IMG/VR virus record: IMGVR_UViG_3300032282_005553
Coordinates: 1 to 64,000 of that record
Reading direction: 5' to 3' (one strand)
Length of the DNA stretch: 64,000 nucleotides
From: a virus
Under the pieces are notes generated by a model that saw only the letters and a list, made by a program, of their open reading frames with translations, had not been told where the DNA came from and did no database searches. Of this stretch, positions 1 through 64,000 are shown piece by piece (within the stretch, counting starts at the first letter, position 1; every line of letters starts with the position of its first letter). The translations under genes were made by a program, and so were the position numbers.

Positions 1-1
1 A

Positions 2-103
2 CACGTTGTACGTTCCATCGTAGTTACGATCTATGCGAAGTCCAACCTTAGCAGCGTACTTGGCGATGTTCTTCCGGATGGTAGCCGATTTGGGATTGCT
101 CAT
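2..103 (-). CDS. small hypothetical protein, runs off the window start (MSNPKSATIRKNIAKYAAKVGLRIDRNYDGTYNV...)
   Basis: Hand translation: ATG at 103 (minus), open to the window edge, purine-rich leader; co-oriented with 138..362. Confidence 0.55.
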   Translation of the reverse strand, partial: MSNPKSATIRKNIAKYAAKVGLRIDRNYDGTYNV

Positions 104-137
104 TTCTTTCTCTCTTTCTTGTGTCTCTATTCTATTA

Positions 138-362
138 TCATTCGCAAACGTTGTCAATCGCAAACTCTTCCACAACGTAACCCATTTCGTCGATTCGGAT
201 GAATCCGCCATCCTCACCGATTTCGATTTCGTTTCCGTTGCTACGAGCAAGATCCAGAAGATCCATTCCAAACGCCGCAACATTCACCAGCGTAGCAGAA
301 TCGGCACTGCTCAGGAAACCAACCAACTCGCTCATCGTGTTGAATATCATCATGTTTCTCAT
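138..362 (-). CDS. small acidic hypothetical protein (probable early gene)
   Basis: 74-aa ORF directly downstream of a strong sigma70-like promoter. Confidence 0.6.
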   Translation of the reverse strand: MRNMMIFNTMSELVGFLSSADSATLVNVAAFGMDLLDLARSNGNEIEIGEDGGFIRIDEMGYVVEEFAIDNVCE

Positions 363-368
363 ATCGAC

Positions 369-396
369 ATTATACCATCTTCTCTTTAATCGTCAA
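369..396 (-). promoter_or_regulatory. sigma70-type promoter TTGACG-N16-TATAAT with extended -10 (TG)
   Basis: Minus strand reads ttgacg attaaagagaagatgg tataat gtcgat ATG. Confidence 0.75.
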
Positions 397-434
397 CAAA
401 AAACTTTCCTTACAATGTCGAAAGATTATCTATA

Positions 435-450
435 AGCAAATTCTGTGCCA
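435..450 (-). promoter_or_regulatory. sigma54 (RpoN) -24/-12 promoter-like element
   Basis: Minus strand TGGCACAGAATTTGCT fits TGGCAC-N5-TTGCW with exact GG-N10-GC spacing. Confidence 0.6.
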
Positions 451-678
451 TAGAATATCTTATTTTTTTAAACAGAAGATCGTATCGATCATCATATTAG
501 TCGTAAGTCATTGTCACATAAGCATTTAGATCAAAAAAGAGCGAACATATTTGACGTAAACTCTTTACCCATCACAGGTTAGGGGGATTTTATGTTTTTC
601 GCTACCACCTTCGTATTTTGCCGTAAAAATGCCCGGAGGTTCATATGCGATAAGCACATTAAAATACAAATGTATCAC

Positions 679-1788
679 CTAAACATTCGTATTAGCCCTT
701 CGATTCTTATTGGCCCTCAGAATCTCAGGATACTTTTCTCTTAAACCCAGTTTCCTTTCCCAACTATAGATCATATAAGATACTTTTTCCCCACCCAATT
801 CACAGTTTCTATTCCATCGTGATTCATAGTGCTCACTTAGTTTAATTATATCAGCGCCACACTCTTTCCACTTATCCTCAAATTTCTTTGGAAAATCGCC
901 CCTTTTATCAAGAGCATTATCCTGATAGGTACCTTCTGCTAAATGATCCGCATTATAGCATCGCGGGTTATTACATTTGTGTCGTATTAATTCAGGATAT
1001 GTTCCGTGTTTTTCCCAAAAGGCCACCCTGTGCTTATAAAAATATTTACCATCTCCATTTTTTCTACGTAATGATTTGATAATCACCTTCATTCGAGCAT
1101 ATCCGCTCTTATGGACATTGCAGCTCTCTTTGCATCCCGTATTTTCATTGATTATAAAATGTTTAGCATATGCGTCCCTCTTAACAGCTTCCTCAAGCCA
1201 CGGACGCAAATTTTCTTCTTTATTGGAAGACCACGTATTTAACAAACATGACTCTGACCACATTTTTATATGAGCAGCCTCTTTCTGCATTATTTCATTA
1301 GATTCACAACGCTCTATAATAGCACACTTAACAGAGTAATTATTTTTATCATACCATTCCTGCATATTCTTAGAGCGATGATCCTTTTTTGCCAAATGAT
1401 ACATATGGTCTTGTAGTCTTTTTTTAATATTTATACTTGCACCAATATATACTTTAATATTATTGACTTTTATATTTCTTTCAAGATTATTCTTGTCATA
1501 GTTCCACAAGAAATAGATAACATAAATTCCACAAATATTTGAGTCTAAACTATCTATATTTTCTATATGTTCCCAAGACTTAACAACTGATGGGTCTATT
1601 CTTGACTTTATGCCCCTAATTTTAAACATTGATGACATATAAGACTTAGTGACATTATATTTATCTAGTAATGTTTTTGTAGAGTATCCATCTTCATAAT
1701 CCTTTATTAAATTTCTTTCATCAATTCCATTTAATATAGTTTTTACTTTTCTCTTCTGCTTGTCCTTTGATCCTTTTGGTCGCCCCAC
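679..1788 (-). CDS. free-standing homing endonuclease-like protein with GIY-YIG and HNH domains
   Basis: CGIYVI...VYIGASINIKKRLQDH (GIY-YIG); HRVAF...IRHKCNNPRCYNADHLAEGTYQDN (HNH/His-Me finger); basic N-terminus GRPKGSKDK. Confidence 0.8.
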   Translation of the reverse strand: MGRPKGSKDKQKRKVKTILNGIDERNLIKDYEDGYSTKTLLDKYNVTKSYMSSMFKIRGIKSRIDPSVVKSWEHIENIDSLDSNICGIYVIYFLWNYDKNNLERNIKVNNIKVYIGASINIKKRLQDHMYHLAKKDHRSKNMQEWYDKNNYSVKCAIIERCESNEIMQKEAAHIKMWSESCLLNTWSSNKEENLRPWLEEAVKRDAYAKHFIINENTGCKESCNVHKSGYARMKVIIKSLRRKNGDGKYFYKHRVAFWEKHGTYPELIRHKCNNPRCYNADHLAEGTYQDNALDKRGDFPKKFEDKWKECGADIIKLSEHYESRWNRNCELGGEKVSYMIYSWERKLGLREKYPEILRANKNRRANTNV

Positions 1789-1790
1789 AA

Positions 1791-2087
1791 TTAATACCTA
1801 TAATGATAGTACGGAATATAATAGTTACTGTTAAAACAACATCTGTGATAGTTCACAGGAACAGCAACAGGATAATACGTATTATACTGAGGAACCACAA
1901 CTATCGGCACCGGAACAATTTTTACCACAGGAACCCAAACTGTTTGATTTACAACTGTCGTTACAGGAACCAATGATGTTGTAGCATACTGAACATTTTG
2001 AGGCTGATATTCTACCACCACATTTTGACCGTAAACCCCACAGCAAAATAACATAACCATCATACACACCACACCTTTGCATAACAT
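1791..2087 (-). CDS. small secreted-type Val/Pro/Tyr-rich protein
   Basis: Start moved to ATG 2087 (AAGGA RBS upstream; the longer start overlaps a terminator); hydrophobic signal-like N-terminus then low-complexity V/P/Y tract. Confidence 0.6.
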   Translation of the reverse strand: MLCKGVVCMMVMLFCCGVYGQNVVVEYQPQNVQYATTSLVPVTTVVNQTVWVPVVKIVPVPIVVVPQYNTYYPVAVPVNYHRCCFNSNYYIPYYHYRY

Positions 2088-2113
2088 ATAAAGTTTCCTT
2101 TTTAATAAAGTAT

Positions 2114-2144
2114 AAATAAAAATAGCAAGCATTTCTGCTTGCTA
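2114..2144 (-). terminator. intrinsic terminator
   Basis: 9-bp stem TAGCAAGCA-GAAA-TGCTTGCTA followed by a T-rich run on the minus strand. Confidence 0.7.
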
Positions 2145-2174
2145 CTTCTATATAAAAAAATCACACCATAAACA

Positions 2175-2402
2175 TCATACAGTAACTGACTCTCCGCTAC
2201 TTTCAATAGGCTTATTTTTGCAAGGACGTCCCCTTGGTTTCTTTAGTGTAAGTTTTCGCCTCTGACGACGCACCATTGCTGTACTAATATTTTGTCCTGT
2301 AATTTGACTTAGTTTAACTGCTATAGTTTCATCAGGCATAGACAAATGGTTATCTTTGATGAAACTGATTTCCGAATCGTTCCATTTCTTATAAGTGGCC
2401 AT
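2175..2402 (-). CDS. small HTH (Myb/GcrA-like) DNA-binding protein with AT-hook-like tail
   Basis: KKWNDSEISFIKDN...DETIAVKL...AMVRRQRRKL; KPRGRP; GAGGA RBS. Confidence 0.65.
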   Translation of the reverse strand: MATYKKWNDSEISFIKDNHLSMPDETIAVKLSQITGQNISTAMVRRQRRKLTLKKPRGRPCKNKPIESSGESVTV

Positions 2403-2428
2403 AAATATCCTCGTTAAAGTTGACTAAT

Positions 2429-2443
2429 GTGTACCTAACAGTA
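2429..2443 (+). promoter_or_regulatory. putative late promoter GTGTA-N8-TA
   Basis: GTGTA cctaacag TA upstream of the sigma-factor operon; motif recurs before structural genes. Confidence 0.45.
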
Positions 2444-2482
2444 TTATAGTAATAGTTGACCTCTTTTGTGCAAGGAAAAAAA

Positions 2483-2641
2483 ATGACTAATATAGAATTA
2501 AATTTAGCCAATTCTGAGTTGGTAGTAAAAGCATCAGGAAGTTTTGATTGTAGCAAAGATCTGGAATTACCACAAGGAAAAAGTATAGCTGAATTATTAT
2601 ATGACCAAAAAAAAGAACACAAAAAAAATACCCCAGAATAA
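2483..2641 (+). CDS. small hypothetical protein
   Basis: AAGGA RBS then ATG at 2483; overlaps the sigma gene start. Confidence 0.5.
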   Translation: MTNIELNLANSELVVKASGSFDCSKDLELPQGKSIAELLYDQKKEHKKNTPE

Positions 2642-3266
2642 ATCATCTTCTTTACCCAATGGAGTAACTGAAGAAGAATTTCTCAAAGTTTTAGACGATA
2701 TTAGTAAAAGATTAGGCCATAAATTTAAATTTGGCTATCATGATTTTGATGACATGAAACAACAGGCTGCTATTTTCGCCCTAGAAGGCTTGGAAAAATA
2801 TGACAATAGTCGCCCTCTTGAAAATTTCCTATGGACCCACGTTCGTAATCGTTTATTCAATTATAAAAGAGACAATTACCAGCGCCCCGATAAACCATGC
2901 TTGAGTTGTCCACTTTACGACCCTCACTGCAAAAAATCCATTAGTGGATGTACTGATTTTCAGAACAAAAGTGACTGTGAACTATATGCTGCTTGGGAAA
3001 GTAGAAATAATAGTAAGAAAAATATTATGAAACCTATTGGTATAGAAGATAGCGAAGACTATGGATCAAAACATCACACCAAAGGAGATATTAGTGATTT
3101 AGCCCTAAATAAAGAGATAATTGGCCTATTAGATGAAAAAATGCCCGCCGCCCACAGAGAATCATATCTCAAATTAAAATATGGCGAAAAACTTAATAAG
3201 AGTGATCTTAACAGATTAATTTCAACCATTAAGGAAATAATCAATGACGCAAATCTCTCAGAATAA
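2601..3266 (+). CDS. phage-encoded RNA polymerase sigma factor (sigma70 region 2-like) with Cys-rich insert
   Basis: DDMKQQAAIFALEGLEKYDNSRPLENFLWTHVRNRLFNYKRD resembles sigma region 2; CLSC...C...C...C cluster follows. Confidence 0.75.
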   Translation: MTKKKNTKKIPQNKSSSLPNGVTEEEFLKVLDDISKRLGHKFKFGYHDFDDMKQQAAIFALEGLEKYDNSRPLENFLWTHVRNRLFNYKRDNYQRPDKPCLSCPLYDPHCKKSISGCTDFQNKSDCELYAAWESRNNSKKNIMKPIGIEDSEDYGSKHHTKGDISDLALNKEIIGLLDEKMPAAHRESYLKLKYGEKLNKSDLNRLISTIKEIINDANLSE

Positions 3267-4077
3267 CAAAGGCCCCAGAAAGAGAGGCCAGCTAAGTTTG
3301 GAAGAAGAGAAGTATATCAGAGAACATATATCTTCACTAACAATTGACCAAATTTCCACAAACCTTAACCGTTCTTCTGCACCAATAGAACGCTACGCAT
3401 TAGAAAACGATCTTTTAATAAAAGACTACGATACCAATGATGACAAATATTTACGAAATAAATTACACAAAAAGAATTTTTGGACCGAAATTGAACGACA
3501 GTTTGATAGTAATAGCGGCGAATTAGAATACTTTGAAAATGTGTGGATAAATTTAATCAAACAATTTCGAGAAGATGTTCTTCCTGCCGAAGAACTACAG
3601 ATTAAACAATTTATTACTATTGATATTCTTATTAATCGAAGCATGAAAGAGCGTAAACGTCATATTGCAGAAACAGACAAGTTACAAAAGTTAGTGGACA
3701 AAGAATATGAAAAGCCAGAAGACACACGAGACATTCCAAAACTTGCTAATTTAGAAACTCAATTAAGTTTTGCGCGAAATAGCATAGCTAATTATACTAA
3801 TGAATATACTAAATTACTTAATGAACAGCAAAAAATAAGCAAAGACTTAAAGGCCACGCGAGAACAGCGCATCAAAAGAATAGAAGACGGCAAAAGTAGC
3901 TGGACAGGACTAATACGAATGTTAGAAGACGAAGAAATAAGAGAAAAAGAAGGAAAAGAAATGGAAATATTAGCATTAGCTACTGAAAAAATAAAAGAAA
4001 AACTACACAGTTACCATAATTATGCTGATAATACTGTGGATCAGCCATTTTTAACACCAGATAGTATCAAGGAATAG
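3244..4077 (+). CDS. coiled-coil protein with N-terminal HTH, possible terminase small subunit
   Basis: HTH-like LTIDQISTNLNRSSAPIERY plus helical body; position upstream of the packaging genes. Confidence 0.4.
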   Translation: MTQISQNNKGPRKRGQLSLEEEKYIREHISSLTIDQISTNLNRSSAPIERYALENDLLIKDYDTNDDKYLRNKLHKKNFWTEIERQFDSNSGELEYFENVWINLIKQFREDVLPAEELQIKQFITIDILINRSMKERKRHIAETDKLQKLVDKEYEKPEDTRDIPKLANLETQLSFARNSIANYTNEYTKLLNEQQKISKDLKATREQRIKRIEDGKSSWTGLIRMLEDEEIREKEGKEMEILALATEKIKEKLHSYHNYADNTVDQPFLTPDSIKE

Positions 4078-4079
4078 CT

Positions 4080-5057
4080 ATGAAAACAGCATTAGTAACA
4101 GGAGTAACAGGTCAAGACGGGAGTTATTTGTGTGATCTGTTGCTAGACAAAGAATACTCTGTGGTGGGACTATACAGACGCTCCAGCAATAACAACTTTG
4201 AGCGAATCAAACATCTTTTAGATCATCCTCGTTTATCCCTAGAAGAATTTGATTTAACCGATCCTAACGGCATTAACACCACTTTACGCAAACATCAGCC
4301 TGATGAATTTTATAATCTGGCTGCTCAGAGTCATGTTGGCACCAGTTTCAAACAGCCAATAACAACTTTTGAAATTGATGCTGTAGGAGTAATTAATTTA
4401 CTAGAAGCTATCAAAAATTATAGTCCATTAACCAGATTCTATCAAGCTGGTACTAGCGAAATGTTTGGGCGAAACTTTGACACCAAAGATGGACACAAAT
4501 ACCAGAGCGAGATGACCAAGATGCTTCCTCAGAGTCCATACGGAGTGGCTAAATTATCAGCTTATCATATGGTACAAATTTATCGATCAGCATATAATTT
4601 ATATTGTTGCTGTGGAATACTTTTTAATCACGAAAGTCCACGACGCGGAGAATGTTTTGTAACACGTAAAATTACAAAATATATAGGTGACTTAATCAAA
4701 AATAAAAATAAGGGGCTCCTTGAACTAGGTAATCTTGACGCTCATAGAGATTGGGGACATGCTAAAGATTATGTTTATGGAATGTACTTAATGTTGCAAC
4801 AAGCTAATGCTGACGACTATGTTTTGTCAACAGGAGAGACACATAGCGTAAAAGAATTTTTAATAGCAGCATTTAATTCTGTAGATCTAGATTATAATAA
4901 GTATACTGTTATTAATGAAAATTTATTTAGGCCAGCAGAAGTAGACTATTTGAGAGGAGATTCGTCAAAAGCTAGAGAAAAATTAGGATGGGCTCCTACC
5001 TACACATTCGATACTCTAGTAAAAGACATGATAAATAGTGATTGTTATGGTTCGTAA
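4080..5057 (+). CDS. gmd: GDP-mannose 4,6-dehydratase
   Basis: ALVTGVTGQDGSYL, YNLAAQSHV, SPYGVAK, GILFNHESPRRG, FVTRKIT, RDWGHAKDYV, RPAEVDYLRGD. Confidence 0.95.
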   Translation: MKTALVTGVTGQDGSYLCDLLLDKEYSVVGLYRRSSNNNFERIKHLLDHPRLSLEEFDLTDPNGINTTLRKHQPDEFYNLAAQSHVGTSFKQPITTFEIDAVGVINLLEAIKNYSPLTRFYQAGTSEMFGRNFDTKDGHKYQSEMTKMLPQSPYGVAKLSAYHMVQIYRSAYNLYCCCGILFNHESPRRGECFVTRKITKYIGDLIKNKNKGLLELGNLDAHRDWGHAKDYVYGMYLMLQQANADDYVLSTGETHSVKEFLIAAFNSVDLDYNKYTVINENLFRPAEVDYLRGDSSKAREKLGWAPTYTFDTLVKDMINSDCYGS

Positions 5058-5322
5058 TTTTGATGATCCATTATACAAGAAATGGAGAAAAGAAGTATAT
5101 AAAAGAGACAACTTCAAATGCCAATGGCCTGGATGTAATGTTGGTAAAAAATTGAATGCTCATCATATTAAAACTTGGAGTGAATATCCCGGATTGCGAT
5201 TTTGTGTAGAGAATGGTATAACTTTGTGCTATTATCATCACAAAATGATCAAGGGTCTAGAGCATTTATATGAAGCAGTATTTTTGAAAATTATAGCTAA
5301 TAAAAGGTCTTCAAATGAGTAA
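5047..5322 (+). CDS. HNH endonuclease (packaging-associated type)
   Basis: KRDNFKCQWPGC...LNAHHIK...NGITLCYYHH. Confidence 0.85.
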   Translation: MVRNFDDPLYKKWRKEVYKRDNFKCQWPGCNVGKKLNAHHIKTWSEYPGLRFCVENGITLCYYHHKMIKGLEHLYEAVFLKIIANKRSSNE

Positions 5323-5788
5323 TTACGATGATTTTATCATAATTGTTGATACCAGAGAACAACAGCCATGGTCATTTGATCATTACACAAAGGCTAATAA
5401 AAAATTAGATACTGGGGATTACAGCATAGAAGGTCTAGAAACAATTTTAGCTATAGAAAGAAAAAAGAGCTCTAGTGAATTTGCCAATAATATAACAGAA
5501 AGTCGTTTCAAAGATGTTGTTGAGCGACTAAGTCATGTTAAATATGCATTTTTACTATTAGAATTTGATTTAGAAGATATCTTAATTTATCCTGTCGGAA
5601 GTAACGTTCCTAAAAGGCTATGGGATAAAATTAAAATCTCTCCAGCATTTATTATGAAACATATTTTAGAACTACAAATTAATCATAATATAAAAATAGT
5701 ATTTTGCGGAGATAGTAGTAATGCTGAAAAAATGGCAGAATATATTTTAAAAAAGGTAAATTACATTGAGCGAATCCAGAAAAAATAA
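5315..5788 (+). CDS. ERCC4-domain structure-specific nuclease
   Basis: VDTREQ, LDTGDYS, AIERK motifs. Confidence 0.85.
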   Translation: MSNYDDFIIIVDTREQQPWSFDHYTKANKKLDTGDYSIEGLETILAIERKKSSSEFANNITESRFKDVVERLSHVKYAFLLLEFDLEDILIYPVGSNVPKRLWDKIKISPAFIMKHILELQINHNIKIVFCGDSSNAEKMAEYILKKVNYIERIQKK

Positions 5789-7793
5789 TTTTGATGACGC
5801 ATGGCTAGGTCTGGGTGACTTAGACTCTATCACCATATCTCGCAATCCTATGATCCATAGGCCAGAGATAGATATTGAAAATCCTGATTTGCATCTTATT
5901 AGATTATTTAAAGATCCAAAATATATTGGCAGCATGGTAAAAATGTTATTCAATATAGAATTACATCCCATACAAATTGCTATTCTTCAAGAATTTTGGA
6001 TACGAGCTTTTCCAATGTATATTGCTAGTCGTGGTTGGGGTAAAAGTTTTTTGTTAGCTCTGTATTGTATTATTAAGTGCACATTTTGTCCCGGAACTAA
6101 AATAGTTGTCGTAGGTGCTGCATTTCGTCAGAGTAAAATCATTTTTGAATATATGGAAACTATTTGGAGAAATAGTCCTATATTACGAAGTATATTTAAT
6201 GGAAACGATGATGGTCCACGACGAGACGTTGATCGATGTACGATGAGATTAGGAGATAGTTGGACCATAGCTATTCCAATGGGTGATGGTAGCAAAATTA
6301 GAGGATTACGTGCTCATATTATTATTGCTGACGAATTTGCGTCTATATCACCAGATATTTATGAAACAGTAGTATTAGGATTCGCTTCTGTTAGCGCTAG
6401 TCCAATACAGAATGTTAAAGAAGAAGCCAAAAAACAAGCAATGATTGAAGCGGGCATTTGGAATGATGAACTTGAAGCTTTAGAATATAAAATGGGTAAT
6501 CAGGCTATTATTAGTGGTACAGCAGATTATGACTTCAAACATTTTGCTAGTTATTGGAAACGATACAAATCTATAATAGAAAGCAAAGGAAACAGAAATA
6601 AACTAGAAGAAATTTTTAAAGGCGAAGTTCCTGATAATTTTAATTGGAAAGATTACAGTATTATTCGTATTCCTTATGAACTTATTCCAAAAGGATTCAT
6701 GGATGATAAACAAGTTAGTAGAGCTAAAGCTACTATCCATACTGGAATATATAATATGGAATATGCCGCATGTTTCGTAAAAGACAGCGAAGGTTTCTTT
6801 AGGCGTAGTCTAATAGAAAATTGTGTAACATCAGATCAAAACCCTATAACTGTTAATGATAAAGTTATAACATTTGATGCCACAACCAGAGGTAATGCAA
6901 ACTCTCAGTATGTATACGGTATAGACCCTGCTAGTGAACAGGATAATTTCAGTATAGTTATACTAGAAGTATTTCCTGATCATAGAAGAATAGTATATTG
7001 CTGGACTACTAATCGTAATAATTTTAAAGAAAGACTAAAAACTGGTCTTGTGCAAGATCATGATTTTTATGGTTTTTGTACAAGAAAAATAAGAAACCTT
7101 ATGAAAATATTTCCATGTGCCAGAATAGGATTGGATGCTCAAGGAGGAGGTGTTGCTATTGAAGAAGCACTACACGACCCATCAAAACTAGAAGAGGGTG
7201 AAAACCTCATATGGCCCATCATAGATTACGACAAGTCTAAGGACACAGATAGTCAATCCGGACTACACATTATTGAACTAGTACAATTTGCCAAAGCAGA
7301 TTGGACAAGTCAGGCCAACCATGGACTAAGAAAAGATCTAGAAGATAAAATTTTATTATTTCCTCGTTTCGATAATTTAACTCTAGGTTTAGCACTAGAC
7401 AAAGAAGGTAAAGATATTTTAACAGGAGATTTAAATCCTATATATGACAGTTTAAGCGAATGTATATTAGAGATAGAAGAATTAAAAAATGAATTAACAA
7501 CCATAGTAATGACACAAACAAGCACAGGATCAGGGGCTAGAGATCGCTGGGATACCCCAGAAGTGAAATTACAAAATGGTAAAAAGGGAAGATTAAGAAA
7601 AGACCGATATAGCTCATTAGTAATAGCAAATATGTTAGCAAGACAAATGACTAGAACATTACAGCCAATAGAGTATGATGTAGTAGGGGATAATCGAATT
7701 AATGTTGTCAAACACGATGGCGCACTATACAAAGGGCCAGAATGGTTTACTACTGGGGCAAATGACTCTGATTATCTAGGCATTTACAAGTAA
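5766..7793 (+). CDS. terL: terminase large subunit
   Basis: Walker A ASRGWGKS, Walker B IIIADEF, RNaseH-like YVYGIDPA and KDRYSS; directly upstream of portal; TTG start. Confidence 0.9.
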   Translation: MSESRKNNFDDAWLGLGDLDSITISRNPMIHRPEIDIENPDLHLIRLFKDPKYIGSMVKMLFNIELHPIQIAILQEFWIRAFPMYIASRGWGKSFLLALYCIIKCTFCPGTKIVVVGAAFRQSKIIFEYMETIWRNSPILRSIFNGNDDGPRRDVDRCTMRLGDSWTIAIPMGDGSKIRGLRAHIIIADEFASISPDIYETVVLGFASVSASPIQNVKEEAKKQAMIEAGIWNDELEALEYKMGNQAIISGTADYDFKHFASYWKRYKSIIESKGNRNKLEEIFKGEVPDNFNWKDYSIIRIPYELIPKGFMDDKQVSRAKATIHTGIYNMEYAACFVKDSEGFFRRSLIENCVTSDQNPITVNDKVITFDATTRGNANSQYVYGIDPASEQDNFSIVILEVFPDHRRIVYCWTTNRNNFKERLKTGLVQDHDFYGFCTRKIRNLMKIFPCARIGLDAQGGGVAIEEALHDPSKLEEGENLIWPIIDYDKSKDTDSQSGLHIIELVQFAKADWTSQANHGLRKDLEDKILLFPRFDNLTLGLALDKEGKDILTGDLNPIYDSLSECILEIEELKNELTTIVMTQTSTGSGARDRWDTPEVKLQNGKKGRLRKDRYSSLVIANMLARQMTRTLQPIEYDVVGDNRINVVKHDGALYKGPEWFTTGANDSDYLGIYK

Positions 7794-7796
7794 AAT

Positions 7797-7811
7797 GTGT
7801 ATAAAATTTAA
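7797..7811 (+). promoter_or_regulatory. putative late promoter (GTGTA motif)
   Basis: GTGTATAAAATTTAA in the terL-portal gap. Confidence 0.45.
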
Positions 7812-7851
7812 CAATTGTATTATAATAGCATTGTAATTATATTAAAAAAAT

Positions 7852-10047
7852 ATGGCTAAAAAATATCCAAAAAGCGAAGCGATATCTGACGCAGCTCTAG
7901 AAAATTCAGAAATTTATATTGCATGGGGTGATGATTTAGCCAGTAAAGAAAAAGCACTTAAAACTAGTGCTGATTCTCTTGGCGAATTCACTGGTATAGA
8001 ACATTCTACTGCCATGAGAAGATACGGATTAGACTATTCTAATCTTGATAAAAATACATCTGGACGCCCAGGATTAACAAGATCAGATTATGACTTTTTC
8101 CGTCCGGACGAAGCTGTTCCGCGTACCTTTAAAATTATATTAAAAAAAGCAGAAGATATTTATCAAAGGGTGGGACTAGTAAAAAATGTTATAGATCTTA
8201 TGGGCGATTTCGCCAGCCAAGGTATAAGACCAGTTCATAGAAATAAGAGAATAGAACGCTTTTATAGGAAATGGTTTAAAAAAGTCAGAGGCAAGGAACG
8301 TAGTGAAAGATTTCTTAATAATCTATATAAAACAGGAAATGTTGTTGTTAATCGACAAACAGGTAAATTAAGTCTTAAAGCAACAGAAACACTGTATCAG
8401 GCGGTAGCATCTCCAGATTTTCAGGTTCAAGATATTGAAGAAATCAAACTAGAGAAAAGAGAGATTCCTTGGAAGTATACATTTATTGATCCTTCATTCG
8501 TTGATGTCGCAGCAGGAGCGCTATCTTCATTTGTACAGGATAAAAGATACGAATTAATTCTTCCTCCTATGTTGAGGAAAATGGTTATTAATCCAAAAAC
8601 AGAAGCCGAAAAAGAAGTAGTATCAAGACTACCACAAGCCATATTAGAAGCAGCTAAAACAAAAAAGCCATATCCGCTTGATCCAGAAAAAACTTTGGTA
8701 TTCCATTATAAAAAAGATGATTGGCAGACATGGGCATATCCTATGATATATGCTATTATGGATGATATTACGATTATTGAAAAACTCAAACTAGCTGATA
8801 TGGCAGCACTTGATGGTGCTATTAGTAATATTCGTATTTTTAAACTCGGCAGTCTCGAACACAAAATTGCCCCTACAAAAGCAGCCACAGCTAAATTAGC
8901 ATCTATTCTAGGAAATAATGTTGGTGGTGGCACTATGGATCTAATCTGGGGACCAGACATAGAACTCATAGAAAGTAAAACTGGCGTTCATCAGTTTTTA
9001 GGCGAAGCTAAATATATTCCACATTTAAATAGTGTTTATGCTGGGCTGGGTATTCCTCCCACGTTAACTGGAACTTTTGGAGCCGCTGGAACAACAAATA
9101 ACTTTATCTCATTAAAAACTCTTACTCAAAGACTACAATATGGTAGAGATGTTTTAATGGAATTTTGGGAAAGAGAATTTGCTTTAGTTCAAAAAGCCAT
9201 GGGTTTCAAATACAGCGCCAAAGTAGAATTTGATAGAATGGATCTTAGTAATGAAGATTCAGAAAAAGCATTATTAATTCAACTAGCTGATCGCAATCTA
9301 ATTAGTGATGAACTATTGCAAACAAGATTTGGTTTTGATCCTGACATGGAAAAGACAAGACTCAACAGAGAAATAAGAGAGAGAAAGAGCGATAGAATGA
9401 TCAAAAAAGCTGGACCATGGCACGATCCTACTCCGGAGCAATCTCTTAAGAAGATAGCTCTACAGACAGGAATTGTTTCTCCCAGTCAAGTTGGCTTAGA
9501 TTTGGAAAATAAGAAAAAGGGAGAGCAAGCAGCTCTAGAAATGAAAACACCAGCACAGCCTTCCCCAACGAAGTTGGCAAAGGATTCTCCAGAATCCTTG
9601 CCAAAAGAACCCGGACAAGGTCGCCCAAAAAACTCTAAAGACACACAGCCCAGAAAAGACAGAAAGTTTGCCCCACAAACCGGAGCAAAAATTATGTTTT
9701 GGGCAGCTGATGCCCAAGATAAGATTAGTAAAATAATTAATCCAATACTACTAGACTTTTATCAAAAGAAAAATTTAAGAAGTTTATCTAATGAAGAGGT
9801 CACAGAACTAGATAATGTAAAAACAAAAATTTTATTCTCAATAGAACCATTAACGGATATAACTGACGCAGAAGTGGTAGAAAAACTTAAATCATCATCT
9901 GCATCATCAAATGTCTTATTGTCCGAATATCACAAATGGGTAAATGATCTTAGATCGATTTTAAGCAAAGAACTTACTGTTGATGAACAAAAACAGGCTA
10001 AGGCTTCTTTTTATTCTACGGTGTACACTAATTTAACACAGGAGTAA
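7852..10047 (+). CDS. portal protein
   Basis: 731 aa between terL and the protease; portal-like helical segments (VKNVIDLMGDFASQGI; VYAGLGIPPTL); disordered C-terminal GRP segment. Confidence 0.8.
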   Translation: MAKKYPKSEAISDAALENSEIYIAWGDDLASKEKALKTSADSLGEFTGIEHSTAMRRYGLDYSNLDKNTSGRPGLTRSDYDFFRPDEAVPRTFKIILKKAEDIYQRVGLVKNVIDLMGDFASQGIRPVHRNKRIERFYRKWFKKVRGKERSERFLNNLYKTGNVVVNRQTGKLSLKATETLYQAVASPDFQVQDIEEIKLEKREIPWKYTFIDPSFVDVAAGALSSFVQDKRYELILPPMLRKMVINPKTEAEKEVVSRLPQAILEAAKTKKPYPLDPEKTLVFHYKKDDWQTWAYPMIYAIMDDITIIEKLKLADMAALDGAISNIRIFKLGSLEHKIAPTKAATAKLASILGNNVGGGTMDLIWGPDIELIESKTGVHQFLGEAKYIPHLNSVYAGLGIPPTLTGTFGAAGTTNNFISLKTLTQRLQYGRDVLMEFWEREFALVQKAMGFKYSAKVEFDRMDLSNEDSEKALLIQLADRNLISDELLQTRFGFDPDMEKTRLNREIRERKSDRMIKKAGPWHDPTPEQSLKKIALQTGIVSPSQVGLDLENKKKGEQAALEMKTPAQPSPTKLAKDSPESLPKEPGQGRPKNSKDTQPRKDRKFAPQTGAKIMFWAADAQDKISKIINPILLDFYQKKNLRSLSNEEVTELDNVKTKILFSIEPLTDITDAEVVEKLKSSSASSNVLLSEYHKWVNDLRSILSKELTVDEQKQAKASFYSTVYTNLTQE
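10021..10035 (+). promoter_or_regulatory. putative late promoter GTGTA-N8-TA
   Basis: GTGTA cactaatt TA just before the AGGAG RBS of the protease gene. Confidence 0.5.
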
Positions 10048-10053
10048 AAAATA

Positions 10054-11553
10054 ATGCAAATATTCAAAGCAGAAATTGAAGATGGGCTAGAACATAAAAT
10101 TCAGTCATCAGCCTCATTTTCTTATGCAGCCTCTGTTGAGCCATGCGATAGCACATACAAAGTTAAAAAATTAAAAAGCTTAGCTTCTTATGATGATTCT
10201 GATTTGTATTATGTACAATCTATATTAGTTAGTTCAAACTGGAATAAAAATGATGATATTTTTGATTCTAAAGAAGTATGGATTGCTAGAAATACGCCAG
10301 AAGATAAACCAACAAATCTTGAACATGACGAAGGAACCATAATTGGTCATATAACATCAAATTGGCCAATCACCGAAGATGGTATATTGATTGATGAAAA
10401 TACTCCTATAGAAAATTTACCAGAAAAATATCATATATTAACTGGTTCTGTAATTTATAAAGCATTTAGTAATCCTGAGCTTAGAGATCGTGCCGAAAAA
10501 TTGATAACAGAAATTGAGTCTGGTACAAAATTTGTTAGTATGGAGTGTTTCTTTAATGGATTTGATTATGGATTAATTAATACTGCAAATGGTGAATACA
10601 AAGTACTTGCTCGTAATGACAATACAGCATATCTAACTAAGTACCTAAGAGCATACGGCGGAAATGGCCAGCATGAGTCCTATAAAATAGGTAGAGTACT
10701 TAGAAATATTACATTTTCAGGTAAAGGTTTTGTTGATAAACCAGCAAATCCTGAGAGCATAATCTTTACTAAGGAAAACTTTAATAAATTATTAAGCGAA
10801 AAAAAAGACGATTTTATCAAACCAGGTGTATCTAAAAGTACGTTAACCTTTAACGCGGAGAATACTATTATGAGTTTAGATCTTGATCCAGTAATAAAAG
10901 AAGTAGCAGAAATCAAAAGTAAGATTGAAGCTATGGAAGTCAAAACAGCAGAGTCTGCCACAGAAGCTATTGCAGCTTTAGAAACACAGAATACCGAACT
11001 TAAAAACAAAATTGCTGAATTAACAGTTGCTCTAGAGCAGATCACTCTTGAAAAAGAAGAAGCTGCCAAGAAGATAAAAGAAGATGAAGATTCCAAAGAT
11101 GAAGAGAACAAAAATCTTAAAGCGGCTTTAGAAGCTGCTAATGAAGTTATTGCTGGCTACAAGATGAAAGAAGAAGAGATGGCAAAGAAAGAAAAGAAAA
11201 TGAAAAGAATGGCATCACTTGTTGAAGCAGGCTTTGACTCAGAATCAGCTTCTGCAACAGTTGACAAATTCGATTCATTAGATGATGACGCCTTTTCAGC
11301 AATGACAAGTCTTTTTGCTGGCAAAATGCCACCTTGGCTCAATAAAAAAGATGACAAGGAAGAAGACACAAAAGAAAAGAAAAAGGCTTCAGAAAATACA
11401 GTAGACGCTAGTGCTCTTGATAATGTAGAAACAGAAGAGAGCGTTAGTCTCAGTGTGGGTGGCGAAACAGTTTCACAAGAAGAAACCACTCGCGCAGAAT
11501 TAGTTGAATTTGTTTGTGCTAGACTAGGCAAAAAACTTAATAAGGGAGAATAA
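10054..11553 (+). CDS. prohead protease fused to coiled-coil scaffold
   Basis: KPTNLEHD...IIGH, VSMEC, ITFSGKGFVDKPANPESII protease-type motifs; E/K-rich coiled-coil C-terminal half. Confidence 0.8.
   Translation: MQIFKAEIEDGLEHKIQSSASFSYAASVEPCDSTYKVKKLKSLASYDDSDLYYVQSILVSSNWNKNDDIFDSKEVWIARNTPEDKPTNLEHDEGTIIGHITSNWPITEDGILIDENTPIENLPEKYHILTGSVIYKAFSNPELRDRAEKLITEIESGTKFVSMECFFNGFDYGLINTANGEYKVLARNDNTAYLTKYLRAYGGNGQHESYKIGRVLRNITFSGKGFVDKPANPESIIFTKENFNKLLSEKKDDFIKPGVSKSTLTFNAENTIMSLDLDPVIKEVAEIKSKIEAMEVKTAESATEAIAALETQNTELKNKIAELTVALEQITLEKEEAAKKIKEDEDSKDEENKNLKAALEAANEVIAGYKMKEEEMAKKEKKMKRMASLVEAGFDSESASATVDKFDSLDDDAFSAMTSLFAGKMPPWLNKKDDKEEDTKEKKKASENTVDASALDNVETEESVSLSVGGETVSQEETTRAELVEFVCARLGKKLNKGE
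10870..11553 (+). CDS. nested in-frame scaffold protein (internal start)
   Basis: GGAG at 10857-10860, in-frame ATG at 10870 at the start of the coiled coil, GTGTA-N8-TA at 10826-10840. Confidence 0.55.
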   Translation: MSLDLDPVIKEVAEIKSKIEAMEVKTAESATEAIAALETQNTELKNKIAELTVALEQITLEKEEAAKKIKEDEDSKDEENKNLKAALEAANEVIAGYKMKEEEMAKKEKKMKRMASLVEAGFDSESASATVDKFDSLDDDAFSAMTSLFAGKMPPWLNKKDDKEEDTKEKKKASENTVDASALDNVETEESVSLSVGGETVSQEETTRAELVEFVCARLGKKLNKGE

Positions 11554-11554
11554 C

Positions 11555-12010
11555 ATGGCTCTTAAAGCAGATCGTATCGAATTACTCGCAGATGTATCAT
11601 TCTTCATGAACACAGTAGCCGAAAGAGGCGGTGTTGCTAGTGTAAGTACAGGCGGATCTGGCGTATCCATGGATGATGCCAGTGCTGTTGTTACTTATGC
11701 TGGTACTGTCAGTGGAGCAAAACCAGTAGGTGTCCTTCTCACCGACGTTGTAAATCTTGATCTCACAAGACAGCATATCAACTGGCACAAAGATGAAGTT
11801 CAGGTTGGTGGCAAAGTTACACTACTTCGTAACGGCCAAGTAACAACCAACATGATTGTATCTGGTGCTACACCAACTGCTGGTGCTGATGCCTATGTCG
11901 GCGCTGATGGTAAGATCGGTACATCAAGTACAAATGCTGTAAAAATCGGTCAGTTCTTGAGTAGTAAAGACGCCGACGGTTACGCAAAAGTCTCTGTAAA
12001 CATTGCTTAA
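11555..12010 (+). CDS. capsid decoration / head stabilisation protein
   Basis: 151-aa Gly/Val/Ala-rich beta protein immediately before the MCP; strong RBS. Confidence 0.65.
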   Translation: MALKADRIELLADVSFFMNTVAERGGVASVSTGGSGVSMDDASAVVTYAGTVSGAKPVGVLLTDVVNLDLTRQHINWHKDEVQVGGKVTLLRNGQVTTNMIVSGATPTAGADAYVGADGKIGTSSTNAVKIGQFLSSKDADGYAKVSVNIA

Positions 12011-12037
12011 GCTTAAACTTATTTAAGGGAGAAAAAA

Positions 12038-13051
12038 ATGTCAGGTAATACTAAAGCATTTCAACCAACACCAGAACTAACTGATCTCTTAGTTCGCTCT
12101 GGTTCACAGAAAAGAGAAGTAGCTCTAGCTGCTAATGCAGAGTTTGCAAAGGCTCTCGAACTACCACTTCGTCAAGGATTACTCAGTGGAGATATCCTAG
12201 ACGGCATTTTCGAACCAATTCAATTGGCTCAAAGTGCAACTCCAGAATTTCCACTCGACTTCCTAGCTCCTGGTACAGAGAAGGACTTCGTTGCTTATAC
12301 CGTTCCAAATCATGGATATATTCCAGAGCGTCACGTTGAAGGCGATTACGTCATGGTTCCAACCTATGATATCGGCGCCTCAATCGACTATCTCTTGAAG
12401 TATGCTCGTGATGCTCGCTGGGACGTTGTTGGTCGTGCTATGGAAGTTCTAGAAGGTTCATTTGTCAAGAAGATGAATGATGATGGATGGCACACACTAC
12501 TCGCCGCTGGCGTTGATCGTAACATCGTAGTTTATGATAGCGATGCTAGCACTGGTCAATTTACCAAGAGATTGGTAAGTTTAATGAAGACAGTTATGCG
12601 TAGAAACGGTGGTGGTAACTCGGCTAGTAATAACCGTGGACTACTCACAGATCTATATGTCTCTCCAGAGTCAATGGAAGACATTCGTAACTGGGGTCTT
12701 GATCAGGTTGATGAAGTAACACGTAGAGAGATTTACACTGCCGCAGACGGCACAATCAATCGTATCTTCGGCGTTAATCTTCACGACCTAGACGAACTTG
12801 GCGAAGGACAAGAGTATCAACTATTTTATAGTAATACTCTCAGTGGAAGCTTACCAAGCGACCATGATTCAGAGCTAGCAGTTGGACTAGATCTTCGTAA
12901 GAGAGACAGTTTCATAATGCCAATTCGTGAACAAGTTCAGATTTTTGAAGACGATACACTACATCGTCAAAAGAGAGCCGGTTTCTATGGTTGGGCTGAA
13001 CAGGGCTTTGCTGTTCTAGACAACCGTAGAGTTCTCCTTGGCTCTCTATGA
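12038..13051 (+). CDS. major capsid protein (HK97 fold expected)
   Basis: 337 aa, synteny after protease and decoration gene, followed by a strong terminator; C-terminal GFYGWAEQGFAVLDNRRV typical of MCPs. Confidence 0.85.
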   Translation: MSGNTKAFQPTPELTDLLVRSGSQKREVALAANAEFAKALELPLRQGLLSGDILDGIFEPIQLAQSATPEFPLDFLAPGTEKDFVAYTVPNHGYIPERHVEGDYVMVPTYDIGASIDYLLKYARDARWDVVGRAMEVLEGSFVKKMNDDGWHTLLAAGVDRNIVVYDSDASTGQFTKRLVSLMKTVMRRNGGGNSASNNRGLLTDLYVSPESMEDIRNWGLDQVDEVTRREIYTAADGTINRIFGVNLHDLDELGEGQEYQLFYSNTLSGSLPSDHDSELAVGLDLRKRDSFIMPIREQVQIFEDDTLHRQKRAGFYGWAEQGFAVLDNRRVLLGSL

Positions 13052-13085
13052 TTTTGATGTTCAAAAATAACTTTTGAAAATAAGT

Positions 13086-13115
13086 AGGGCTGGGCAACCA
13101 GCCCTTCTTTTTTTT
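13086..13115 (+). terminator. intrinsic terminator after MCP
   Basis: AGGGCTGG-GCAA-CCAGCCCT followed by TCTTTTTTTT. Confidence 0.9.
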
Positions 13116-13124
13116 ATAGGTATA

Positions 13125-13139
13125 GTGTATTTACTATTA
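13125..13139 (+). promoter_or_regulatory. putative late promoter GTGTA-N8-TA
   Basis: GTGTA tttactat TA immediately after the MCP terminator. Confidence 0.55.
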
Positions 13140-13172
13140 CAGCTTCATAAATCTAACTAATACGAGTGAATT

Positions 13173-13577
13173 ATGGCCGCAAGCAAATATGACTTTGCCA
13201 TAGAACAAGGCACCTCCTTTAAAATATCATTAATTTATAAGGATCAAAATAGCGCTCCTATTAATTTGACTGGTTGGTGTGCTAGAATAGTATGGAAGAC
13301 CAACACAGGATCGACCCAAATTTTTAGCAGCGAGAATATAGACTATAGTGTATACAAGTTTGTTATTGATGAAATCAATGGAAAATTAACTTTAATGTTT
13401 CCAGCATCAACAACAAATAGCTTTAATTTTAATACCGCAAAATATGATTTGGAATTACAATCTCCAGATGATATATATTCTGGAGGAGGTAAATATACAA
13501 CTAGATTATTGTTTGGTACTATAAATATAGTTAAACGATTCAGTCAATCTAGTACCCCATTGGATTGTGTACAATGA
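13173..13577 (+). CDS. beta-sandwich fibre adaptor protein (paralog of 28870..29310)
   Basis: YDFAIEQGTSF...INLTGWCARI...AKYDLELQSPDDIYSGGGK. Confidence 0.6.
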   Translation: MAASKYDFAIEQGTSFKISLIYKDQNSAPINLTGWCARIVWKTNTGSTQIFSSENIDYSVYKFVIDEINGKLTLMFPASTTNSFNFNTAKYDLELQSPDDIYSGGGKYTTRLLFGTINIVKRFSQSSTPLDCVQ

Positions 13578-13891
13578 GCGAATTCATAATTGAAATTTTG
13601 GATCCTCAAACAAATATTATAGAGATTGAAACTAGTTTTATAGAAAATCTTAATAATGTTGAAATTGAGAGATATGAGACATTTAATTTAGAAATTGTTA
13701 ATACCGAAAAAATATTAGCAAGTGATTTACCAGATGATATACCAATGAGTAAAATTGTTGGAAACTTGGATGTTAGTAGAATAGATGGTCTTGATGAATA
13801 CATAGAAGAATTTGCACAGGTAACTGTAAATAATGTTATTGGTTTAGATGATTATCTAGACGGGTACGAGTTTGATTGCGGAAATCCTTAA
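13574..13891 (+). CDS. acidic virion fibre-linker protein ending in FDCGNP
   Basis: ATG 13574 overlapping the upstream stop; IDGLDEY/IGLDDY repeats. Confidence 0.55.
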   Translation: MSEFIIEILDPQTNIIEIETSFIENLNNVEIERYETFNLEIVNTEKILASDLPDDIPMSKIVGNLDVSRIDGLDEYIEEFAQVTVNNVIGLDDYLDGYEFDCGNP

Positions 13892-13929
13892 AAATATTCT
13901 TATACAACAAAATAAAGTGGAGATAAAAA

Positions 13930-16191
13930 ATGCCAGTAAATAATAAAATCCAGGTTCGTAGAGGAACAGCAGCTCAATGGACTTCACAGGTATTATCTCA
14001 GGGAGAAATAGGATTTGAAACAGATAGCGGTCGTTTCAAGATAGGTGATGGAACTACAGCCTGGAGCAGTTTGGCATATTCTGCTGTTCGTAGCGTTACT
14101 GGCGTTAGCGGAATTCTTGCAACCACAGATAGCACAGGAGCAGTAACTGTTAGTTTGAGTGATCCAACTATTCAAACCACAGACATAACAGACTTTTTAG
14201 AGGGTGTTCAGGATGTTATAGGAAATAGTGGAGTAGTATCTGGTTTCGGAACAAGTAAATCATATGACGATGCTGGAACAGGTTTTACAACAGTTTCCGT
14301 TACAGGTATGACCAATAGTCTTAGCGCCGGATCTGGCGGTATTTACTTAACCAGTTCGGCAGTTTCAAATAATACACAATATACTGTTCATCTTACTGGT
14401 ATACAGCCATCAACAATAGTCGGCGTAACGTCAACTGCTAGCGAACTAAATTATGTTGACATTACAACACTCGGTACAGCAGAAGCCAGCAAAGCTCTAA
14501 TAACAGATAGTTCAAAGAATATTTATGGCATCAATAATCTTTCTGCTAGTGGCGCAACCAATCTTGGAACACTACAGGTAGGAACTAATGCTACTGTTAC
14601 AGGCAATTTAGTTGTTAATGGCACAATTAGTTCAACAGGAAATCTTACAATAGGCGGAGATTTATTAGTTAATGGTAATACTGTTACTGTTAATAGTACA
14701 ACAGTTACTATTGATGACCCCATTTTCACCCTAGGTGCTGCTCCAACAGGTCTTAATGACAACAAGGATCGCGGTATAGAGTTTTATTACAATAATGGAT
14801 CGCCAGCAACAGGGTTCTTCGGTTATTCTGACAGTAATGATGCATTCGTATTTATTACTGGAGCAACCAATAGTAGTGAAGTATTCACCGGTCCTTTTGG
14901 ACCAATCAAAGTTGGATCAGCTAACATAACTGGCACCATGACAGCAAATGCTATCGCTGTTACATCAACAACCGTTGTTACTAATCTTAATGCCGATAAA
15001 TTAGATGGTCAAGATGGTAGCTATTATAATGACTTTAATAATGCTACAAATAAACCAAGTCCAGTCATTAGTGTTAATCTTACTGGAGACGTTACAGGAA
15101 GTGGTAATGCTACACTAACTAGCTTGGGTACAAATGCTAGTATTAGTTTTGCAACTACAATTCCTGCGAGTAGCATAATTCTAGGAACAGATACAACAGG
15201 ACAGTATGCCAGTACCATCACTGCTGCCGGATCAGGATTAACAGCAACGTCTGCCAATAGTAATGGAGCAACAGCGTATACAATTACAAGTAATGCTAGT
15301 GCATCTAGCGGTAATGGCACTATAGTACTAAGAGATGCTACCGGATCATTTTCTGCTGGTAACGTTACTGCTAATAGCTTTATCAAGGCTGGTGGTACTA
15401 GTAGTCAATTTTTAAAGGGTGATGGTAGTGTTGATACTAGTGCTTATATTACTAGTGCTAGCATTAACAATGGAACATTAACATTAGCCGTTGCTGGATC
15501 TGGATTAAGTGGTTCAGCATCATTTACTGCCAATCAGAGTTCCGGAAGCACCTTTACTGTAACAAGTAATGCTAGTTCTGCAACTGGCGTAGGAACAGTT
15601 GTTCTTCGTGATGCTAGTGGTGGTTTTTCTGCTGGAGCCATTACTGCAACCTCTTTCTCTGGTGATGGATCTAGTTTAACTGCTCTCAATGCTAGCAATC
15701 TTTCAGCCGGTACTGTTTCTAATAGTAGGTTGAATGTTGCGTCTACTTCTGGTCTTGGTATTTCTACATTCAGTAGCACAAATTTTGCTGTTGATTCTAC
15801 TGGATTAGTAACGATAAAGAGTGGTGGAGTTGCTAATAGTAATCTTGTTAATTCTACATTAACACTTGGTAGTAGCACACTAACTTTAGGAGCAACTACA
15901 ACAGCAATTACTGGTCTAGCTTCATTAGCTGCTACTAATTTGTATGGTGCTGGCGCAAACATTACTAGTCTAAATGCTAGTAATATTAGTGCTGGTACAA
16001 TTGCAACAACTTATTTACCAACTAATATTCCAATTGTAAATCTTGCTAGTAGCGGAATTACTTTTGGTTCCACATTCCAGGCACTAGGATCAACATTAAC
16101 AACTTTTGCTGGTCTTACTGCTATTAGTGGCACTAGTAGTGCTAGTCCAACAATATTAAGTAATTGCTCTTTAGATGGTGGAACACCATAA
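13930..16191 (+). CDS. fibre protein with Mtd-N-type N-terminus
   Basis: KIQVRRGTAAQW...GEIGFETDSGRFKIGDG; LNADKLDGQDG; S/T/G-rich repeats; ends LDGGTP. Confidence 0.75.
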   Translation: MPVNNKIQVRRGTAAQWTSQVLSQGEIGFETDSGRFKIGDGTTAWSSLAYSAVRSVTGVSGILATTDSTGAVTVSLSDPTIQTTDITDFLEGVQDVIGNSGVVSGFGTSKSYDDAGTGFTTVSVTGMTNSLSAGSGGIYLTSSAVSNNTQYTVHLTGIQPSTIVGVTSTASELNYVDITTLGTAEASKALITDSSKNIYGINNLSASGATNLGTLQVGTNATVTGNLVVNGTISSTGNLTIGGDLLVNGNTVTVNSTTVTIDDPIFTLGAAPTGLNDNKDRGIEFYYNNGSPATGFFGYSDSNDAFVFITGATNSSEVFTGPFGPIKVGSANITGTMTANAIAVTSTTVVTNLNADKLDGQDGSYYNDFNNATNKPSPVISVNLTGDVTGSGNATLTSLGTNASISFATTIPASSIILGTDTTGQYASTITAAGSGLTATSANSNGATAYTITSNASASSGNGTIVLRDATGSFSAGNVTANSFIKAGGTSSQFLKGDGSVDTSAYITSASINNGTLTLAVAGSGLSGSASFTANQSSGSTFTVTSNASSATGVGTVVLRDASGGFSAGAITATSFSGDGSSLTALNASNLSAGTVSNSRLNVASTSGLGISTFSSTNFAVDSTGLVTIKSGGVANSNLVNSTLTLGSSTLTLGATTTAITGLASLAATNLYGAGANITSLNASNISAGTIATTYLPTNIPIVNLASSGITFGSTFQALGSTLTTFAGLTAISGTSSASPTILSNCSLDGGTP

Positions 16192-16266
16192 TAGTGTCAT
16201 AAACTAGACAAATTATTTATTATAGGTTATTATCTATTGTAGGAACTTTCATATGGTTAATAATAT

Positions 16267-17022
16267 ATGCCTTCAACTAACAAGATACAATTTAGAAGAG
16301 GAACGTCAACAGATTGGACAAGTGGTAATCCTGTTTTAGGCTCAGGAGAGCCTGGATATGATACTACTAATAATATCTTAAAAATTGGAAATGGGTCTCA
16401 AACTTGGTCTCAATTAAACAACCATAATCATACTTCATCAAATATTACTGATTTTAACAGTAGTGTCAGTGGATTGTTAACTCCTTATCAATTAGCTCTA
16501 ACAAATCCTGTTACCGGAGTTGGTACTAGTGGATATTTGAGTAAATGGACCAGTTCTAGTGCTATTAGTAGTGGAATCATTTTTGATAATGGTACTAATG
16601 TTGGCATAAGTACTGCTAGTCCAACCTATAAACTTCAGGTTAATGGTAGTTTTGCTGCTAGTACCAAAAGTTTCCGAATACATCATCCTTCTAAAAAGGG
16701 CTATTCATTAGAATATGGAAGTTTAGAAAGTCCGTATCATGGAGTAAGATTAACAGGACGAGGAACTTTAATTAAAGGCGTTGGGGTGGTATCTGTGCCA
16801 GATTATTTAAAAGATCTTATCCACGATGATGATACTTTAAATATTCAAATTACTAATATTAAACATGGTAAAATTATTTATGTTGATAAGATTGATTTGA
16901 AAAATGACCGATTTATTGTTAAAGCTGATCGATCAAAAAGTCTTGGAGAGTTAGAATTCTTCTGGACATTAAGTGGAGTACGAAAGGATGTGGATCATCT
17001 AGTTGTCGAAAAGGAGAACTAA
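16267..17022 (+). CDS. short fibre protein, Mtd-N N-terminus and chaperone-like C-terminus
   Basis: KIQFRRGTSTDW...GEPGYDTTNNILKIGNG; KSFRIHHP...YGSLESP. Confidence 0.7.
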   Translation: MPSTNKIQFRRGTSTDWTSGNPVLGSGEPGYDTTNNILKIGNGSQTWSQLNNHNHTSSNITDFNSSVSGLLTPYQLALTNPVTGVGTSGYLSKWTSSSAISSGIIFDNGTNVGISTASPTYKLQVNGSFAASTKSFRIHHPSKKGYSLEYGSLESPYHGVRLTGRGTLIKGVGVVSVPDYLKDLIHDDDTLNIQITNIKHGKIIYVDKIDLKNDRFIVKADRSKSLGELEFFWTLSGVRKDVDHLVVEKEN

Positions 17023-17023
17023 G

Positions 17024-17719
17024 ATGAGTGTATATGGAGGGCCAGATATAGTTACTGATGGATTAACTTGTCTTCTTGATGCTGGCAATAGTAAAAGTTA
17101 CCCAGGATCAGGAACATCATGGTTTGATATTAGTGGTAATGGAAAAAATTTTACATGGGATAGTGTTGATTGGACTAATGGGTATTTTAATATGTTCACT
17201 AGTTCAACATATAGAAGAGCAACTGGTCCAGCCTCAAACAGCTTTGGTATAAATAATACTACTGGATATACTATTTTCTTTATCTTTCAGACTACTACTC
17301 TTGGTGGTAATGCTGGGTTTAAGTTCAAAGGCTCGACAGCTGGCTCAACAAGAGGTATATTTTGTCATCCTGGTTGGACCAACGACACAATATATTTTGA
17401 TCAAGGAGCATGTTGTAATGCAGAGCACAGAATATCATATACAAACTCTAATGTGAGCGATAGTAATATATGGAATATGGTAGGATTAAGAAGCACCGTC
17501 GCTACTAGAGCCATACTGTATAATGGAATTGTAGGAACTACAACAAGCACTGCGGCCGCAAATATCAATTTAGATAGTAATCCTGTTTTAATTAATCCAG
17601 CTGATGAAGGCTATGGCTGGAGTGGCAGACTAGCATATTTTGCTGTTTATAATAGAGGATTATCTAATGATGAGTATTTAAATAATTATAATGCTCTTAA
17701 AGGAAGGTTTGGACTATAA
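17024..17719 (+). CDS. LamG/concanavalin A-like lectin domain protein
   Basis: IVTDGLTCLLDAGNSKSYPGSGTSWFDISGNG...VYNRGLS...NYNALKGRFGL; AGGAG RBS before ATG 17024. Confidence 0.75.
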   Translation: MSVYGGPDIVTDGLTCLLDAGNSKSYPGSGTSWFDISGNGKNFTWDSVDWTNGYFNMFTSSTYRRATGPASNSFGINNTTGYTIFFIFQTTTLGGNAGFKFKGSTAGSTRGIFCHPGWTNDTIYFDQGACCNAEHRISYTNSNVSDSNIWNMVGLRSTVATRAILYNGIVGTTTSTAAANINLDSNPVLINPADEGYGWSGRLAYFAVYNRGLSNDEYLNNYNALKGRFGL

Positions 17720-19095
17720 TGGCTACTCATTATGGAAATACTAAAGCTACTTTTTATAGAGATTTTGTAACTCAAAAAACTCTTAACCCTAGTGCTGGAT
17801 CTATAGGAGGACCAATAGTTTTTAGTCGAAGCACATCTGGAACATATATTGGTAGTGATGGATATATTAAAACAGCAGCAGCTAATGAACCAAGATTCAC
17901 ATATGAATATGATAGTAGTGGAGTACTACAATACAGAGGACTATATATTGATTCTCAAAGAACATCATATAACTATTTTAATTATAGTGAAGACTTTTCT
18001 CAAGCAGTTTGGACGAAAACAAATTCTAGCATAAGTTCCACATCCACTCTTTCTCCTGATGGGGTAACTAATGGATCTAAAATAAGTTTATCTTCATCTG
18101 GTGGAAATATAAATTACGCTTTGACTTCTGTTGGTAATGCTAATACATCTCTCAAGAGACAACTAACAGTTAGCATTATGGCGAAAGCGTCAGAATGCCA
18201 GCATTTAAATATTAAAATTGACAATGGAACCACTACCGTTGATTGCTATTATAATTTATCAACAGGAGCATTAGGAAATAACACCAATGGTTTGGGCTCC
18301 CACTACCCATCAGTATCTAATCAAAATGGCTTACAGTTTTTATATAAGCATATTTGCAATATGGGCAATGGATGGTATAGATGTATTTTAAGCGTTGAAG
18401 ATAGTATCACAGTCAGTTCTGCTAATTATACTATTAGCTTTATTCCTTCATCATCAGCGTCCTCTATTAGTTTAACTAATACTAATGATGGAATATTAAT
18501 ATGGGGAGCTATGGTTGACACCATATTACTTAGTTTTAACTATCATTATTGTTTTGCTAATTATATCAAAACTACTGGAAGTTCAGCTTCTTGTGGGGTT
18601 GAAACGTGTTATGTATCTAATGGTGACTCAACAGAAAATAATTTGTTAGCGGGCTATAGTGCTGATTCTTTTTCAATATATGCTGAATTTACTACTCCGT
18701 ATTTTTTTATAGGAGCAATTACAGGTACTATTATTAATCTTGGGGCAACGTCAAAATACAGCACCAGTAATAGTGCTAGTATGAGAATTAATACTAATCA
18801 AAATACAACCGGATATATTACTTACCTATATAGGCCTCCAGGAACACCAGCATACGACTTTAATGCCGGAGGGCCGGTCGCTATGTCTGCAATTAATAAT
18901 AAAATGATAATTACCAATAGACAATATGCTCCAATTATGTCTGCTATGAACGGGACCACAGGAACATCTGCTACTAACTTAGTTCCTCAAAAATTTAATA
19001 CTTTCTATTTGGGTGGAGTTGCTTGTTATAAAAAATTATTTTATGTTCCAACGTATTTTAATTCTAACCAATTAATAAGGTTAACCGCGCTATGA
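17719..19095 (+). CDS. virion spike/fibre protein with carbohydrate-binding-like domain
   Basis: FSRSTSGTYIGSDGYIKTAAANEPRF, YSEDFSQAVWTK, GNGWYRC, ILIWGA motifs common in phage spike proteins. Confidence 0.6.
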   Translation: MATHYGNTKATFYRDFVTQKTLNPSAGSIGGPIVFSRSTSGTYIGSDGYIKTAAANEPRFTYEYDSSGVLQYRGLYIDSQRTSYNYFNYSEDFSQAVWTKTNSSISSTSTLSPDGVTNGSKISLSSSGGNINYALTSVGNANTSLKRQLTVSIMAKASECQHLNIKIDNGTTTVDCYYNLSTGALGNNTNGLGSHYPSVSNQNGLQFLYKHICNMGNGWYRCILSVEDSITVSSANYTISFIPSSSASSISLTNTNDGILIWGAMVDTILLSFNYHYCFANYIKTTGSSASCGVETCYVSNGDSTENNLLAGYSADSFSIYAEFTTPYFFIGAITGTIINLGATSKYSTSNSASMRINTNQNTTGYITYLYRPPGTPAYDFNAGGPVAMSAINNKMIITNRQYAPIMSAMNGTTGTSATNLVPQKFNTFYLGGVACYKKLFYVPTYFNSNQLIRLTAL

Positions 19096-19274
19096 AAACT
19101 TTTGAAATTAATTGCATAATAAATGATAAAAAAAATCCATCAAATATACAAGAAGATATTGTTGATATTAGTTTAATTACTATTATTCAGGCTGAAGATT
19201 TAAGCTCAGCAATAGAACAATTATCAGCATCATATCAATTAAAAGAAATAATATCTATACAGGAAATTTTATGA
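19092..19274 (+). CDS. small hypothetical protein
   Basis: 60 aa, ATGA overlaps with both neighbours. Confidence 0.55.
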   Translation: MKTFEINCIINDKKNPSNIQEDIVDISLITIIQAEDLSSAIEQLSASYQLKEIISIQEIL

Positions 19275-19912
19275 GTTATAGTAATGGTCCAAAAATAATT
19301 ACAGATGGGTTGATTTTATATTGGGATATGGCAAATCCAAAAAGCTATACTAATGGATCATCAACTGTTTATGATATAAGCGGCAACAGTAGACATGGTA
19401 CTGCTAGTAATATAACTTACAGTTCAAATTTTAAAGGAGTAATTAGTACTAGTGGAACATCTACAAGTAATATTACTTTAAGTAATTCATCATTATCCTT
19501 GATTTCATCAAATCATACAGTAATTTGTGCAACAAGATATATAGGTCAAGTTTCTAATAGTAGGATTCTTACAGCATACAATAATTGGCTTCTTGGTCAC
19601 TGGAGTTCTGGGTCAACAAGATACTATGCTGGAGCTTTTATTAATAGTACAAATACTTTTGATTTAAATTGGAGAATTTATGCTGGAACAGGAGATATTG
19701 CTAATGATATATGGAATTTTTATATTAATGGAATATTATTAGATTCAAATAATTTAGGAAGCTATGGTCCAGATGGTATAAAAATTGGCGGCTATATTAG
19801 TAGTGAGAATAGTGATGGTCAATTTTCATTTTTACAAATATATAATCGAGTTTTGACATCGTCCGAGATTTTACAAAACTATAATGCTCTCAAAGGCCGC
19901 TTTAACCTATAG
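19271..19912 (+). CDS. LamG-like lectin domain protein (paralog of 17024..17719)
   Basis: GPKIITDGLILYWD...YDISGN...IYNRVLTSSEILQNYNALKGRFNL. Confidence 0.75.
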   Translation: MSYSNGPKIITDGLILYWDMANPKSYTNGSSTVYDISGNSRHGTASNITYSSNFKGVISTSGTSTSNITLSNSSLSLISSNHTVICATRYIGQVSNSRILTAYNNWLLGHWSSGSTRYYAGAFINSTNTFDLNWRIYAGTGDIANDIWNFYINGILLDSNNLGSYGPDGIKIGGYISSENSDGQFSFLQIYNRVLTSSEILQNYNALKGRFNL

Positions 19913-19927
19913 GTGTATAATACTATA
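19913..19927 (+). promoter_or_regulatory. putative late promoter GTGTA-N8-TA
   Basis: GTGTA taatacta TA in a 34-bp intergenic gap before a GGAG RBS. Confidence 0.55.
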
Positions 19928-19946
19928 TCAATAATGGAGAAACTAA

Positions 19947-22274
19947 ATGCCAGATATTATCATAACACCCAGTAGCGGTCTAATAGACTTTTTCCCAGTT
20001 AGCTCTAGAGTTGGCCGTATTGAAGGTTCTGGAAATACCATAAACATTCTTAATCCTTCTGGTTATGTGGCCGTTAGTGGCAGCGGTATGTCCGTTAACA
20101 CTTCTTCTCCTAATGCCACATTCCATGTAAACTCTGCTACTTCTGGTGCGACACTCTTAAATCTTGAAGGCACTAATGGCTCTTTATTTAGCGTGGTCGA
20201 TAATTTAAGCGGAAGCTTAATGAGTGTTAATAATAATGCTGGCTTGCCAGTATTTGAAGTTTTTAGTGATGACCGAGTAGTTGGTGGTCGTTTTGGTCAG
20301 AATGATTTTATAATGACTAGTGGTGGAAATGTTGGAATTGGAACGGGCGTTCCATCATCAAAATTCCATGTATTAGGAACTAGCACTTTTAATGGTGATG
20401 TATCTTCAACAGGATCTTTTATTGCTGGTTCTGGATCAGCAACGATACCTTCTTTTGAATTTATTAATGATGTTGATACTGGAATGTTTTCTCCAGCCGC
20501 TAACACTATAGCATTATCCACAAGCGGAGTGGAAAGAGTAAGAATAGATAATATTGGGAATGTTGGAATAGGAAATTCTCCTCAAAATGGTTTTAAATTA
20601 GATGTTCAAGGCGCTAGTGTTTTAAGAGGACAAATGAATATTGGAGGAGGCATTGTTGGTCAAAGCACAGATTTTGCAGCTATTCGTTATAATCTGAGTA
20701 GTACTGCTAATAGTAATTCTTATTCTTATGTTTGTAATGGTGGGGGAAATTTTGGGATAGGATTTCCATCTCCTAGCGGCCGAGTAGCAATTAGTGGCGG
20801 AGCATCAATAGGATCAAACTATAATTTAACTCCTCCAACAAATGGCTTAATTATTGAGGGAAATGTTGGCATTGGAACAACAACTCCAAGTAGTCAATTT
20901 CACGTTATTGGTAGCGGATTATTTGCTAGTGGTCTTGCTGTTACTGGTTTAATAACAAGTAATAGTGGTAATTTTATTAATAGTTTAACAGTTAATAGTA
21001 CCGGCGTTAGTATTAGTGGACATACTCATACCTCATCCGATATTAGTAATTTTAACAGTAGTGTTAGTGGCTTATTACCATCTAATATAGTATATACAAC
21101 AGGAACTCAAAGCGTAGGTGGAGTCAAAACATTTAATAATCGACCAGTCTTTAACTCTGGCATCACACTTAGCGACGGATTACCAGATGTACTGCTAACT
21201 TTAACTCATAATAGTATATCGTCTACTGATGGTGCTAGTATCGGCATAAGTGACAATCTATCCTTTTCTGCTAGCAACACATCATTTAATTATTGGTCTG
21301 CGGGTGGAGAAAATGTCTCTTTCTATGACAACGATACTACTACAGATATTTTAAGAATTACTGACAGAATTTCTGTAAGATCTCCTAATGGATTAGTCTC
21401 TGGAACTTATTTTCCAGTATGGGTAACTAATCCTAGCGGTAGCGCTCAGGCCATATCTTCAAGAACAGCAGCTGAATTATTGGGCGATATTAGAGGTTAT
21501 CCCTCTAGTAATCCGAGTGGATATACAACTAATGTTGGAACTGTTACTAGCGTAGCTGCCTTAACTCTCGGCACTACTGGCACTGATGTTACTAGCACAG
21601 TTGTTAGTGGAACCACAACTCCGGTTATTACTCTTAATATCCCAACAGCGTCGGCCTCTAATAGAGGAGCTTTAAGTAGCACCGACTGGACCACCTTTAA
21701 TAATAAACAATCAGCATTGACGAATCCGGTTACTGGAACTGGAGCATCTAATCATATTGCTTATTGGACTAGTAGTAGCAGTATAGCTCATGACTCTAAT
21801 CAATTAGTTTGGGATAGTACTAATAACAGACTTGGTATAGGAACAACATCCCCAACATCTCAACTTCACGTTATTGGCAGTGGGATAATATCTAGCGGAT
21901 TGAGCGTAAGTGGATCATTAAGTCTGAATGGCTCTGGCGTTGGCCTATATGATACTTCAGTATTTAATCTTGGAACCATAAGTGGAACTAACGCTATTAA
22001 TTGTGGTCAAGATCGTCAAATACAGACATTAACGCTTAATGGAACAGCAACAACTTTTACAACAGGAACTGGTTGGCCCTCAAGCAGTTCTGTATCAAGA
22101 GAAACTACCCTTAATATTTTTGCTAGCGGAAATACTAGCGTTACTTGGACTATAGTGAATGATTGGTACCGACAACCAGATTCTCCGTTACCAAGCGGAA
22201 AACATATTGTGCTATTGCGATCAGTTGGAAGCGGAACCATGCAAGGACACTACATAGGCAATAAGACTAACTAA
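19947..22274 (+). CDS. fibre protein
   Basis: Repeated GNVGIGTxxP modules, HTH(T)SSDI segment, C-terminal module shared with 25327..26730. Confidence 0.7.
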
Positions 22275-22275
22275 T

Positions 22276-23544
22276 ATGAGCAGTTTATTAGCTTCAACAC
22301 CAAAAACTTACCCAGCAAGTTTAGTAATAAATTGCGAAACAGCATCTATCAGCGATAGTAGCTCATATAATCACACAATAAATCTAAATAATGGTGCTAC
22401 TTACGATACAACTAATAAGTACATAAATTTTGATGGAACCAATGATTATATATCTATAGCAGATTCTGCTTCTTTAGGTATGGGAACATCAGATTTTACC
22501 GCCGAGTGTTGGGTATATCCAGAAGAGTATAGTACTAATGGTAGCGATTTATCAGCATTAATAGAAAATAGAACATCGACCTCTAGTGGAGGATTCCTAT
22601 TATGGCTAGCAGCAGATTCGAAGTTTGTATTTTATACCAGCGCAGACGACAACGCAACCCAAAGGGCTGTATCAAGCTTATCTAGCGCTATCTTAAATAG
22701 ATGGACACATGTTGCTGGCGTAAGAAGCAATGGAGTATTAAAACTATATGTAAATGGTATACTTCATGGAACAGATACGGGAGCATCCGGATCGCCAGAT
22801 AATTTATCTCCATCTAATTCTAGTAGCATATTGTTAGGAACAGCTATAGACGGTCCAGGAGGCTATAGAAATCTTAAAGGTAAATTAGATAACATAAGAA
22901 TAGTCAAGGGTATTGCATTATACGATAAGCAATTTTCTCCTCCGTCTAGAGAAAACTCTTTATCCAAGAATAGTATCACATTACCAAATACTGTTGGTCA
23001 TTTAATCTTAACTACTACCAAAAGTAGTGGATCTGTTTCTGGAACTATAACAACTACCAGTTCATATTATACTGTGCAGTGGTGGGATGGAACAAAAAAT
23101 ACTTACAGTTCTGGATCTTCATTTAGTAAAACTGCAGTGGGCGGTAGTCAAGTATTCTATGTATACCCCTCCACTTCTGCTGGAGTAATCAATGGATATA
23201 TATTACAATCTACATTATCTAATAATAATATTACTAATATAAGAGCTCCTTATAGTGCATATCTTAGTCAACCAGGTACTATCGGTACTACCGGTGGAAC
23301 ATGGCAATTTTACGGATATCCTTATTACTACAGTATATTTGTGCCTGGTAATAGTATTTTTATTCCAGGAGCAGCATATGTTTTAGATATTTCTAATAAT
23401 AGTTTATCAGCATCTGCCCTAAACCAATTGTATTCTGATTTAATCGATGGAGATGGTAGTATAAATATAACAGGAAATACGGGATCATCATCAGATAATG
23501 CTAGTATAGCAACAAATAAAGGATATACTATTATAGGAGGATAA
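22276..23544 (+). CDS. LamG domain protein with LRR-like C-terminal cap
   Basis: FDGTNDYI, DFTAECWVYP, WTHVAGVR, KLYVNG, GKLDNIRI; ends LDISNNSLSASALNQLY...ATNKGYTI. Confidence 0.75.
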   Translation: MSSLLASTPKTYPASLVINCETASISDSSSYNHTINLNNGATYDTTNKYINFDGTNDYISIADSASLGMGTSDFTAECWVYPEEYSTNGSDLSALIENRTSTSSGGFLLWLAADSKFVFYTSADDNATQRAVSSLSSAILNRWTHVAGVRSNGVLKLYVNGILHGTDTGASGSPDNLSPSNSSSILLGTAIDGPGGYRNLKGKLDNIRIVKGIALYDKQFSPPSRENSLSKNSITLPNTVGHLILTTTKSSGSVSGTITTTSSYYTVQWWDGTKNTYSSGSSFSKTAVGGSQVFYVYPSTSAGVINGYILQSTLSNNNITNIRAPYSAYLSQPGTIGTTGGTWQFYGYPYYYSIFVPGNSIFIPGAAYVLDISNNSLSASALNQLYSDLIDGDGSINITGNTGSSSDNASIATNKGYTIIGG

Positions 23545-24288
23545 ATGTATTATTATATAACTCCAAATTACAATGTTGCGCTAAATGCAAAAGTTGGATC
23601 TTCTACTATAGCGAGATCCATTATTAAAGAATTTTATCCTGACATAAATAAAAAAATATTAAATATAAAAAATCCACCACATATTTCTGAGACAGATAGA
23701 CAGTGGCATCATCTGTGTCCAGGAACATCTGATCCAGATAAACCAATAATTCTTTTTGTCAGAGATCCAATTGATAGATTTATTAGCGCATGTCAACAGA
23801 TAGGTATTTTAGATCACAATATTAAAGAATTAATAAATTCATTAATTAATGATGATTATTTTATTAAAGCTAAATACAGTAATATATTACTACCCAATAG
23901 AGAAGAAGAAATTGAAAAAATAAATAAAATTAATAATAAAAGACTTAAAGAAAGAGAATACAAGATTAAAAATAATCTTAAAGTAATGCCAAAATTTAAA
24001 AGATATGGTTTTATCAGAGATGATGTCCATTTTTTTCATCAGTATCGATATATAAAAATTTATGCATATTGTTTTAAATTTCCTGATGATTTTATAGCTG
24101 GTCTTAGATTCATAGGTATTAAAGATGATATATCTCATTCCAACATGGCTAAAAGATTTAAAATTACACTATCAAATCAAGACAGAGACACTATCGAACA
24201 GTACTATAAAAAAGATACAGAGCTGTTCAATTTAGTTACAGAACCCGGTAAATTAATTAACCTACAAGGAGAACTATTATGCCACTAG
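23545..24288 (+). CDS. sulfotransferase (Sulfotransfer_2-like)
   Basis: NAKVGSSTI (5'-PSB-like), FVRDPIDRFISA (3'-PB), HFFHQ, YYKKDTELF. Confidence 0.7.
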   Translation: MYYYITPNYNVALNAKVGSSTIARSIIKEFYPDINKKILNIKNPPHISETDRQWHHLCPGTSDPDKPIILFVRDPIDRFISACQQIGILDHNIKELINSLINDDYFIKAKYSNILLPNREEEIEKINKINNKRLKEREYKIKNNLKVMPKFKRYGFIRDDVHFFHQYRYIKIYAYCFKFPDDFIAGLRFIGIKDDISHSNMAKRFKITLSNQDRDTIEQYYKKDTELFNLVTEPGKLINLQGELLCH

Positions 24289-24617
24289 ACTTCGCACCCA
24301 AACCTACGCCAACACAACCATCAGAAATAGCGGATGCTCTCAGAACTCAAGCTACAAATATATATAATAATATGGTTAATGTTTTTAATAGAGGTTCTAA
24401 AATGTTTTGGGATAATCCTAATGCAACTCCAGAACAAATAGCAGCTTCATTAGGTCCAGATGCTAAACAATTATTTCAACTTCATTATCAATTAGGTCAA
24501 TTAATTTCTAGTGTTGATCCGTTGGCAATATATCCTGGATCTTCTGTAATTGGTCAATTCACGATGAATGAGGATGGTACAGTAACCATACTAAATAATT
24601 ACCCAACACCAGAATAG
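24279..24617 (+). CDS. hypothetical protein
   Basis: 112 aa, AGGAG RBS, overlaps upstream stop. Confidence 0.65.
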   Translation: MPLDFAPKPTPTQPSEIADALRTQATNIYNNMVNVFNRGSKMFWDNPNATPEQIAASLGPDAKQLFQLHYQLGQLISSVDPLAIYPGSSVIGQFTMNEDGTVTILNNYPTPE

Positions 24618-24794
24618 TAATGATCTGATCATATTGACTACTATCTAGATTTATTTAATATAATCTGTAGATTTGTTTTTAAAGGAATTCATGAAAATCT
24701 TAGAGAACTTTAACTAATTTTTGTAATATTATCTATAAAATAATCTTTATTATATATTCTCTAAATCAATTATAATAGATCAGAAATAAATACT

Positions 24795-25310
24795 ATGTCA
24801 AATATTATAAAACATAAAAGAAGCAATATTTCCGGACTTGTTCCTAGTACAGGAAGTATTGAACAAGCAGAATTGGCCATTAATATCTTTGATGGAAAAT
24901 TATATACTAAAAATAGTAGCAATTCTATTATTAATCTTGGAGTTACTAGTATAAGCGGAACAAGTATAACTCCAGATAGTGGTAATTTTACTAATAGTTT
25001 ACAAGTTAATGGTAGTGGAGTTAGTCTTATTGGGCATTCTCATACATCTTCAGACATTATAAACTTTAATAGCAGCGTCAACGGACTAGTAAATGGAATA
25101 TATGCCCCATTAAATAGTCCATTGTTCACAGGAATACCAATAGTACCTACAGCAGCTAGTGGAACTAATACTAATCAAATAGCCAGTACATCATTTGTTA
25201 AAAATGAGATAAATAATACTATAACATCAATCATAAGTATAGATGGCGGCTCATCAACAACATTAGACCAATACATTATAATAGATGGTGGATCGGCTAC
25301 CACAGTATAA
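24795..25310 (+). CDS. short fibre-linker protein
   Basis: IIKHKRS...AELAINIFDGKLY; SPLFTGIPIVPTAASGTNTNQIAST; two IDGG motifs at the C-terminus. Confidence 0.7.
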   Translation: MSNIIKHKRSNISGLVPSTGSIEQAELAINIFDGKLYTKNSSNSIINLGVTSISGTSITPDSGNFTNSLQVNGSGVSLIGHSHTSSDIINFNSSVNGLVNGIYAPLNSPLFTGIPIVPTAASGTNTNQIASTSFVKNEINNTITSIISIDGGSSTTLDQYIIIDGGSATTV

Positions 25311-25326
25311 AAGGAGAATAATACTC

Positions 25327-26730
25327 ATGACTCGTATGCAACAAAGAAGAGACACAGCCATTAATTGGACAAATACTAATCCAACTTTAGCTGCTGGCGA
25401 ATTCGGCACAGAAACAGACACTTTAAAAGTAAAAATAGGAAACGGATCATTAGCATGGAATAATTTATCATATATTGATACAACTTTACAAAATTTAGTC
25501 AATACTAAATCTCCGATATCTAATCCATCTTTTAGTGGAATTGCTTCAGCTCCTACAGGCAGTTTTATAAGTGTTGGGATAGGAACAACAACTCCCAGTG
25601 GAGAACTGCACATTATTAGCACTGGCATTGGTGCCATGATTGGGTCATACAATACATGGACAGATGGTGGCAAATTAAGGATTTATAATGATGATAATGA
25701 TTCTCAACCGCAATCTATAAAATCATTCGTATCCAAAACCGGAGTAGGATTAAATATCGCGGTTAATGGCACAAGCTATACTGTTAGCGGCAATGGATCT
25801 GGAACCAATATTGGTCTTTATGGATATGCTAGTAATGGCTCAGGCAATTATGGATTATATGTTGATGCTGGATATGGTTATTTTAATAGCAGAGTTGGTA
25901 TAGGTACAACAACTCCAAATAGTCAACTTCATGTAGTTGGTACTGGAATATTCTCTAGTTCATTACTAGTTAACAATAATATTGTTTGGCACAGTGGTAA
26001 TTTTGATAATAGTAATATTGTCAGAACTACGGGAACTCAAACTATTGGTGCAAATAAAACATTTTCTTTACCTAGCAATAATGATGCATTAATTATAGGA
26101 AATAATAGTTTAGGTTTTCGTGACGGAAGTGGTGATTCAGACTTTAACAGTTTAGCAGGAGGAGAATTAAATCTTGAACTAACTACTAATAATGGTTTGG
26201 GTACAAAGTTTTTTGTTGGTAGTGGTAGTGTTGGAATTAGTAATGTTGTAGACGGTGGCGGCAGTGGTCCATATCGTAATAGATTATTTTTTAATGTTGC
26301 TTCTTCTACCTCTTATCCTGGTGGAAATACCACTCTCACAACAAGTTCTGTAACCGGTAATATTACTATAGCTTTACCTAATACTAGTGGCACATTAGCA
26401 TTATTAAATAACAATATATTTATATTAGGCGCTGTTTCTGGATCAACAGCTATTAATTTTGCATCAGATAAACAGCTTCAAACTATGACACTGGGAGGAA
26501 CTGCGACAACTTTTACAAAAGGAAGTGGCTGGCCCTCCAATAATACAAGCGTAGATGTTGTTCTTCGTACAACAGTAACTTCCGCCACAAGCATAACTTG
26601 GACCATAGTAAACGATTGGTTCAATCAGCCACCAGCGGGTGCCTTATCAATTGGTACACATTTATTTTTATTAAGGGCTATAGGTTCTTCTATTGTAGAA
26701 GGACATTACATAGGAAGCAAAACAAATTAA
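25327..26730 (+). CDS. fibre protein with Mtd-N N-terminus
   Basis: AAGGAG RBS, ATG 25327; RMQQRRDTAINW...GEFGTETDTLKVKIGNG; ends GHYIGSKTN. Confidence 0.75.
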   Translation: MTRMQQRRDTAINWTNTNPTLAAGEFGTETDTLKVKIGNGSLAWNNLSYIDTTLQNLVNTKSPISNPSFSGIASAPTGSFISVGIGTTTPSGELHIISTGIGAMIGSYNTWTDGGKLRIYNDDNDSQPQSIKSFVSKTGVGLNIAVNGTSYTVSGNGSGTNIGLYGYASNGSGNYGLYVDAGYGYFNSRVGIGTTTPNSQLHVVGTGIFSSSLLVNNNIVWHSGNFDNSNIVRTTGTQTIGANKTFSLPSNNDALIIGNNSLGFRDGSGDSDFNSLAGGELNLELTTNNGLGTKFFVGSGSVGISNVVDGGGSGPYRNRLFFNVASSTSYPGGNTTLTTSSVTGNITIALPNTSGTLALLNNNIFILGAVSGSTAINFASDKQLQTMTLGGTATTFTKGSGWPSNNTSVDVVLRTTVTSATSITWTIVNDWFNQPPAGALSIGTHLFLLRAIGSSIVEGHYIGSKTN

Positions 26731-26738
26731 GGTGAATT

Positions 26739-27236
26739 ATGTTTTATAATAAGCAAACACAAGAAATACTAAATTCATGCCCGCTAGATGGATATCTGTT
26801 AGATGGAAGTCTGGTCCAGGGTTTAAATATAGCTGATTTTAATACGCAAAAATCTTGCGGTATTCTGCCTATTTTGTCGGATACTCCTGAACAACCAGCA
26901 AATACGATAGAGGATGAAAGTCAAAGAATAGTTAACATTGAAAATGATGAAGTTAGTATCCTAAGAACATGGATATCTGCTCCAGTTGTTATACCAGAAA
27001 CTATTAGCGCTAGACAAATAAGATTATGGTTAATTGATAATAACATTAATTTAAATTCTGTTGATGAAGCAATCAATACTATACAAGATGAAAAATTACG
27101 AGCTAAAACTTTGGTAGAATGGGAATTTGCTCCATATATAGAAAGAAATCATCCTTTAATTGAAAGTTTAGCTTTATATCTAGGTTTAACTTCTCAACAA
27201 ATAGATCAAGGCTTTATAGAGGCTGCAATATTATGA
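26739..27236 (+). CDS. fibre-associated hypothetical protein
   Basis: ISARQIRLWL...EWEFAPYIERNHPL...QIDQGFIEAA, a pattern often seen next to fibre genes. Confidence 0.55.
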   Translation: MFYNKQTQEILNSCPLDGYLLDGSLVQGLNIADFNTQKSCGILPILSDTPEQPANTIEDESQRIVNIENDEVSILRTWISAPVVIPETISARQIRLWLIDNNINLNSVDEAINTIQDEKLRAKTLVEWEFAPYIERNHPLIESLALYLGLTSQQIDQGFIEAAIL

Positions 27237-28144
27237 GTTTTAATAGCAATAACATATTAATTGGTTCAGCTAAAATACCTTTTTGGCAGACAAATAGTTC
27301 TGGAACCGTCAGTATAAATACTACATTCACAGGTACTGCACAGATTGATTGGGGAGATGGAACCATATCATCTATTGTTTCTTCAAATTCTATATCTCAT
27401 ACCTTTACTGGATCAACAAAAATAAATTATGTTTTTTCTAATGGAAATTCTGCCATAACTCGTATAGCACAACCTAATCCAATTGGTAATAAAGTGGGTG
27501 GCAGCATTAATGTATCTAGATTTCAAAATCTAAACTCTTTATCACTTGGACAGTATAATTTATCATCAGTAATTTGGAATTATAATTCAACACTTTTGAC
27601 ATATATTAATTTTGCAAATAATGCTGTTACAGGTTCTATTCCAGGCCTTGACAATCATACTGCTTTATCTACTTTTATCTGTAATGCTAATCAACTTACT
27701 GGAAATATTCCAAGTTTGAATTCTAATACTTCTATTGTAAATTTTACATGTAATGGAAATCAATTAACTGGTTCAATTCCAAGTTTAAGTAATAATACTG
27801 CTCTCACAACTTTTAATTGTCAAAATAATTCACTTAGTGGCTCTATTCCAAACTTAAGCAATAATACTTCATTAGCTTCATTTTTATGTCATGCAAATAA
27901 TTTAACAGATTTTAGCGGGGGAACAGTATCATCAACTCTTGGTGATTTTAGAGCATATTCTAATAGACTTACCTCTACTGCCATAAATGCAATATTAGCA
28001 GCATTTGTTGCTGCTGGTAGAACTAGTTCAAACGGAACATGCATTTTGAATTTAGGCCCAGGAGGAAATGCAGCACCAACCGGACAAGGTATTACAGATA
28101 AAAATACTTTAATATCTCGCGGCTGGACAGTAACTACGTCTTAA
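27233..28144 (+). CDS. leucine-rich repeat protein
   Basis: IDWGDG then 23-aa repeats NQLTGSIPSLSNNTALTTFNC. Confidence 0.8.
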   Translation: MSFNSNNILIGSAKIPFWQTNSSGTVSINTTFTGTAQIDWGDGTISSIVSSNSISHTFTGSTKINYVFSNGNSAITRIAQPNPIGNKVGGSINVSRFQNLNSLSLGQYNLSSVIWNYNSTLLTYINFANNAVTGSIPGLDNHTALSTFICNANQLTGNIPSLNSNTSIVNFTCNGNQLTGSIPSLSNNTALTTFNCQNNSLSGSIPNLSNNTSLASFLCHANNLTDFSGGTVSSTLGDFRAYSNRLTSTAINAILAAFVAAGRTSSNGTCILNLGPGGNAAPTGQGITDKNTLISRGWTVTTS

Positions 28145-28171
28145 AAAATAACACTAATACTAAAGAAATAT

Positions 28172-28268
28172 ATTCTAGCTCAATTAAACTAGAAACTATG
28201 TTGGTATGATTAAATTTAATTGGTCAATTTACAATGAGTAAAAATTTTATGATAACTATGCTGTCACC
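28172..28268 (+). pseudogene. decayed copy of the 3' end of 24279..24617
   Basis: 28217-28259 matches 24547-24589 at 31/43 nt by hand count (IGQFTMSKNFMIT vs IGQFTMNEDGTVT); in-frame stop upstream. Confidence 0.5.
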
Positions 28269-28295
28269 AAGTGGTAATACATAATACTATTATGG

Positions 28296-28311
28296 GTGTA
28301 TACTACTAATA
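28296..28311 (+). promoter_or_regulatory. putative late promoter (GTGTA motif)
   Basis: GGTGTATACTACTAATA upstream of the head-tail adaptor gene. Confidence 0.45.
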
Positions 28312-28341
28312 TAGTATATTCATTTAACAAAAGGCCACATT

Positions 28342-28857
28342 ATGTCATGGCAAACTGAAATACCAATAATTGTAAGAACATTAATAAATGACTGGTCTGA
28401 TCAGCCAGTTTATAGCGATGAAAGAATTATTCAAGTAATTACTGTAGCGGCTAAATATGTTCAATTTGATGTTTCACTAGACCACCAGTATCAGATAGAT
28501 GTTGGGAATCTAACGCTAGAGCCGGACCCTACAACAAATAAAGATGAAATTTTTGTTAGCTTAGTTTCTCTTAAATCAGCGTGTTTAATTGACCAAAGCA
28601 ATCTAAGAACTAAGGCAGCAATCGAAGGTATAAGAGCGGCCCTAGGCCCGGCTAGCTTGAGTGTTGGAGGAAGTCTTGAGGGAATAAGGATGGTACTAGA
28701 ACATGGTCCTTGCGCACTTTATGAAGAACTTACATCTCATTGGGATGTTAAGGATGCTACTGCTATTAGAGCAATTCTTAGTCCATTCGTTGGAAATAAT
28801 TTCAATCCAAGATATATTCAGAGTTACGGATACAGAGCACGAGACTTTTATTCATAA
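28342..28857 (+). CDS. putative head-tail adaptor (connector) protein
   Basis: IVRTLINDWSDQPVYSDERI, adaptor-like N-terminus; size and synteny. Confidence 0.55.
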   Translation: MSWQTEIPIIVRTLINDWSDQPVYSDERIIQVITVAAKYVQFDVSLDHQYQIDVGNLTLEPDPTTNKDEIFVSLVSLKSACLIDQSNLRTKAAIEGIRAALGPASLSVGGSLEGIRMVLEHGPCALYEELTSHWDVKDATAIRAILSPFVGNNFNPRYIQSYGYRARDFYS

Positions 28858-28869
28858 TAGGATAACATT

Positions 28870-29310
28870 ATGCCAGCCGCCGAATATAATTTTACTATAG
28901 AAAAAGGAACATCTTTTGTTATAGCATTTGAGTACAAAGACGATAGTCAAATACCCATCAATATGACTAATTGGTGCGCTAGAATACGTTGGATAGAGGA
29001 TCAATCATCTCCAATAATAAGAACCTTCTCTACCAACACTAGAAACTCAGACTATGAACTTACTATTGATCCATTGTTAGGTAAAGTAATACTCAAACTC
29101 AGCGCAGTTTTCACAGCAGCACTAGATTTCGGAACTGCGAAATATGATTTTGAGCTTCAAGAACCCAACGATTTGTACTCAAGCGGTGGCAAAAAAATAT
29201 TCAGAATATTACAAGGTTCAATATCTCTATTAGCTAGAAATGTTCCTGGTAATGACGCATTTGCCTGTGATACCGATGTACAAAACGATTGCGGGACTTG
29301 TAATCCATGA
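28870..29310 (+). CDS. beta-sandwich fibre adaptor protein (paralog of 13173..13577)
   Basis: YNFTIEKGTSF...INMTNWCARI...AKYDFELQEPNDLYSSGGK. Confidence 0.6.
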   Translation: MPAAEYNFTIEKGTSFVIAFEYKDDSQIPINMTNWCARIRWIEDQSSPIIRTFSTNTRNSDYELTIDPLLGKVILKLSAVFTAALDFGTAKYDFELQEPNDLYSSGGKKIFRILQGSISLLARNVPGNDAFACDTDVQNDCGTCNP

Positions 29311-32300
29311 CAATAGTAAATGTAATTGAAGAACAAAATCTAAGTAAATACTTAGTCATAACTCAACAAAAAGATCCTAGCACACTAATTACTACAAGAG
29401 TAGTGATTACGGATAATGCTAATAATAGGATAAATTTGGTAAATATAGAACGAGGAATTCAGGGTGATATTGGTCCTCAAGGATCACAAGGAATTCCAGG
29501 CAAAGACGGCATGATATTTGATGTTCTTCCTATAGCTAGTGGAGGAACCAATAATACAGTATTCAGTAATGACAAAATTGTTTATTTTGATGGCTTAAAA
29601 TTAACGAGTTCGATATACAGCGTTGATGAGCTTATCAATAGTCAAAATGCCATAACTGGTATTGTAACTGGGAGTGGACTGTCAAAGATAGATAATGGAA
29701 AAAATATCACGCTCAATACGAATTTGGGTGATGGGCTAACTTTATCTAATAATGCTATTGTAGTAGACGATACCATTGCTAGAAAATCAGAAATTTCATT
29801 GGGTACAGTTCTTCCTGGTGCTGTGCCAATCAATAAAGGTGGAACAAATAATACTAGTTTTTTTACCAATACTTTTGTTTATTTCGATGGAACAAAATTA
29901 ACTAGTTTTCCATTAGATACTGGTAGAATCGTTACAAGCGGATCAGTAATTAATATTGTTGCAGGATCTGGTTTAGTCGGTGGTGGTCAAGTATCTATTC
30001 CCGGCGGTTCTGTTGTTATAAACATTCCCAACTCCAGCGATATAGCAGTATTAGACAATATTATAGAACTGTCTACAACAGGCACAGCCGGGACATATAC
30101 TAAAGTTAGTACGGACACAAAGGGTAGAGTTGTTTCTGGAACACAATTAACTCAAGCAGATATTATTAGCGCACTCGGATATACTCCATGGAATCCTACG
30201 AATGACGGGCAAGATAGTGGTTTAGATGCTGATCTATTGGATGGTAAGCATGGCTCTTTTTATACTAATCTTAGTAACTTAACCGGAACAATAAGTACAG
30301 GAATACTTCCAAATATAGTGACGCCCGGTCTGTACTCTAAAGTTTCGGTCAATAGTAAAGGTCTAGTGCTGGGCGGATCATCAATCGATTCACAAGATGT
30401 TTATAATGCGTTGGGATACAGACCAGTATCAACAAGTGGCGACACAATTACAGGTAATCTTGATATTGATGGCAGCCTAAATGTTCAGAATAGCTTTACG
30501 CTAAAAGATAATTTACCAGAATTTGGATATAATAATTATAGTCTTTTTCCAAATGCTCCCAGAGGATTCAGCTTTACTTATGGTAATGTTGCTAGAAGAA
30601 CCGGTATTTTAGCATATTATCCAGATGATAATCAATTAAGATTAATTACAAATATATACGGAACAGGAATTACAGATCTCGACGGAAGCATAAGCAGTGA
30701 GACAAACTATAATGGCGATGTCGATGGCGGAGATGCTTCAAGTATTTATTTAATGGGTAATCTTGATGGAGATCAGGCAGTAGTTCTATTACAACACATA
30801 GCAGACACAAGGTATATTAGTTTAACTAAAGATCAAATAGTTAATGGTATAAAGTCATTCAATAACTACATCTCTGTAAAAAATTTCGTATTTATACAGA
30901 ATATGAATCAGGGCGGTCCACCACTATATGTGGATGGCAATTCTGTTTTAGTTGATAGTTTGAATGTTGATTTTCTAGACGGTGAACATGGAGCGTATTA
31001 TAGAAATGCAGCAAATATCACTGGATATCTAAATTACGCAACTGTTAATGTCACCCATATTAGTGGTACCAATACATACATTCCAAAATTTGACAATAGA
31101 ACACCCAATCCATCAAGAACAATCACAGATTCTATAGTATTCCAATCGGGAGATAATTTAATTGTTGTAGAAGATGGCTCTTTATCCATTGGTAAGACAA
31201 ATAAGATTTCCTCATCTGAATCTTTGGCCATAGGGTCAAGTAATAATATTACATCAGATAATTCTCTTGCTGCGGGATATAAGAATACTATTTCTGGAGA
31301 TAATAGTGTTGCTATTAATTATCAAACTATTACTAGAGCAGATAATTCATTTGCGATGGGAAAGCATGGAACAACATGGATTGAAAATCAATTAAGCATA
31401 GGAGCTTTTGAAGAGTTAAATCCTGTTGACCAAATATACAGAATAGGACATGGGCAACAATCAACCGCTGCTCTTGGTTACTATGGGGAGGCACAGTCTT
31501 ATACATCAATGTTTCCAAATATTACTGTGCCTAATAATAAAACAGTATTGTATAATTTGGATTTGTTATTTTCAAAATTTGGAAGTAGTGGAGTAGCTTC
31601 TTTTCGTTTTGCTAGCGGCATAATAAAAAATACTAATGGTATATTAACAAATATAAAATCACCAATTAAACAAGAATTATATAATAGCTCTCAAATAAGA
31701 GATTATCCATATAATATCAAAATAGATAGTAATGATATTAATAAAAATCAAACTCTATCTGTTACTCAGGTTCCCCTCAAATCTAATGTTCCTGAGATAC
31801 AGAATTTTCCAAAAGTTGTTAAGATCAAACCCAATCTATCAGAAATTAGTGGTCAATTCTTTAAGACTTTGGATGGTAATATACTTCTTAATATGTCCAC
31901 TCCAATTTTTAGTGGTTGGTTTACGCAGGGCTTTAACGATAAAGCTGTTTACATTAAAAGCTATGATCATGGTATGGTTCCTGGCGCATATGTTGATTTG
32001 CAATATATAGCTGGAATATCAGGTAATATTTATAAGCCCACCAGAGGGTTATCTATTAGTGGAGTGAAAGTAACACAAGTTATAGACAAGGATAATTTCG
32101 TTGTTTCGAGCCTCTCATACGAAGGAGTTCACGAACAGAGCGGAACAGTATTCATATCTTATGGAAACCTAATTTCGGATCCTAGTCAGCAAATTACATT
32201 AAGTGGTACGATAAATCAAGACTCTAATGTAATCAATAATCTATCTTATTTATCTGGTAATGTATTTATAAATGATTTATCTAATATTAAATCTAGTATA

Positions 32301-35300
32301 TTACCAAATATGCTTCTAAGAATTTTTAATGAGAATGTTGTTGGGACTCTTGATTCTTATCCGGTAAGAATTGTCTCCACAGGATATAATAATGGAAACT
32401 TTCAATTAATTATTGATAATTTGTATACTGGTATTACTACAAATACCTCATTTGGTCTATATGATTATCCAATTTTTGCATTGGAAAGCAGTCAAAAAGC
32501 ATTCTTTAATTCTGAACAGTTTAATACAGAAAACGCTTTTACTAATTTTACTCTGAATAGTAGTGGTATTAGATTTGATATTTTTGGATACGATAATCAA
32601 ACAAAACCAACTGGCAGATACGATATAACAGTAACTCCAGTAATTAATTATATAGATGAAACTAGCAAAACAAATTCAGGCACCATGTACTTGCATCACA
32701 AAAGATCTTATGATTGCTCGTACAAAAGAGAAAAGGCTATATTTGCTCCATATGATGTAAGCTATGTACATAATAAGTCAGATAATGGATTGAGTAATAT
32801 TAATTTTGCTGCTAATTCTGAGATAGATTTTTTAATTAATTATGATCCTTATGTACAATTCCTAGCTGCTACCAATTCTTTTAGTGGAATTTTAACCAGT
32901 GGATCAAACTTAATAATAAATTGCTATCCTACACAGGAATTTAATATTGTAACTGGCTTATTATTGCATGTGAATACTTCTAATTTTTACTATAGTGGCA
33001 TTGTTAATGATGTTAATGGAACAACACTAACAATGAATAACACATTCTCATTATGCTCTGGATCAACCGGGGTACTTGTTATTTACAGCGGCCAGATCCC
33101 ACCCTCTGCGAAATATACTAAATTATTCACAATATTGAATGGCTCTGGATATGTAGCACAAAGAGAGTTTTTAAGTCCAGATACTGGAATATATTTTACT
33201 GGAAATGCAAAAGTTTATTCTAATTACGGTTATGCTACTATCACTTCTCACACATTACTACCGTCTAAGACCAAAGAATATCCAGCAAATATAGCAGACG
33301 ATGAATTTGTATACATAGATTTTAAAACTAATAATACTGGATTAATTCCAATAGATAATACATATATTACTACGGGTTGCTCACCAAATACGTTCAAGAT
33401 AATTAGTAATCATCTTATGCCAGATAGTGGAATAGCGTGTACTGGATTCTCTTATGCTACTCTCGATAAAGATCATGGCTATTTAGCGCCTAACTCTAAT
33501 AGCATGTCTAATGTGCAACAACAGATTCCATTATTTTTTGATATCTATCCCACATATAGTGCAAAATCTGAATTATACACTTCATATTATCATAATAATA
33601 ATATCAATCGGAAGCCCAAAGATAACATACTATCAATTATTGGAGTAACAGGACATCAGATATTGGTAAATGATAATAGATATCAACTATTAAAAGAAAT
33701 AAATAGATCACCACTATATAATGATTATACCAAGTCATACTTCAATAAATACTATATTAACAATAAATATTATTTATATATTGATGCCTCTAAGAGATAT
33801 CTTGAGCCTAATGATAAAGTAATAATTAATAAAGCATTCAATATAGAAAATGGTTTTATAAATCCAAAAAATATTGATAATATGAAATTTAAGGTTGCTG
33901 ATTTTATAGATAATCAATATGTACTACAATTAATAGAAAATAATGATGAATTAATTTCTGGTGTTATTGATGACACATTGATCGGCAATAGTGGATATAT
34001 ATCATATCTAGGTTTTCAAGATGGATATGTAACTAGTCCCACAAATGGTTTTTATTTCCATTCATACGGAGATGGCTCAGAATCATGGAGAAGAGACGAT
34101 AGAGGAATATACATAAATCCACCTTTGACAGGATTTTTTAATATTTATAGTAGTCCAAAATTATGTAATAGTGGAACTCTTTGTATACATATTAGTGGTA
34201 TTAGTGATATATCTTATATTCCAGTAAATAAACAATTATTTTTTGACTTTATCGACACTGATCCTGTTTTGACAGGACTATATACAGTATATGATAAATT
34301 ATCAAACGATTTATTAACTATCAATATTCCATACGACTCTAGATATGTTAATAACAGCGGACTTGTTTATTTAATAGACGCATTAACTAATATTAAAACT
34401 GATAAAAATCTTAATATTAATAATGTATTTTTTCAATCATATATTTATGATGATATATTAGGCAACAAAAATTTATCATCTTTTAATTACTATAATAACA
34501 GATGGAAGCATGGCATTTTCTTAGATAATAGTGGGCTAGTCAGTCCTACTGGATATTTAAACACAACTATAGATGTTAGTCACGATGGATTACCCATAAT
34601 ATCAAAGACCAATGCTAATATTATTGTTATGAATCCTTTTGATATGTCATTCGACATATCTTATAGTGGTATTAATACCTCTAATTATGAGGATCTTGTT
34701 CCGGTATTAGGACAGTTGCCTTCTTTGACTACGGAAACTAATAGTTTGATATATTTTATGGTTAGCATAAAGGGAGGTGCTGGTAAATGGTCCAATACTA
34801 TTAATCAGTGTGCTCCTCTTGTTAATATTCTTGGATTAAAAGACTATAGTATAGTAAATAAAGAATTTGATGAAGCTAATCAAGAATGGAAAATTAAGAT
34901 ACAAGCATATGCGCCAAATGGTGTCGTAAATGCAAAAAATTTAAAATTTATTGTGTCGGATGAAAGCGATAGGCAGATCAAAGATATTATCTTATCAACC
35001 TCTGTTCCTTTTACAATTTCTAACATAGAACAGACAGAATATGCACAACAATTTTCTACAGTTCCGTGGAAAATATTTTGTGATGTTTATGGAGGTAATC
35101 CACCATACTATATTACTCTTCCCGGAGTAGATGTTTCTGATTATGATGTTTATCCCTTGAGTAATCCTGCTCCGTATAGTGATTTACCAGACCATTACAC
35201 GTACCTTATTAAGGGAACGGGATGGTATTCAACAACAGGAATAAATACGCAAAATATTGTAGTATCAGATTCAAGCTATAAAAATATTACTGGCATAGCT

Positions 35301-38300
35301 AGTTTCATGATAACAGACTATGATAAAACGTTTATTGTTAATCCAAGAATGTACAAGACTAATTTAGTAATTAATAAAAATAGTCCTGGAAATAATTATA
35401 TCACATTCCTCATACCTTGCAGAAATTCTCCTCCTCCAGGAACCACAAAAGTACAATTTACAAATACTCAAAATTTAACACTCAATAATATTGTATCTTC
35501 ATATTATTATAGTCTAGACGCATATAGATACTCTATAAAGGTTGATGTTGGCAATAGCACAGAAACAAATCTATACAACATTGGCATAACTGGCTCTATA
35601 ATTCAACCAATATTAAGAGAAGGTTTAAATGAAAATTTTGTGTTTAGTACCGGAGTATCTATAAATGTTTACCAGCCCGTAGCTGTTGATACATATAAGC
35701 TTGTTCAACCTGTACCATATGATATTGACTCTGTTTGGGCTTTAACTTTGGATATAGTAAATGGAGCATATTATAATTCTTCTGTATCTGGTAGACAGTT
35801 AAGGGCTTATCTTGGAAATACTCCTAATAATGGAAGATACGACAGCAATCCATTACAATATAAACTCGGATATTCATATGTAACTAATGAGGCGAGTCCT
35901 AGACACAGAGTTTCGTTTACTGGATTGTCTGATACTTTTAGTGTTAACAATACTACTACAGGAATACATGATTTGTACTATTATGTAGAAGATTTTACAA
36001 GCTATGCCACAGGAGTAATTAAAATACTAATGAATGGCGGAGTAGATCTGATCAATCTGCACGACAAAAAATATGCAACACCAAATAATGGATTTGATAT
36101 TAATTTTGACATAGAAGGTTTAACATACGGACCAGGAGAAAATTACTCTGCTCCTAGTATCATTAATAATGATTCATTAAAAAATGATCCTTTGATATCT
36201 TTTAATAGTAACTATGCTAAATATGATCCTCATATTAAAATTTGGGAATATTTTTATAATGGCTCACCTATACCTGACAAATGGAACTCGGAACTCTTGA
36301 TCTATAATGATATTCTGGACGTAAGAGTAAAAGGATTGTCAAATGATAAAATTTATGTTGCTGGCAAATTTGATACTGTAGAGACTGACAATGTAATAAT
36401 TGTAGAGAGACCATTCGGAATAAAAAGTGTATCACCAGCATCTATTGACGATAATCAAAAGACAGAAGGAGAAGCATGGGAGATAACAGTTGTTACTACG
36501 GGTGGACTAGAAGACCCATTTTATCCTCCATTAATTAAGCTAAGTAGTACGCCGCTAAATACTTGTACAGGGTATAATCCTGCGGACGCGCAAAATTCAC
36601 AAGAGTGTGTTGTTCCTCCATCCTGGAATGCAGCTTCTAAAGAATGGACTTTTAAATTTAACGGACCAAAATTATGCTTGATAGGAACATATAATGTAGA
36701 TATTGAAGCCAAGGATGTGATAGTCGGATCTATAAATAATGGACCTAAACAAATACTTCAGGTCAAAGGAACAGCATCTAGTGGAGCACCAATTTTTTAC
36801 AAAAGTGGAGAAGCACATCCTCCTCCGGAGTTAGACGATATCAAAAACAAAAACTTATTTCCTAACTGTTCTCCATTCTCGGAGTCTGCCGAATATCGCA
36901 GCAAGTCAAGAGAGGTATGTCCACAACCAACTGGCATAAGCGGAGTTATAGCATGGGGAGACTTACCCGCTGGTATACAGTTCAGTAATTCTAGAATTAA
37001 TTCTACAGCATATGTAGCTCCATATAATGATCTTACGCCAGGTATTATTTATTTTAATGGTACTCCAACAGAATTTGCCGATGGTGGCAAATATCCTTAT
37101 AAATTTTATGTTAATGCTGTTGATGCTGTTGGAAGATCAGGATCTCCTAAACTAATAGAATTTAACGACGCTAGTAAGCCAATAGAAATATCTCCTACAG
37201 ATTTAACTATATATTTTGATAAACCAGGATACCAATATACTCCCGAACTTGGCACAGAGATCATAGATGACGACAGTCAAAGGGTTCACAGACCACCAGC
37301 AGCAGAATTTTCTATGAAATGCTTGAGTAAGTTACCTCATAACAAGTGTGTTTATTCTAGTGGATCATACTCTAATGTTGTTATCCAAGATGGTATATTC
37401 TTTGGTATGGACATTACATCGCCACAAATATCAAAAATATTACAGAATAATAAAGTATATGTTACTTTTACGGGCATATTGAATAATGATCAAGGACAAC
37501 CAGCGTCGTTATTAAATGGATCATATACTGTTGATAGTATAAATCCAGCAAATGCTAGTATTAGAATTACTGGAATAAACAATAAAATGTACTTATTAAA
37601 TCTTACAGATCCAACTGGTGGAATAAATATAGTCAATATTACAGATAATAGAAAAAATAAAAGTTTATCAGATGTAATGAATGATTATTTTATTAATGAG
37701 TCGCAGCCCCTAACGACACAATTTAGTTTACCAGATGGAAGTACATCAGATGTAACAGGAATTATGGGCGATGGTAAACTTGGAACTATCGGACAAGATA
37801 CTCAAACGTATGGTATTTACGGAAGAATAAAGCCAATCGCATATACAACAAGTACAGGATACCCAGACAATACCAATGCAATTTTTGATAATGTAAACTT
37901 CCATATTATTCCAGGTCAAGAAAAATTTACTGAGCCATATGTTGTACAATTTAACAATTGCTATGAAACAGGATATCTAAGAGTTAGTGGAGTAATAATA
38001 CCAAAATTTTATATAGATATTACAGATCCTCCTCCGGGAACAGAGGGATCAAATCCAAGATATTTTACACAACCTAGTGATGATATCGGAACAGTTACAA
38101 GATCATCGTATGGAGATGACATAGCCTATAGAGGATCTGCTCAATCTAGCATAAATGCTAGAACTGTTCCAATAACCTATGTTGTAAAAGATCAAATTAA
38201 TAATCTTATTAAGATCAATGGAAGTTTGTCTGACGAAAGTATAGGACTGTATAATAAAACAATAACTATGTCAGAAAATGATAACGCATCTGTTTATTCA

Positions 38301-39629
38301 TTTTATGTAGAATATATCAACAACACTGTATTTCCAACATATAAACAAAATGTTATTCCGTCTGCTAGTGGCATAGCATATTGGATACATTCCAAAGATG
38401 GGGAATTTCCACCAGTATATCCAGTAGATAATTTTCAATTAATAATACCAACAGGACAGATATATAATAAGCAATTCACATTTATTGGAGGAAGATCAGA
38501 CGGGTCACCAAACTATTACAGCACTAATCTGCCTAGAGTCACAGGCTACATAGAACAAAAAAGGTTTAATACTTATTCTGGAACATACCATCAAGATCAA
38601 AATAGCTCGTCACTAAGACTATTATTTAGTGATCCTCCGAATTTAGAACTAAACGACGCAATCTATGTAGAATTTTTAACATCACAAAATCAGGTAAACT
38701 TTCTTCCTTCTGGTAGTGGTGTAATGATATCTTCTGTTTCGTCATCTCTATATACCATTAGCGACTTTATGACTAATAGTACAGTAGAAAAAAATGGTAC
38801 ATTTATTGCTAGAGACCTATATCAAATTTATGCTGATCCGACAGACAGCGACAATCTTAATATTAGATATAATAGTACAATTGATCCTCAAATATTCTCA
38901 ATAGGCACTGGCATAGATCTCATTGATAGCAGAGATAAGAGTAGATCATTATTAGGGAATATATTCAATATAGACTCATCTGTTGATATACCCAATACTG
39001 TAAATATTTCTGCTTTATCAGAATCCCCAGATCGTATTGCTACTATCTATAACGTATCTAGTGACTATTATTCAAATCTATTAGGAAGTAATTACACAGG
39101 TCTTTGCGATTTGAGAACAACAGTGTTTTATGAAAATCTTGCATTTACACGAAAGGTTAACGACTCTGCTAGTAATATAGGCACCACAACATATACTTTA
39201 ACAGGAATATTAAATAATCCATTTAATACATATACTTATAGAGTTATAACTTGCGATAATCTCTATTGGTCAAATATAGAAAACCGTAAAGTATACGGTA
39301 AAGATTTTGACTTGATCGTTACTGCTCCATTAACTATTATTCCAGAATCTAGTGGCATTATTGATTCAAATCCTAACATTAATGGTGGAATAGTTTGGAA
39401 TTTTTCATTCTCTGTAACCGGCGGATATATTCCGCGAGCTAATGACTTTTTAGAAATAGAGATTGATGATATGATTCATACATTCAATAGATCTGATACT
39501 GTTTATGAATCCGGGTTATATTCAATACTAACAACCAGACCGGGCATAAGTTGGACAGGTAGTACTTTTAATCTTAAAGTGTACGATAGCGTTAGTGTTG
39601 CTTCTGGTACTTTTGATATACCGAGCTAA
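29307..39629 (+). CDS. giant (3440 aa) fibre/adhesin protein
   Basis: Short GXY tract, GTYTKVSTDTKGRV and LDADLLDG fibre repeats, YadA-head-like SLAIGxxN repeats, Ig-like GGNPPY/GDLPAGI segments. Confidence 0.7.
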   Translation: MTIVNVIEEQNLSKYLVITQQKDPSTLITTRVVITDNANNRINLVNIERGIQGDIGPQGSQGIPGKDGMIFDVLPIASGGTNNTVFSNDKIVYFDGLKLTSSIYSVDELINSQNAITGIVTGSGLSKIDNGKNITLNTNLGDGLTLSNNAIVVDDTIARKSEISLGTVLPGAVPINKGGTNNTSFFTNTFVYFDGTKLTSFPLDTGRIVTSGSVINIVAGSGLVGGGQVSIPGGSVVINIPNSSDIAVLDNIIELSTTGTAGTYTKVSTDTKGRVVSGTQLTQADIISALGYTPWNPTNDGQDSGLDADLLDGKHGSFYTNLSNLTGTISTGILPNIVTPGLYSKVSVNSKGLVLGGSSIDSQDVYNALGYRPVSTSGDTITGNLDIDGSLNVQNSFTLKDNLPEFGYNNYSLFPNAPRGFSFTYGNVARRTGILAYYPDDNQLRLITNIYGTGITDLDGSISSETNYNGDVDGGDASSIYLMGNLDGDQAVVLLQHIADTRYISLTKDQIVNGIKSFNNYISVKNFVFIQNMNQGGPPLYVDGNSVLVDSLNVDFLDGEHGAYYRNAANITGYLNYATVNVTHISGTNTYIPKFDNRTPNPSRTITDSIVFQSGDNLIVVEDGSLSIGKTNKISSSESLAIGSSNNITSDNSLAAGYKNTISGDNSVAINYQTITRADNSFAMGKHGTTWIENQLSIGAFEELNPVDQIYRIGHGQQSTAALGYYGEAQSYTSMFPNITVPNNKTVLYNLDLLFSKFGSSGVASFRFASGIIKNTNGILTNIKSPIKQELYNSSQIRDYPYNIKIDSNDINKNQTLSVTQVPLKSNVPEIQNFPKVVKIKPNLSEISGQFFKTLDGNILLNMSTPIFSGWFTQGFNDKAVYIKSYDHGMVPGAYVDLQYIAGISGNIYKPTRGLSISGVKVTQVIDKDNFVVSSLSYEGVHEQSGTVFISYGNLISDPSQQITLSGTINQDSNVINNLSYLSGNVFINDLSNIKSSILPNMLLRIFNENVVGTLDSYPVRIVSTGYNNGNFQLIIDNLYTGITTNTSFGLYDYPIFALESSQKAFFNSEQFNTENAFTNFTLNSSGIRFDIFGYDNQTKPTGRYDITVTPVINYIDETSKTNSGTMYLHHKRSYDCSYKREKAIFAPYDVSYVHNKSDNGLSNINFAANSEIDFLINYDPYVQFLAATNSFSGILTSGSNLIINCYPTQEFNIVTGLLLHVNTSNFYYSGIVNDVNGTTLTMNNTFSLCSGSTGVLVIYSGQIPPSAKYTKLFTILNGSGYVAQREFLSPDTGIYFTGNAKVYSNYGYATITSHTLLPSKTKEYPANIADDEFVYIDFKTNNTGLIPIDNTYITTGCSPNTFKIISNHLMPDSGIACTGFSYATLDKDHGYLAPNSNSMSNVQQQIPLFFDIYPTYSAKSELYTSYYHNNNINRKPKDNILSIIGVTGHQILVNDNRYQLLKEINRSPLYNDYTKSYFNKYYINNKYYLYIDASKRYLEPNDKVIINKAFNIENGFINPKNIDNMKFKVADFIDNQYVLQLIENNDELISGVIDDTLIGNSGYISYLGFQDGYVTSPTNGFYFHSYGDGSESWRRDDRGIYINPPLTGFFNIYSSPKLCNSGTLCIHISGISDISYIPVNKQLFFDFIDTDPVLTGLYTVYDKLSNDLLTINIPYDSRYVNNSGLVYLIDALTNIKTDKNLNINNVFFQSYIYDDILGNKNLSSFNYYNNRWKHGIFLDNSGLVSPTGYLNTTIDVSHDGLPIISKTNANIIVMNPFDMSFDISYSGINTSNYEDLVPVLGQLPSLTTETNSLIYFMVSIKGGAGKWSNTINQCAPLVNILGLKDYSIVNKEFDEANQEWKIKIQAYAPNGVVNAKNLKFIVSDESDRQIKDIILSTSVPFTISNIEQTEYAQQFSTVPWKIFCDVYGGNPPYYITLPGVDVSDYDVYPLSNPAPYSDLPDHYTYLIKGTGWYSTTGINTQNIVVSDSSYKNITGIASFMITDYDKTFIVNPRMYKTNLVINKNSPGNNYITFLIPCRNSPPPGTTKVQFTNTQNLTLNNIVSSYYYSLDAYRYSIKVDVGNSTETNLYNIGITGSIIQPILREGLNENFVFSTGVSINVYQPVAVDTYKLVQPVPYDIDSVWALTLDIVNGAYYNSSVSGRQLRAYLGNTPNNGRYDSNPLQYKLGYSYVTNEASPRHRVSFTGLSDTFSVNNTTTGIHDLYYYVEDFTSYATGVIKILMNGGVDLINLHDKKYATPNNGFDINFDIEGLTYGPGENYSAPSIINNDSLKNDPLISFNSNYAKYDPHIKIWEYFYNGSPIPDKWNSELLIYNDILDVRVKGLSNDKIYVAGKFDTVETDNVIIVERPFGIKSVSPASIDDNQKTEGEAWEITVVTTGGLEDPFYPPLIKLSSTPLNTCTGYNPADAQNSQECVVPPSWNAASKEWTFKFNGPKLCLIGTYNVDIEAKDVIVGSINNGPKQILQVKGTASSGAPIFYKSGEAHPPPELDDIKNKNLFPNCSPFSESAEYRSKSREVCPQPTGISGVIAWGDLPAGIQFSNSRINSTAYVAPYNDLTPGIIYFNGTPTEFADGGKYPYKFYVNAVDAVGRSGSPKLIEFNDASKPIEISPTDLTIYFDKPGYQYTPELGTEIIDDDSQRVHRPPAAEFSMKCLSKLPHNKCVYSSGSYSNVVIQDGIFFGMDITSPQISKILQNNKVYVTFTGILNNDQGQPASLLNGSYTVDSINPANASIRITGINNKMYLLNLTDPTGGINIVNITDNRKNKSLSDVMNDYFINESQPLTTQFSLPDGSTSDVTGIMGDGKLGTIGQDTQTYGIYGRIKPIAYTTSTGYPDNTNAIFDNVNFHIIPGQEKFTEPYVVQFNNCYETGYLRVSGVIIPKFYIDITDPPPGTEGSNPRYFTQPSDDIGTVTRSSYGDDIAYRGSAQSSINARTVPITYVVKDQINNLIKINGSLSDESIGLYNKTITMSENDNASVYSFYVEYINNTVFPTYKQNVIPSASGIAYWIHSKDGEFPPVYPVDNFQLIIPTGQIYNKQFTFIGGRSDGSPNYYSTNLPRVTGYIEQKRFNTYSGTYHQDQNSSSLRLLFSDPPNLELNDAIYVEFLTSQNQVNFLPSGSGVMISSVSSSLYTISDFMTNSTVEKNGTFIARDLYQIYADPTDSDNLNIRYNSTIDPQIFSIGTGIDLIDSRDKSRSLLGNIFNIDSSVDIPNTVNISALSESPDRIATIYNVSSDYYSNLLGSNYTGLCDLRTTVFYENLAFTRKVNDSASNIGTTTYTLTGILNNPFNTYTYRVITCDNLYWSNIENRKVYGKDFDLIVTAPLTIIPESSGIIDSNPNINGGIVWNFSFSVTGGYIPRANDFLEIEIDDMIHTFNRSDTVYESGLYSILTTRPGISWTGSTFNLKVYDSVSVASGTFDIPS

Positions 39630-39640
39630 GGAACAATATC

Positions 39641-40789
39641 ATGGCTGACTTAATAATTAATACTCCTCCACAAAATATTTTAGTGATTAATGAATCAGTA
39701 GATGGTAGCAATAGTAGTGGTGTTATTAGTACTAATTTGCGTATAGATAATAATCTTGGTAATTATATTTCAATTATAACAGTTGATAGAGGTTTACCGG
39801 GATTACCCGGACCACCAGGCCCACCCGGACCACCTGGAACTGGTGAAAAAGGAGAAGTGGGACTAACCGGACCATCAGGATTACCCGGCAGTGGAATAAA
39901 TAAACTAACTATCAATGGTATCGAACTTACTGATATATCATCTTCTTTATCTTTGAATCCTTCTGGAACTATTCAAATAGCAAATGTCGGTAATTCCATT
40001 ACTATTGGTTCTCCGATTATCGATTACGCCCCTTCTGTTCATAATCACAATACAAATAATATTATCGGTTTAAAAGAACATATTCAAGATAATATTGGTG
40101 ATTCTATAAGTGGCTTATTAAAAAATGGTTCTAACATATCTTTAATTTATTATGATGATTTAAATACATTAACTATTAGTGTAACTGGATTGGTTATTAA
40201 TAAAGATGTTCAAGCATATAGTAGTGGTCTTACAAATATTGCATCCTTGAATATACAAGCTAATGATCTGATTTATGCAACAGGTAATAACAGATATAGT
40301 ACTACAAAAATAACCAATGTTGGTAGAGAAATTATCAGTAAAAACACTGTGGCACAACAACGAGATAGCTTAGAACTAACAAGCATGGCCACCAGTGACC
40401 CCGCAACTTTCCCAACGTTGTCTGGGAATAATGTCTTTACTGGGTCTTTTCAGTCGTTTTCTGATGGGTCATTAAGCCGATTTTCTGCATCAAATAAAGC
40501 CATAACTGCTGACTATTATACTATTTTACAAAGCGATAATGGTAAGGTGTTGGTCTTTGACTATAATAGTGTAGTTACTTGTACTGTGCCGAATAATATC
40601 AGTATTGGCTTTAATTGCTTGGTTGTTCAAATAGGAGATGGACAAGTTATTTTGCAGGGAGACCATTTGTCCAATAGGCTGGGTCATACAAAATTAGTTG
40701 GTAAATATTCTTTGGCTACTTTATTAAAGCCTATAGACGGAACCGTAATATTAAGTGGCGATACAACAAATAGAAGTAGCAGTTCATAA
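39641..40789 (+). CDS. collagen-repeat fibre protein
   Basis: GLPGLPGPPGPPGPPGTGEKGEVGLTGPSGLPG; HNH(N)TNNI segment. Confidence 0.7.
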   Translation: MADLIINTPPQNILVINESVDGSNSSGVISTNLRIDNNLGNYISIITVDRGLPGLPGPPGPPGPPGTGEKGEVGLTGPSGLPGSGINKLTINGIELTDISSSLSLNPSGTIQIANVGNSITIGSPIIDYAPSVHNHNTNNIIGLKEHIQDNIGDSISGLLKNGSNISLIYYDDLNTLTISVTGLVINKDVQAYSSGLTNIASLNIQANDLIYATGNNRYSTTKITNVGREIISKNTVAQQRDSLELTSMATSDPATFPTLSGNNVFTGSFQSFSDGSLSRFSASNKAITADYYTILQSDNGKVLVFDYNSVVTCTVPNNISIGFNCLVVQIGDGQVILQGDHLSNRLGHTKLVGKYSLATLLKPIDGTVILSGDTTNRSSSS

Positions 40790-40800
40790 TAGGAATAAAA

Positions 40801-41133
40801 ATGATTTTACCACCATTATACGGAGCATCCACAAAAAGCGACGATAATTCATGGGAAGCCCTAAGACTTTCTCAATTATCAACAGATGCAATAAAGTATA
40901 CATCTCCAAATCCTCTATTAAAAATTACAGAGATGAATTTTGATATTTTCAAGTATATCAATCCAACAGATACCAGAATTTTCAACACACAGTTCAACCT
41001 TGACTGCATAAAATATAAACAACCAGAATTTATTATTGAGTGCAGCAACATAGCAATTGATGTATTAAAACAAAAATCACCAGAAACAACTCTTTCATTA
41101 TCAAATTTTTCTATTGATATATTAAGGTATTAA
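40801..41133 (+). CDS. hypothetical protein
   Basis: 110 aa, AGGA RBS, in operon. Confidence 0.55.
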   Translation: MILPPLYGASTKSDDNSWEALRLSQLSTDAIKYTSPNPLLKITEMNFDIFKYINPTDTRIFNTQFNLDCIKYKQPEFIIECSNIAIDVLKQKSPETTLSLSNFSIDILRY

Positions 41134-41135
41134 TT

Positions 41136-42593
41136 ATGGCACTATTATTTTTTGAAGGATTTAATGTCAGAAATACTGACAATACTCCGTATCTCGATCC
41201 TAGATACTGGACAGTCGAAGAAGAAACTCCGGCGATAATGTATTACCCGCAGGATGATTATGTTACAACATATTCTGATAATAATGCTATATTATATGGT
41301 ACTTATCGAAGTTTAGTCATATCAGGATACAGACTAGATACGATACCCGCTCAATATCCAGTACCAATACAGCTAAGTGGAGTATCTGGTTTAGATAGTG
41401 ATCAAATCTATATTTCTTTTAGAGTTGCTAATCTTGGTCACAGTCACACATATGGACTATCATATCCATATACAACTAAATTTTTAACATTATGTAGTGG
41501 TAATAAAGAATTGCTATCTTTTGATGTTGTGAAAACTACGGGATTAAGTATTCAGGGCGGAACATGGACTCCTTCTAATCAAGGTTTGGGTATTTCTGTT
41601 AAGCAAACTGGGTCCAATAATAGTATGACCCAAATAGGATTATTTGATTTTAGAGTACAAGGATTACAAAAATATACTATTACTAACTTTAGCTCTGCTC
41701 CTAATGATTTTATGCCAACAATGATAGAGTATTATTATGTAACTAACCAAGGATATGAGTCACACAATAAAAGATTTTTACATATAGAATTATTTGTTAA
41801 TACTGCAGAACAAAAAGTAAGAATGAAAATTGATGGATTCGATGTGCTAAATAGAGCCACAAGAGCACCATATGGACCAACCGCTTCTGGATCTAAACCG
41901 TTTGGATCATTTAATAATATTAAATTTTACCATAAAGGAATAATAGGAACAGCATATACAAATGGTCAAATAGATTATGGTAACCTAGTAATAGATGATC
42001 TCGCTATTTGCAACAATAGTGGAGAAACACCAAATACATGGATGGGACCAAATACAAGAATTATTCATTTAAATTCAATTGCTGTTGCTGATAACTCCAA
42101 TATAGGGTTGGCTAATTGGGAAGGAAATATTGGATCAAATGCTTCAAGACTTGATACTAATGATGGTGACACTAGTTATATATCATCTCAGACTTCTGGA
42201 CAGATCTACTCTCAGAGAATGAAATTTACACAAGATAGTAGTGCTGGTATTACAGATTATTTTGGACCATCAGACAATATAGGAGGGTTGCGCATTTTTA
42301 ATTCTGTTAGAAAAACATTCTTAGATTCTGATTTTATCAATGTGTATTCATCCGGAGAGGGACTTGGGTACTCCCAAAATGGAACATTGGATGGTTCGGA
42401 TTCGGAAAAGTATTATGAGATAGGAGATAGATACCAAATTGATCATACAAATTATTTTATTAGAAATTCTTTTGTTCTTAGAAATCCAATAACAAACTTA
42501 CCATGGGATACTGGAGTATTTTTTACACAACTAGAGGGACAAAGTGCTGGAATCGTTAAAACATCTGGATACTTTGGAGTTAAAAAATTATGA
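41136..42593 (+). CDS. virion structural protein, probable beta-sandwich/lectin-like
   Basis: MALLFFEGF start, VIDDLAI, C-terminal NPITNLPW...GVKK. Confidence 0.55.
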   Translation: MALLFFEGFNVRNTDNTPYLDPRYWTVEEETPAIMYYPQDDYVTTYSDNNAILYGTYRSLVISGYRLDTIPAQYPVPIQLSGVSGLDSDQIYISFRVANLGHSHTYGLSYPYTTKFLTLCSGNKELLSFDVVKTTGLSIQGGTWTPSNQGLGISVKQTGSNNSMTQIGLFDFRVQGLQKYTITNFSSAPNDFMPTMIEYYYVTNQGYESHNKRFLHIELFVNTAEQKVRMKIDGFDVLNRATRAPYGPTASGSKPFGSFNNIKFYHKGIIGTAYTNGQIDYGNLVIDDLAICNNSGETPNTWMGPNTRIIHLNSIAVADNSNIGLANWEGNIGSNASRLDTNDGDTSYISSQTSGQIYSQRMKFTQDSSAGITDYFGPSDNIGGLRIFNSVRKTFLDSDFINVYSSGEGLGYSQNGTLDGSDSEKYYEIGDRYQIDHTNYFIRNSFVLRNPITNLPWDTGVFFTQLEGQSAGIVKTSGYFGVKKL

Positions 42594-44422
42594 TAGAAAG
42601 AATCCGTATCCGAAGAGATTCTGCTGCAAATTGGGTAACATACAATCCTATACTAGCTACTGGTGAAGCTGGATACGAAACTACTACAAATAGACTTAAA
42701 ATAGGAAACGGGATTTCTACATGGTCAGCATTACCATACTTGGCAGGAGGCAGCGCAACAGTATTAAAATTTGGAAATGGTGGAGTTGATGATGCTTACA
42801 TTTGGTATTCGTCAGATAGACTCAACCTTATAGGTTCGGGTGGAACATCAATATACTTTGATCAATCAGCAAACAAAATTGTATTTTCTAGTCTTACCGG
42901 AGTTTCTACCACTCAATCGAGCGTCACTGGTGCGCTCGGATATACCCCGCAGCCTTCTGGTAATTATTCGGTCTCAGGTCATCAGCATAACATTTCTGAT
43001 ATTGTTAATTTACAGAATATTCTGGACAGCAAACAAACAACAGGTACATATGCTAACCTAACACATCAGCATCAAATAGTAGACATCAGTGGCCTACCTA
43101 ATGCTCTGAACAGCAAACAACCTAGTGGAAACTATTCTGTTTCTGGACATAATCATCCTTTATATATTTCTGATGGAATAAATAGAGTACTAACCTATAG
43201 TACCTCGGAAGAATTAAAAATAAGAGGTAGCGGCAATACCCAAGTATTATTTAACGATTCTACTAATACAATCACTATCGCTAGTGCTGGAGGCTCGGCT
43301 GGATCATTGGATCCGAACACGGTTGTTCTAACTACCGGAAATCAAAATATTAGTGGCACAAAAACTTTTGTTAATACTGGTATTTTTGAATCTGGATTAA
43401 TATCACTAAGAAATACAGCATTACAGATACAAAATACTTCAATTCCAACAACTCATTTTATTATTTTTACTGGTGACCCATCGGTCTCGCCAAAACAAAT
43501 CTATACTAGAACACCGACTCAGATCAAAACAGATTTAGATTTATCTAATCTAACTAATCATACACAAATCAAAAAAACTGATCAGACAACCATAGTGGGT
43601 AATATCCCGTTCTGGAATAGTATTAGTGGTGATCTGTTAGGCTCTGGATATGGAGTATCTTCTAATTTAATAAGTAATTCCGGAACAGGCTATTTGGTTA
43701 GAGCAGATACTGCTGTTTCTTATTTTGCATGGTCCGGGAGAAATATTTTTGCTGGTAGCGGATTATCTGGCGGAGGCGCACTGAATAACGATATAACAAT
43801 TAATATTGGAAAAGGAGATGGAATATCTGTTAATAATGATGTGATCTCTGTTGATAATACTGTGGTTCGCACAACCGGGGATCAAATTATAGATGGAATC
43901 AAAACATTTTCTACGGGTATCTTTTCTACAATTAGTGGCTCATTAGTCATATACAATACCGGAAATTTTATAGACGGACTATATATAAATAGTATCCCAG
44001 TTAGTTTATCTGGTCATGGACATTATATTAATGAAATTTCTGGACATCCAGTTACCGGTATAGGTGTTGCAAATTATATTGCAAAATGGATTGATGAGTC
44101 TGGAATCACTACAGGAATAATGTATGAATATAATAATCAGATAGGTATTAATATACAGCAGCCTTCGGGAGACTTCCATGTATCCGGTACTGCTATAGCT
44201 AATACCGGAATATTTTCTCAAATTATATTAACAAATGGGTCTCCATTTGATATTAATAAATATCCAGAAATTATTTTTAACAACGGAATCAAATTGATGG
44301 TTTTAGAAGATAAAATAAAGTTTGATGGTTTTGACCTATATAATGAACTATTAACTATTAATAAAAGTGGAATAAGTACACCAAATATTGACAATAGCCA
44401 AATTCATGGTGGATATTTCTAA
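42590..44422 (+). CDS. fibre protein with Mtd-N N-terminus and HxH repeats
   Basis: RIRIRRDSAANW...GEAGYETTTNRLKIGNG; HQHxIxDI repeats; ends IHGGYF. Confidence 0.75.
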   Translation: MIERIRIRRDSAANWVTYNPILATGEAGYETTTNRLKIGNGISTWSALPYLAGGSATVLKFGNGGVDDAYIWYSSDRLNLIGSGGTSIYFDQSANKIVFSSLTGVSTTQSSVTGALGYTPQPSGNYSVSGHQHNISDIVNLQNILDSKQTTGTYANLTHQHQIVDISGLPNALNSKQPSGNYSVSGHNHPLYISDGINRVLTYSTSEELKIRGSGNTQVLFNDSTNTITIASAGGSAGSLDPNTVVLTTGNQNISGTKTFVNTGIFESGLISLRNTALQIQNTSIPTTHFIIFTGDPSVSPKQIYTRTPTQIKTDLDLSNLTNHTQIKKTDQTTIVGNIPFWNSISGDLLGSGYGVSSNLISNSGTGYLVRADTAVSYFAWSGRNIFAGSGLSGGGALNNDITINIGKGDGISVNNDVISVDNTVVRTTGDQIIDGIKTFSTGIFSTISGSLVIYNTGNFIDGLYINSIPVSLSGHGHYINEISGHPVTGIGVANYIAKWIDESGITTGIMYEYNNQIGINIQQPSGDFHVSGTAIANTGIFSQIILTNGSPFDINKYPEIIFNNGIKLMVLEDKIKFDGFDLYNELLTINKSGISTPNIDNSQIHGGYF

Positions 44423-44424
44423 TA

Positions 44425-44439
44425 GTGTATTACTGTATA
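44425..44439 (+). promoter_or_regulatory. putative late promoter GTGTA-N8-TA
   Basis: GTGTA ttactgta TA in a 45-bp gap before an AGGAG RBS. Confidence 0.55.
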
Positions 44440-44467
44440 TCACAAGACAACTATCTTAGGAGATAAA

Positions 44468-47400
44468 ATGAGCAATCAAATTCGCATTAAAAGACGTCTA
44501 AAAGGAAGTACAGAAACATCGCTACCTGATCTACTAACTGGAGAATTGGCTTATGACGAAGTTAAGGGCAAACTATATATAGGAGAAAGTGATGGATCAC
44601 TGGTTAATGCTAAAGAAATAGGTGGATCTGGATGGTTGCTTCCTCAGATTACTGGAATAACAAATAATATATATGTTCCTAAAAATGGAGACGGAGCGAA
44701 TGGAACATGGAATATTAGTGTAACAGGTAATGCTGGGTTTGTTACTAATGGAGTTTATACAACTGGAAATCAAAGTATAAGCGGCATTAAAACATTTTCT
44801 TCTGGACTTTTGGTTACTACTACAGGAATCTCCAATGGAGAAGGTTTTGATTTTGTAGGATCAAGTGGTAATGGCATTTATGTTCCTAGTGGAACAATAA
44901 GAACCAAGGACCTTTATGTTGATGGTTGGCTAACTGTTGGTACAAAATTAGATATTCTTTCTGCTGCAGAAATATTGTCTCGTGGTCCCATAGTATATAA
45001 AGCAGACAAATATATTTTTGAAAGTGGTATTGGTATATTTACTAATGGGTTATATGTTGGTCCAACAGGATCACCAACTGGTGTTTCACTAAGTGGACAT
45101 AAACACGACTATACAGACATAAGCAACTTTTGCACTGGCGTGGCCTCTTGCGTTAATACTTCTCTGAATGCCGGTAGTGGATTGGTTCTAAATTATTTAG
45201 AAGCCTCTGGTATATATTTAGATATTGGGCAAGGAGACGGTATCGTTGTATCTGATAATTATATTTCAGTAGATTCCACAATTGTTAGAACAAGTGGCGC
45301 TCAAAATATAAGTGGAGTTAAAACATTTTATAATGGTCCATTAACTGACCTTACTATCAAAACAAATACTAGTGGAACAGGTAATTTAGTATTTATGGAT
45401 GGAACTCATTATGGTTATTTTGGATGGGATGGCACCAATCATAGTTTGATTTTTGATAGTTCTATATCAAGTGGAAGTTTGGATATTAGAAAAACTCTTA
45501 AATATAAGGTTCCATCTACTGGGACAGTCGCAACAAGCATACCTGTATTTACTGGAGGAAATCCATCAGTTGTATCAGAAACTATAACATCCAGAAGCGT
45601 TAGTGATTTCAAATCAGACTTGAGTTTGAATAACGTATCAAATAATAATCAAATGATAGCATATGCTGGTAGAACATCTGGTTATGTTCCAACATGGAGT
45701 GGCACAGATGGTACAACACTTAACAGCGGTTATGCTGTAACGTCTAATCTTACTAATGATACTACGGCAGCCTATCTTGTTACTGCTAGCGGAGCAAAAT
45801 CTTATGTTGATGCTCAAGTAGGCGGAGCAACCTCTATAGTTAGAACAACTGGTAGCCAAAATATCAGCGGAGTTAAGACATTTTTTGATACTCCTACTTT
45901 TAATACTGGTATTTTATCATCTGGCACAAACACCCTACAGGTAGCATCAACGTCGTTAACTGCTACTCAATTTGTTGTATTTACTGAAGATCCATCTGCT
46001 TCTTCAAAAGCTATTTATACCAGAACTCCTTCTCAGGTTAGGAGCGACATAGGATTAGGAAACGTTACTAATCATGTTCAGATGAAACAATCTTCTGATA
46101 CCACGGTCGTCGGATATGTTCCAACTTGGAATAGTACAAGCGGAGATATACTTGGTAGCGGATATATGGTAACATCTAATCTTACCAATGATAATACAAG
46201 TATTTATCTTGTTACGGCAAGTGGAGCTAAGTCTTACGTTGATGCTCAAGTAGGAGGAGCGACCTCTATAGTCAGAACAACAGGAACTCAAGCTATCGGC
46301 GGAGTAAAAGTTTTTCAAAATATTGTAATTACAGGGAATGGAGGGAGTGCGAGTTCTCTTGTTTTTGATGATAATTTTACAACTGCGAGTGTAGATTCCC
46401 TATTTAATCCTCGTTTAGGAATAAGCACATATTTAGCTGCAGATAATACTCCTGCACCTAATACTGAATTAATAATAGGATATAATCCTAACGGATATAG
46501 TGAAACAACTAATACTAGACTATTTGCTGGCCAAAATGAAGTTGGAGCATTAAGTTTTGAGACTGCTAATGGAAAGGTTAGTAGATTAGTATTTGATATA
46601 CGAGCACCGTCTGCTAGCGCAAAAACAACTCTTAGAACTAAATCAAGTGCGGGAGATATTATAATAGATCTTCCCAACACCTCTGGAACATTAGCGCTAT
46701 TAGCAAATATAAATACCTCTCAAATTACTGGGACTTTACCAGTTAATAAGGGTGGTACAAATATAACTTCTTATAGTAATGGTCAGTTATTAATTGGTAG
46801 TGGAACAAGTCTTGCTGCTAATACTCTTACTCAAGGAGATGGTACTACCATTACTAATGGTTCTGGCACTATCGGTATTGCCGTTAATAATACCGTAGTT
46901 AGAACAACAGGAAATCAAGATATTGTTGGCGCAAAACAATTTTATGAATCATCAAATAGTCAAGTTATATTTGGTACAGCTGATGATAAAATTAGAGTTA
47001 AAGCTCCCAATACAGATAATCAAACATATTATTTTGTTGGGCTTGACGGAGGCGGTTCTCCGCCTAGTTCTAACTCGGCAGATAGATCTTTAGTTTCACG
47101 ATCAGCGTCTCAAGTTAAAACTGATCTTAGTTTGAACAATGTTACTAATCATGTTCAGATGAAACAATCTTCTGATACCACGGTCGTCGGATATGTTCCA
47201 ACTTGGAATAGTACAAGCGGAGAGCTATTAGCTTCTGGATATGCTGTGTCCACAAATTTATCAACAAATAGCGGATCATCGTATATTCCTAGAGCTGATG
47301 CTTTAGTTTCTTATGTCAATTCTGCTATTAATAATGGTATAGCAACTAATGACGCTATGATTTTCAAAACAACATTAGATTGTTCAGCTAATCCTAATTA

Positions 47401-48709
47401 TCCGGCTGCAGATAGAGGTTGGGTATATAAAATTAGTGTTGCTGGTAAGATTGGTGGAGCTTCTGGACCAGTAGTAGAAGTTAATGATACAATAATTTGC
47501 GGAAATGATAGTACGCCTTCTGGTGATCATGCTACTGTTGGTAGTAATTGGCATATTTTACAAACTAATATTGTTGACTCTAGTATTCTTGTTACTGGTC
47601 CATCTACTGCCACTAGCGGAAACATAGCCTTGTTTAATGGAACTACAGGCAAAGCAATTACTGGAAGTATTATATTTCAAAGTGGAAACAATATTGGAAT
47701 TGGCAATAATTCAGCAAATGGATATGATGGATCATTATCTGTTGGTACTGGTAATTTTACTACAGTTCTTACCGTAGGAACAACAGGAGTAAGCTTAAGT
47801 GGACATACTCATACTGTCTCGAATATTAGTGATTTTGGAAGAGGAGTGAGTGGACTCATTGTTGGATCTGGAAATTATCTAACAAGATTTAACGCTTCAA
47901 ATTCTGGAATTACAAATAGCATAATTTATCAAAGCGGAGATAATATAGGTATTGGTACAGAAAATCCTGATCAATGCCTAACTGTTAATGGGACTTTCAG
48001 ATCAAGTGAGATTTTAACAAAAAGTCTTACTATTAGCGATTTATATGGGGCTAATCCTAGTTTAGACATTGATGTCTATAGCACAAATAATCATAGATTA
48101 TTAATTGATCATAGTAATGGAGTGATAAATTTATATGATACACTGGGTCTGATCGGACCTAATAACTCAGTTTATATAGGACCAAATGCTGGATCAAAGA
48201 TTCCAGCATCAAAACTTGATGTTAGTGGGATTATTACGGCGACTAGCGGAAACAGTAATCAGTGGAATATGGCATATGGCTGGGGTAACCATGCTTCCGG
48301 TGGATATGCTCAAAACTCATCTGTGGTAAAAACAACAGGAAATCAGACTACAAGTGGTATTAAAACATTTATAGATGTACCAGTATTTAGTGGTGGTATT
48401 AGTATAACATCCGCTAGTACGCCAACAGTATCCTGGATAGCGTGTTTTGATGGGGCGGATCCGACAGGTACTGCGGTACCTATACAAAGAATAAGTGTTG
48501 CTGATTTTAAAAACGATATTGGATTAGTATCTAGTAATATAACAACTCCTAGTGGAAATAGTCTCAGTCATCTGAATCTATTAACAGACTCTTTTGCCGA
48601 TAATGGAGCTGGCTCGGCCTGTCAAATTTTACAAAAAAATGCTTCAAATACTGCTTATGAATTTACTAGCAGCTTATGTAATATAACTATAGATTGTGGA
48701 ACATTTTAA
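44468..48709 (+). CDS. long repetitive fibre protein
   Basis: QIRIKRR...GELAYDE; repeated VRTTGxQxIxGxKxF modules; ends IDCGTF. Confidence 0.75.
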   Translation: MSNQIRIKRRLKGSTETSLPDLLTGELAYDEVKGKLYIGESDGSLVNAKEIGGSGWLLPQITGITNNIYVPKNGDGANGTWNISVTGNAGFVTNGVYTTGNQSISGIKTFSSGLLVTTTGISNGEGFDFVGSSGNGIYVPSGTIRTKDLYVDGWLTVGTKLDILSAAEILSRGPIVYKADKYIFESGIGIFTNGLYVGPTGSPTGVSLSGHKHDYTDISNFCTGVASCVNTSLNAGSGLVLNYLEASGIYLDIGQGDGIVVSDNYISVDSTIVRTSGAQNISGVKTFYNGPLTDLTIKTNTSGTGNLVFMDGTHYGYFGWDGTNHSLIFDSSISSGSLDIRKTLKYKVPSTGTVATSIPVFTGGNPSVVSETITSRSVSDFKSDLSLNNVSNNNQMIAYAGRTSGYVPTWSGTDGTTLNSGYAVTSNLTNDTTAAYLVTASGAKSYVDAQVGGATSIVRTTGSQNISGVKTFFDTPTFNTGILSSGTNTLQVASTSLTATQFVVFTEDPSASSKAIYTRTPSQVRSDIGLGNVTNHVQMKQSSDTTVVGYVPTWNSTSGDILGSGYMVTSNLTNDNTSIYLVTASGAKSYVDAQVGGATSIVRTTGTQAIGGVKVFQNIVITGNGGSASSLVFDDNFTTASVDSLFNPRLGISTYLAADNTPAPNTELIIGYNPNGYSETTNTRLFAGQNEVGALSFETANGKVSRLVFDIRAPSASAKTTLRTKSSAGDIIIDLPNTSGTLALLANINTSQITGTLPVNKGGTNITSYSNGQLLIGSGTSLAANTLTQGDGTTITNGSGTIGIAVNNTVVRTTGNQDIVGAKQFYESSNSQVIFGTADDKIRVKAPNTDNQTYYFVGLDGGGSPPSSNSADRSLVSRSASQVKTDLSLNNVTNHVQMKQSSDTTVVGYVPTWNSTSGELLASGYAVSTNLSTNSGSSYIPRADALVSYVNSAINNGIATNDAMIFKTTLDCSANPNYPAADRGWVYKISVAGKIGGASGPVVEVNDTIICGNDSTPSGDHATVGSNWHILQTNIVDSSILVTGPSTATSGNIALFNGTTGKAITGSIIFQSGNNIGIGNNSANGYDGSLSVGTGNFTTVLTVGTTGVSLSGHTHTVSNISDFGRGVSGLIVGSGNYLTRFNASNSGITNSIIYQSGDNIGIGTENPDQCLTVNGTFRSSEILTKSLTISDLYGANPSLDIDVYSTNNHRLLIDHSNGVINLYDTLGLIGPNNSVYIGPNAGSKIPASKLDVSGIITATSGNSNQWNMAYGWGNHASGGYAQNSSVVKTTGNQTTSGIKTFIDVPVFSGGISITSASTPTVSWIACFDGADPTGTAVPIQRISVADFKNDIGLVSSNITTPSGNSLSHLNLLTDSFADNGAGSACQILQKNASNTAYEFTSSLCNITIDCGTF
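46064..46146 (+). repeat. 83-bp exact direct repeat, copy 1
   Basis: Identical to 47141-47223 (gttactaatcatgttcagatg...gtacaagcggaga). Confidence 0.9.
47141..47223 (+). repeat. 83-bp exact direct repeat, copy 2
   Basis: Identical to 46064-46146. Confidence 0.9.
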
Positions 48710-49248
48710 TGACTAATCCATTTAGCACACTAATGACCGATCCGTCACTTAAAACTACATTTAATAATGCTATAGATTCATTATTAGAACAAAACTCATT
48801 ATCATTACCATGTAAATTAATATATGCAAATACCAATCCAATGACTTGCAATAATTGTTTATTTGATCATATCTCCAATCGATCCCTAAATCAGTACAAC
48901 GGAACAGGTCCGGTACCATTTCCCGATATGAGCATATGTCCAGTATGTAATGGAGAAGGTTTTAGTATTGATAACAAGGAAGAAATAATTTACCTTGGCG
49001 TAATATTTAATAGTAAATATTGGTTTAACTGGAATTCTAGAAGCATGGATACCGTAAGAATTCCAGACGGTAGTGTTCAAACCATATGCAAATCAGAACT
49101 ATTGCCAAAAATACGTTCGGCAGATAAAATTCAAATAGACATTACTCAAGAAAGATATGGCTCATATTTTTATACAAGAGCTAATGATCCAGAATTAGCT
49201 GGATTTGGAGACACAAGATACATTTTTACCACATGGTTTAGAGTATGA
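48709..49248 (+). CDS. putative head-completion/neck protein with zinc finger
   Basis: CNNC...CPVCNGEG; ATG overlaps the upstream stop; synteny. Confidence 0.5.
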   Translation: MTNPFSTLMTDPSLKTTFNNAIDSLLEQNSLSLPCKLIYANTNPMTCNNCLFDHISNRSLNQYNGTGPVPFPDMSICPVCNGEGFSIDNKEEIIYLGVIFNSKYWFNWNSRSMDTVRIPDGSVQTICKSELLPKIRSADKIQIDITQERYGSYFYTRANDPELAGFGDTRYIFTTWFRV

Positions 49249-49889
49249 ATTTATCAGTAAAACTACTAGAGTCTGATTCTGTGATCAGAACAAAAATTCT
49301 TGACGCAATAAAATCTGTAATGGATGATGCGATGAGGAAAGCTTTATACAGAATTAAGCCAAGACTACAGGACGAGGTTAGACAAGCACTAATGAGTGAA
49401 CCAGAATATCTATCACTAGTATCTGGACAATTAAAGTCTGAACTTGGTATTCCTACAAAAGATAAAATTGACAATATTATTAGTTTATGGACATCCAATG
49501 TTTCTATGAATTACACTGGGATATCCACCAATGCTAGGGGCTTATCTGGATCATTAAGACTTGAAATGATTAGATCATCTTTTGATGACGTTTTAAAAGA
49601 CGACAGCTCCGTTGTTGTTGACGGAGTATCTGGTGTTGTTATTCCATGGCTCGAATGGCTATTATTATATGGAGGAAAAATAATTATTAGAAATTATAGA
49701 GTTGTATTTGGTCCGTACAGCACATCTCGCACAGGTATGGCTATCATGGTAGAATCTCCCGGAGACAATTGGAGAGTTCCACCAGAGTTTGCAGGAACAA
49801 TATCCAATAATTGGGTAACTAGAGCATTGGATAAAATTAATAATCAAATTACAACTATTCTACAAGATGAACTGGAGAGATCACTATGA
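49245..49889 (+). CDS. putative neck/tail completion protein
   Basis: 214 aa, ATGA-coupled, synteny before the tail tube. Confidence 0.45.
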   Translation: MNLSVKLLESDSVIRTKILDAIKSVMDDAMRKALYRIKPRLQDEVRQALMSEPEYLSLVSGQLKSELGIPTKDKIDNIISLWTSNVSMNYTGISTNARGLSGSLRLEMIRSSFDDVLKDDSSVVVDGVSGVVIPWLEWLLLYGGKIIIRNYRVVFGPYSTSRTGMAIMVESPGDNWRVPPEFAGTISNNWVTRALDKINNQITTILQDELERSL

Positions 49890-50845
49890 GTTGTCCAGTA
49901 TATACTAAATTTAATAATGTTGATAGTTTAGGCAATAAATTAGTATTAGAACAAATTGAAGATAATTTAAAAAGTTTTTTAGATTGGGGATTACTTAATA
50001 TAGGCGGATTTGTAAATGTAAACATACCAACAACAGGAATAGCGGCCAATTTCGTACATCAGCTCAAACAATCTAATGATCCTGGTTTTGCAAATGGTAA
50101 AGTGTGGCAAACAACTAGAAAAGATTGGGTATGGGAGACTGGAGTAGAGTATAATAATTATAGTCCTAATATAATATCTGGAATTTACATCAATAATATA
50201 TTTTCTCCAGCGCCAACAGGAAGCGGCTCGTACGGGTATTATATAGATTACCCTAATGGTAGGGTAGTATTTAATAATGCGTTCTCTAATGCTAATATGT
50301 CGATGTCCTATAGCTATAGATGGTGTCAGGTGCATAAATCTAGTTCTTCTCCTTGGTGGGTCGAATTACAAGGAGACTTAACATCTCCTAATCCACAATT
50401 TGCTCAAAAAGATAAGGGAAACTTTAATATTCCGGCTAAACACAGAATACAAATGCCATGCATTGTTATAGAACCCACATCAAGAAGTGAACTTATACCA
50501 TGGCAATTAGGTGCTACTAATTTTATGGTTAATCAAGATTTTCTGTTACATATTTTTACAGAAAGAGCACACGATAAAAATAAATTGGTCGATATTATAA
50601 GATTGCAAAAAGAAAAAACCATTATATTGTATGATTCCACAAAATTGATTTCTAGTGGAATTTATGGCATAAATGCTAATGGCTCTAAGAATATTAATGG
50701 CAAAATTTATCCAGATATAGTGTCTGATACTAATTTTATATGGAAAAGATGCTTTTTTAAAGATACGGCTGTAATGGATATGGAAACAGCAAATAACACA
50801 TTATTTTGGTGTACAATTAGATTAACGACCGAAACACTACTTTAA
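49886..50845 (+). CDS. putative tail terminator/completion protein
   Basis: QMPCIVIE...FLLHIFTE terminator-like strands; directly precedes the tail tube. Confidence 0.45.
   Translation: MSCPVYTKFNNVDSLGNKLVLEQIEDNLKSFLDWGLLNIGGFVNVNIPTTGIAANFVHQLKQSNDPGFANGKVWQTTRKDWVWETGVEYNNYSPNIISGIYINNIFSPAPTGSGSYGYYIDYPNGRVVFNNAFSNANMSMSYSYRWCQVHKSSSSPWWVELQGDLTSPNPQFAQKDKGNFNIPAKHRIQMPCIVIEPTSRSELIPWQLGATNFMVNQDFLLHIFTERAHDKNKLVDIIRLQKEKTIILYDSTKLISSGIYGINANGSKNINGKIYPDIVSDTNFIWKRCFFKDTAVMDMETANNTLFWCTIRLTTETLL
50809..50824 (+). promoter_or_regulatory. putative late promoter (GTGTA motif)
   Basis: GGTGTACAATTAGATTA about 60 bp upstream of the tail tube ATG. Confidence 0.4.
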
Positions 50846-50873
50846 TTCAAAAACACAATCAGTGGAGATTACC

Positions 50874-51845
50874 ATGGCAAGCAATCGTGTATTTTATGCT
50901 GTTCAATCAGTCGGCCTAGCAGATCCAGTTGAAAAAACAAGTCCTGAAACAATAGCTTCAGAAAGCTACGACATTATGCAGGGTGTTCAGAGTGTTGGTC
51001 TAAATACTAATTTTAATCTTGAGCCTGTTTATCAATTAGGTCAACTAGAACTATATGATAACTATGAAGAAGTTCCAGAAGTTGAAATTACTCTTAATAA
51101 AGTACTAGATGGCGAAACAACACTATATCAAAAATGTATGGGAGAGGGTAAACTAGTAGAACTTGCCAATAAAATTACTGCTTTCCAGCTTAATATATAC
51201 GAAGATACTAACTCAAAAGCATCAGGAACAGGTGCTGCTGTCACTTGCAATCCTGCATATTTGAGTTCTGTAACTTATACATTCCCAACAGAAGGTAACT
51301 CCACAGAAGAAGTTACTCTTGTTAGTAATGATAAGGTCTGGGCAGTTGCTACCAGTAATAATGCTCCATCAGTAGAAACTACAAGTGGTATTGTTCGTCG
51401 TCAATTAGTTAAGATCACCGGAGTTGATGCTTCAACTATTCCTTCCGGAGAGGGTGGAGGACTTCCTGATGATAGTAGTATTACAAATATCACAATCAGT
51501 ATGAACCTTGGTCGTGAACAGATTCGTACTCTTGGAAGAAGAACTCCTTCTTATCGCTACATTAATTTCCCCGTAGAAATTACAACAGAATTTCAAGTTG
51601 TTGCCCTTAAAGATGGAGATCAAGTTGGTGTAACAAACACCAATGCTGTTTGCTCAAATCCAAAAGCTCTTACAAATAAATCTATTAAGATTGTATTATG
51701 TGATGGTATGACTATTGATCTTGGAAGTAAGAATAAATTAAGAAGCGTTAACTATACCGGAGGTGATACCGGTGGTGGAAATGCTACTATGAGCTACAGT
51801 TATGTAACATATAATGACTTTGATTTTACTGGTCCTAGTTCTTGA
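50874..51845 (+). CDS. major tail tube protein
   Basis: GGAG RBS, ATG 50874; GVQSVGLNTNFNLEPVYQLGQ and a second ISMNLGREQIRTLG (duplicated tube fold); followed by a terminator. Confidence 0.65.
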   Translation: MASNRVFYAVQSVGLADPVEKTSPETIASESYDIMQGVQSVGLNTNFNLEPVYQLGQLELYDNYEEVPEVEITLNKVLDGETTLYQKCMGEGKLVELANKITAFQLNIYEDTNSKASGTGAAVTCNPAYLSSVTYTFPTEGNSTEEVTLVSNDKVWAVATSNNAPSVETTSGIVRRQLVKITGVDASTIPSGEGGGLPDDSSITNITISMNLGREQIRTLGRRTPSYRYINFPVEITTEFQVVALKDGDQVGVTNTNAVCSNPKALTNKSIKIVLCDGMTIDLGSKNKLRSVNYTGGDTGGGNATMSYSYVTYNDFDFTGPSS

Positions 51846-51883
51846 TAATATAAGCTAAGATTTATCAAGATTGATAATTATAG

Positions 51884-51925
51884 TAAGGGCGCTACTTGAC
51901 AAAGGTGGCGCCCTTATTATTTATA
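51884..51925 (+). terminator. hairpin terminator after the tail tube gene
   Basis: TAAGGGCGCTAC...GTGGCGCCCTTA followed by TTATTTAT. Confidence 0.7.
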
Positions 51926-51965
51926 TGTAGGATTATAAAAAATTATAACTTTAAAAGGATAAAAA

Positions 51966-52085
51966 ATGGATGAATTATTTGTGATGATAGGAAAGCTTTA
52001 TTATGATCTCGTTAGATCGCAGGCTGTTATTGATAGTTTAAAGAAACAATTAGAAGATGCTAATAAGTCTAACGACTACAATTAA
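51966..52085 (+). CDS. 39-aa small protein (MDELFVMIGKLYYDLVRSQAVIDSLKKQLEDANKSNDYN)
   Basis: AAAGGA RBS, fills the gap before 52091; below the ORF-track cutoff. Confidence 0.55.
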   Translation: MDELFVMIGKLYYDLVRSQAVIDSLKKQLEDANKSNDYN

Positions 52086-52090
52086 AGAAT

Positions 52091-53137
52091 GTGCTAACAA
52101 ATAAAGCCGTAGAATCATTAATTCATAGAATATTGTCTGGAAGATTAATTTTTGAATATTTTGATAGAACTTTTGAACTTAAAAAGCCATCATTAGATCT
52201 AAAAATTAAAGCAGATTTGATCTACCAACAATCTTATGAATCTAATTTATATGATAATTTTTGGTTAATAGAAGACATACCAAATCTTGCTATAGATATT
52301 GGCATACTAGATATTTCTTATAGAGATATTATAAAAAAAATAGAAAAAAAAATAGATATCCAAAAAATGGATCTATATAAAGAATTTTCTAATCAAAATC
52401 AAAAGAAAAAAAATAAAACAAAAATTGCACAGAGTAAACGAAATTTAAATGAAGAATATAATAAATTGCATTATTTAGACTATTTATCATTAGAACATTA
52501 TTGTGATAAAATTAAAAATGAATTTCTTATATCTAATACATTGTATTATTTTGATACCGGAGACCTGGTTTTTTATCCAGGATCTATAGACTACAATATG
52601 TTCAATTCTTTAATAGTAAAAATATCTGAACATATTATTACAATAGAAAACTATAAACAAATTGCCAGACATGAATATTGGAAAAATTTATGGAGTAATA
52701 ATAAATTTAATATTATATCTGAAGGAGTAAATGAATGGTCTGATGAACAAAAAACACTTTTTAATATTGCTGCTATGTATGATAGAATAGCTGAACATCC
52801 AGAGTGTCCGTCGCAAGAAATTATTGAGGACGATGATGCGCTTGATGGCTGGATGATTTTCCAAAAAGAAAAAAATAACAAAGAAAAACGTCAAAAGGGT
52901 GTAGATAATATGTTGTCAGACAAGATTAGGAATTCGTCTGAGATATTTTTGGTTCCCAGCAATAAAGAGGAAATATCTGAAATTCAGGATCTCAACTCTT
53001 TTGAATCAAGACAGAGGTCAGTTCAAAAATTTGATTATATAGCAGCTAACAAAGATAAAAATATTGAGGAAATACAATTGCCGGACGTAAAAGCAAAAAT
53101 ACAACAAGAATTATTAGATAAAGGAAGGAAAAAATAA
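52091..53137 (+). CDS. hypothetical protein, possible tail assembly chaperone
   Basis: YDRIAEHPECPSQEIIEDDDALDGW; lies between tail tube and tape measure. Confidence 0.5.
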   Translation: MLTNKAVESLIHRILSGRLIFEYFDRTFELKKPSLDLKIKADLIYQQSYESNLYDNFWLIEDIPNLAIDIGILDISYRDIIKKIEKKIDIQKMDLYKEFSNQNQKKKNKTKIAQSKRNLNEEYNKLHYLDYLSLEHYCDKIKNEFLISNTLYYFDTGDLVFYPGSIDYNMFNSLIVKISEHIITIENYKQIARHEYWKNLWSNNKFNIISEGVNEWSDEQKTLFNIAAMYDRIAEHPECPSQEIIEDDDALDGWMIFQKEKNNKEKRQKGVDNMLSDKIRNSSEIFLVPSNKEEISEIQDLNSFESRQRSVQKFDYIAANKDKNIEEIQLPDVKAKIQQELLDKGRKK

Positions 53138-53139
53138 AC

Positions 53140-53445
53140 ATGTATTATGACCCAGAAAGACTAAGATTCTATGTAGAAAAAAGAATACAAACCACCATGA
53201 TAGGCGCACTAGCTAGAATAGAAAATACATTTGGACACCTTTGGGGACAAGATAAAGAAGGTGAACTTACTCGCGAAGAAGAAGAGTTTGCTGACGCATG
53301 GGATTTTTTGAGAAACGATATATTGAATTATGGAAACAAACAAATAAGACAAGTAAAGGAAGATTTTTATAAGTATGGTGGACTTTTCAAAAATACGTAT
53401 AATTATACTTTTAAAGTAAGAAAGGATGATAGTAATGAAAATTGA
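53140..53445 (+). CDS. hypothetical protein
   Basis: 101 aa, in operon. Confidence 0.6.
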   Translation: MYYDPERLRFYVEKRIQTTMIGALARIENTFGHLWGQDKEGELTREEEEFADAWDFLRNDILNYGNKQIRQVKEDFYKYGGLFKNTYNYTFKVRKDDSNEN

Positions 53446-54313
53446 AACATTTAAAGTTAAAAAGGATGACAAGGAAATTGAATTAGCAGTAAGGTCACCA
53501 TCTCTAGAAGATCAAAGAGAGGCCCAAAAGATTTACAATCAGGCATTTACAGATGCTATAAAATCTAAATCTGTTGTTAGGGCAAAACTCGATGATTTAC
53601 TAGAAGATCAGGGGCTATGGAATCAAGAAAAGCAGGCTAAGTTCACCGAACTACAACAGCAAATCCTTGATGGAGAAAAAAGATTAGCTAAGGGCGGCTT
53701 CTCACTTAAAGAGGCCAAAAATCTTGCTATAGAAATGAAAAGAACCAGAGAAGAAATTAGAGAATTAATTAGTGTTAGAACAAGTTTGGACAATCATAGT
53801 GCAGAAGGTCAAGCTGATAATGCTAAGTTTAATTATTTAGTATCTTCTTGTGTGGTGTATAAAGAGAATAATCAGAAATATTTCAAGAATCTAGAAGATT
53901 ATATGAATAAGTCTGATGATCCTGCTGCTCTATTAGGGGCGCAAAAGTTGGCTAATATGATTTACGGATTGGATAACAACTTTGAAAAGAACTTGCCAGA
54001 AAACAAGTTTTTACAGAGATATAAATTTGTTGATGAAAAACTAAGACTCATTAATAAAGACGGTAAATTGGTCGATATCGATGGTCGATTAATTGATGAA
54101 AATGGTCGATTTATTAATGAAAAAGGAGAATTTGTCGATAAAAACGGAAATAGGGTAGATAAAGATGGAGAATATATTGTTGATTCTCAACCATTCCTTG
54201 ATGACGATGGCAGGCCCATCCTATTAGAAAATGAAACCAACAATCAACCAGTGCAAGAAACCAAGGTCGTTGAATCAGCAGAATCAGTCGAAAATAAGAC
54301 AGATTCTAACTGA
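53435..54313 (+). CDS. putative tail assembly chaperone with 7-aa tandem repeats
   Basis: Helical body; LINKDGK-LVDIDGR-LIDENGR-FINEKGE-FVDKNGN-RVDKDGE; directly before the tape measure. Confidence 0.55.
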   Translation: MKIETFKVKKDDKEIELAVRSPSLEDQREAQKIYNQAFTDAIKSKSVVRAKLDDLLEDQGLWNQEKQAKFTELQQQILDGEKRLAKGGFSLKEAKNLAIEMKRTREEIRELISVRTSLDNHSAEGQADNAKFNYLVSSCVVYKENNQKYFKNLEDYMNKSDDPAALLGAQKLANMIYGLDNNFEKNLPENKFLQRYKFVDEKLRLINKDGKLVDIDGRLIDENGRFINEKGEFVDKNGNRVDKDGEYIVDSQPFLDDDGRPILLENETNNQPVQETKVVESAESVENKTDSN

Positions 54314-54350
54314 TAATTGTGTTAATACTTATTTGATTTTTGCAAACACT

Positions 54351-54389
54351 CAGCACCACATTGATACTCTCAGTGTGGTGTTGTTTTTT
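54351..54389 (+). terminator. terminator-like hairpin immediately upstream of the tape-measure RBS
   Basis: 14-bp stem CAGCACCACATTGA-TACTC-TCAGTGTGGTGTTG (two G-U pairs) followed by TTTTTT. Confidence 0.7.
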
Positions 54390-54411
54390 GTATCATAAGG
54401 AATTATAAAAA

Positions 54412-57400
54412 ATGGCTAAAGGATTTAATTTAACAGCAGAAATTAATCTAAGAGGACCAGCGAACATTCGTACGGTCGTTGCCGATATACGTCGTCAATT
54501 AGGTACTGTTTCAGCGAACGTTAATGTAAAAGTGAATCCTGCATCATCCAGAAATATAGCTGGATTAAATCAAGCATTAACTAATCTTAATAATACTCTT
54601 TCTCAGACGAATGTATTGGCAACCCAAGTTACGGCATCGCTAAATGCTTTGGCAACCGCTGGCGGAACAGCATCTACATCTCTTGGAGGACTCCCAAGAT
54701 CGATGGGCTCGGCAACAGCATCTCTTAATAGATTTAATGCTAGTGCAGCGAATACAGGAAATGCTCTTAGAGTTTCTCGAACAGAATTCGAGGAATTCGG
54801 ACGTCAAGCTGCTCTAGCAGTAAGAAGATTTGCTGCATTTTCTACTGTTACTAGCGTTGTATTCAAGGTAACGAACGCTATTAGTTCAGCATATACAGAG
54901 TTCGTTGCTTTTGATAAAGAATTAGTCAGAGTGGCACAGGTTACTGATTCATCACTATCTAGTTTATCTGGATTAGAAAGAAGCATCACAAATTTATCAA
55001 CATCGCTTGGTGTATCGTCACAAGACTTAATTAAAGTTAGTAGCACATTAGCTCAGGCAGGATTGTCTGCCAAAGACACAGAAAAATCATTGAAAGCTTT
55101 AGCATTAAGTGCTTTGGCTCCATCATTCGAGGGACTAAATGATACGGTCGAAGGTAGTATTGCTCTTATGAGACAGTTCGGTATACAGGCTGGCGATCTT
55201 GAAAAATCTTTGGGTTCTATCAACGCAGTATCTGCTAGGTTTGCTGTAGAGGCCGGAGATATTATTGCTGCCATTCAGCGCACTGGTGGTGTGTTTGCTG
55301 CTGCGTCTAGAGGAGTTAGCGAAGGTAAAGATGCCTTAAATGAATTTATCGCAGTATTTACTAGTATTCGTGCCACAACTCGTGAAAGTGCAGAGACAAT
55401 TGCTACAGGCTTAAGAACAATTTTTACAAGAATACAAAGATCTAGCACAATAGAAGCACTAAAAGAATACGGAGTCAATCTTACAGATATTGAAGGTAAG
55501 TTTGTTGGAGCATATAAAGCTGTAGAACTACTTAGTGGTGGACTTGGTAAACTAGACCCAAGAGATCTTAAATTCAGTAAGATCATAGAAGAACTTGGTG
55601 GATTTAGACAGATTGGTAAAGTTATCCCTTTGATTCAAGAGTTCGCAACCGCACAACAAGCGTTGGCTGTCGCACAAAAGGGTCAGGGATCTTTAAGTAC
55701 AGACGCCGCTACTGCACAACAGGCATTAGCTATCAAGATATCAAAGGTAAGAGAAGAATTTATCGCATTAATTAGGTCTGTATCAAAAAGTGATAGTTTT
55801 CAAAATTTTATCAATTTGAGTCTTGATTTAGCAAGTTCACTCATAAAGCTTTCTGATTCTGCAAAAGTTTTACTACCAGCATTAACTGCCATTGCAGCAA
55901 TTAGGGGTGCTAGTTTTATAACGCAATTTTCTAGAGGATTTGCTGGTGGTATAAGAACTCAACGCAATAACAATGGTGGTCCGATAAGAGGTTTCGCTAC
56001 AGGGGGCTTGGTACCTGGGCGCGGTGATACAGATACATATCCCGCTATGTTAACTCCTGGTGAGTTTGTTATACGTAAAAAAGCGGTAGATAAAATAGGT
56101 GTTACTAATTTACATAGAATTAACAGGGCATCTGGAGGATATATTCCAAAAGTAAAATCAGAAAGCTCTGAACCAAAACAATATTTTGATGGAGCAAGAT
56201 CACAAAGAACAGTACAAAAAACTAAAAATAGTGGAAGATATATCGCCCCCAAAGTTAGCATACCAGAAAGAGCACACATAGGTGGTGATCTTTATATAGA
56301 TCAATCCTTTTTAGTCAGATATCTAGAGAGATACTCTGCATCAAAACTAAAAAGATCTATAGGAGAATTTTCTGGTACAAAACCAGGCATGGCAGTAGGC
56401 GTTATTGGTGGAATGAGTAAAACAGAATATGATAAATTTATCAAAGAAAAATTAAATCTGTCAGTTAAAAAAAGAATACGTCTGAATTTCCCAAGAACAT
56501 TTAATCAGGCATTAAGAGCAACAGACCCAGGTCTAGTATTAAAGAACGATCTTGTAGACATCGTATCATCTGCTCCAGACTTGACCGATCCTTTAGGCGG
56601 CTTGTCTTCATCAGAAATCAATAAAATTAAACAAAATAGTATACGAAAAATAAGATCATTAAAAGCATTACCAGCATCATCTTATCGTAAAAACTTAGGC
56701 TGGAGATCTGACACACCAGACAGTCTCAAAAATGCCCCAGCATTTGATAGCGATTATCAGCTCAATCCTTTGGCTCAAATAATAGAATCTAGTGTCAATC
56801 AGACAACCAAACAGAAACTACAAAACAATATAGATTTATTATTCAGATCATCAAAAAAAGACGCAAAATATATCTCTAGCAAAACAGGCCAAGAAAGAAC
56901 AAGAACTCAATCAAGAGAATCTGCTAGATTATCTACTATAATGAAAAAATATAGCAATGATCCTAGAAATGTGCAAAGAAGAGAAGAGTCATATTATGAC
57001 AGAGGATTAGAAAACGCAATATCTTCTTTACCAGAAAAAAGAAGTCGTAAAAAATCACAAACTACTTCCAACTACCCAAAAGATCGTATACCATTTTATA
57101 TGTTAAATGCTGGTGGTTCAGTACAAAGATTTGCTGATGGTGGAGTTACCACTAGAAATGTGGGTTATATAGACAGTGATGCGCTAAATGATCCAGCAAA
57201 TAAAGCTTTAGTAGATGAGCAAATAGAAAAACTTAAAAAACAAGGAATCAAAATAGAAGGTGGATACAGAGGCTATAAACAATATCTATCGGACCTTGCT
57301 GCAAAAGCTCGTCAAGAAAAACAAATTGGAAGATTAACATCTATCGTAGGGTTACCCGGAGCCGGTAAGAGCACCATGATGATGGGTAGTTCTCAGGCTG

Positions 57401-60400
57401 ACAATGCCACAATGAGAAAAACTACCAGATTCCCCATATTGACACCTGAAGATATAACAAGATCATCCTCAGTAATAGACGTTACAGCAAGTGTAAATCC
57501 TAAAAAAATAGATGCTTCTCTACAAGCATCAGATAGAATAGTATCATTGTCTTCATCAACTAAAGAAGAACAACAAGAATTACGCAGAAGACGAAAATTA
57601 AGAAATAGACAAATAGAGTCCGGAACCTCAACAACCGGTTTTGGTCGCAGAGCAGGAACAACGGATTCCGCCCCAGTAGATAGTGGATATATTGAAGCTA
57701 TTTTACAATCAGAAATTAAAGACCCCAAGAAGATAAGAACACTTGGAGTGACACCAAAAGGATTTAGAACAAAAAGAGGAGATGATATACCAGAAATATT
57801 AAAGGAAAAAATTAATCTATATTATGGTAATTTTGGACCAACAACAGCAGGCCACGTTGCTGCTCAACAACAAGGAATGCAAGAATCCGCTAAAAGAGGT
57901 ATTTCAAAATCAATTGTGGCTGTTGGGATAGATACTCCAGTTAAATCTGGAGATGAGCACTCTACAAGATCAGCATTATTGAGCCAAAAAGAAAGAATTG
58001 CTTTAGCTAAAAAAGCATTCCCAGAGTCGTCTATAACCGCAGCGACAAAAGAAACCTTTGGTTTCGGATTACCATCTCTCTATGAAATAGAAAAGAGTGG
58101 AACAGACAGAAGAAGATTTGTTAAGCCATTGGGTGGTAGCACAGCCACAGTAGGAGACGAAAAAGGATCAAGTTCTTTACAAAAATATTTAGATGCTGGA
58201 TTCGATCCTAAAGATATATTAACTCTTGAAAGATTGGGTGGTATTAGTGGTACTAAAGTTAGAGAGGCTCTATTAAAGGGTGACACCAAAACCCTAAAAA
58301 AATTAACAAGTCCAGCAGTATTCGATATTCTTAGTAGAAATTCTGAAGTTTTTCAAAGAAGATCTAGTATTTTACCAAAAATTATGGAGCGTATAGGAAC
58401 TAGAGCAACTTCATCACTAGGAGCAATAGAGGCCGAACTTGCAAAATATCCAGGTAGACTAACTCCCAAGATCAAAGCTGAACACCCAGAATACGAAGAG
58501 ATAGTAGATAATCTTAGAAAACAAAGAGATAAAATAAAAGCAAAAGCTGAATCCCGTTCGGGATCGACAATGAGAAGATTATCTAGAATGTTTCCATCAG
58601 CATACGGTATTGATATTGGAGATACTCAAAAGTTTATGGCTGGAGAAGCAGTAAAAGCTAGGGTCGGCAGGAAAAAAGCAGAAAGACTACATGATACTGA
58701 CATTGGCGAGGCTAGAACAAAGACCGCTAGCGAAATTATTTCAGAATTGACCATCTCCAGTGCTCAACAAGTATTAACGGAAGCTGGTGGAGCTAGAGTT
58801 AATGCGAATACATTACTTAGAAAATCAAAACTTAATCCAGATGAGCTTAGACTAAAAGACAGTATTTTATCTGCATATGTCACTAAAGTTAATGCTAAAG
58901 CTAAAGAGGCAAGAGAAAGAGACTTAGGAGCAACAACATCCGCACAACAAGCTAAGACTTTATTTGGTGTCATAGGAATGTTTGGAAATGGTTTTCCGGC
59001 TGAAAATATAACTTTGGAAGATGGACTTAAAAAACCCACTACTGTTAGAGTATTTGGCGCTGTTTTAGATAAGAATAAAGCTGAAAAAGATGCTAGATTA
59101 GAACAAAGAAAGAATAGATTAAGCGCTATAAATACTAAAAGAACTATAAAAGGTAAATCGAGACTGTCAGACTCAAGAGCACAAGATATTGAAAATGCTC
59201 CCATGGCATCTGCTCTCAGCAAAGAGTATTTACAAGAAGATTTATCTGGAATTACAAAAAGGACGGGTATCACACCACAAATGACTCCTGCTCTTAAAAA
59301 ATCTTTAGCTGATAGTCAAGGATCTAAATTTCAAAATGATGTTACTGCAACCTTAATTAAAACTCCAGAAGGTAAGGAAATATCCGATTCTATGATGAGA
59401 GATAATCAGCAAAGAAGCATAGACTTTCCATATGGGATTGGTATGTCTATGGCCAAGAATTGGTTTAATAATGCTTTATTAGCGAATATACCAGTTGATG
59501 CCAAAAGAACACTAACAGGACCAAGAGGAAAATTACTTAGTAATATCACTAATTATTTAAAAACTAAAGGATTTGCTATAGGTGGACACATACCAGAAAA
59601 TAATGAAGATTCGGTTCCAGCACTATTGACACCCGGAGAATTTGTGATCAATAAAAAAGCAGCCCAAAGAATAGGTGCTGCTAAATTACATCAGTTAAAC
59701 AGAGCAGATAGAATAAAGGGTTTCAATAAGGGTGGTGCTGTTGGACCACAAAGATTTTTCCTAGGAGGAGGAGCATCTGCCAGACCAGGAGATAGTGCTA
59801 ATATAAATAATTTAATGGTTCCTGCTAGTTCTATCAATCAATTGAGACTAATAGTAGATGCTCTTGAAGAACTAGGAGTTAGTGCTTCAAAATCAGCAGA
59901 TCTACTTAAAAAAGGAGGAAGAGCTAGTATACAAGCAGCACATGCCGCATATGAAGCTGATATAGTAAGACTACGTATTGCTGGTGCTCCCATACAAACA
60001 GTAATTAATGCTGAAACACAATTAGCAAATATGAGGCAGCAAGCAACGAGACAAGTTGCAGCACAAAGACAACTTTCTGGAGTTGGTGGATCAAAACTAC
60101 AAAGAATAGATACGGCAGCCCAAAACAATATTCAGAGAATGGTCCAGAGAGCTCAAAATGCTGGAGTAAATCTTGATGAAAATCAAATGCGTCGCATTGA
60201 AGATTTAGGATATAGAAGAGCTGCTACGAGAGCGAGAATATCTCCAACACAAATGGCAGGATTAAATGGTAATGATTTACGTCAATTTATTAACAGTGCC
60301 ATGGGTGATCCTAAAACTTTTCAGCAAATGAATAAAACTTTTGAGACACAGAGAAAACAAGAAATATTAAGACAAATAAATATTGAAAGAGGAGTTACTA

Positions 60401-63400
60401 ACGATAAAAAAGAAATAGCAAATAGATCCAAAGAAGCCAGAATGCTCGCGAAGGAAGAATCTGATGCTCGTAGACAGATACTAAACCAAACTAGAGGATC
60501 GTCCGGTCCGGGCTCTGCTAGATCGCAAAGATTTAATCAGGCAATGTTTGGAGCTAGTTTTGTTTTACCAATGGTAGGTCAAATGATGGGTGGAGATCCA
60601 TCAAATGCAGGATCATCTGCTCAAGCTGGTCAGATCGCCGGTGCTCAAGGGGCCGTAAACATGGCTAGTACAGGAGCTATGGTGACGAGCATGGCCGCCA
60701 CAGGACCAATTGGAATAGCGCTAGGTGCTGCTGCTACGGCCGTTGCGACTTTTGGACAAGCCACTATGGATGCCCATAATGCAGTAATTGATTTTGAGAA
60801 ACAATTAGTTGCTAAAAAAGTAGAACATGCAATAGCTGATATCAATAAAATGTTTGAAAAATTAGCTAAAGATCTTAGTAATGTAGATATTCAAAATTCT
60901 ATAACCAAAAAATTAAACGAAGCCACCTCAATCTTAATTGATAATATGGAGTTCCAAAGAAGAACTGCTAAAATTTATTGGACAAATATCATTGATATGA
61001 TGGCAAATAATAATAATGCATCTAATGAAAGAAGTAGGATATTAGAAAAACATGGTACAGGGGCGTATCTGAATTCTACAGCGTTTGGACAAAATCCGGT
61101 TGGAATGACGCTTAATGCAATAGCTTTTGGTATACCTGATGCTATATACAAAGCATTTAATGGCAAAAGCATGTTTGCTGGATCAGAAGAGAAAGCGAAT
61201 CAAAATAGATACGAATATACCAAAATGATGATACCTGACCAGGCTAGAGAATCAGCTAGAGGGTTCGCTGACCTTGCCGATACTGCTACAAGATTAATAG
61301 AAGAAAAAATTAGATCAGGAATGAATGTTGATGATATCATTAATAATCCAGACTTTGAAAAATATGGAAGAAATTTGGCATTGGCTAATTCTTCGGTACA
61401 AGAACAAATTTTGACTCTTAGAAATAGTATTCTTGTTGCTGATGATGAGAAAAAAGCTAGAGAAGAATCAATTATCAAAACATATGCTGAAGAGGAAGCA
61501 AGAAGAAGAGCTTCTATTGTAGCAAGAGAAATCGAGATAAGAGAAGCTAAAAAAAGTAGCGCTAAAATGTCCAGATCTCTAGAAAGAATGTTCCAAAATA
61601 TGGAGCAAGCAATAAATAGAACAAATTTCGGACTGCAACGAATGGCTGATGAGTTGGATCTTGTAACATCTTCATTAACTGGACAGGCCAAGGCCGGAGA
61701 GGGAGTACTAAAAAGCATCAATGTACTACAAAATCCAAGAGCATACTCCTCAAGAGACTTCTCTGAAGCAAGTAATCAAGCGGCATCATTTTTTGGCGAT
61801 AATTCTGGATTAATGAATGGATTATTAACTTTAGGTAATGATATCGAAACAACAATTATGGGTACTATTAGTAGGACCCTATCGGAAAATGAAGGAGACA
61901 ATCAAGAAAAAATTTCTGTTGCTATTGAAAGGGCTGTAAAAACTAAATTAGCTGATCTTGCTTTGCCAGAAGACGTTTCTGCTAAATTAGCTAGAGAAGT
62001 AAAAAGAGCTCTTGATCAATTAAGAAAAGAAGGTGATCAGAAGATAGATTTTAGTCAACTAGAAGAACGCTTACAAGATATCAGTAAAGTTTTTGATAGT
62101 GCAAAAAGAGCACAAGAAATAGCCATAAAAGCTCTGGAAAACTGGAATAGTGCTCTTAATGCCTATGCAGAGAGTATGAATAGAATTGTCGAACTACAGA
62201 TCTCTTATCAAGCTAGAGCTAGAAAATCTACCGAACTACAAACGAATGCACAACTAGAACTTGCTAAAGTGCTCGGTAGAGATGTTTCTGTATCAGATAT
62301 TAAAGAAAAAAGAGACTCACAAATTCGTCAACAGACCGGTGGTTTAACATCTCCAGATAGTATAGCAAAAAACTTTGCTAACCTAGAAGAAAAACGCAGA
62401 CAACAAGAAGCCGCTATTGATGTAGCAAGAAATCAAGGAGCAAGAGGAGCCGAAGATTTCCAAAAGATGCAAAATAATTTGGCTAAGACCAATGTTGCTT
62501 TAAGAGAAAATTATGATGCTCTTAAAAATCTTGCTGAAAATTCTGATGTCGCTGCTGCTGCTCTCAATAAAGTACAAGAAGCTCAACAAAAACAACAAGG
62601 AAAAGTTAGTTTTATAGAAAAACTTGTGACCAGTACTCCAGACGAATACAACGCATTAAACAGAGCTGTTATTAGATTACAACGAAATATGAATGGCCAA
62701 ATGAATTCAATCAATAACAGTGTTGGTGCTCAAAAAGCATATGCAGAAGCTTTGAATGAAGGAGCTAGTGCTGCAGAAGCCATGAGAGCAGCTCAAGCGG
62801 CATTTGCTAATGAAAGAAAAGATACACTATCAGCATTAAATGATTTGTTACCATTCCTTGGCAATGGACAACAAGCTAATCAAATAAGAGCAAATACATT
62901 ACAATCTATGCTAAAAGAGAGTGGACTCGGCGTCTCTCCTCTGATGCAACAAATTTTAGATTCTTTAAGGAACCCTGAGCTTGATCCAGAAACACAAAAA
63001 GCAATTCAACTATATGAAGATGCTAATCAATTACAAATAGCAGCAAATAATTCTTTAGTAAAAATAGAACAAGCATTAGCTGATGCCACAGCAGATAAAG
63101 CAGCAAAAGCTATAGCATCTGCTTTAGAAAAAACAATATTGACTTTTAAAACAGCAGAACAACAAGATATTAATAATGGAGTTGCTCAAGGTAGAGCATT
63201 TGGTGGTATTATCTATGCTTCAGAAGGAATGTTTACTCCCAGAGGTACAGATACTGTCCCCGCTATGTTAACGCCGGGAGAATTTGTAGTTAATAAAGCA
63301 GCAACAGCTAAAAATTTAGGATTATTACAAAATATTAATAATAATCATTATAGCACTGGTGGAAAAGTTAATTATTATGCAGCCGGGGGTTATGTTAGCA

Positions 63401-64000
63401 GCATACAAAAAGAAAATAAAAGAACTGAAGAAAACTTTAAAGAAACACAGGATAAATTTTTAGATTTAGATGATCCAGGACTAAGAGAAGTACTATCAGG
63501 CTCTGAGGGATCAAAGATTTATCAAATTCCTGGAAGATTCATTAAGGTAAAAGAGGATGCTCTAGCCCAAACTCCTGATCGTAATGCGTATAATGCCGGG
63601 GCTATGCCAAGATGGGATCTGAGTAAGATTTTTGACGCTCATCAGGATGGAAATATTGTTCCGGGTTATTCTATGGGTATGCAGATGAAGCGTACTTCAA
63701 CATTTCTTTATGGCAATATAGATTGGCCATTAATATATCCAATACCTGGAGTAACAAATACAGAACCAGTAGAAATTGGTAATGGTTCTTTTATTGGAGG
63801 CTTGACTGAAGATAAAAGAATATCGCTTGCTACTAAGCCATATGTTGTATCTGATGAAAAAAAATATTTAGAACAACTTCAAAGACTAAAAATTACACCT
63901 GAATTTATAAAAAAGAAATTTGCATGGATCTCTAATGCTGCTCATCCAGTAAGACAGGCAATAGATGGAGATATATTAGATTATCCCACTGATGTGACTC
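54412..64000 (+). CDS. giant tape measure protein (>3190 aa, runs off window) with embedded kinase, nucleotidyltransferase and nuclease-like domains
   Basis: AAGGA RBS, ATG 54412. No stop in the segments translated by hand (54412-59820, 60541-60780, 63181-64000), and no + strand ORF is listed here in the track, consistent with one unterminated frame. TP901-type core (LAQAGLSA...RQFGI...RESAETIATGLRTIFTRI...GGFRQ); three PA(M/L)LTPGEFV modules; Gly/Ala hydrophobic stretch at 60541-60760. Confidence 0.9.
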   Translation, partial: MAKGFNLTAEINLRGPANIRTVVADIRRQLGTVSANVNVKVNPASSRNIAGLNQALTNLNNTLSQTNVLATQVTASLNALATAGGTASTSLGGLPRSMGSATASLNRFNASAANTGNALRVSRTEFEEFGRQAALAVRRFAAFSTVTSVVFKVTNAISSAYTEFVAFDKELVRVAQVTDSSLSSLSGLERSITNLSTSLGVSSQDLIKVSSTLAQAGLSAKDTEKSLKALALSALAPSFEGLNDTVEGSIALMRQFGIQAGDLEKSLGSINAVSARFAVEAGDIIAAIQRTGGVFAAASRGVSEGKDALNEFIAVFTSIRATTRESAETIATGLRTIFTRIQRSSTIEALKEYGVNLTDIEGKFVGAYKAVELLSGGLGKLDPRDLKFSKIIEELGGFRQIGKVIPLIQEFATAQQALAVAQKGQGSLSTDAATAQQALAIKISKVREEFIALIRSVSKSDSFQNFINLSLDLASSLIKLSDSAKVLLPALTAIAAIRGASFITQFSRGFAGGIRTQRNNNGGPIRGFATGGLVPGRGDTDTYPAMLTPGEFVIRKKAVDKIGVTNLHRINRASGGYIPKVKSESSEPKQYFDGARSQRTVQKTKNSGRYIAPKVSIPERAHIGGDLYIDQSFLVRYLERYSASKLKRSIGEFSGTKPGMAVGVIGGMSKTEYDKFIKEKLNLSVKKRIRLNFPRTFNQALRATDPGLVLKNDLVDIVSSAPDLTDPLGGLSSSEINKIKQNSIRKIRSLKALPASSYRKNLGWRSDTPDSLKNAPAFDSDYQLNPLAQIIESSVNQTTKQKLQNNIDLLFRSSKKDAKYISSKTGQERTRTQSRESARLSTIMKKYSNDPRNVQRREESYYDRGLENAISSLPEKRSRKKSQTTSNYPKDRIPFYMLNAGGSVQRFADGGVTTRNVGYIDSDALNDPANKALVDEQIEKLKKQGIKIEGGYRGYKQYLSDLAAKARQEKQIGRLTSIVGLPGAGKSTMMMGSSQADNATMRKTTRFPILTPEDITRSSSVIDVTASVNPKKIDASLQASDRIVSLSSSTKEEQQELRRRRKLRNRQIESGTSTTGFGRRAGTTDSAPVDSGYIEAILQSEIKDPKKIRTLGVTPKGFRTKRGDDIPEILKEKINLYYGNFGPTTAGHVAAQQQGMQESAKRGISKSIVAVGIDTPVKSGDEHSTRSALLSQKERIALAKKAFPESSITAATKETFGFGLPSLYEIEKSGTDRRRFVKPLGGSTATVGDEKGSSSLQKYLDAGFDPKDILTLERLGGISGTKVREALLKGDTKTLKKLTSPAVFDILSRNSEVFQRRSSILPKIMERIGTRATSSLGAIEAELAKYPGRLTPKIKAEHPEYEEIVDNLRKQRDKIKAKAESRSGSTMRRLSRMFPSAYGIDIGDTQKFMAGEAVKARVGRKKAERLHDTDIGEARTKTASEIISELTISSAQQVLTEAGGARVNANTLLRKSKLNPDELRLKDSILSAYVTKVNAKAKEARERDLGATTSAQQAKTLFGVIGMFGNGFPAENITLEDGLKKPTTVRVFGAVLDKNKAEKDARLEQRKNRLSAINTKRTIKGKSRLSDSRAQDIENAPMASALSKEYLQEDLSGITKRTGITPQMTPALKKSLADSQGSKFQNDVTATLIKTPEGKEISDSMMRDNQQRSIDFPYGIGMSMAKNWFNNALLANIPVDAKRTLTGPRGKLLSNITNYLKTKGFAIGGHIPENNEDSVPALLTPGEFVINKKAAQRIGAAKLHQLNRADRIKGFNKGGAVGPQRFFLGGGASARPGDSANINNLMVPASSINQLRLIVDALEELGVSASKSADLLKKGGRASIQAAHAAYEADIVRLRIAGAPIQTVINAETQLANMRQQATRQVAAQRQLSGVGGSKLQRIDTAAQNNIQRMVQRAQNAGVNLDENQMRRIEDLGYRRAATRARISPTQMAGLNGNDLRQFINSAMGDPKTFQQMNKTFETQRKQEILRQINIERGVTNDKKEIANRSKEARMLAKEESDARRQILNQTRGSSGPGSARSQRFNQAMFGASFVLPMVGQMMGGDPSNAGSSAQAGQIAGAQGAVNMASTGAMVTSMAATGPIGIALGAAATAVATFGQATMDAHNAVIDFEKQLVAKKVEHAIADINKMFEKLAKDLSNVDIQNSITKKLNEATSILIDNMEFQRRTAKIYWTNIIDMMANNNNASNERSRILEKHGTGAYLNSTAFGQNPVGMTLNAIAFGIPDAIYKAFNGKSMFAGSEEKANQNRYEYTKMMIPDQARESARGFADLADTATRLIEEKIRSGMNVDDIINNPDFEKYGRNLALANSSVQEQILTLRNSILVADDEKKAREESIIKTYAEEEARRRASIVAREIEIREAKKSSAKMSRSLERMFQNMEQAINRTNFGLQRMADELDLVTSSLTGQAKAGEGVLKSINVLQNPRAYSSRDFSEASNQAASFFGDNSGLMNGLLTLGNDIETTIMGTISRTLSENEGDNQEKISVAIERAVKTKLADLALPEDVSAKLAREVKRALDQLRKEGDQKIDFSQLEERLQDISKVFDSAKRAQEIAIKALENWNSALNAYAESMNRIVELQISYQARARKSTELQTNAQLELAKVLGRDVSVSDIKEKRDSQIRQQTGGLTSPDSIAKNFANLEEKRRQQEAAIDVARNQGARGAEDFQKMQNNLAKTNVALRENYDALKNLAENSDVAAAALNKVQEAQQKQQGKVSFIEKLVTSTPDEYNALNRAVIRLQRNMNGQMNSINNSVGAQKAYAEALNEGASAAEAMRAAQAAFANERKDTLSALNDLLPFLGNGQQANQIRANTLQSMLKESGLGVSPLMQQILDSLRNPELDPETQKAIQLYEDANQLQIAANNSLVKIEQALADATADKAAKAIASALEKTILTFKTAEQQDINNGVAQGRAFGGIIYASEGMFTPRGTDTVPAMLTPGEFVVNKAATAKNLGLLQNINNNHYSTGGKVNYYAAGGYVSSIQKENKRTEENFKETQDKFLDLDDPGLREVLSGSEGSKIYQIPGRFIKVKEDALAQTPDRNAYNAGAMPRWDLSKIFDAHQDGNIVPGYSMGMQMKRTSTFLYGNIDWPLIYPIPGVTNTEPVEIGNGSFIGGLTEDKRISLATKPYVVSDEKKYLEQLQRLKITPEFIKKKFAWISNAAHPVRQAIDGDILDYPTDVT

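Follow-up and report, generated by a model that had tools for sequence, protein, structure and literature searches.

Tape measure proteins (TMPs) set the length of phage tails, are the first to leave the virion and help the DNA across the envelope, and a few of them carry a wall hydrolase, one an RNA polymerase. The original prediction for this locus, that a giant ORF at its end is a TMP with enzymatic cargo placed between repeated modules, raises the question of whether a tail ruler can double as a carrier of enzymes, and of what the modules do. The window is the whole stretch of DNA analysed and forms the first 64,000 bases of a virus record 136,889 bp long; positions beyond it refer to this parent record in the same numbering, and all features of the giant ORF lie on the + strand.

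The giant ORF and its tape measure core

Within the window the ORF (54412-63999, 3,196 aa) is open and has no stop. In the parent record it runs from 54412 to 74010 (+) and encodes 6,532 aa plus a stop, uninterrupted over 19.6 kb, so that the predicted ORF of more than 3,190 aa is real and a split by an overlooked stop is excluded. The identical 6,532-aa protein was found on two contigs from two sources, the longest being 170,008 bp, and the ORF is therefore not a one-off assembly product. When the ORF was compared with cultured phages by megablast, there were zero matches.

We found that PF10145 (PhageMin_Tail) matches aa 191-395 (nt 54982-55596) with 83.8 bits, compared to a Pfam gathering cut-off of 33.2, and that it scores 85.4 and 91.6 bits in relatives. 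Furthermore, four TMP PHROGs (4211, 167, 28 and 24) match the ORF, and its relatives are named TMP in their source annotations. Judged by these profiles, the 6,532-aa protein is a TMP with a TP901-type core at its N-terminus, as had been predicted. The core segment (54412..55941, aa 1-510) includes a hydrophobic stretch at aa 485-505 and is kept in 57-69 of 78 relatives.

Genes upstream of the ORF contain the tail-fibre domains Mtd_N, BppL_N and Laminin_G_3. A PHROG search of ten neighbouring genes returned one match, a tail-fibre family, and none for the other nine, and a Pfam search of the downstream genes returned zero matches. Two small overlapping ORFs lie 5′ of the TMP ORF (53140-53445 and 53426-54313), neither of which matches any family; the second is in frame +1, opening only at 53420, and no -1 slippery site for a chaperone frameshift was seen in the pair. 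Prok-JAB, Peptidase_C1 and Phage_sheath_1 had no match at E ≤ 1 in the 136,889-bp record, weak negatives given that the record is 92% complete and its genes are divergent.

A junction module is present in eight copies

The TMP contains eight copies of a GG...DTVPAMLTPGEFV...GG module, three of which are within the window. These three had been described as ~50-aa repeats, and all of them are real: M1 (55942..56223, aa 511-604), which has a positional counterpart, m1, in relatives, M2 (59542..59799, aa 1711-1796) and M3 (63166..63420, aa 2919-3003). The true total is larger, with M4 (66433-66693, aa 4008-4094), M5 (69049-69309), M6 (69577-69825), M7 (71914-72183) and M8 (73153-73410) in the parent record, the PAMLTPGEFV core of these five starting at aa 4042, 4913, 5089, 5872 and 6282; 199 aa remain between M8 and the protein end. 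DNA identity among the copies over the core is only 38-65%, and the best match of each copy is in another protein (0.69-0.75, versus 0.50-0.70 within the same TMP), hence the copies are not recent duplicates.

The shorter motif [FYLM]xxG[GE] occurs 34 times in the protein against 11.5 ± 3.3 expected from 500 shuffles; modules account for 24 of these occurrences. LNAGG (57103), FADGG (57130) and FMAGE (58633), proposed as domain borders, are located where they had been placed. Half-motifs of the form (Q/R)K(F/Y)AxGG were also observed at cassette borders that have no full module, for example where the enzyme cassette K starts in most aligned relatives and where the zincin-like domain ends, both described below.

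A profile built from 115 module sequences matches gp16 of mycobacteriophage Douge twice, at residues 964-1033 and 1411-1461 (E 2.7e-11), and also lambda gpH, at 728-789 (E 8e-4); gpH is matched by a profile of the eight copies alone as well, at 750-785. This agrees with the proposal that the module is a lambda gpH-type element that has been multiplied. Using tblastn, we found the module in 113 cultured phage records, and among the matches listed 40 of 40 fall under annotated TMP genes. In the IMG/VR scan at least two copies were present in 37 of 119 ORFs, and ORFs of at least 5,674, 4,413 and 3,956 aa from other records have 8, 5 and 5 copies, respectively. The loci of this set (L008-L126) were chosen by the exact PAMLTPGEFV pattern, making the invariance of that core partly circular; the flanks, on which no selection was made, are nevertheless well conserved (D in 115/115, N in 97%, GG in 83-92%).

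AlphaFold2 (AF2) modelling of the module alone from the 115 sequences gave a pLDDT of 58.4, with helices only at 47-61, two in number, short and of low confidence, so the isolated module is predicted to have no confident fold. A homotrimer prediction scored 0.01 in a run without controls and speaks neither way on oligomerisation. The spacing of G-E-F-V...L...N suggested a LysM domain, an idea for which the eight copies gave zero LysM matches at E ≤ 10 and the AF2 model nothing beyond the two short helices.

Cassette K has a predicted adenylyltransferase fold

The best characterised insert is cassette K (57124..58671, aa 905-1420), bracketed by QRFADGG (57124-57144) and QKFMAGE (58627-58647). 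It had been described as a kinase plus a nucleotidyltransferase. AF2, the insert folding of which covered K alone, returned a confident alpha/beta model (pLDDT 86.2, pTM 0.79), in line with the expectation that the insert is globular and not tape-like. The second domain of this model (57799-58359, aa ~1130-1316) is followed by long helices. VIA gave Z scores of 14.2-13.4 for this domain, with the PPAT 4nah at Z 14.2 (rmsd 2.6, 146/159 aligned) and NaMNAT/NMNAT at Z 13.5, and Foldseek returned 78 matches for K at E ≤ 0.001, the best being NadM, PPAT and NadD (8e-6). A K profile matched MJ0951 in the PDB (1.9e-7), whereas single-sequence PDB searches with the protein halves gave a weak match to MJ0951 only (0.077), the search with aa 3001-6532 giving zero matches.

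The domain contains GNFGPTTAGH (57826-57855, aa 1139-1148) and GGISGTKVREAL (58237-58272, aa 1276-1287), which we take to be the (H/T)xGH and ISxTxxR signature motifs of HIGH-motif nucleotidyltransferases. The Ser and Arg of ISxTxxR do not vary among 17 aligned sequences, and its Thr is at least 90% conserved, as are the G, P and H of the TxGH motif. In Pfam, HIGH_NTase1_ass reached 24.0 bits, below its cut-off of 26.7, and PF01467 had no match; as no Pfam model is above threshold, K is described by superfamily fold and motifs and not as a member of a named family. Collectively, the models indicate that the second domain of K is a PPAT/NMNAT-type adenylyltransferase fold in a confidently predicted, enzyme-like alpha/beta insert. 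The transferase half of the description is thus borne out by AF2, VIA, Foldseek and motifs, but the kinase half is a Walker A motif only (GLPGAGKST, 57349-57375, aa 980-988), degenerate in some family members. The fold-match lists for K are filled by the transferase domain, and the Atlas leads, to AAA_33/Zeta_toxin clusters, have scores of 0.81-0.86 and so do not reach the 0.9 level.

Among 1.84 billion representatives K has 95 matches, 74 of them in proteins of at least 1,500 aa (range 1,535-7,279 aa). An exhaustive search placed K nearly exclusively in giant proteins, and no stand-alone relative (283-903 aa) was found by word-index search. Since tblastn of K against cultured phages gave no match at E ≤ 1e-3, all known occurrences of K to date are in uncultured records.

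The remaining segments

Between M1 and K lies a basic linker (56224..57123, aa 605-904; net charge +68), which ends in LNAGG and is kept in just 5-7 of 78 relatives. The segment after K (58672..59541, aa 1421-1710), earlier called nuclease-like, is found in 12-19 of 78 relatives and is missing in the closest one. S3 (59800..63165, aa 1797-2918) is kept from aa ~2100 on in 29-47 of 78 relatives, nearly all of which, when they have both, show a module directly after it. It contains one strongly hydrophobic, Gly/Ala-rich stretch (60676-60756, aa 2089-2115) followed by a long part rich in helix formers, a composition consistent with the 'hydrophobic plus coiled-coil' segment described before. S4 (63421..64000 in the window, continuing to 66432 in the parent record; aa 3004-4007) is rich in aromatic residues (9.9% FWY) and nearly unique to the source phage, with 0-6 of 78 relatives sharing aa 3001-3900 and no usable match in an Atlas search.

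Further 3′, in the parent record, S5 (66694-69048) contains a zincin-like domain, Z1 (67555-68421; HExxH 67888-67908, GLEEF 68260-68280). The spacer S6 (69310-69576) separates M5 from M6, S7 (69826-71913) contains a diverged zincin-like domain, Z2 (about 70819-71931; HExxH 71149-71169, GYEEF 71722-71742), S8 (72184-73152) lies between M7 and M8, and a C-terminal tail (73411-74007) follows M8. Pfam gave nothing above threshold for S4, S5, S7, S8 and aa 1421-1710, and on the giant ORFs of four relatives it matched the TMP core alone. The zincin-like domain was found in 24 of 79 family members, with HExxH in every one, and its position varies by member, being ahead of, behind or distant from K. 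In the alignment HExxH is invariant (11/11) and the G.EEF.T block is conserved. The only family matched by its profile is SprT-like, at 15.7-16.3 bits and thus under the cut-off of 25.6; the profile had zero matches in the PDB, and none above threshold among curated peptidase families. A likeness between the C-terminal tail and the sequences that follow modules was considered and rejected as not robust, being limited to the sequence after M5 (E 1e-4 without composition correction).

Relatives differ by whole segments

The closest relative has 4,166 aa and is 59-63% identical in shared blocks; the ~2,400 additional residues of the source TMP are present as whole segments. We found that 118 of 230 long homology blocks (HSPs) end inside a module, compared to 14% expected from module coverage, the blocks not being independent of each other, and this accords with the view that the module delimits the segments. 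The alignment of relatives likewise agrees with the expectation that core and modules are conserved and most other segments differ. The idea of variable cargo applies to these other segments, but not to the kinase/transferase and hydrophobic/coiled-coil segments, which form a conserved backbone in relatives found through K. This backbone is partly so by construction, as the family set (P0005-P0098) was gathered through K and K is common to all of it; among relatives found through the module (n=4), K was seen in just one.

Sequence comparison thus defines a large TMP family of 3,000-7,300 aa with a common layout: the TP901-type core and a module, the P-loop plus adenylyltransferase-fold enzyme and a module, the hydrophobic/coiled-coil segment and a module, then further cassettes in varying number, each closed by a module, and a C-terminal tail of ~130-200 aa.

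Comparison with known systems

Enzymes embedded in TMPs are already known, namely peptidoglycan hydrolases and the P23-45 RNA polymerase. The TMP of TM4 is said to have an embedded wall hydrolase motif. Iyer et al. in 2017 reportedly described polyvalent proteins encoded by phages and by conjugative elements, with many enzyme-like domains, often including zincin-type peptidases, and are said to have proposed that these proteins enter the host with the DNA. They are very large multi-enzyme strings like the source TMP, yet are not known to have a tape measure core or the junction module. A literature search that covered few subscription journals found no paper on TMPs with several cassettes or with a junction module in repeated copies.

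Among cultured phages, the TMPs of Douge (gp16, two modules) and Gordonia phage BoyNamedSue (gp17, three modules) have internal module copies as the source TMP does. The BoyNamedSue TMP has a lysozyme domain of the SLT type (aa 1543-1633) directly in front of the second of its three modules. These TMPs have 2-3 modules in 1,700-2,150 aa and, unlike in the source TMP, their inserts are envelope-acting peptidoglycan hydrolases. The module is not described in the available text of papers on actinobacteriophage TMPs such as Douge gp16 (PMC13033339).

Lambda gpH resembles the source TMP in having the same module followed by a short tip-binding C-terminal tail, as with M8, and differs in having one copy instead of eight, a length of 853 aa and no enzyme inserts. 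Its module adjoins a Gly-rich cleavage zone: the cut from gpH to gpH* is estimated at about residue 690-710, the exact site and the protease being unmapped in the accessible part of the source (PMC12617516), so that module and cleavage are linked by position only. By the same partial accounts, only residues 818-849 of gpH are resolved and 690-817 are not (PMC10721106, PMC12617516). The TMP of T5, pb2, is summarised as being cleaved in the virion, with a C-terminal piece for which release and wall degradation are proposed (PMC12617516, available text); it has a single C-terminal enzyme part, unlike the source TMP, and no PDB chain named T5 pb2 was among the module-profile matches at E ≤ 1.

A parallel in size is gp96 of Thermus phage P23-45, a TMP of 5,002 aa that includes a fused virion RNA polymerase and which like the source TMP combines a cytoplasm-acting enzyme with metallopeptidase and transmembrane parts and has a proposed role in genome entry (PMC10770324, in the text available). 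However, gp96 has a single N-terminal enzyme ahead of the tape, one unrelated to the adenylyltransferase fold, where the source TMP has its core first and then several internal cassettes with modules between them.

Proposed storage and delivery of the inserts

We propose, with a probability of roughly 60%, that the protein is a multi-cassette TMP of an uncultured phage of ~137-170 kb whose inserts would be stored in the tail lumen, expelled and then act in the host; by analogy with known systems, the tail probably brings pre-made enzymes into the host. The whole chain would be threaded through the tail-tube lumen during assembly, as in other TMPs. With the N-terminal core on one side of them and the tip-binding C-terminus on the other, the inserts would be stored in this lumen, and in an extended, non-native form: a folded 516-aa insert would by arithmetic be ~5 nm across, exceeding the lumen of about 4 nm. 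The chain would be expelled ahead of the DNA, and the inserts may then fold and become active, either at the envelope or inside the cytoplasm, ahead of phage gene expression.

The module would be a partner-dependent joint and not a domain of its own. There is close to an even chance that it stays uncut and docks onto a tail component that is conserved, be it the tube lumen, the hub or an assembly chaperone, in which case each docked copy would carry tube assembly and chain register across a non-helical insert. That the module additionally marks a post-assembly cleavage, as beside the gpH to gpH* cut, is a tentative idea that falls well short of even odds, and we give a minor chance to some other role.

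The same architecture could also be, as originally predicted, a true polyprotein, cut after assembly at the Gly-Gly edges of the modules into about nine lumen pieces that are ejected as free effectors. The single lambda copy (728-789) is in gpHC, adjoining the cut as placed in the available text of PMC12617516, half-motifs occur also at borders without a complete module, the module is without a fold of its own, as a recognition site would be, and the two HExxH domains could be the protease in cis. We nevertheless find this reading doubtful: the lambda link is a positional one, a near-invariant 13-residue core with a helix pair exceeds the needs of a cleavage site, most family members are without the zincin-like domain, which matches no curated peptidase family above threshold, and no JAB or papain-type protease was found at E ≤ 1 in the 92% complete record. 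Simple measurement is another explanation. At the ratio of TP901-1, 118 nm per 810 aa (PMC5099701), the 6,532 residues would measure a tail of ~0.95 µm, with the enzyme-like parts aiding envelope penetration and the modules being ordinary repeats.

Tails of nearly 1 µm are indeed reported for P74-26 and P23-45, with a 5,002-aa TMP (accessible text of PMC10034513 and PMC10770324), S3 is rich in helix formers and has a membrane-type stretch, and cultured module-bearing TMPs contain lysozyme or SLT domains. A plain ruler is unlikely all the same, as the conserved insert has the fold of a cytoplasmic cofactor-type adenylyltransferase and not of a wall hydrolase, and as the ~2,400-aa whole-cassette difference between close relatives would mean tail-length jumps of ~350 nm; measuring is, moreover, compatible with cargo carrying, P23-45 doing both. 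Extremely improbable, finally, is an artefact, either a chimeric assembly across repeats or separate genes run together as one ORF. An assembler may be misled by repeats, and the record is a contig from a metagenome, but the module copies share only 38-65% DNA identity over their core, local DNA matches between copies reaching 74-81%, the frame is free of stops over its 19.6 kb, the exact protein recurs on a second contig from another source and the layout is repeated in dozens of independent relatives.

Under the preferred reading of lumen-stored, delivered inserts, a large uncultured family would use its ruler as the carrier of several exchangeable enzyme-like cassettes, one of which, with a cofactor-type adenylyltransferase fold and conserved active-site motifs, would find no evident use elsewhere than in the cytoplasm. 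Delivery of the inserts, if it occurs, would put siphophage tails alongside capsid-internal proteins as a means of bringing early-acting proteins into the host. A more specific version, which we consider quite unlikely, is that the lumen is a loading bay for changeable pre-made enzymes, that the kinase/adenylyltransferase is a virion-delivered NAD- or CoA-type salvage enzyme against metabolite-depleting defences, arriving ahead of any phage transcript, and that TMP maturation relies on the module as its long-sought recognition element, which lambda gpH has in a single copy. If this is true, the family would account for the unmapped lambda cut and would also constitute a modular protein-injection system re-equipped through cassette exchange at modules. 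The module is the only strongly conserved element near that cut and offers the lambda field a concrete handle.

Cysteine is absent from the 6,532-aa TMP, compared to 0.99% in the other + strand ORFs of the genome, and summed over 76 family proteins there are 21 Cys in 331,602 aa. The cultured TMPs of BoyNamedSue and Kikimora both have 0 Cys; because ordinary TMPs are also Cys-free, this absence is not specific to cargo carrying, and it is a common constraint across the entire chain.

Results

A 6,532-residue tape measure protein

The open reading frame (ORF) that opens at 54412 on the + strand had been described as longer than 3,190 aa, and we found no stop within the window; the only stop is at 74010 in the full parent record (linear, 136,889 bp, estimated 92% complete), so that the ORF 54412-74010 (+) encodes 6,532 aa. 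The identical protein is recorded on two contigs from two sources, the longest of 170,008 bp, and is therefore not an artefact of assembly. Residues 1-510 are assigned from sequence as a TP901-type tape measure protein (TMP) core, with a PF10145 match at aa 191-395 (83.8 bits versus a cut-off of 33.2), and four TMP families of PHROG match the giant ORF. Genes upstream carry the tail-fibre domains Mtd_N, BppL_N and Laminin_G_3, and no sheath gene was detected in the parent record, which is a weak negative.

A repeated junction module

The original prediction listed three copies of a junction module with a PAMLTPGEFV core. These three are real, but counted over the parent record the total is eight: M1 at aa 511-604 (core at aa 544), M2 at 1711-1796 (1736), M3 at 2919-3003 (2950), M4 at 4008-4094 (4042), M5 at 4880-4966 (4913), M6 at 5056-5138 (5089), M7 at 5835-5924 (5872) and M8 at 6248-6333 (6282). 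The module is about 85 aa long and reads, in order, (A/S)xGG(h)(V/I)Y, another xGG and G-T-D-T-V-P-A-M-L-T-P-G-E-F-V, followed by a short helix pair with a terminal N and again by (A/S)xGGxVxY. Some cassette borders lack a full module and carry half-motifs of the (Q/R)K(F/Y)AxGG type: QRFADGG and QKFMAGE flank the enzyme insert K (aa 905-1420), and in relatives RQK(F/Y)AxG closes a zincin-like domain.

Core DNA identity between the eight copies is 38-65%, and the nearest relative of each copy is found in another protein (0.69-0.75, versus 0.50-0.70 inside the 6,532-aa protein). Judged by sequence comparison, the copies within this protein are old. Folded alone with a 115-sequence alignment, the module gave a low-confidence model (pLDDT 58.4) containing two short helices only, which indicates that, as modelled, it is not an autonomous domain.

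A profile built from 115 non-redundant copies matched only TMPs among solved structures. The likeness to gpH, the lambda TMP, that had been proposed earlier was borne out, as gpH 728-789 matches this profile (E 8e-4) and gpH 750-785 matches a profile of the eight copies alone (E 0.012). Gp16 of mycobacteriophage Douge has two internal matches, at 964-1033 and 1411-1461 (E 2.7e-11). The lambda structure models only gpH 818-849 (PMC10721106) and the Douge structure only TMP residues 1658-1699 (PMC13033339), which places the module outside the modelled part of both. In lambda it falls within gpHC, directly past the Gly-rich zone of the gpH to gpH* cut, for which neither a mapped site nor a protease is reported (PMC12617516).

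Furthermore, tblastn returned 113 module-bearing records of cultured phages (Gordonia 71, Brevundimonas 9, Nodularia 9, Burkholderia 6, plus others), and all 40 matches listed fall under annotated TMP genes. The TMP of Brevundimonas phage Kikimora (2,340 aa, no Cys) has one module and a Phage_lysozyme domain, and gp17 of Gordonia phage BoyNamedSue (2,146 aa, no Cys) has three modules, the second directly preceded by an SLT lysozyme domain (aa 1543-1633); both are convenient cultured stand-ins for experiments. Scanning IMG/VR for the exact module pattern gave at least 119 stretches, with two or more modules in 37 of the 119 ORFs listed. Searches of whole records revealed ORFs of at least 5,674 aa (eight copies), 4,413 aa (five), 3,956 aa (five) and at least 2,621 aa (five).

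An adenylyltransferase-fold insert

Insert K had been read as a kinase plus a nucleotidyltransferase. Folded with a 17-sequence alignment, it gave a confident alpha/beta model (pLDDT 86.2, pTM 0.79), of which residues 226-412 (protein aa ~1130-1316) match adenylyltransferases on superposition: phosphopantetheine adenylyltransferase (PPAT; Z 14.2, rmsd 2.6, 146 of 159 residues), NMN/NaMN adenylyltransferases (Z 13.5), NadM and the NMNAT domain of NadR. Foldseek returned 78 matches at E <= 0.001 (top 8e-6), and the K sequence profile matched MJ0951 (1.9e-7), NMNAT (0.005) and PPAT (0.02) in the PDB. TxGH and ISGTxxR motifs are present and conserved over the K alignment. Because none of the curated Pfam transferase models scores above threshold against K, we keep the claim to fold and motifs: the second domain of K is predicted to be an adenylyltransferase fold, with no named family or substrate claimed. 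The transferase half of the earlier reading is supported, and a Walker A motif in the upstream part of K (aa 980-988), degenerate in some relatives, marks a candidate kinase.

Two paralogous zincin-like domains, at aa 4382-4670 and ~5470-5840, have in common an invariant HExxH together with Y..D..G..Y and G.EEF.T blocks, with no match above threshold to peptidase families. The segment S3, between M2 and M3 (aa 1797-2918), is rich in helix formers and holds the one strongly hydrophobic internal stretch of the protein (aa 2089-2115); as in other TMPs, such a part may be membrane-active and rod-like. An Atlas search with S4 and PDB searches with both protein halves gave no assignment for the inter-module segments S4 and S8 or for aa 1421-1710.

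Cassette variation across the family

Searched exhaustively with K, 1.84 billion representatives yielded 95 proteins; 72 score below 1e-30 and 74 are at least 1,500 aa long. Where source names are given they read 'phage tail tape measure protein', including the closest named relative, a 4,166-aa TMP binned with a Sphingobacteriia MAG. Family members that exceed 6,532 aa include P0045 (7,279 aa, the longest) and P0031 (7,122 aa), one of them on a 235,486-bp contig.

Mapping core, modules, K, zincin-like domain (Z) and S3 across 79 proteins showed a layout that recurs: core - module - (Z) - K - (Z) - module(s) - S3 - module - additional [segment - module] units - tail. The most N-terminal module lies between about aa 440 and 790, in most cases near 510-615, and in full-length members the last is about 100-270 aa from the C-terminus, mostly 120-200. 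Of the 79 proteins, 24 carry the zincin-like domain, all 24 with HExxH, and its position varies: before K, after K or, in the 6,532-aa protein, past the fourth module.

Alignment with relatives had been proposed as a check on whether core and modules are conserved while cargo varies; the relatives keep core and modules and differ in most of the remaining segments. The core is covered by 57-69 of 78 relatives, K by 70-73 (by construction, the set having been collected through K), S3 beyond aa ~2100 by 29-47, the zincin-like domain by 23, and most parts of S4, S5, S7 and S8 by 0-6. The closest relative is 59-63% identical in shared blocks, with the ~2,400 extra residues of the 6,532-aa protein present as whole segments. 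Alignment ends favour modules: among 230 non-independent HSPs against the family that are 200 aa or longer, 118 terminate in a module (+/-15 aa) and 23 begin in one, where module coverage alone predicts 14% of ends.

Absence of cysteine

The 6,532-aa TMP has no Cys, versus an average of 0.99% in the other + strand ORFs (>=150 aa) of the genome. In 76 family proteins, which total 331,602 residues, Cys occurs 21 times; it is absent from three of four IMG/VR relatives and present once in the fourth, and two cultured TMPs checked have none. Cys scarcity is a general TMP trait that spans the enzyme inserts too. Cys-free enzyme inserts fit with inserts sharing the fate of the remaining chain, which we infer to be non-native storage and passage through an oxidising compartment.

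Discussion

In established TMP biology (PMC10721106, PMC13033339, PMC12617516), the C-terminal end of the TMP is held in the tip complex, the chain serves as the scaffold on which the tube polymerises, and the chain leaves first and helps to build the DNA conduit. Since all inserts are flanked by the core on one side and by the tip-binding end on the other, they would all be enclosed in the tail lumen. By arithmetic from mass, a folded 516-aa insert is ~5 nm across, too wide for a lumen of ~4 nm, so the inserts would be kept unfolded in the lumen and would fold once ejected. The modelled adenylyltransferase fold suggests a role in the cytoplasm, or at least a soluble one.

Each insert is followed by a module, a module also stands ahead of the tip-binding tail, and the module would need a partner to fold. 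We slightly favour an uncut docking or relay joint (probability about 0.45); a joint that doubles as a cleavage mark is a somewhat weaker candidate, and some other role is rather unlikely. All residues might also serve as ruler: at the TP901-1 ratio of 118 nm per 810 aa (PMC5099701) the tail would measure ~0.95 µm, close to the record tail of P74-26 (PMC10034513). Such a ruler is compatible with cargo carrying.

Embedded enzymes are already known from the wall hydrolases inside TMPs of actinobacteriophages and T5, and from an RNA polymerase in the TMP of Thermus phage P23-45 (PMC10770324). Four features appear to be new: the construction from several cassettes, the use of a repeated gpH-type joint to border them, the conserved insert with an adenylyltransferase fold and the size of this TMP family; our literature search found no description of any of the four.

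Neighbouring genes

Just upstream of the TMP, in the usual place of tail-assembly chaperones, two small ORFs overlap (53140-53445 and 53426-54313, +). The second reads in the +1 frame with respect to the first, a frame that is open only from 53420; a canonical -1 slippery site was not seen in the pair, and both ORFs lack a family match. A six-frame search of the whole parent record for Peptidase_C1 gave nothing at E <= 1. A few genes downstream of the TMP, a 2,710-aa ORF (parent record 85889-94021, +; 11879-19990 of its stretch L007) without Pfam match is Cys-rich (80 Cys, 2.95%), the opposite of the Cys-free TMP. Upstream of the TMP gene, a second giant ORF (29307-39629, +; 3,440 aa, 20 Cys) sits within the group of tail-fibre-type genes. 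The ORFs 25285-26730 and 42590-44422 (+) start with Mtd_N (E 3.9e-12 and 7.5e-15) and have BppL_N repeats; Mtd is the target of the diversity-generating retroelement in Bordetella phage BPP-1. The ORF 22276-23544 (+) contains a Laminin_G_3 lectin domain (1.5e-25) in a stretch that the Pfam model Toxin_R_bind_N matches too (5e-7), and we read it as a putative receptor-binding lectin fold of a tail fibre.

What the first reader, a model, noticed from the sequence alone, without database searches (positions are those of the whole stretch)
57145..58632. P-loop kinase fused to a NadM/CoaD-like nucleotidyltransferase inside the tape measure
Seen: IVGLPGAGKST (57343-57375), SVID and an Arg-rich lid RRRRKLRNR. 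These are followed by LYYGNFGPTTAGH (57817-57855), LLSQKERIALAKKAF, VGDEK and ISGTKVREALLKGD...LTSPAV (58243-58320). Known: GxFxPx(H/T)xGH, ER and SxTxxR form the signature set of HIGH-class nucleotidyltransferases (NadM/NadD/CoaD). Kinase plus adenylyltransferase pairs occur in NadR (NR kinase/NMNAT) and CoA synthase, and some phages encode NAD reconstitution pathways against NAD-depleting defences (Thoeris, SIR2). Inference: a two-step phosphorylate-then-adenylylate enzyme co-injected with the genome, possibly rebuilding NAD+ or modifying a nucleotide signal. The substrate cannot be determined from sequence, and the motif is TxGH rather than HxGH.
Basis: partly seen in the sequence, partly recalled or inferred. 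Interest (0 to 1): 0.8.

Follow-up and report, generated by a model that had tools for sequence, protein, structure and literature searches.

The report
Two-enzyme cassette inside phage tape measure
A giant phage tail "ruler" protein carries an intact, conserved pair of enzyme domains (a small kinase-like domain joined to an adenylyltransferase-type domain) that is probably delivered into the host with the DNA; what it makes is unknown, and NAD+ is only the leading guess.

Summary
Window 57145-58632 encodes residues 912-1407 of one uninterrupted 6,532-residue tape measure protein (54412-74010 of a 136,889-base virus record). All quoted motifs sit at the stated coordinates.

An AlphaFold2 model of the 496 residues is confident (pLDDT 90.1, pTM 0.84). 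Residues about 217-400 have a HIGH-type nucleotidyltransferase fold (Z 13.6 to PPAT, 13.1 to NadM, 13.0 to NMNAT). Residues about 1-205 form a P-loop domain that resembles kinases only weakly (best Z 7.0, a zeta toxin) and matches no kinase family by sequence.

The predicted catalytic residues of both halves are kept in 73 of 73 aligned homologues. The cassette occurs only in giant tape measure proteins. It is optional: 49 of the 120 nearest tape-measure relatives have it. Its edges are sharp, and it lies between two copies of an eight-fold repeat.

The substrate is unresolved. The best whole-domain sequence match among solved structures is the phage NadR-like NARP3 enzyme Bas30_86 (E 1.5e-4). 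However, the domain order is reversed, and no PnuC or Nampt gene is present.

Delivery into the host is inferred, not shown. This scan already found the same cassette in at least six other genomes. I found no paper describing it.

The parts
54412..64000 (+). Giant tape measure protein gene. It runs past the window edge to nt 74010 of the record and encodes 6,532 residues.
   Evidence: ORF list; whole-record translation; PHROG tape-measure families; relatives named 'TP901 family phage tail tape measure protein' by their sources.
54982..55596 (+). Tape-measure core domain (Pfam PF10145, residues 191-395 of the protein).
   Evidence: E 1.9e-23, 83.8 bits against a cut-off of 33.2. The top 120 giant relatives, found with residues 100-560 as query, are 59-75% identical to the query over that stretch.
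56041..56070 (+). Core (PAMLTPGEFV) of repeat copy 1, upstream of the cassette.
   Evidence: Regex scan of the 6,532-residue protein finds 8 copies, at residues 544, 1736, 2950, 4042, 4913, 5089, 5872 and 6282.
57145..58632 (+). The cassette as flagged: residues 912-1407 of the protein (P0001, 496 residues).
   Evidence: AlphaFold2 pLDDT 90.1, pTM 0.84. It is a sharp conserved block at about residues 900-1400 in homologues. It is present in 47/47 module-carrying and 0/71 module-lacking relatives.
57145..57759 (+). P-loop kinase-like domain (cassette residues 1-205), including the conserved N-terminal strand motif R..GYIDxD.
   Evidence: Separate model with pLDDT 90.6, pTM 0.87. Best fold matches are zeta toxin 6epg_B (Z 7.0, 147 residues, rmsd 3.8), adenylate kinase 6ln3 (Z 6.6) and UMP kinase 1ukz (Z 6.4); none reaches Z 8. 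R4 69/73, G7 71/73, D10 72/73, D12 72/73.
57343..57375 (+). Walker A / P-loop, IVGLPGAGKST (cassette residues 67-77).
   Evidence: G69 72/73, K75 73/73, position 76 is S or T in 73/73.
57451..57453 (+). Invariant Asp D103, after the second strand. Inferred to be the catalytic base or a metal ligand.
   Evidence: 73/73. The role is inferred by analogy with PNK/zeta-type kinases, which is recalled and was not tested here.
57583..57609 (+). Arg-rich helix RRRRKLRNR (residues 147-155), a candidate lid.
   Evidence: R150 55/73 (K in 10 more), R153 71/73. It lies in helix 140-159 of the model.
57643..57681 (+). Conserved loop G167-R168...D179 between the two domains.
   Evidence: R168 73/73, D179 71/73, G171 65/73. 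The loop has no regular secondary structure, and the pLDDT blocks there are 83-92.
57793..58344 (+). HIGH-type nucleotidyltransferase domain (cassette residues about 217-400).
   Evidence: VIA-align: PPAT 4nah_A Z 13.6 (145 residues, rmsd 2.9), NadM 2qjo_A Z 13.1, NMNAT 1f9a_A Z 13.0, NadR 8x7f_A Z 11.3. Foldseek found 69 PDB matches at E<=1e-3, and all those listed are PPAT, NadD, NMNAT, NadM or MJ0951.
57826..57855 (+). GxFxPxTxGH motif (G228...T234-A-G-H237).
   Evidence: G228 72/73, P232 72/73, T234 69/73, G236 72/73, H237 73/73.
57967..57996 (+).
   Evidence: Both Arg residues are 73/73. In the profile alignment this stretch lines up with the FSxxER helix of H. pylori PPAT.
58243..58263 (+). 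ISGTKVR, the second nucleotide-binding motif (SxTxxR).
   Evidence: S368 73/73, T370 72/73, R373 73/73; R363 upstream is 73/73. This is the strongest local sequence match to MJ0951.
58342..58605 (+). C-terminal long-helix hairpin of the cassette (residues 400-487).
   Evidence: Helices 400-432 and 448-482 in the model. R406 73/73, R458 67/73. This part aligns only with helical bundles and with the C-terminal part of TmcAL.
59617..59646 (+). Core of repeat copy 2 (PALLTPGEFV), downstream of the cassette.
   Evidence: In the closest relatives this repeat follows the cassette directly (consensus of A5).

Best explanation
The stretch encodes an optional 'cargo' cassette of about 500 residues inside a giant tail tape measure protein. 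The cassette has two parts that the model packs into one unit. The first is a small P-loop domain of the kinase kind, nearest to zeta-toxin, PNK and nucleotide-kinase folds. The second is a HIGH/TxGH nucleotidyltransferase of the PPAT/NMNAT kind with a helical tail.

Shown: both folds, both intact sets of nucleotide-binding residues, their conservation, and the fact that the cassette occurs only in such tape measures and can be present or absent.

Inferred: the cassette leaves the tail with the tape measure at the start of infection, reaches the cytoplasm and uses host ATP there. The kinase half would put a phosphate on a hydroxyl of a small metabolite, and the transferase half would then add AMP (or another NMP) to that phosphate, giving a dinucleotide-type product. 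The substrate is open. Nicotinamide riboside -> NMN -> NAD+ (a reverse-order NadR) is the leading single guess, at roughly 1 in 4.
For: Folds:
- The whole-cassette model has pLDDT 90.1 and pTM 0.84. A high pTM over 496 residues argues for a fixed two-domain unit.
- The nucleotidyltransferase half matches PPAT, NadM and NMNAT at Z 13.6-13.0 and at Foldseek E 5e-6 to 1e-4.
- The highest-ranked VIA-align matches of the N-terminal model are mostly P-loop kinases, with related sulfotransferases and a few other P-loop proteins among the 50 listed.

Conservation (n=73):
- K75, D103, R168, H237, R275, R284, Y348, R363, S368, R373 and R406 are all 73/73.
- R275 and R284 line up with the phosphate-side helix of PPAT, which fits a phosphorylated acceptor.

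Distribution:
- 95 representatives match at E<=1e-3, and 68 of them are 2,000-7,279 residues long.
- A profile search of 154-562-residue proteins found no free-standing relative.
- 49 of the 120 nearest tape-measure-core relatives carry one copy each, scattered across the ranking.
- The block is all-or-none with sharp edges.

Precedent for an enzyme riding in a tape measure: P23-45 gp96 carries a virion RNA polymerase (PMC10770324; abstract and two passages read).

Precedent for zeta-like kinases in injected phage proteins: PMC5512222 (passages read).

For NAD+ specifically:
- The best whole-domain hit of the transferase profile among PDB sequences is Bas30_86, the phage NadR-like NARP3 enzyme (9x6f_A, E 1.5e-4, profile positions 24-173 on chain 9-157, also TxGH).
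- In 12 of the 27 relatives that also hold an ADP-ribosyltransferase-like cassette, that cassette abuts the module.
Against: - No experiment of any kind bears on this, and the host is unknown.
- The kinase call is soft. No fold match reaches Z 8. Foldseek finds nothing at E<=1e-3 in PDB or BFVD. No kinase family matches by sequence in Pfam or PDB.
- The transferase hits in Pfam stay under the curated cut-offs: PF01467 at 17-18.5 bits against 21, and PF16581 at 25.7 against 26.7.
- Structure does not separate NMNAT from PPAT, because Z values within 1 are tied.
- The domain order is the reverse of NadR. There is no PnuC or NAPRTase gene in this record or in 3 related records.
- ART-like cassette and module are not associated in presence or absence (12/13/37/58, Fisher p 0.49), and this window's protein has no ART-like segment.
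- From recall, not tested: a tape measure is present in only a few copies per virion and sits in a tube lumen of about 4 nm. A folded 55-kDa domain would therefore have to travel unfolded, and a handful of enzyme molecules could hardly refill a millimolar NAD+ pool.
Confidence: 0.6

Rival explanations
1. It is specifically a reverse-order NadR. The P-loop half would be a nicotinamide riboside kinase and the second half an NMN adenylyltransferase. Delivered at time zero, it would make NAD+ against NAD+-depleting defences or for co-delivered ADP-ribosyltransferases.
For: - Bas30_86 (NARP3) is the best whole-domain PDB sequence match of the transferase profile (E 1.5e-4) and has the same TxGH and K-Y-L...R...IS(A/G)T..R pattern (paper read).
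- NadR 8x7f matches at Z 11.3, NadM at 13.1 and NMNAT at 13.0.
- Human NRK1 (2p0e) is among the N-domain matches at Z 5.1.
- ART-like cassettes directly abut the module in 12 of 27 co-carrying relatives.
- Phage NadR, NadM and NadV are known counter-defences (PMC9503650 passages; PMC13464706).
Against: - PPAT scores as high as NMNAT (Z 13.6).
- H. influenzae and L. lactis NadR match the profile only at E 0.037 and 1.5.
- NRK1 ranks no better than dephospho-CoA, thymidylate or polynucleotide kinases.
- The domain order is reversed.
- No PnuC or Nampt gene is found in 4 records.
- There is no statistical link with ART-like cassettes (p 0.49).
- Recalled: very few enzyme copies would be delivered per infection.
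Confidence: 0.25
2. The chemistry is the same two steps but on another small molecule. One option is pantetheine -> 4'-phosphopantetheine -> dephospho-CoA, a PPAT-type route. Another is a zeta-toxin-like attack on a nucleotide sugar or on NAD itself, with the transferase modifying the product.
For: - PPAT is the top structural match (4nah_A Z 13.6, 19% identity; Foldseek PPAT rows at up to 21% identity).
- In the alignment the H. pylori PPAT sequence shows TxGH and FSxxER in the same places as the profile.
- A zeta toxin is the top match of the N-domain in both VIA-align runs (Z 6.9-7.0) and has the best TM among viral models.
- Zeta-like kinases occur in injected polyvalent proteins (PMC5512222).
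Against: - PPAT profile hits are only E 3e-3 and worse.
- The zeta match is under Z 8, and no Zeta_toxin or AAA_33 Pfam hit appears.
- I can give no biological reason why a phage would need CoA at entry.
Confidence: 0.15
3. It acts on nucleic-acid ends or on tRNA rather than on a metabolite. The first half would be a PNK-like 5'-kinase. The second would be a TmcAL/UPF0348-like adenylate-forming enzyme that uses its helical tail to hold RNA.
For: - The best sequence-level matches are to MJ0951/UPF0348 (3gmi_A: E 0.0058 with the single sequence, and E 1.4e-8 with the profile) and to Pfam PF16581 (E 1.4e-5).
- TmcAL 5y0n_A aligns over the most residues (212, model 221-495, Z 10.5).
- PNKP and Pnkp1 are among the N-domain matches (Z 5.2-5.4).
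Against: - The MJ0951 match covers only the ISGT motif and the helix after it; the catalytic N-terminal part scores 2 bits.
- PF16581 stays under its cut-off (25.7 against 26.7).
- The Z for TmcAL and MJ0951 (9.3-10.5) is lower than for PPAT and NMNAT.
- Long helices align easily.
Confidence: 0.08
4. It is not an injected enzyme. Either it works in the producing cell late in infection while the tape measure is still free, or it is a nucleotide-binding structural or assembly element, or a plug, with no chemistry in the new host.
For: - Recalled: folded globular domains do not fit a tail tube.
- Its optional presence (49 of 120) shows the tail can be built without it.
- An earlier follow-up of this scan reports one relative with both nucleotide-binding signatures lost (e1-5859347; not checked here).
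Against: - Strict conservation of residues that matter only for catalysis, in 73/73, argues for chemistry.
- An optional element is unlikely to be a structural necessity.
- P23-45 shows that a tape-measure-borne enzyme can act after delivery (PMC10770324).
Confidence: 0.1

Closest known systems
NadR and the phage NARP3 enzyme Bas30_86 (PDB 9X6H/9X6F; PMC13464706)
   Same: One polypeptide joins a P-loop kinase to a HIGH-type adenylyltransferase. The TxGH and IS(A/G)TxxR motifs are shared. It is the best whole-domain PDB sequence match of the transferase profile (E 1.5e-4). It is phage-encoded and acts against NAD+-depleting defence.
   Different: The order is NMNAT then kinase; here it is kinase then transferase. 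Bas30_86 is a free 357-residue cytoplasmic enzyme made after infection and is paired with a PnuC-like transporter. Here the cassette is embedded in a virion protein and no PnuC gene is present. The kinase half shows no sequence match to the NadR kinase.
Phosphopantetheine adenylyltransferase (CoaD/PPAT)
   Same: It is the top structural match (4nah_A Z 13.6, rmsd 2.9 over 145 residues). The GxFxPxTxGH, FSxxER-like and ISSxxxR-like motifs line up.
   Different: PPAT is a free enzyme of about 160 residues with no fused kinase and no helical tail. Sequence-profile E-values are only 3e-3 and worse.
Zeta-toxin / PNK / AAA_33-type P-loop kinases, including zeta-like kinases in phage 'polyvalent' injected proteins (Iyer et al. 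2017, PMC5512222)
   Same: It has a Walker A, an invariant Asp after the next strand, and an Arg-rich helix. A zeta toxin is the best fold match (Z 7.0). The idea of a virion-delivered kinase is shared. The language-model search leads to AAA_33 and Zeta_toxin clusters at 0.87-0.89 (a lead only).
   Different: No sequence-level membership, and Z is under 8. The 2017 paper's text never mentions tape measures (the term 'tape' has 0 occurrences) and does not list HIGH-type transferases among its domains in the passages I saw.
Tape measure proteins with embedded enzymes: Thermus phage P23-45 gp96, a 5,002-residue protein fused to a virion RNA polymerase (PMC10770324)
   Same: It is a giant tape measure protein that carries a working enzyme thought to enter with or ahead of the DNA.
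   Different: The enzyme is different (an RNA polymerase at the N-terminus). Here a metabolite-type two-enzyme cassette is inserted after the tape-measure core and is bounded by repeats.
UPF0348 / TmcAL family (MJ0951, PDB 3GMI; B. subtilis TmcAL 5Y0N)
   Same: It gives the best local sequence match, around the ISGT motif and the following helix. It also has a HIGH-type fold followed by a helical C-terminal part (Z 9.3-10.5).
   Different: The match does not extend over the catalytic N-terminal half. PF16581 stays under its cut-off. No PF05636 hit was reported.

Membership tests
Phage tail tape measure protein (Pfam PF10145 / TP901 family) | PhageMin_Tail domain above the curated cut-off | tested here: met
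   83.8 bits against 33.2, E 1.9e-23, residues 191-395. PHROG tape-measure families match at 5.9e-22 and below.
Phage tail tape measure protein (Pfam PF10145 / TP901 family) | Lies in the virion structural gene block of a tailed phage | tested here: met
   On the same strand upstream are TerL (5766-7793), portal (7852-10047) and tail or tail-fibre proteins. The genes just upstream and downstream have no family match, so a canonical tube-chaperone-TMP order could not be checked.
HIGH-signature nucleotidyltransferases (cytidylyltransferase-like, Pfam PF01467 and kin) | Rossmann-like HUP fold | tested here: met
   Z 13.6-11 to PPAT, NadM, NMNAT, NadD and NadR. Foldseek found 69 matches at E<=1e-3.
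HIGH-signature nucleotidyltransferases (cytidylyltransferase-like, Pfam PF01467 and kin) | (H/T)xGH and SxTxxR nucleotide-binding motifs | tested here: met
   T234-A-G-H237 and S368-G-T370..R373. H237, S368 and R373 are 73/73 and T234 is 69/73.
HIGH-signature nucleotidyltransferases (cytidylyltransferase-like, Pfam PF01467 and kin) | Score above Pfam's curated cut-off | tested here: not met
   PF01467 scores 17.0 bits and 18.5 bits against a cut-off of 21. One of 18 homologues reaches E 7.7e-6.
NadR / NARP3-type bifunctional NMNAT-RNK | NMNAT domain recognisable by sequence | tested here: inconclusive
   Profile E 1.5e-4 to Bas30_86, but 0.037 and 1.5 to the H. influenzae and L. lactis NadR proteins.
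NadR / NARP3-type bifunctional NMNAT-RNK | Domain order NMNAT then ribosylnicotinamide kinase | tested here: not met
   Here the P-loop domain (residues 1-205) comes before the transferase (217-400). Bas30_86 has NMNAT at 1-166 and RNK at 167-351 (PMC13464706).
NadR / NARP3-type bifunctional NMNAT-RNK | Kinase half belongs to the RNK family | tested here: inconclusive
   No sequence match. NRK1 2p0e scores Z 5.1, tied with many other kinases.
NadR / NARP3-type bifunctional NMNAT-RNK | Partner PnuC-like NR transporter (a NARP3 feature) | tested here: not met
   PF04973 is absent from this record and from 3 related records.
NadR / NARP3-type bifunctional NMNAT-RNK | NR -> NMN -> NAD+ activity | not testable with these tools
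   Needs an enzyme assay.
PPAT (CoaD) | PPAT fold and TxGH motif | tested here: met
   4nah_A Z 13.6, and TxGH is present.
PPAT (CoaD) | Sequence-level membership | tested here: inconclusive
   The best profile E is 3.4e-3, covering half a domain only.
Zeta-toxin / AAA_33 / PNK-type P-loop kinases | Walker A | tested here: met
   G69xxG72xG74K75[ST]. K75 is 73/73, and the [GA]xxxxGK[ST] pattern is present in 70/73.
Zeta-toxin / AAA_33 / PNK-type P-loop kinases | Kinase-type P-loop fold | tested here: inconclusive
   The best match is Z 7.0 (6epg_B) and none reaches Z 8. Foldseek has no match at E<=1e-3.
Zeta-toxin / AAA_33 / PNK-type P-loop kinases | Pfam family match (PF06414, PF13671) | tested here: not met
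   Neither family is reported for the cassette at E<=1, nor for any of 18 homologues at E<=0.01. The only hit of this kind is Ploopntkinase3 at E 0.13.
UPF0348 / TmcAL (PF05636 + PF16581) | Family score above the cut-off over the catalytic domain | tested here: not met
   PF16581 scores 25.7 bits against 26.7 and covers only residues 344-401. In the 3gmi match the catalytic part scores 2.1 bits.
Polyvalent (multi-effector, virion-delivered) phage proteins, sensu Iyer et al. 2017 | One very large virion protein stringing together several unrelated enzyme-like domains that vary between relatives | tested here: met
   The protein has 6,532 residues. The cassette is optional (49/120). Other blocks vary. 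ART-like and other cassettes occur in relatives.
Polyvalent (multi-effector, virion-delivered) phage proteins, sensu Iyer et al. 2017 | Delivery into the host | not testable with these tools
   Needs virion and infected-cell proteomics.

The most novel reading that the evidence does not exclude
The tail itself delivers a metabolic counter-defence at time zero. On this reading the cassette is a reverse-order NadR-like NR kinase/NMN adenylyltransferase (or a maker or modifier of some other dinucleotide) that is carried in the tape measure. It would start working at the DNA entry site before any phage gene is expressed. Its role would be to pre-empt NAD+-depleting immunity or to feed the ADP-ribosyltransferase cassettes that sit directly in front of it in some relatives.
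Probability: 0.2. Interest if true: 0.8.

Novelty: new variant of a known kind. Interest (0 to 1): 0.55.

Why it matters
Tape measure proteins are thought of as rulers and channel formers. One published case, P23-45, shows that a tape measure can also carry an enzyme. Here a large uncultured phage family, with at least 500 giant tape measures in the database, uses the same scaffold for swappable enzyme cassettes, and this is one of the commonest.

If the cassette is delivered and active, phages can bring small-molecule enzymology into the cell before gene expression starts. That would be a new layer of the defence and counter-defence contest. It would also make testable the question of how folded enzymes are stored in and pass through a tail. 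If the product is NAD+, it would be a fourth, structurally distinct route of phage NAD+ restoration.

Tried and rejected
Searches that found nothing:
- tblastn of the cassette against 50,697 deposited phage genomes: no match.
- The search for related loci in IMG/VR with the single protein: none confirmed.
- The search for related loci with alignments A1 and A3: the tool reported no stretch conserved enough.
- The search for related loci with the closer set A5: four loci, L005-L008. I used these only for family searches in their records.
- Profile of the transferase half against 5.8 billion proteins of 154-562 residues: nothing at E<=1e-3. I therefore found no free-standing relative whose operon could name the substrate.

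Kinase family:
- The profile holding the N-domain (A4) against PDB sequences gave only Walker-A-level hits such as UvrA.
- Foldseek of the N-domain model against PDB and BFVD gave nothing at E<=1e-3.
- The Foldseek PDB rows led by MeaB-type GTPases have TM 0.24-0.28. I set them aside in favour of the VIA-align list, whose top-ranked rows are mostly kinases.

Flanks and partners:
- The flanks inside the same inter-repeat block (residues 578-911 and 1408-1720) have no PDB sequence match and no Pfam match.
- I looked for a partner block elsewhere in the protein that travels with the cassette and found none. Only residues about 4400-4650 are mildly enriched (0.31-0.36 against 0.04), which may just reflect relatedness.
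- I considered an ATP sulfurylase/APS kinase pairing (Z 8.4-9.0) and an FAD synthetase pairing (Z 11.1). I ranked both lower, because the matches are weaker and the FAD-synthetase kinase is not a P-loop protein (recalled).
- phmmer of relative P0054 against PDB found nothing.

Literature:
- The searches for 'tape measure protein' + 'nucleotidyltransferase' (40 papers, 15 listed), the five-term searches and 'polyvalent proteins' + 'tape measure' (6 papers) turned up no description of this cassette.
- I did not read those papers beyond the listings, except the ones cited above.
The domain-architecture tables of PMC5512222, which are on an FTP site, could hold such an architecture, and I could not see them.
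- The NARP1/NARP2 preprint (10.1101/2024.02.11.579819) was seen only in the search listing.

Full report
WHAT IS THERE. The stretch is part of ORF 54412..63999, which runs off the window. The window is the first 64 kb of a 136,889-base virus record (IMG/VR, CheckV 92% complete, G+C 33.8%). In that record the ORF continues to nt 74010 and encodes 6,532 residues.

Residues 191-395 of this protein match Pfam PhageMin_Tail at E 1.9e-23, and several PHROG tape-measure families match. Relatives are named 'TP901 family phage tail tape measure protein', or 'MAG: phage tail tape measure protein [Sphingobacteriia bacterium]', by their sources. Upstream on the same strand lie a large terminase, a portal and many tail or tail-fibre proteins. 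The large ORFs downstream have no PHROG match. The gene is therefore a tape measure protein of an uncultured tailed phage, and the flagged stretch is its residues 912-1407.

FOLDS. I aligned the 496 residues with 24 whole homologues (A1) and predicted the structure. The model has mean pLDDT 90.1 and pTM 0.84, which is high enough to mean the two halves are placed against each other with confidence.

Foldseek against the PDB gave 69 matches at E<=1e-3. All listed matches are NadM, PPAT, NadD, NMNAT or MJ0951. VIA-align against 48,161 representative chains gave these scores:
- PPAT 4nah_A: Z 13.6 (145 residues, rmsd 2.9, model 220-401)
- NadM 2qjo_A: Z 13.1
- NMNAT 1f9a_A: Z 13.0
- NadD 4rpi_A: Z 13.0
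- NadR 8x7f_A: Z 11.3
- TmcAL 5y0n_A: Z 10.5 (212 residues, including the helical tail)
- MJ0951 3gmi_A: Z 9.3

These top values are tied, so the fold class is certain and the sub-family is not.

The N-terminal 205 residues were modelled alone (A2; pLDDT 90.6, pTM 0.87). VIA-align gave N. gonorrhoeae zeta toxin 6epg_B at Z 7.0 (147 residues, rmsd 3.8). Next came adenylate and UMP kinases (Z 6.6-6.4), then dephospho-CoA kinase, PNKP, thymidylate kinase and NRK1 (Z 5.0-5.4). No match reached Z 8. Foldseek found nothing at E<=1e-3 in the PDB or among viral models. In the viral set the best TM (0.45) belonged to an uncultured-phage 'Zeta toxin domain containing protein'. So the first half is a P-loop domain of the kinase kind, but a far outlier.

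SEQUENCE-LEVEL MEMBERSHIP. Pfam sees the cassette only faintly:
- PF16581: 25.7 bits against a cut-off of 26.7
- PF01467: 17-18.5 bits against 21
- No kinase family, apart from Ploopntkinase3 at E 0.13

A profile of the transferase half (A3, 12 sequences) against PDB sequences gave these hits:
- MJ0951 at E 1.4e-8, but only over the ISGT motif and the following helix
- 9x6f_A at E 1.5e-4 over the whole catalytic domain
- PPATs from E 3e-3
- H. influenzae NadR at E 0.037

9X6F/9X6H is Bas30_86, the phage NadR-like enzyme of the NARP3 pathway, with NMNAT at residues 1-166 and ribosylnicotinamide kinase at 167-351 (PMC13464706; outline and passages read). A profile holding the N-domain found only Walker-A-level hits. 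The language-model look-up pointed to AAA_33 and Zeta_toxin clusters (0.87-0.89) and to viral CTP_transf_like clusters (0.90-0.91). These are leads only.

CONSERVATION. HMMER against 1.84 billion representatives found 95 proteins at E<=1e-3 (88 at 1e-10, 72 at 1e-30). Of these, 68 are 2,000-7,279 residues long. The 27 shorter ones match only parts of the cassette, and I take them for fragments without having checked.

In an alignment of the query and the 72 hits that cover more than 400 positions (n=73):
- K75, D103, R168, H237, R275, R284, Y348, R363, S368, R373 and R406 are kept in 73/73.
- G69, D130, G228, P232, G236 and T370 are kept in 72/73.
- T234 is kept in 69/73; the other four have S or Q.
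- An N-terminal motif R..GYIDxD is equally conserved (D10 and D12 at 72/73).

This window's copy has every conserved residue.

A CASSETTE, NOT A CORE PART. Mapping all hits on the 6,532 residues shows three shared blocks: the tape-measure core (1-580), the cassette (about 900-1400, with sharp edges) and a helical block (about 2300-2950). Everything else is variable.

Searching with the core (residues 100-560) gave at least 500 giant proteins, and the best 120 are 59-75% identical. Only 49 of those 120 carry the cassette, one copy each, and they are scattered through the ranking. The two nearest core relatives after the near-identical P0098 lack it. With P0003 and P0098 set aside, the block at residues 901-1400 is covered by 47/47 carriers and 0/71 non-carriers, and no other block of the protein travels with it.

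The cassette lies between copies 1 and 2 of a repeat (core PAMLTPGEFV) that occurs eight times in the protein. In the closest relatives the second copy follows the cassette directly. No free-standing relative of the transferase half was found among proteins of 154-562 residues, and none occurs in deposited phage genomes.

WHAT IT PROBABLY DOES. Two things are shown: a P-loop NTP-binding domain, and a HIGH-type nucleotidyltransferase with both nucleotide-binding motifs. The rest is inferred.

The pattern of Walker A, an invariant Asp after the next strand and an Arg-rich helix is what PNK/zeta-type kinases use to phosphorylate a hydroxyl (recalled). R275 and R284 align with the part of PPAT that holds the acceptor's phosphate. 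The simplest reading is therefore two steps on one small molecule, first phosphorylation and then adenylylation, as in NadR.

Both steps need NTPs, so the cassette can only work in a cytoplasm. Tape measure proteins are expelled from the tail at infection, and in Thermus phage P23-45 the tape measure carries the virion RNA polymerase that transcribes the first genes (PMC10770324; abstract and two passages). Iyer et al. describe virion-delivered 'polyvalent' proteins that include zeta-like kinases (PMC5512222; passages). Delivery of this cassette is thus plausible but untested. How a 55-kDa globular unit is stored in a tail is unknown.

THE NAD+ QUESTION.
For:
- The Bas30_86 match.
- In relatives, an ADP-ribosyltransferase-like cassette occurs in 40 of 212 stored proteins. 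The support for calling it that is PF03496 in 2 of 18 scanned proteins (best E 1.2e-6; P0054 at 22.7 bits against 23.4) plus conserved STS and ExE motifs. In 12 of the 27 proteins that hold both cassettes, it abuts the module with no repeat between.

Against:
- PPAT ties with NMNAT by structure.
- Cellular NadRs barely match the profile.
- The domain order is reversed.
- No PnuC or NAPRTase gene is found in this record or in three related records, two of which are 100% complete (L006's record was not held).
- The ART-like cassette and the module are not associated (12/13/37/58, p 0.49).
- This window's protein has no ART-like segment.
- Recalled: only a few tape-measure copies enter each cell.

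I put NAD+ synthesis at about 0.25 and leave the substrate open.

NOVELTY. The kinds involved are known: tape measures that carry enzymes, multi-effector virion proteins, and kinase-adenylyltransferase fusions. This particular cassette in this place is not in the papers my searches returned.

The scan itself has met the same cassette on at least six other genomes, with similar verdicts. My results on Bas30_86 were obtained before I saw those notes. The P23-45 lead came from one of them, and I checked it in the paper.

I rate this a new variant of a known kind, with interest 0.55. The cassette is real, intact and widespread, but its chemistry and its delivery are both still unproven.

Noticed in passing
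window 56041-56070, 59617-59646, 63259-63288 (and five more copies beyond the window, to residue 6282 of the protein): A repeat of about 50 residues with the near-invariant core (D)T(V/Y)PA(M/L)LTPGEFV, flanked by GG motifs, occurs eight times and separates the blocks of the tape measure protein. PHROG 35029 (unknown function) matches it three times within the window part. Its role (hinge, processing site or recombination site) is open.
   Followed up: partly
relatives only (for example stored protein P0054 residues 941-1234; 40 of 212 stored proteins): An ADP-ribosyltransferase-like cassette occurs in many related giant tape measures. The evidence is a borderline PF03496 hit and conserved F-L-S-T-S and E-x-E motifs in 38 aligned segments. 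It is fused directly in front of the kinase-transferase module in 12 of the 27 proteins that have both. It is absent from this window's protein.
   Followed up: partly
window 29307-39629 (+): A second giant ORF of 3,440 residues in the structural block has no Pfam match at E<=0.01. The record holds further ORFs of 1,448, 1,390 and 2,715 residues downstream of the tape measure that have no PHROG match.
   Followed up: no
record nt about 67876-67980 (residues about 4489-4523 of the protein, beyond the window): There is a weak SprT-like zinc-peptidase hit (E 0.0087, 16.3 bits against a cut-off of 25.6). The surrounding block (residues about 4400-4650) is the only one mildly enriched among cassette carriers (0.31-0.36 against 0.04).
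   Followed up: no
window 54700-56100 (residues 100-560 of the protein): The top 120 of at least 500 giant proteins, found with the tape-measure core as query, are 59-75% identical to it over that stretch. The enzyme cassette is only 31-61% identical among its carriers. The scaffold is therefore far more constrained than its cargo.
   Followed up: partly
window 44468-48706 (+): A 1,413-residue protein has three stretches matching the lower-baseplate-protein N-terminal domain BppL_N (E 2.1e-22). Several neighbouring ORFs share one N-terminal tail-fibre-type module of about 50 residues.
   Followed up: no
a relative in alignment A4 (not this window): One of the 18 scanned relatives carries a full chorismate-binding enzyme domain (PF00425, E 3e-72). 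This is another unexpected metabolic cassette in this tape-measure family.
   Followed up: no
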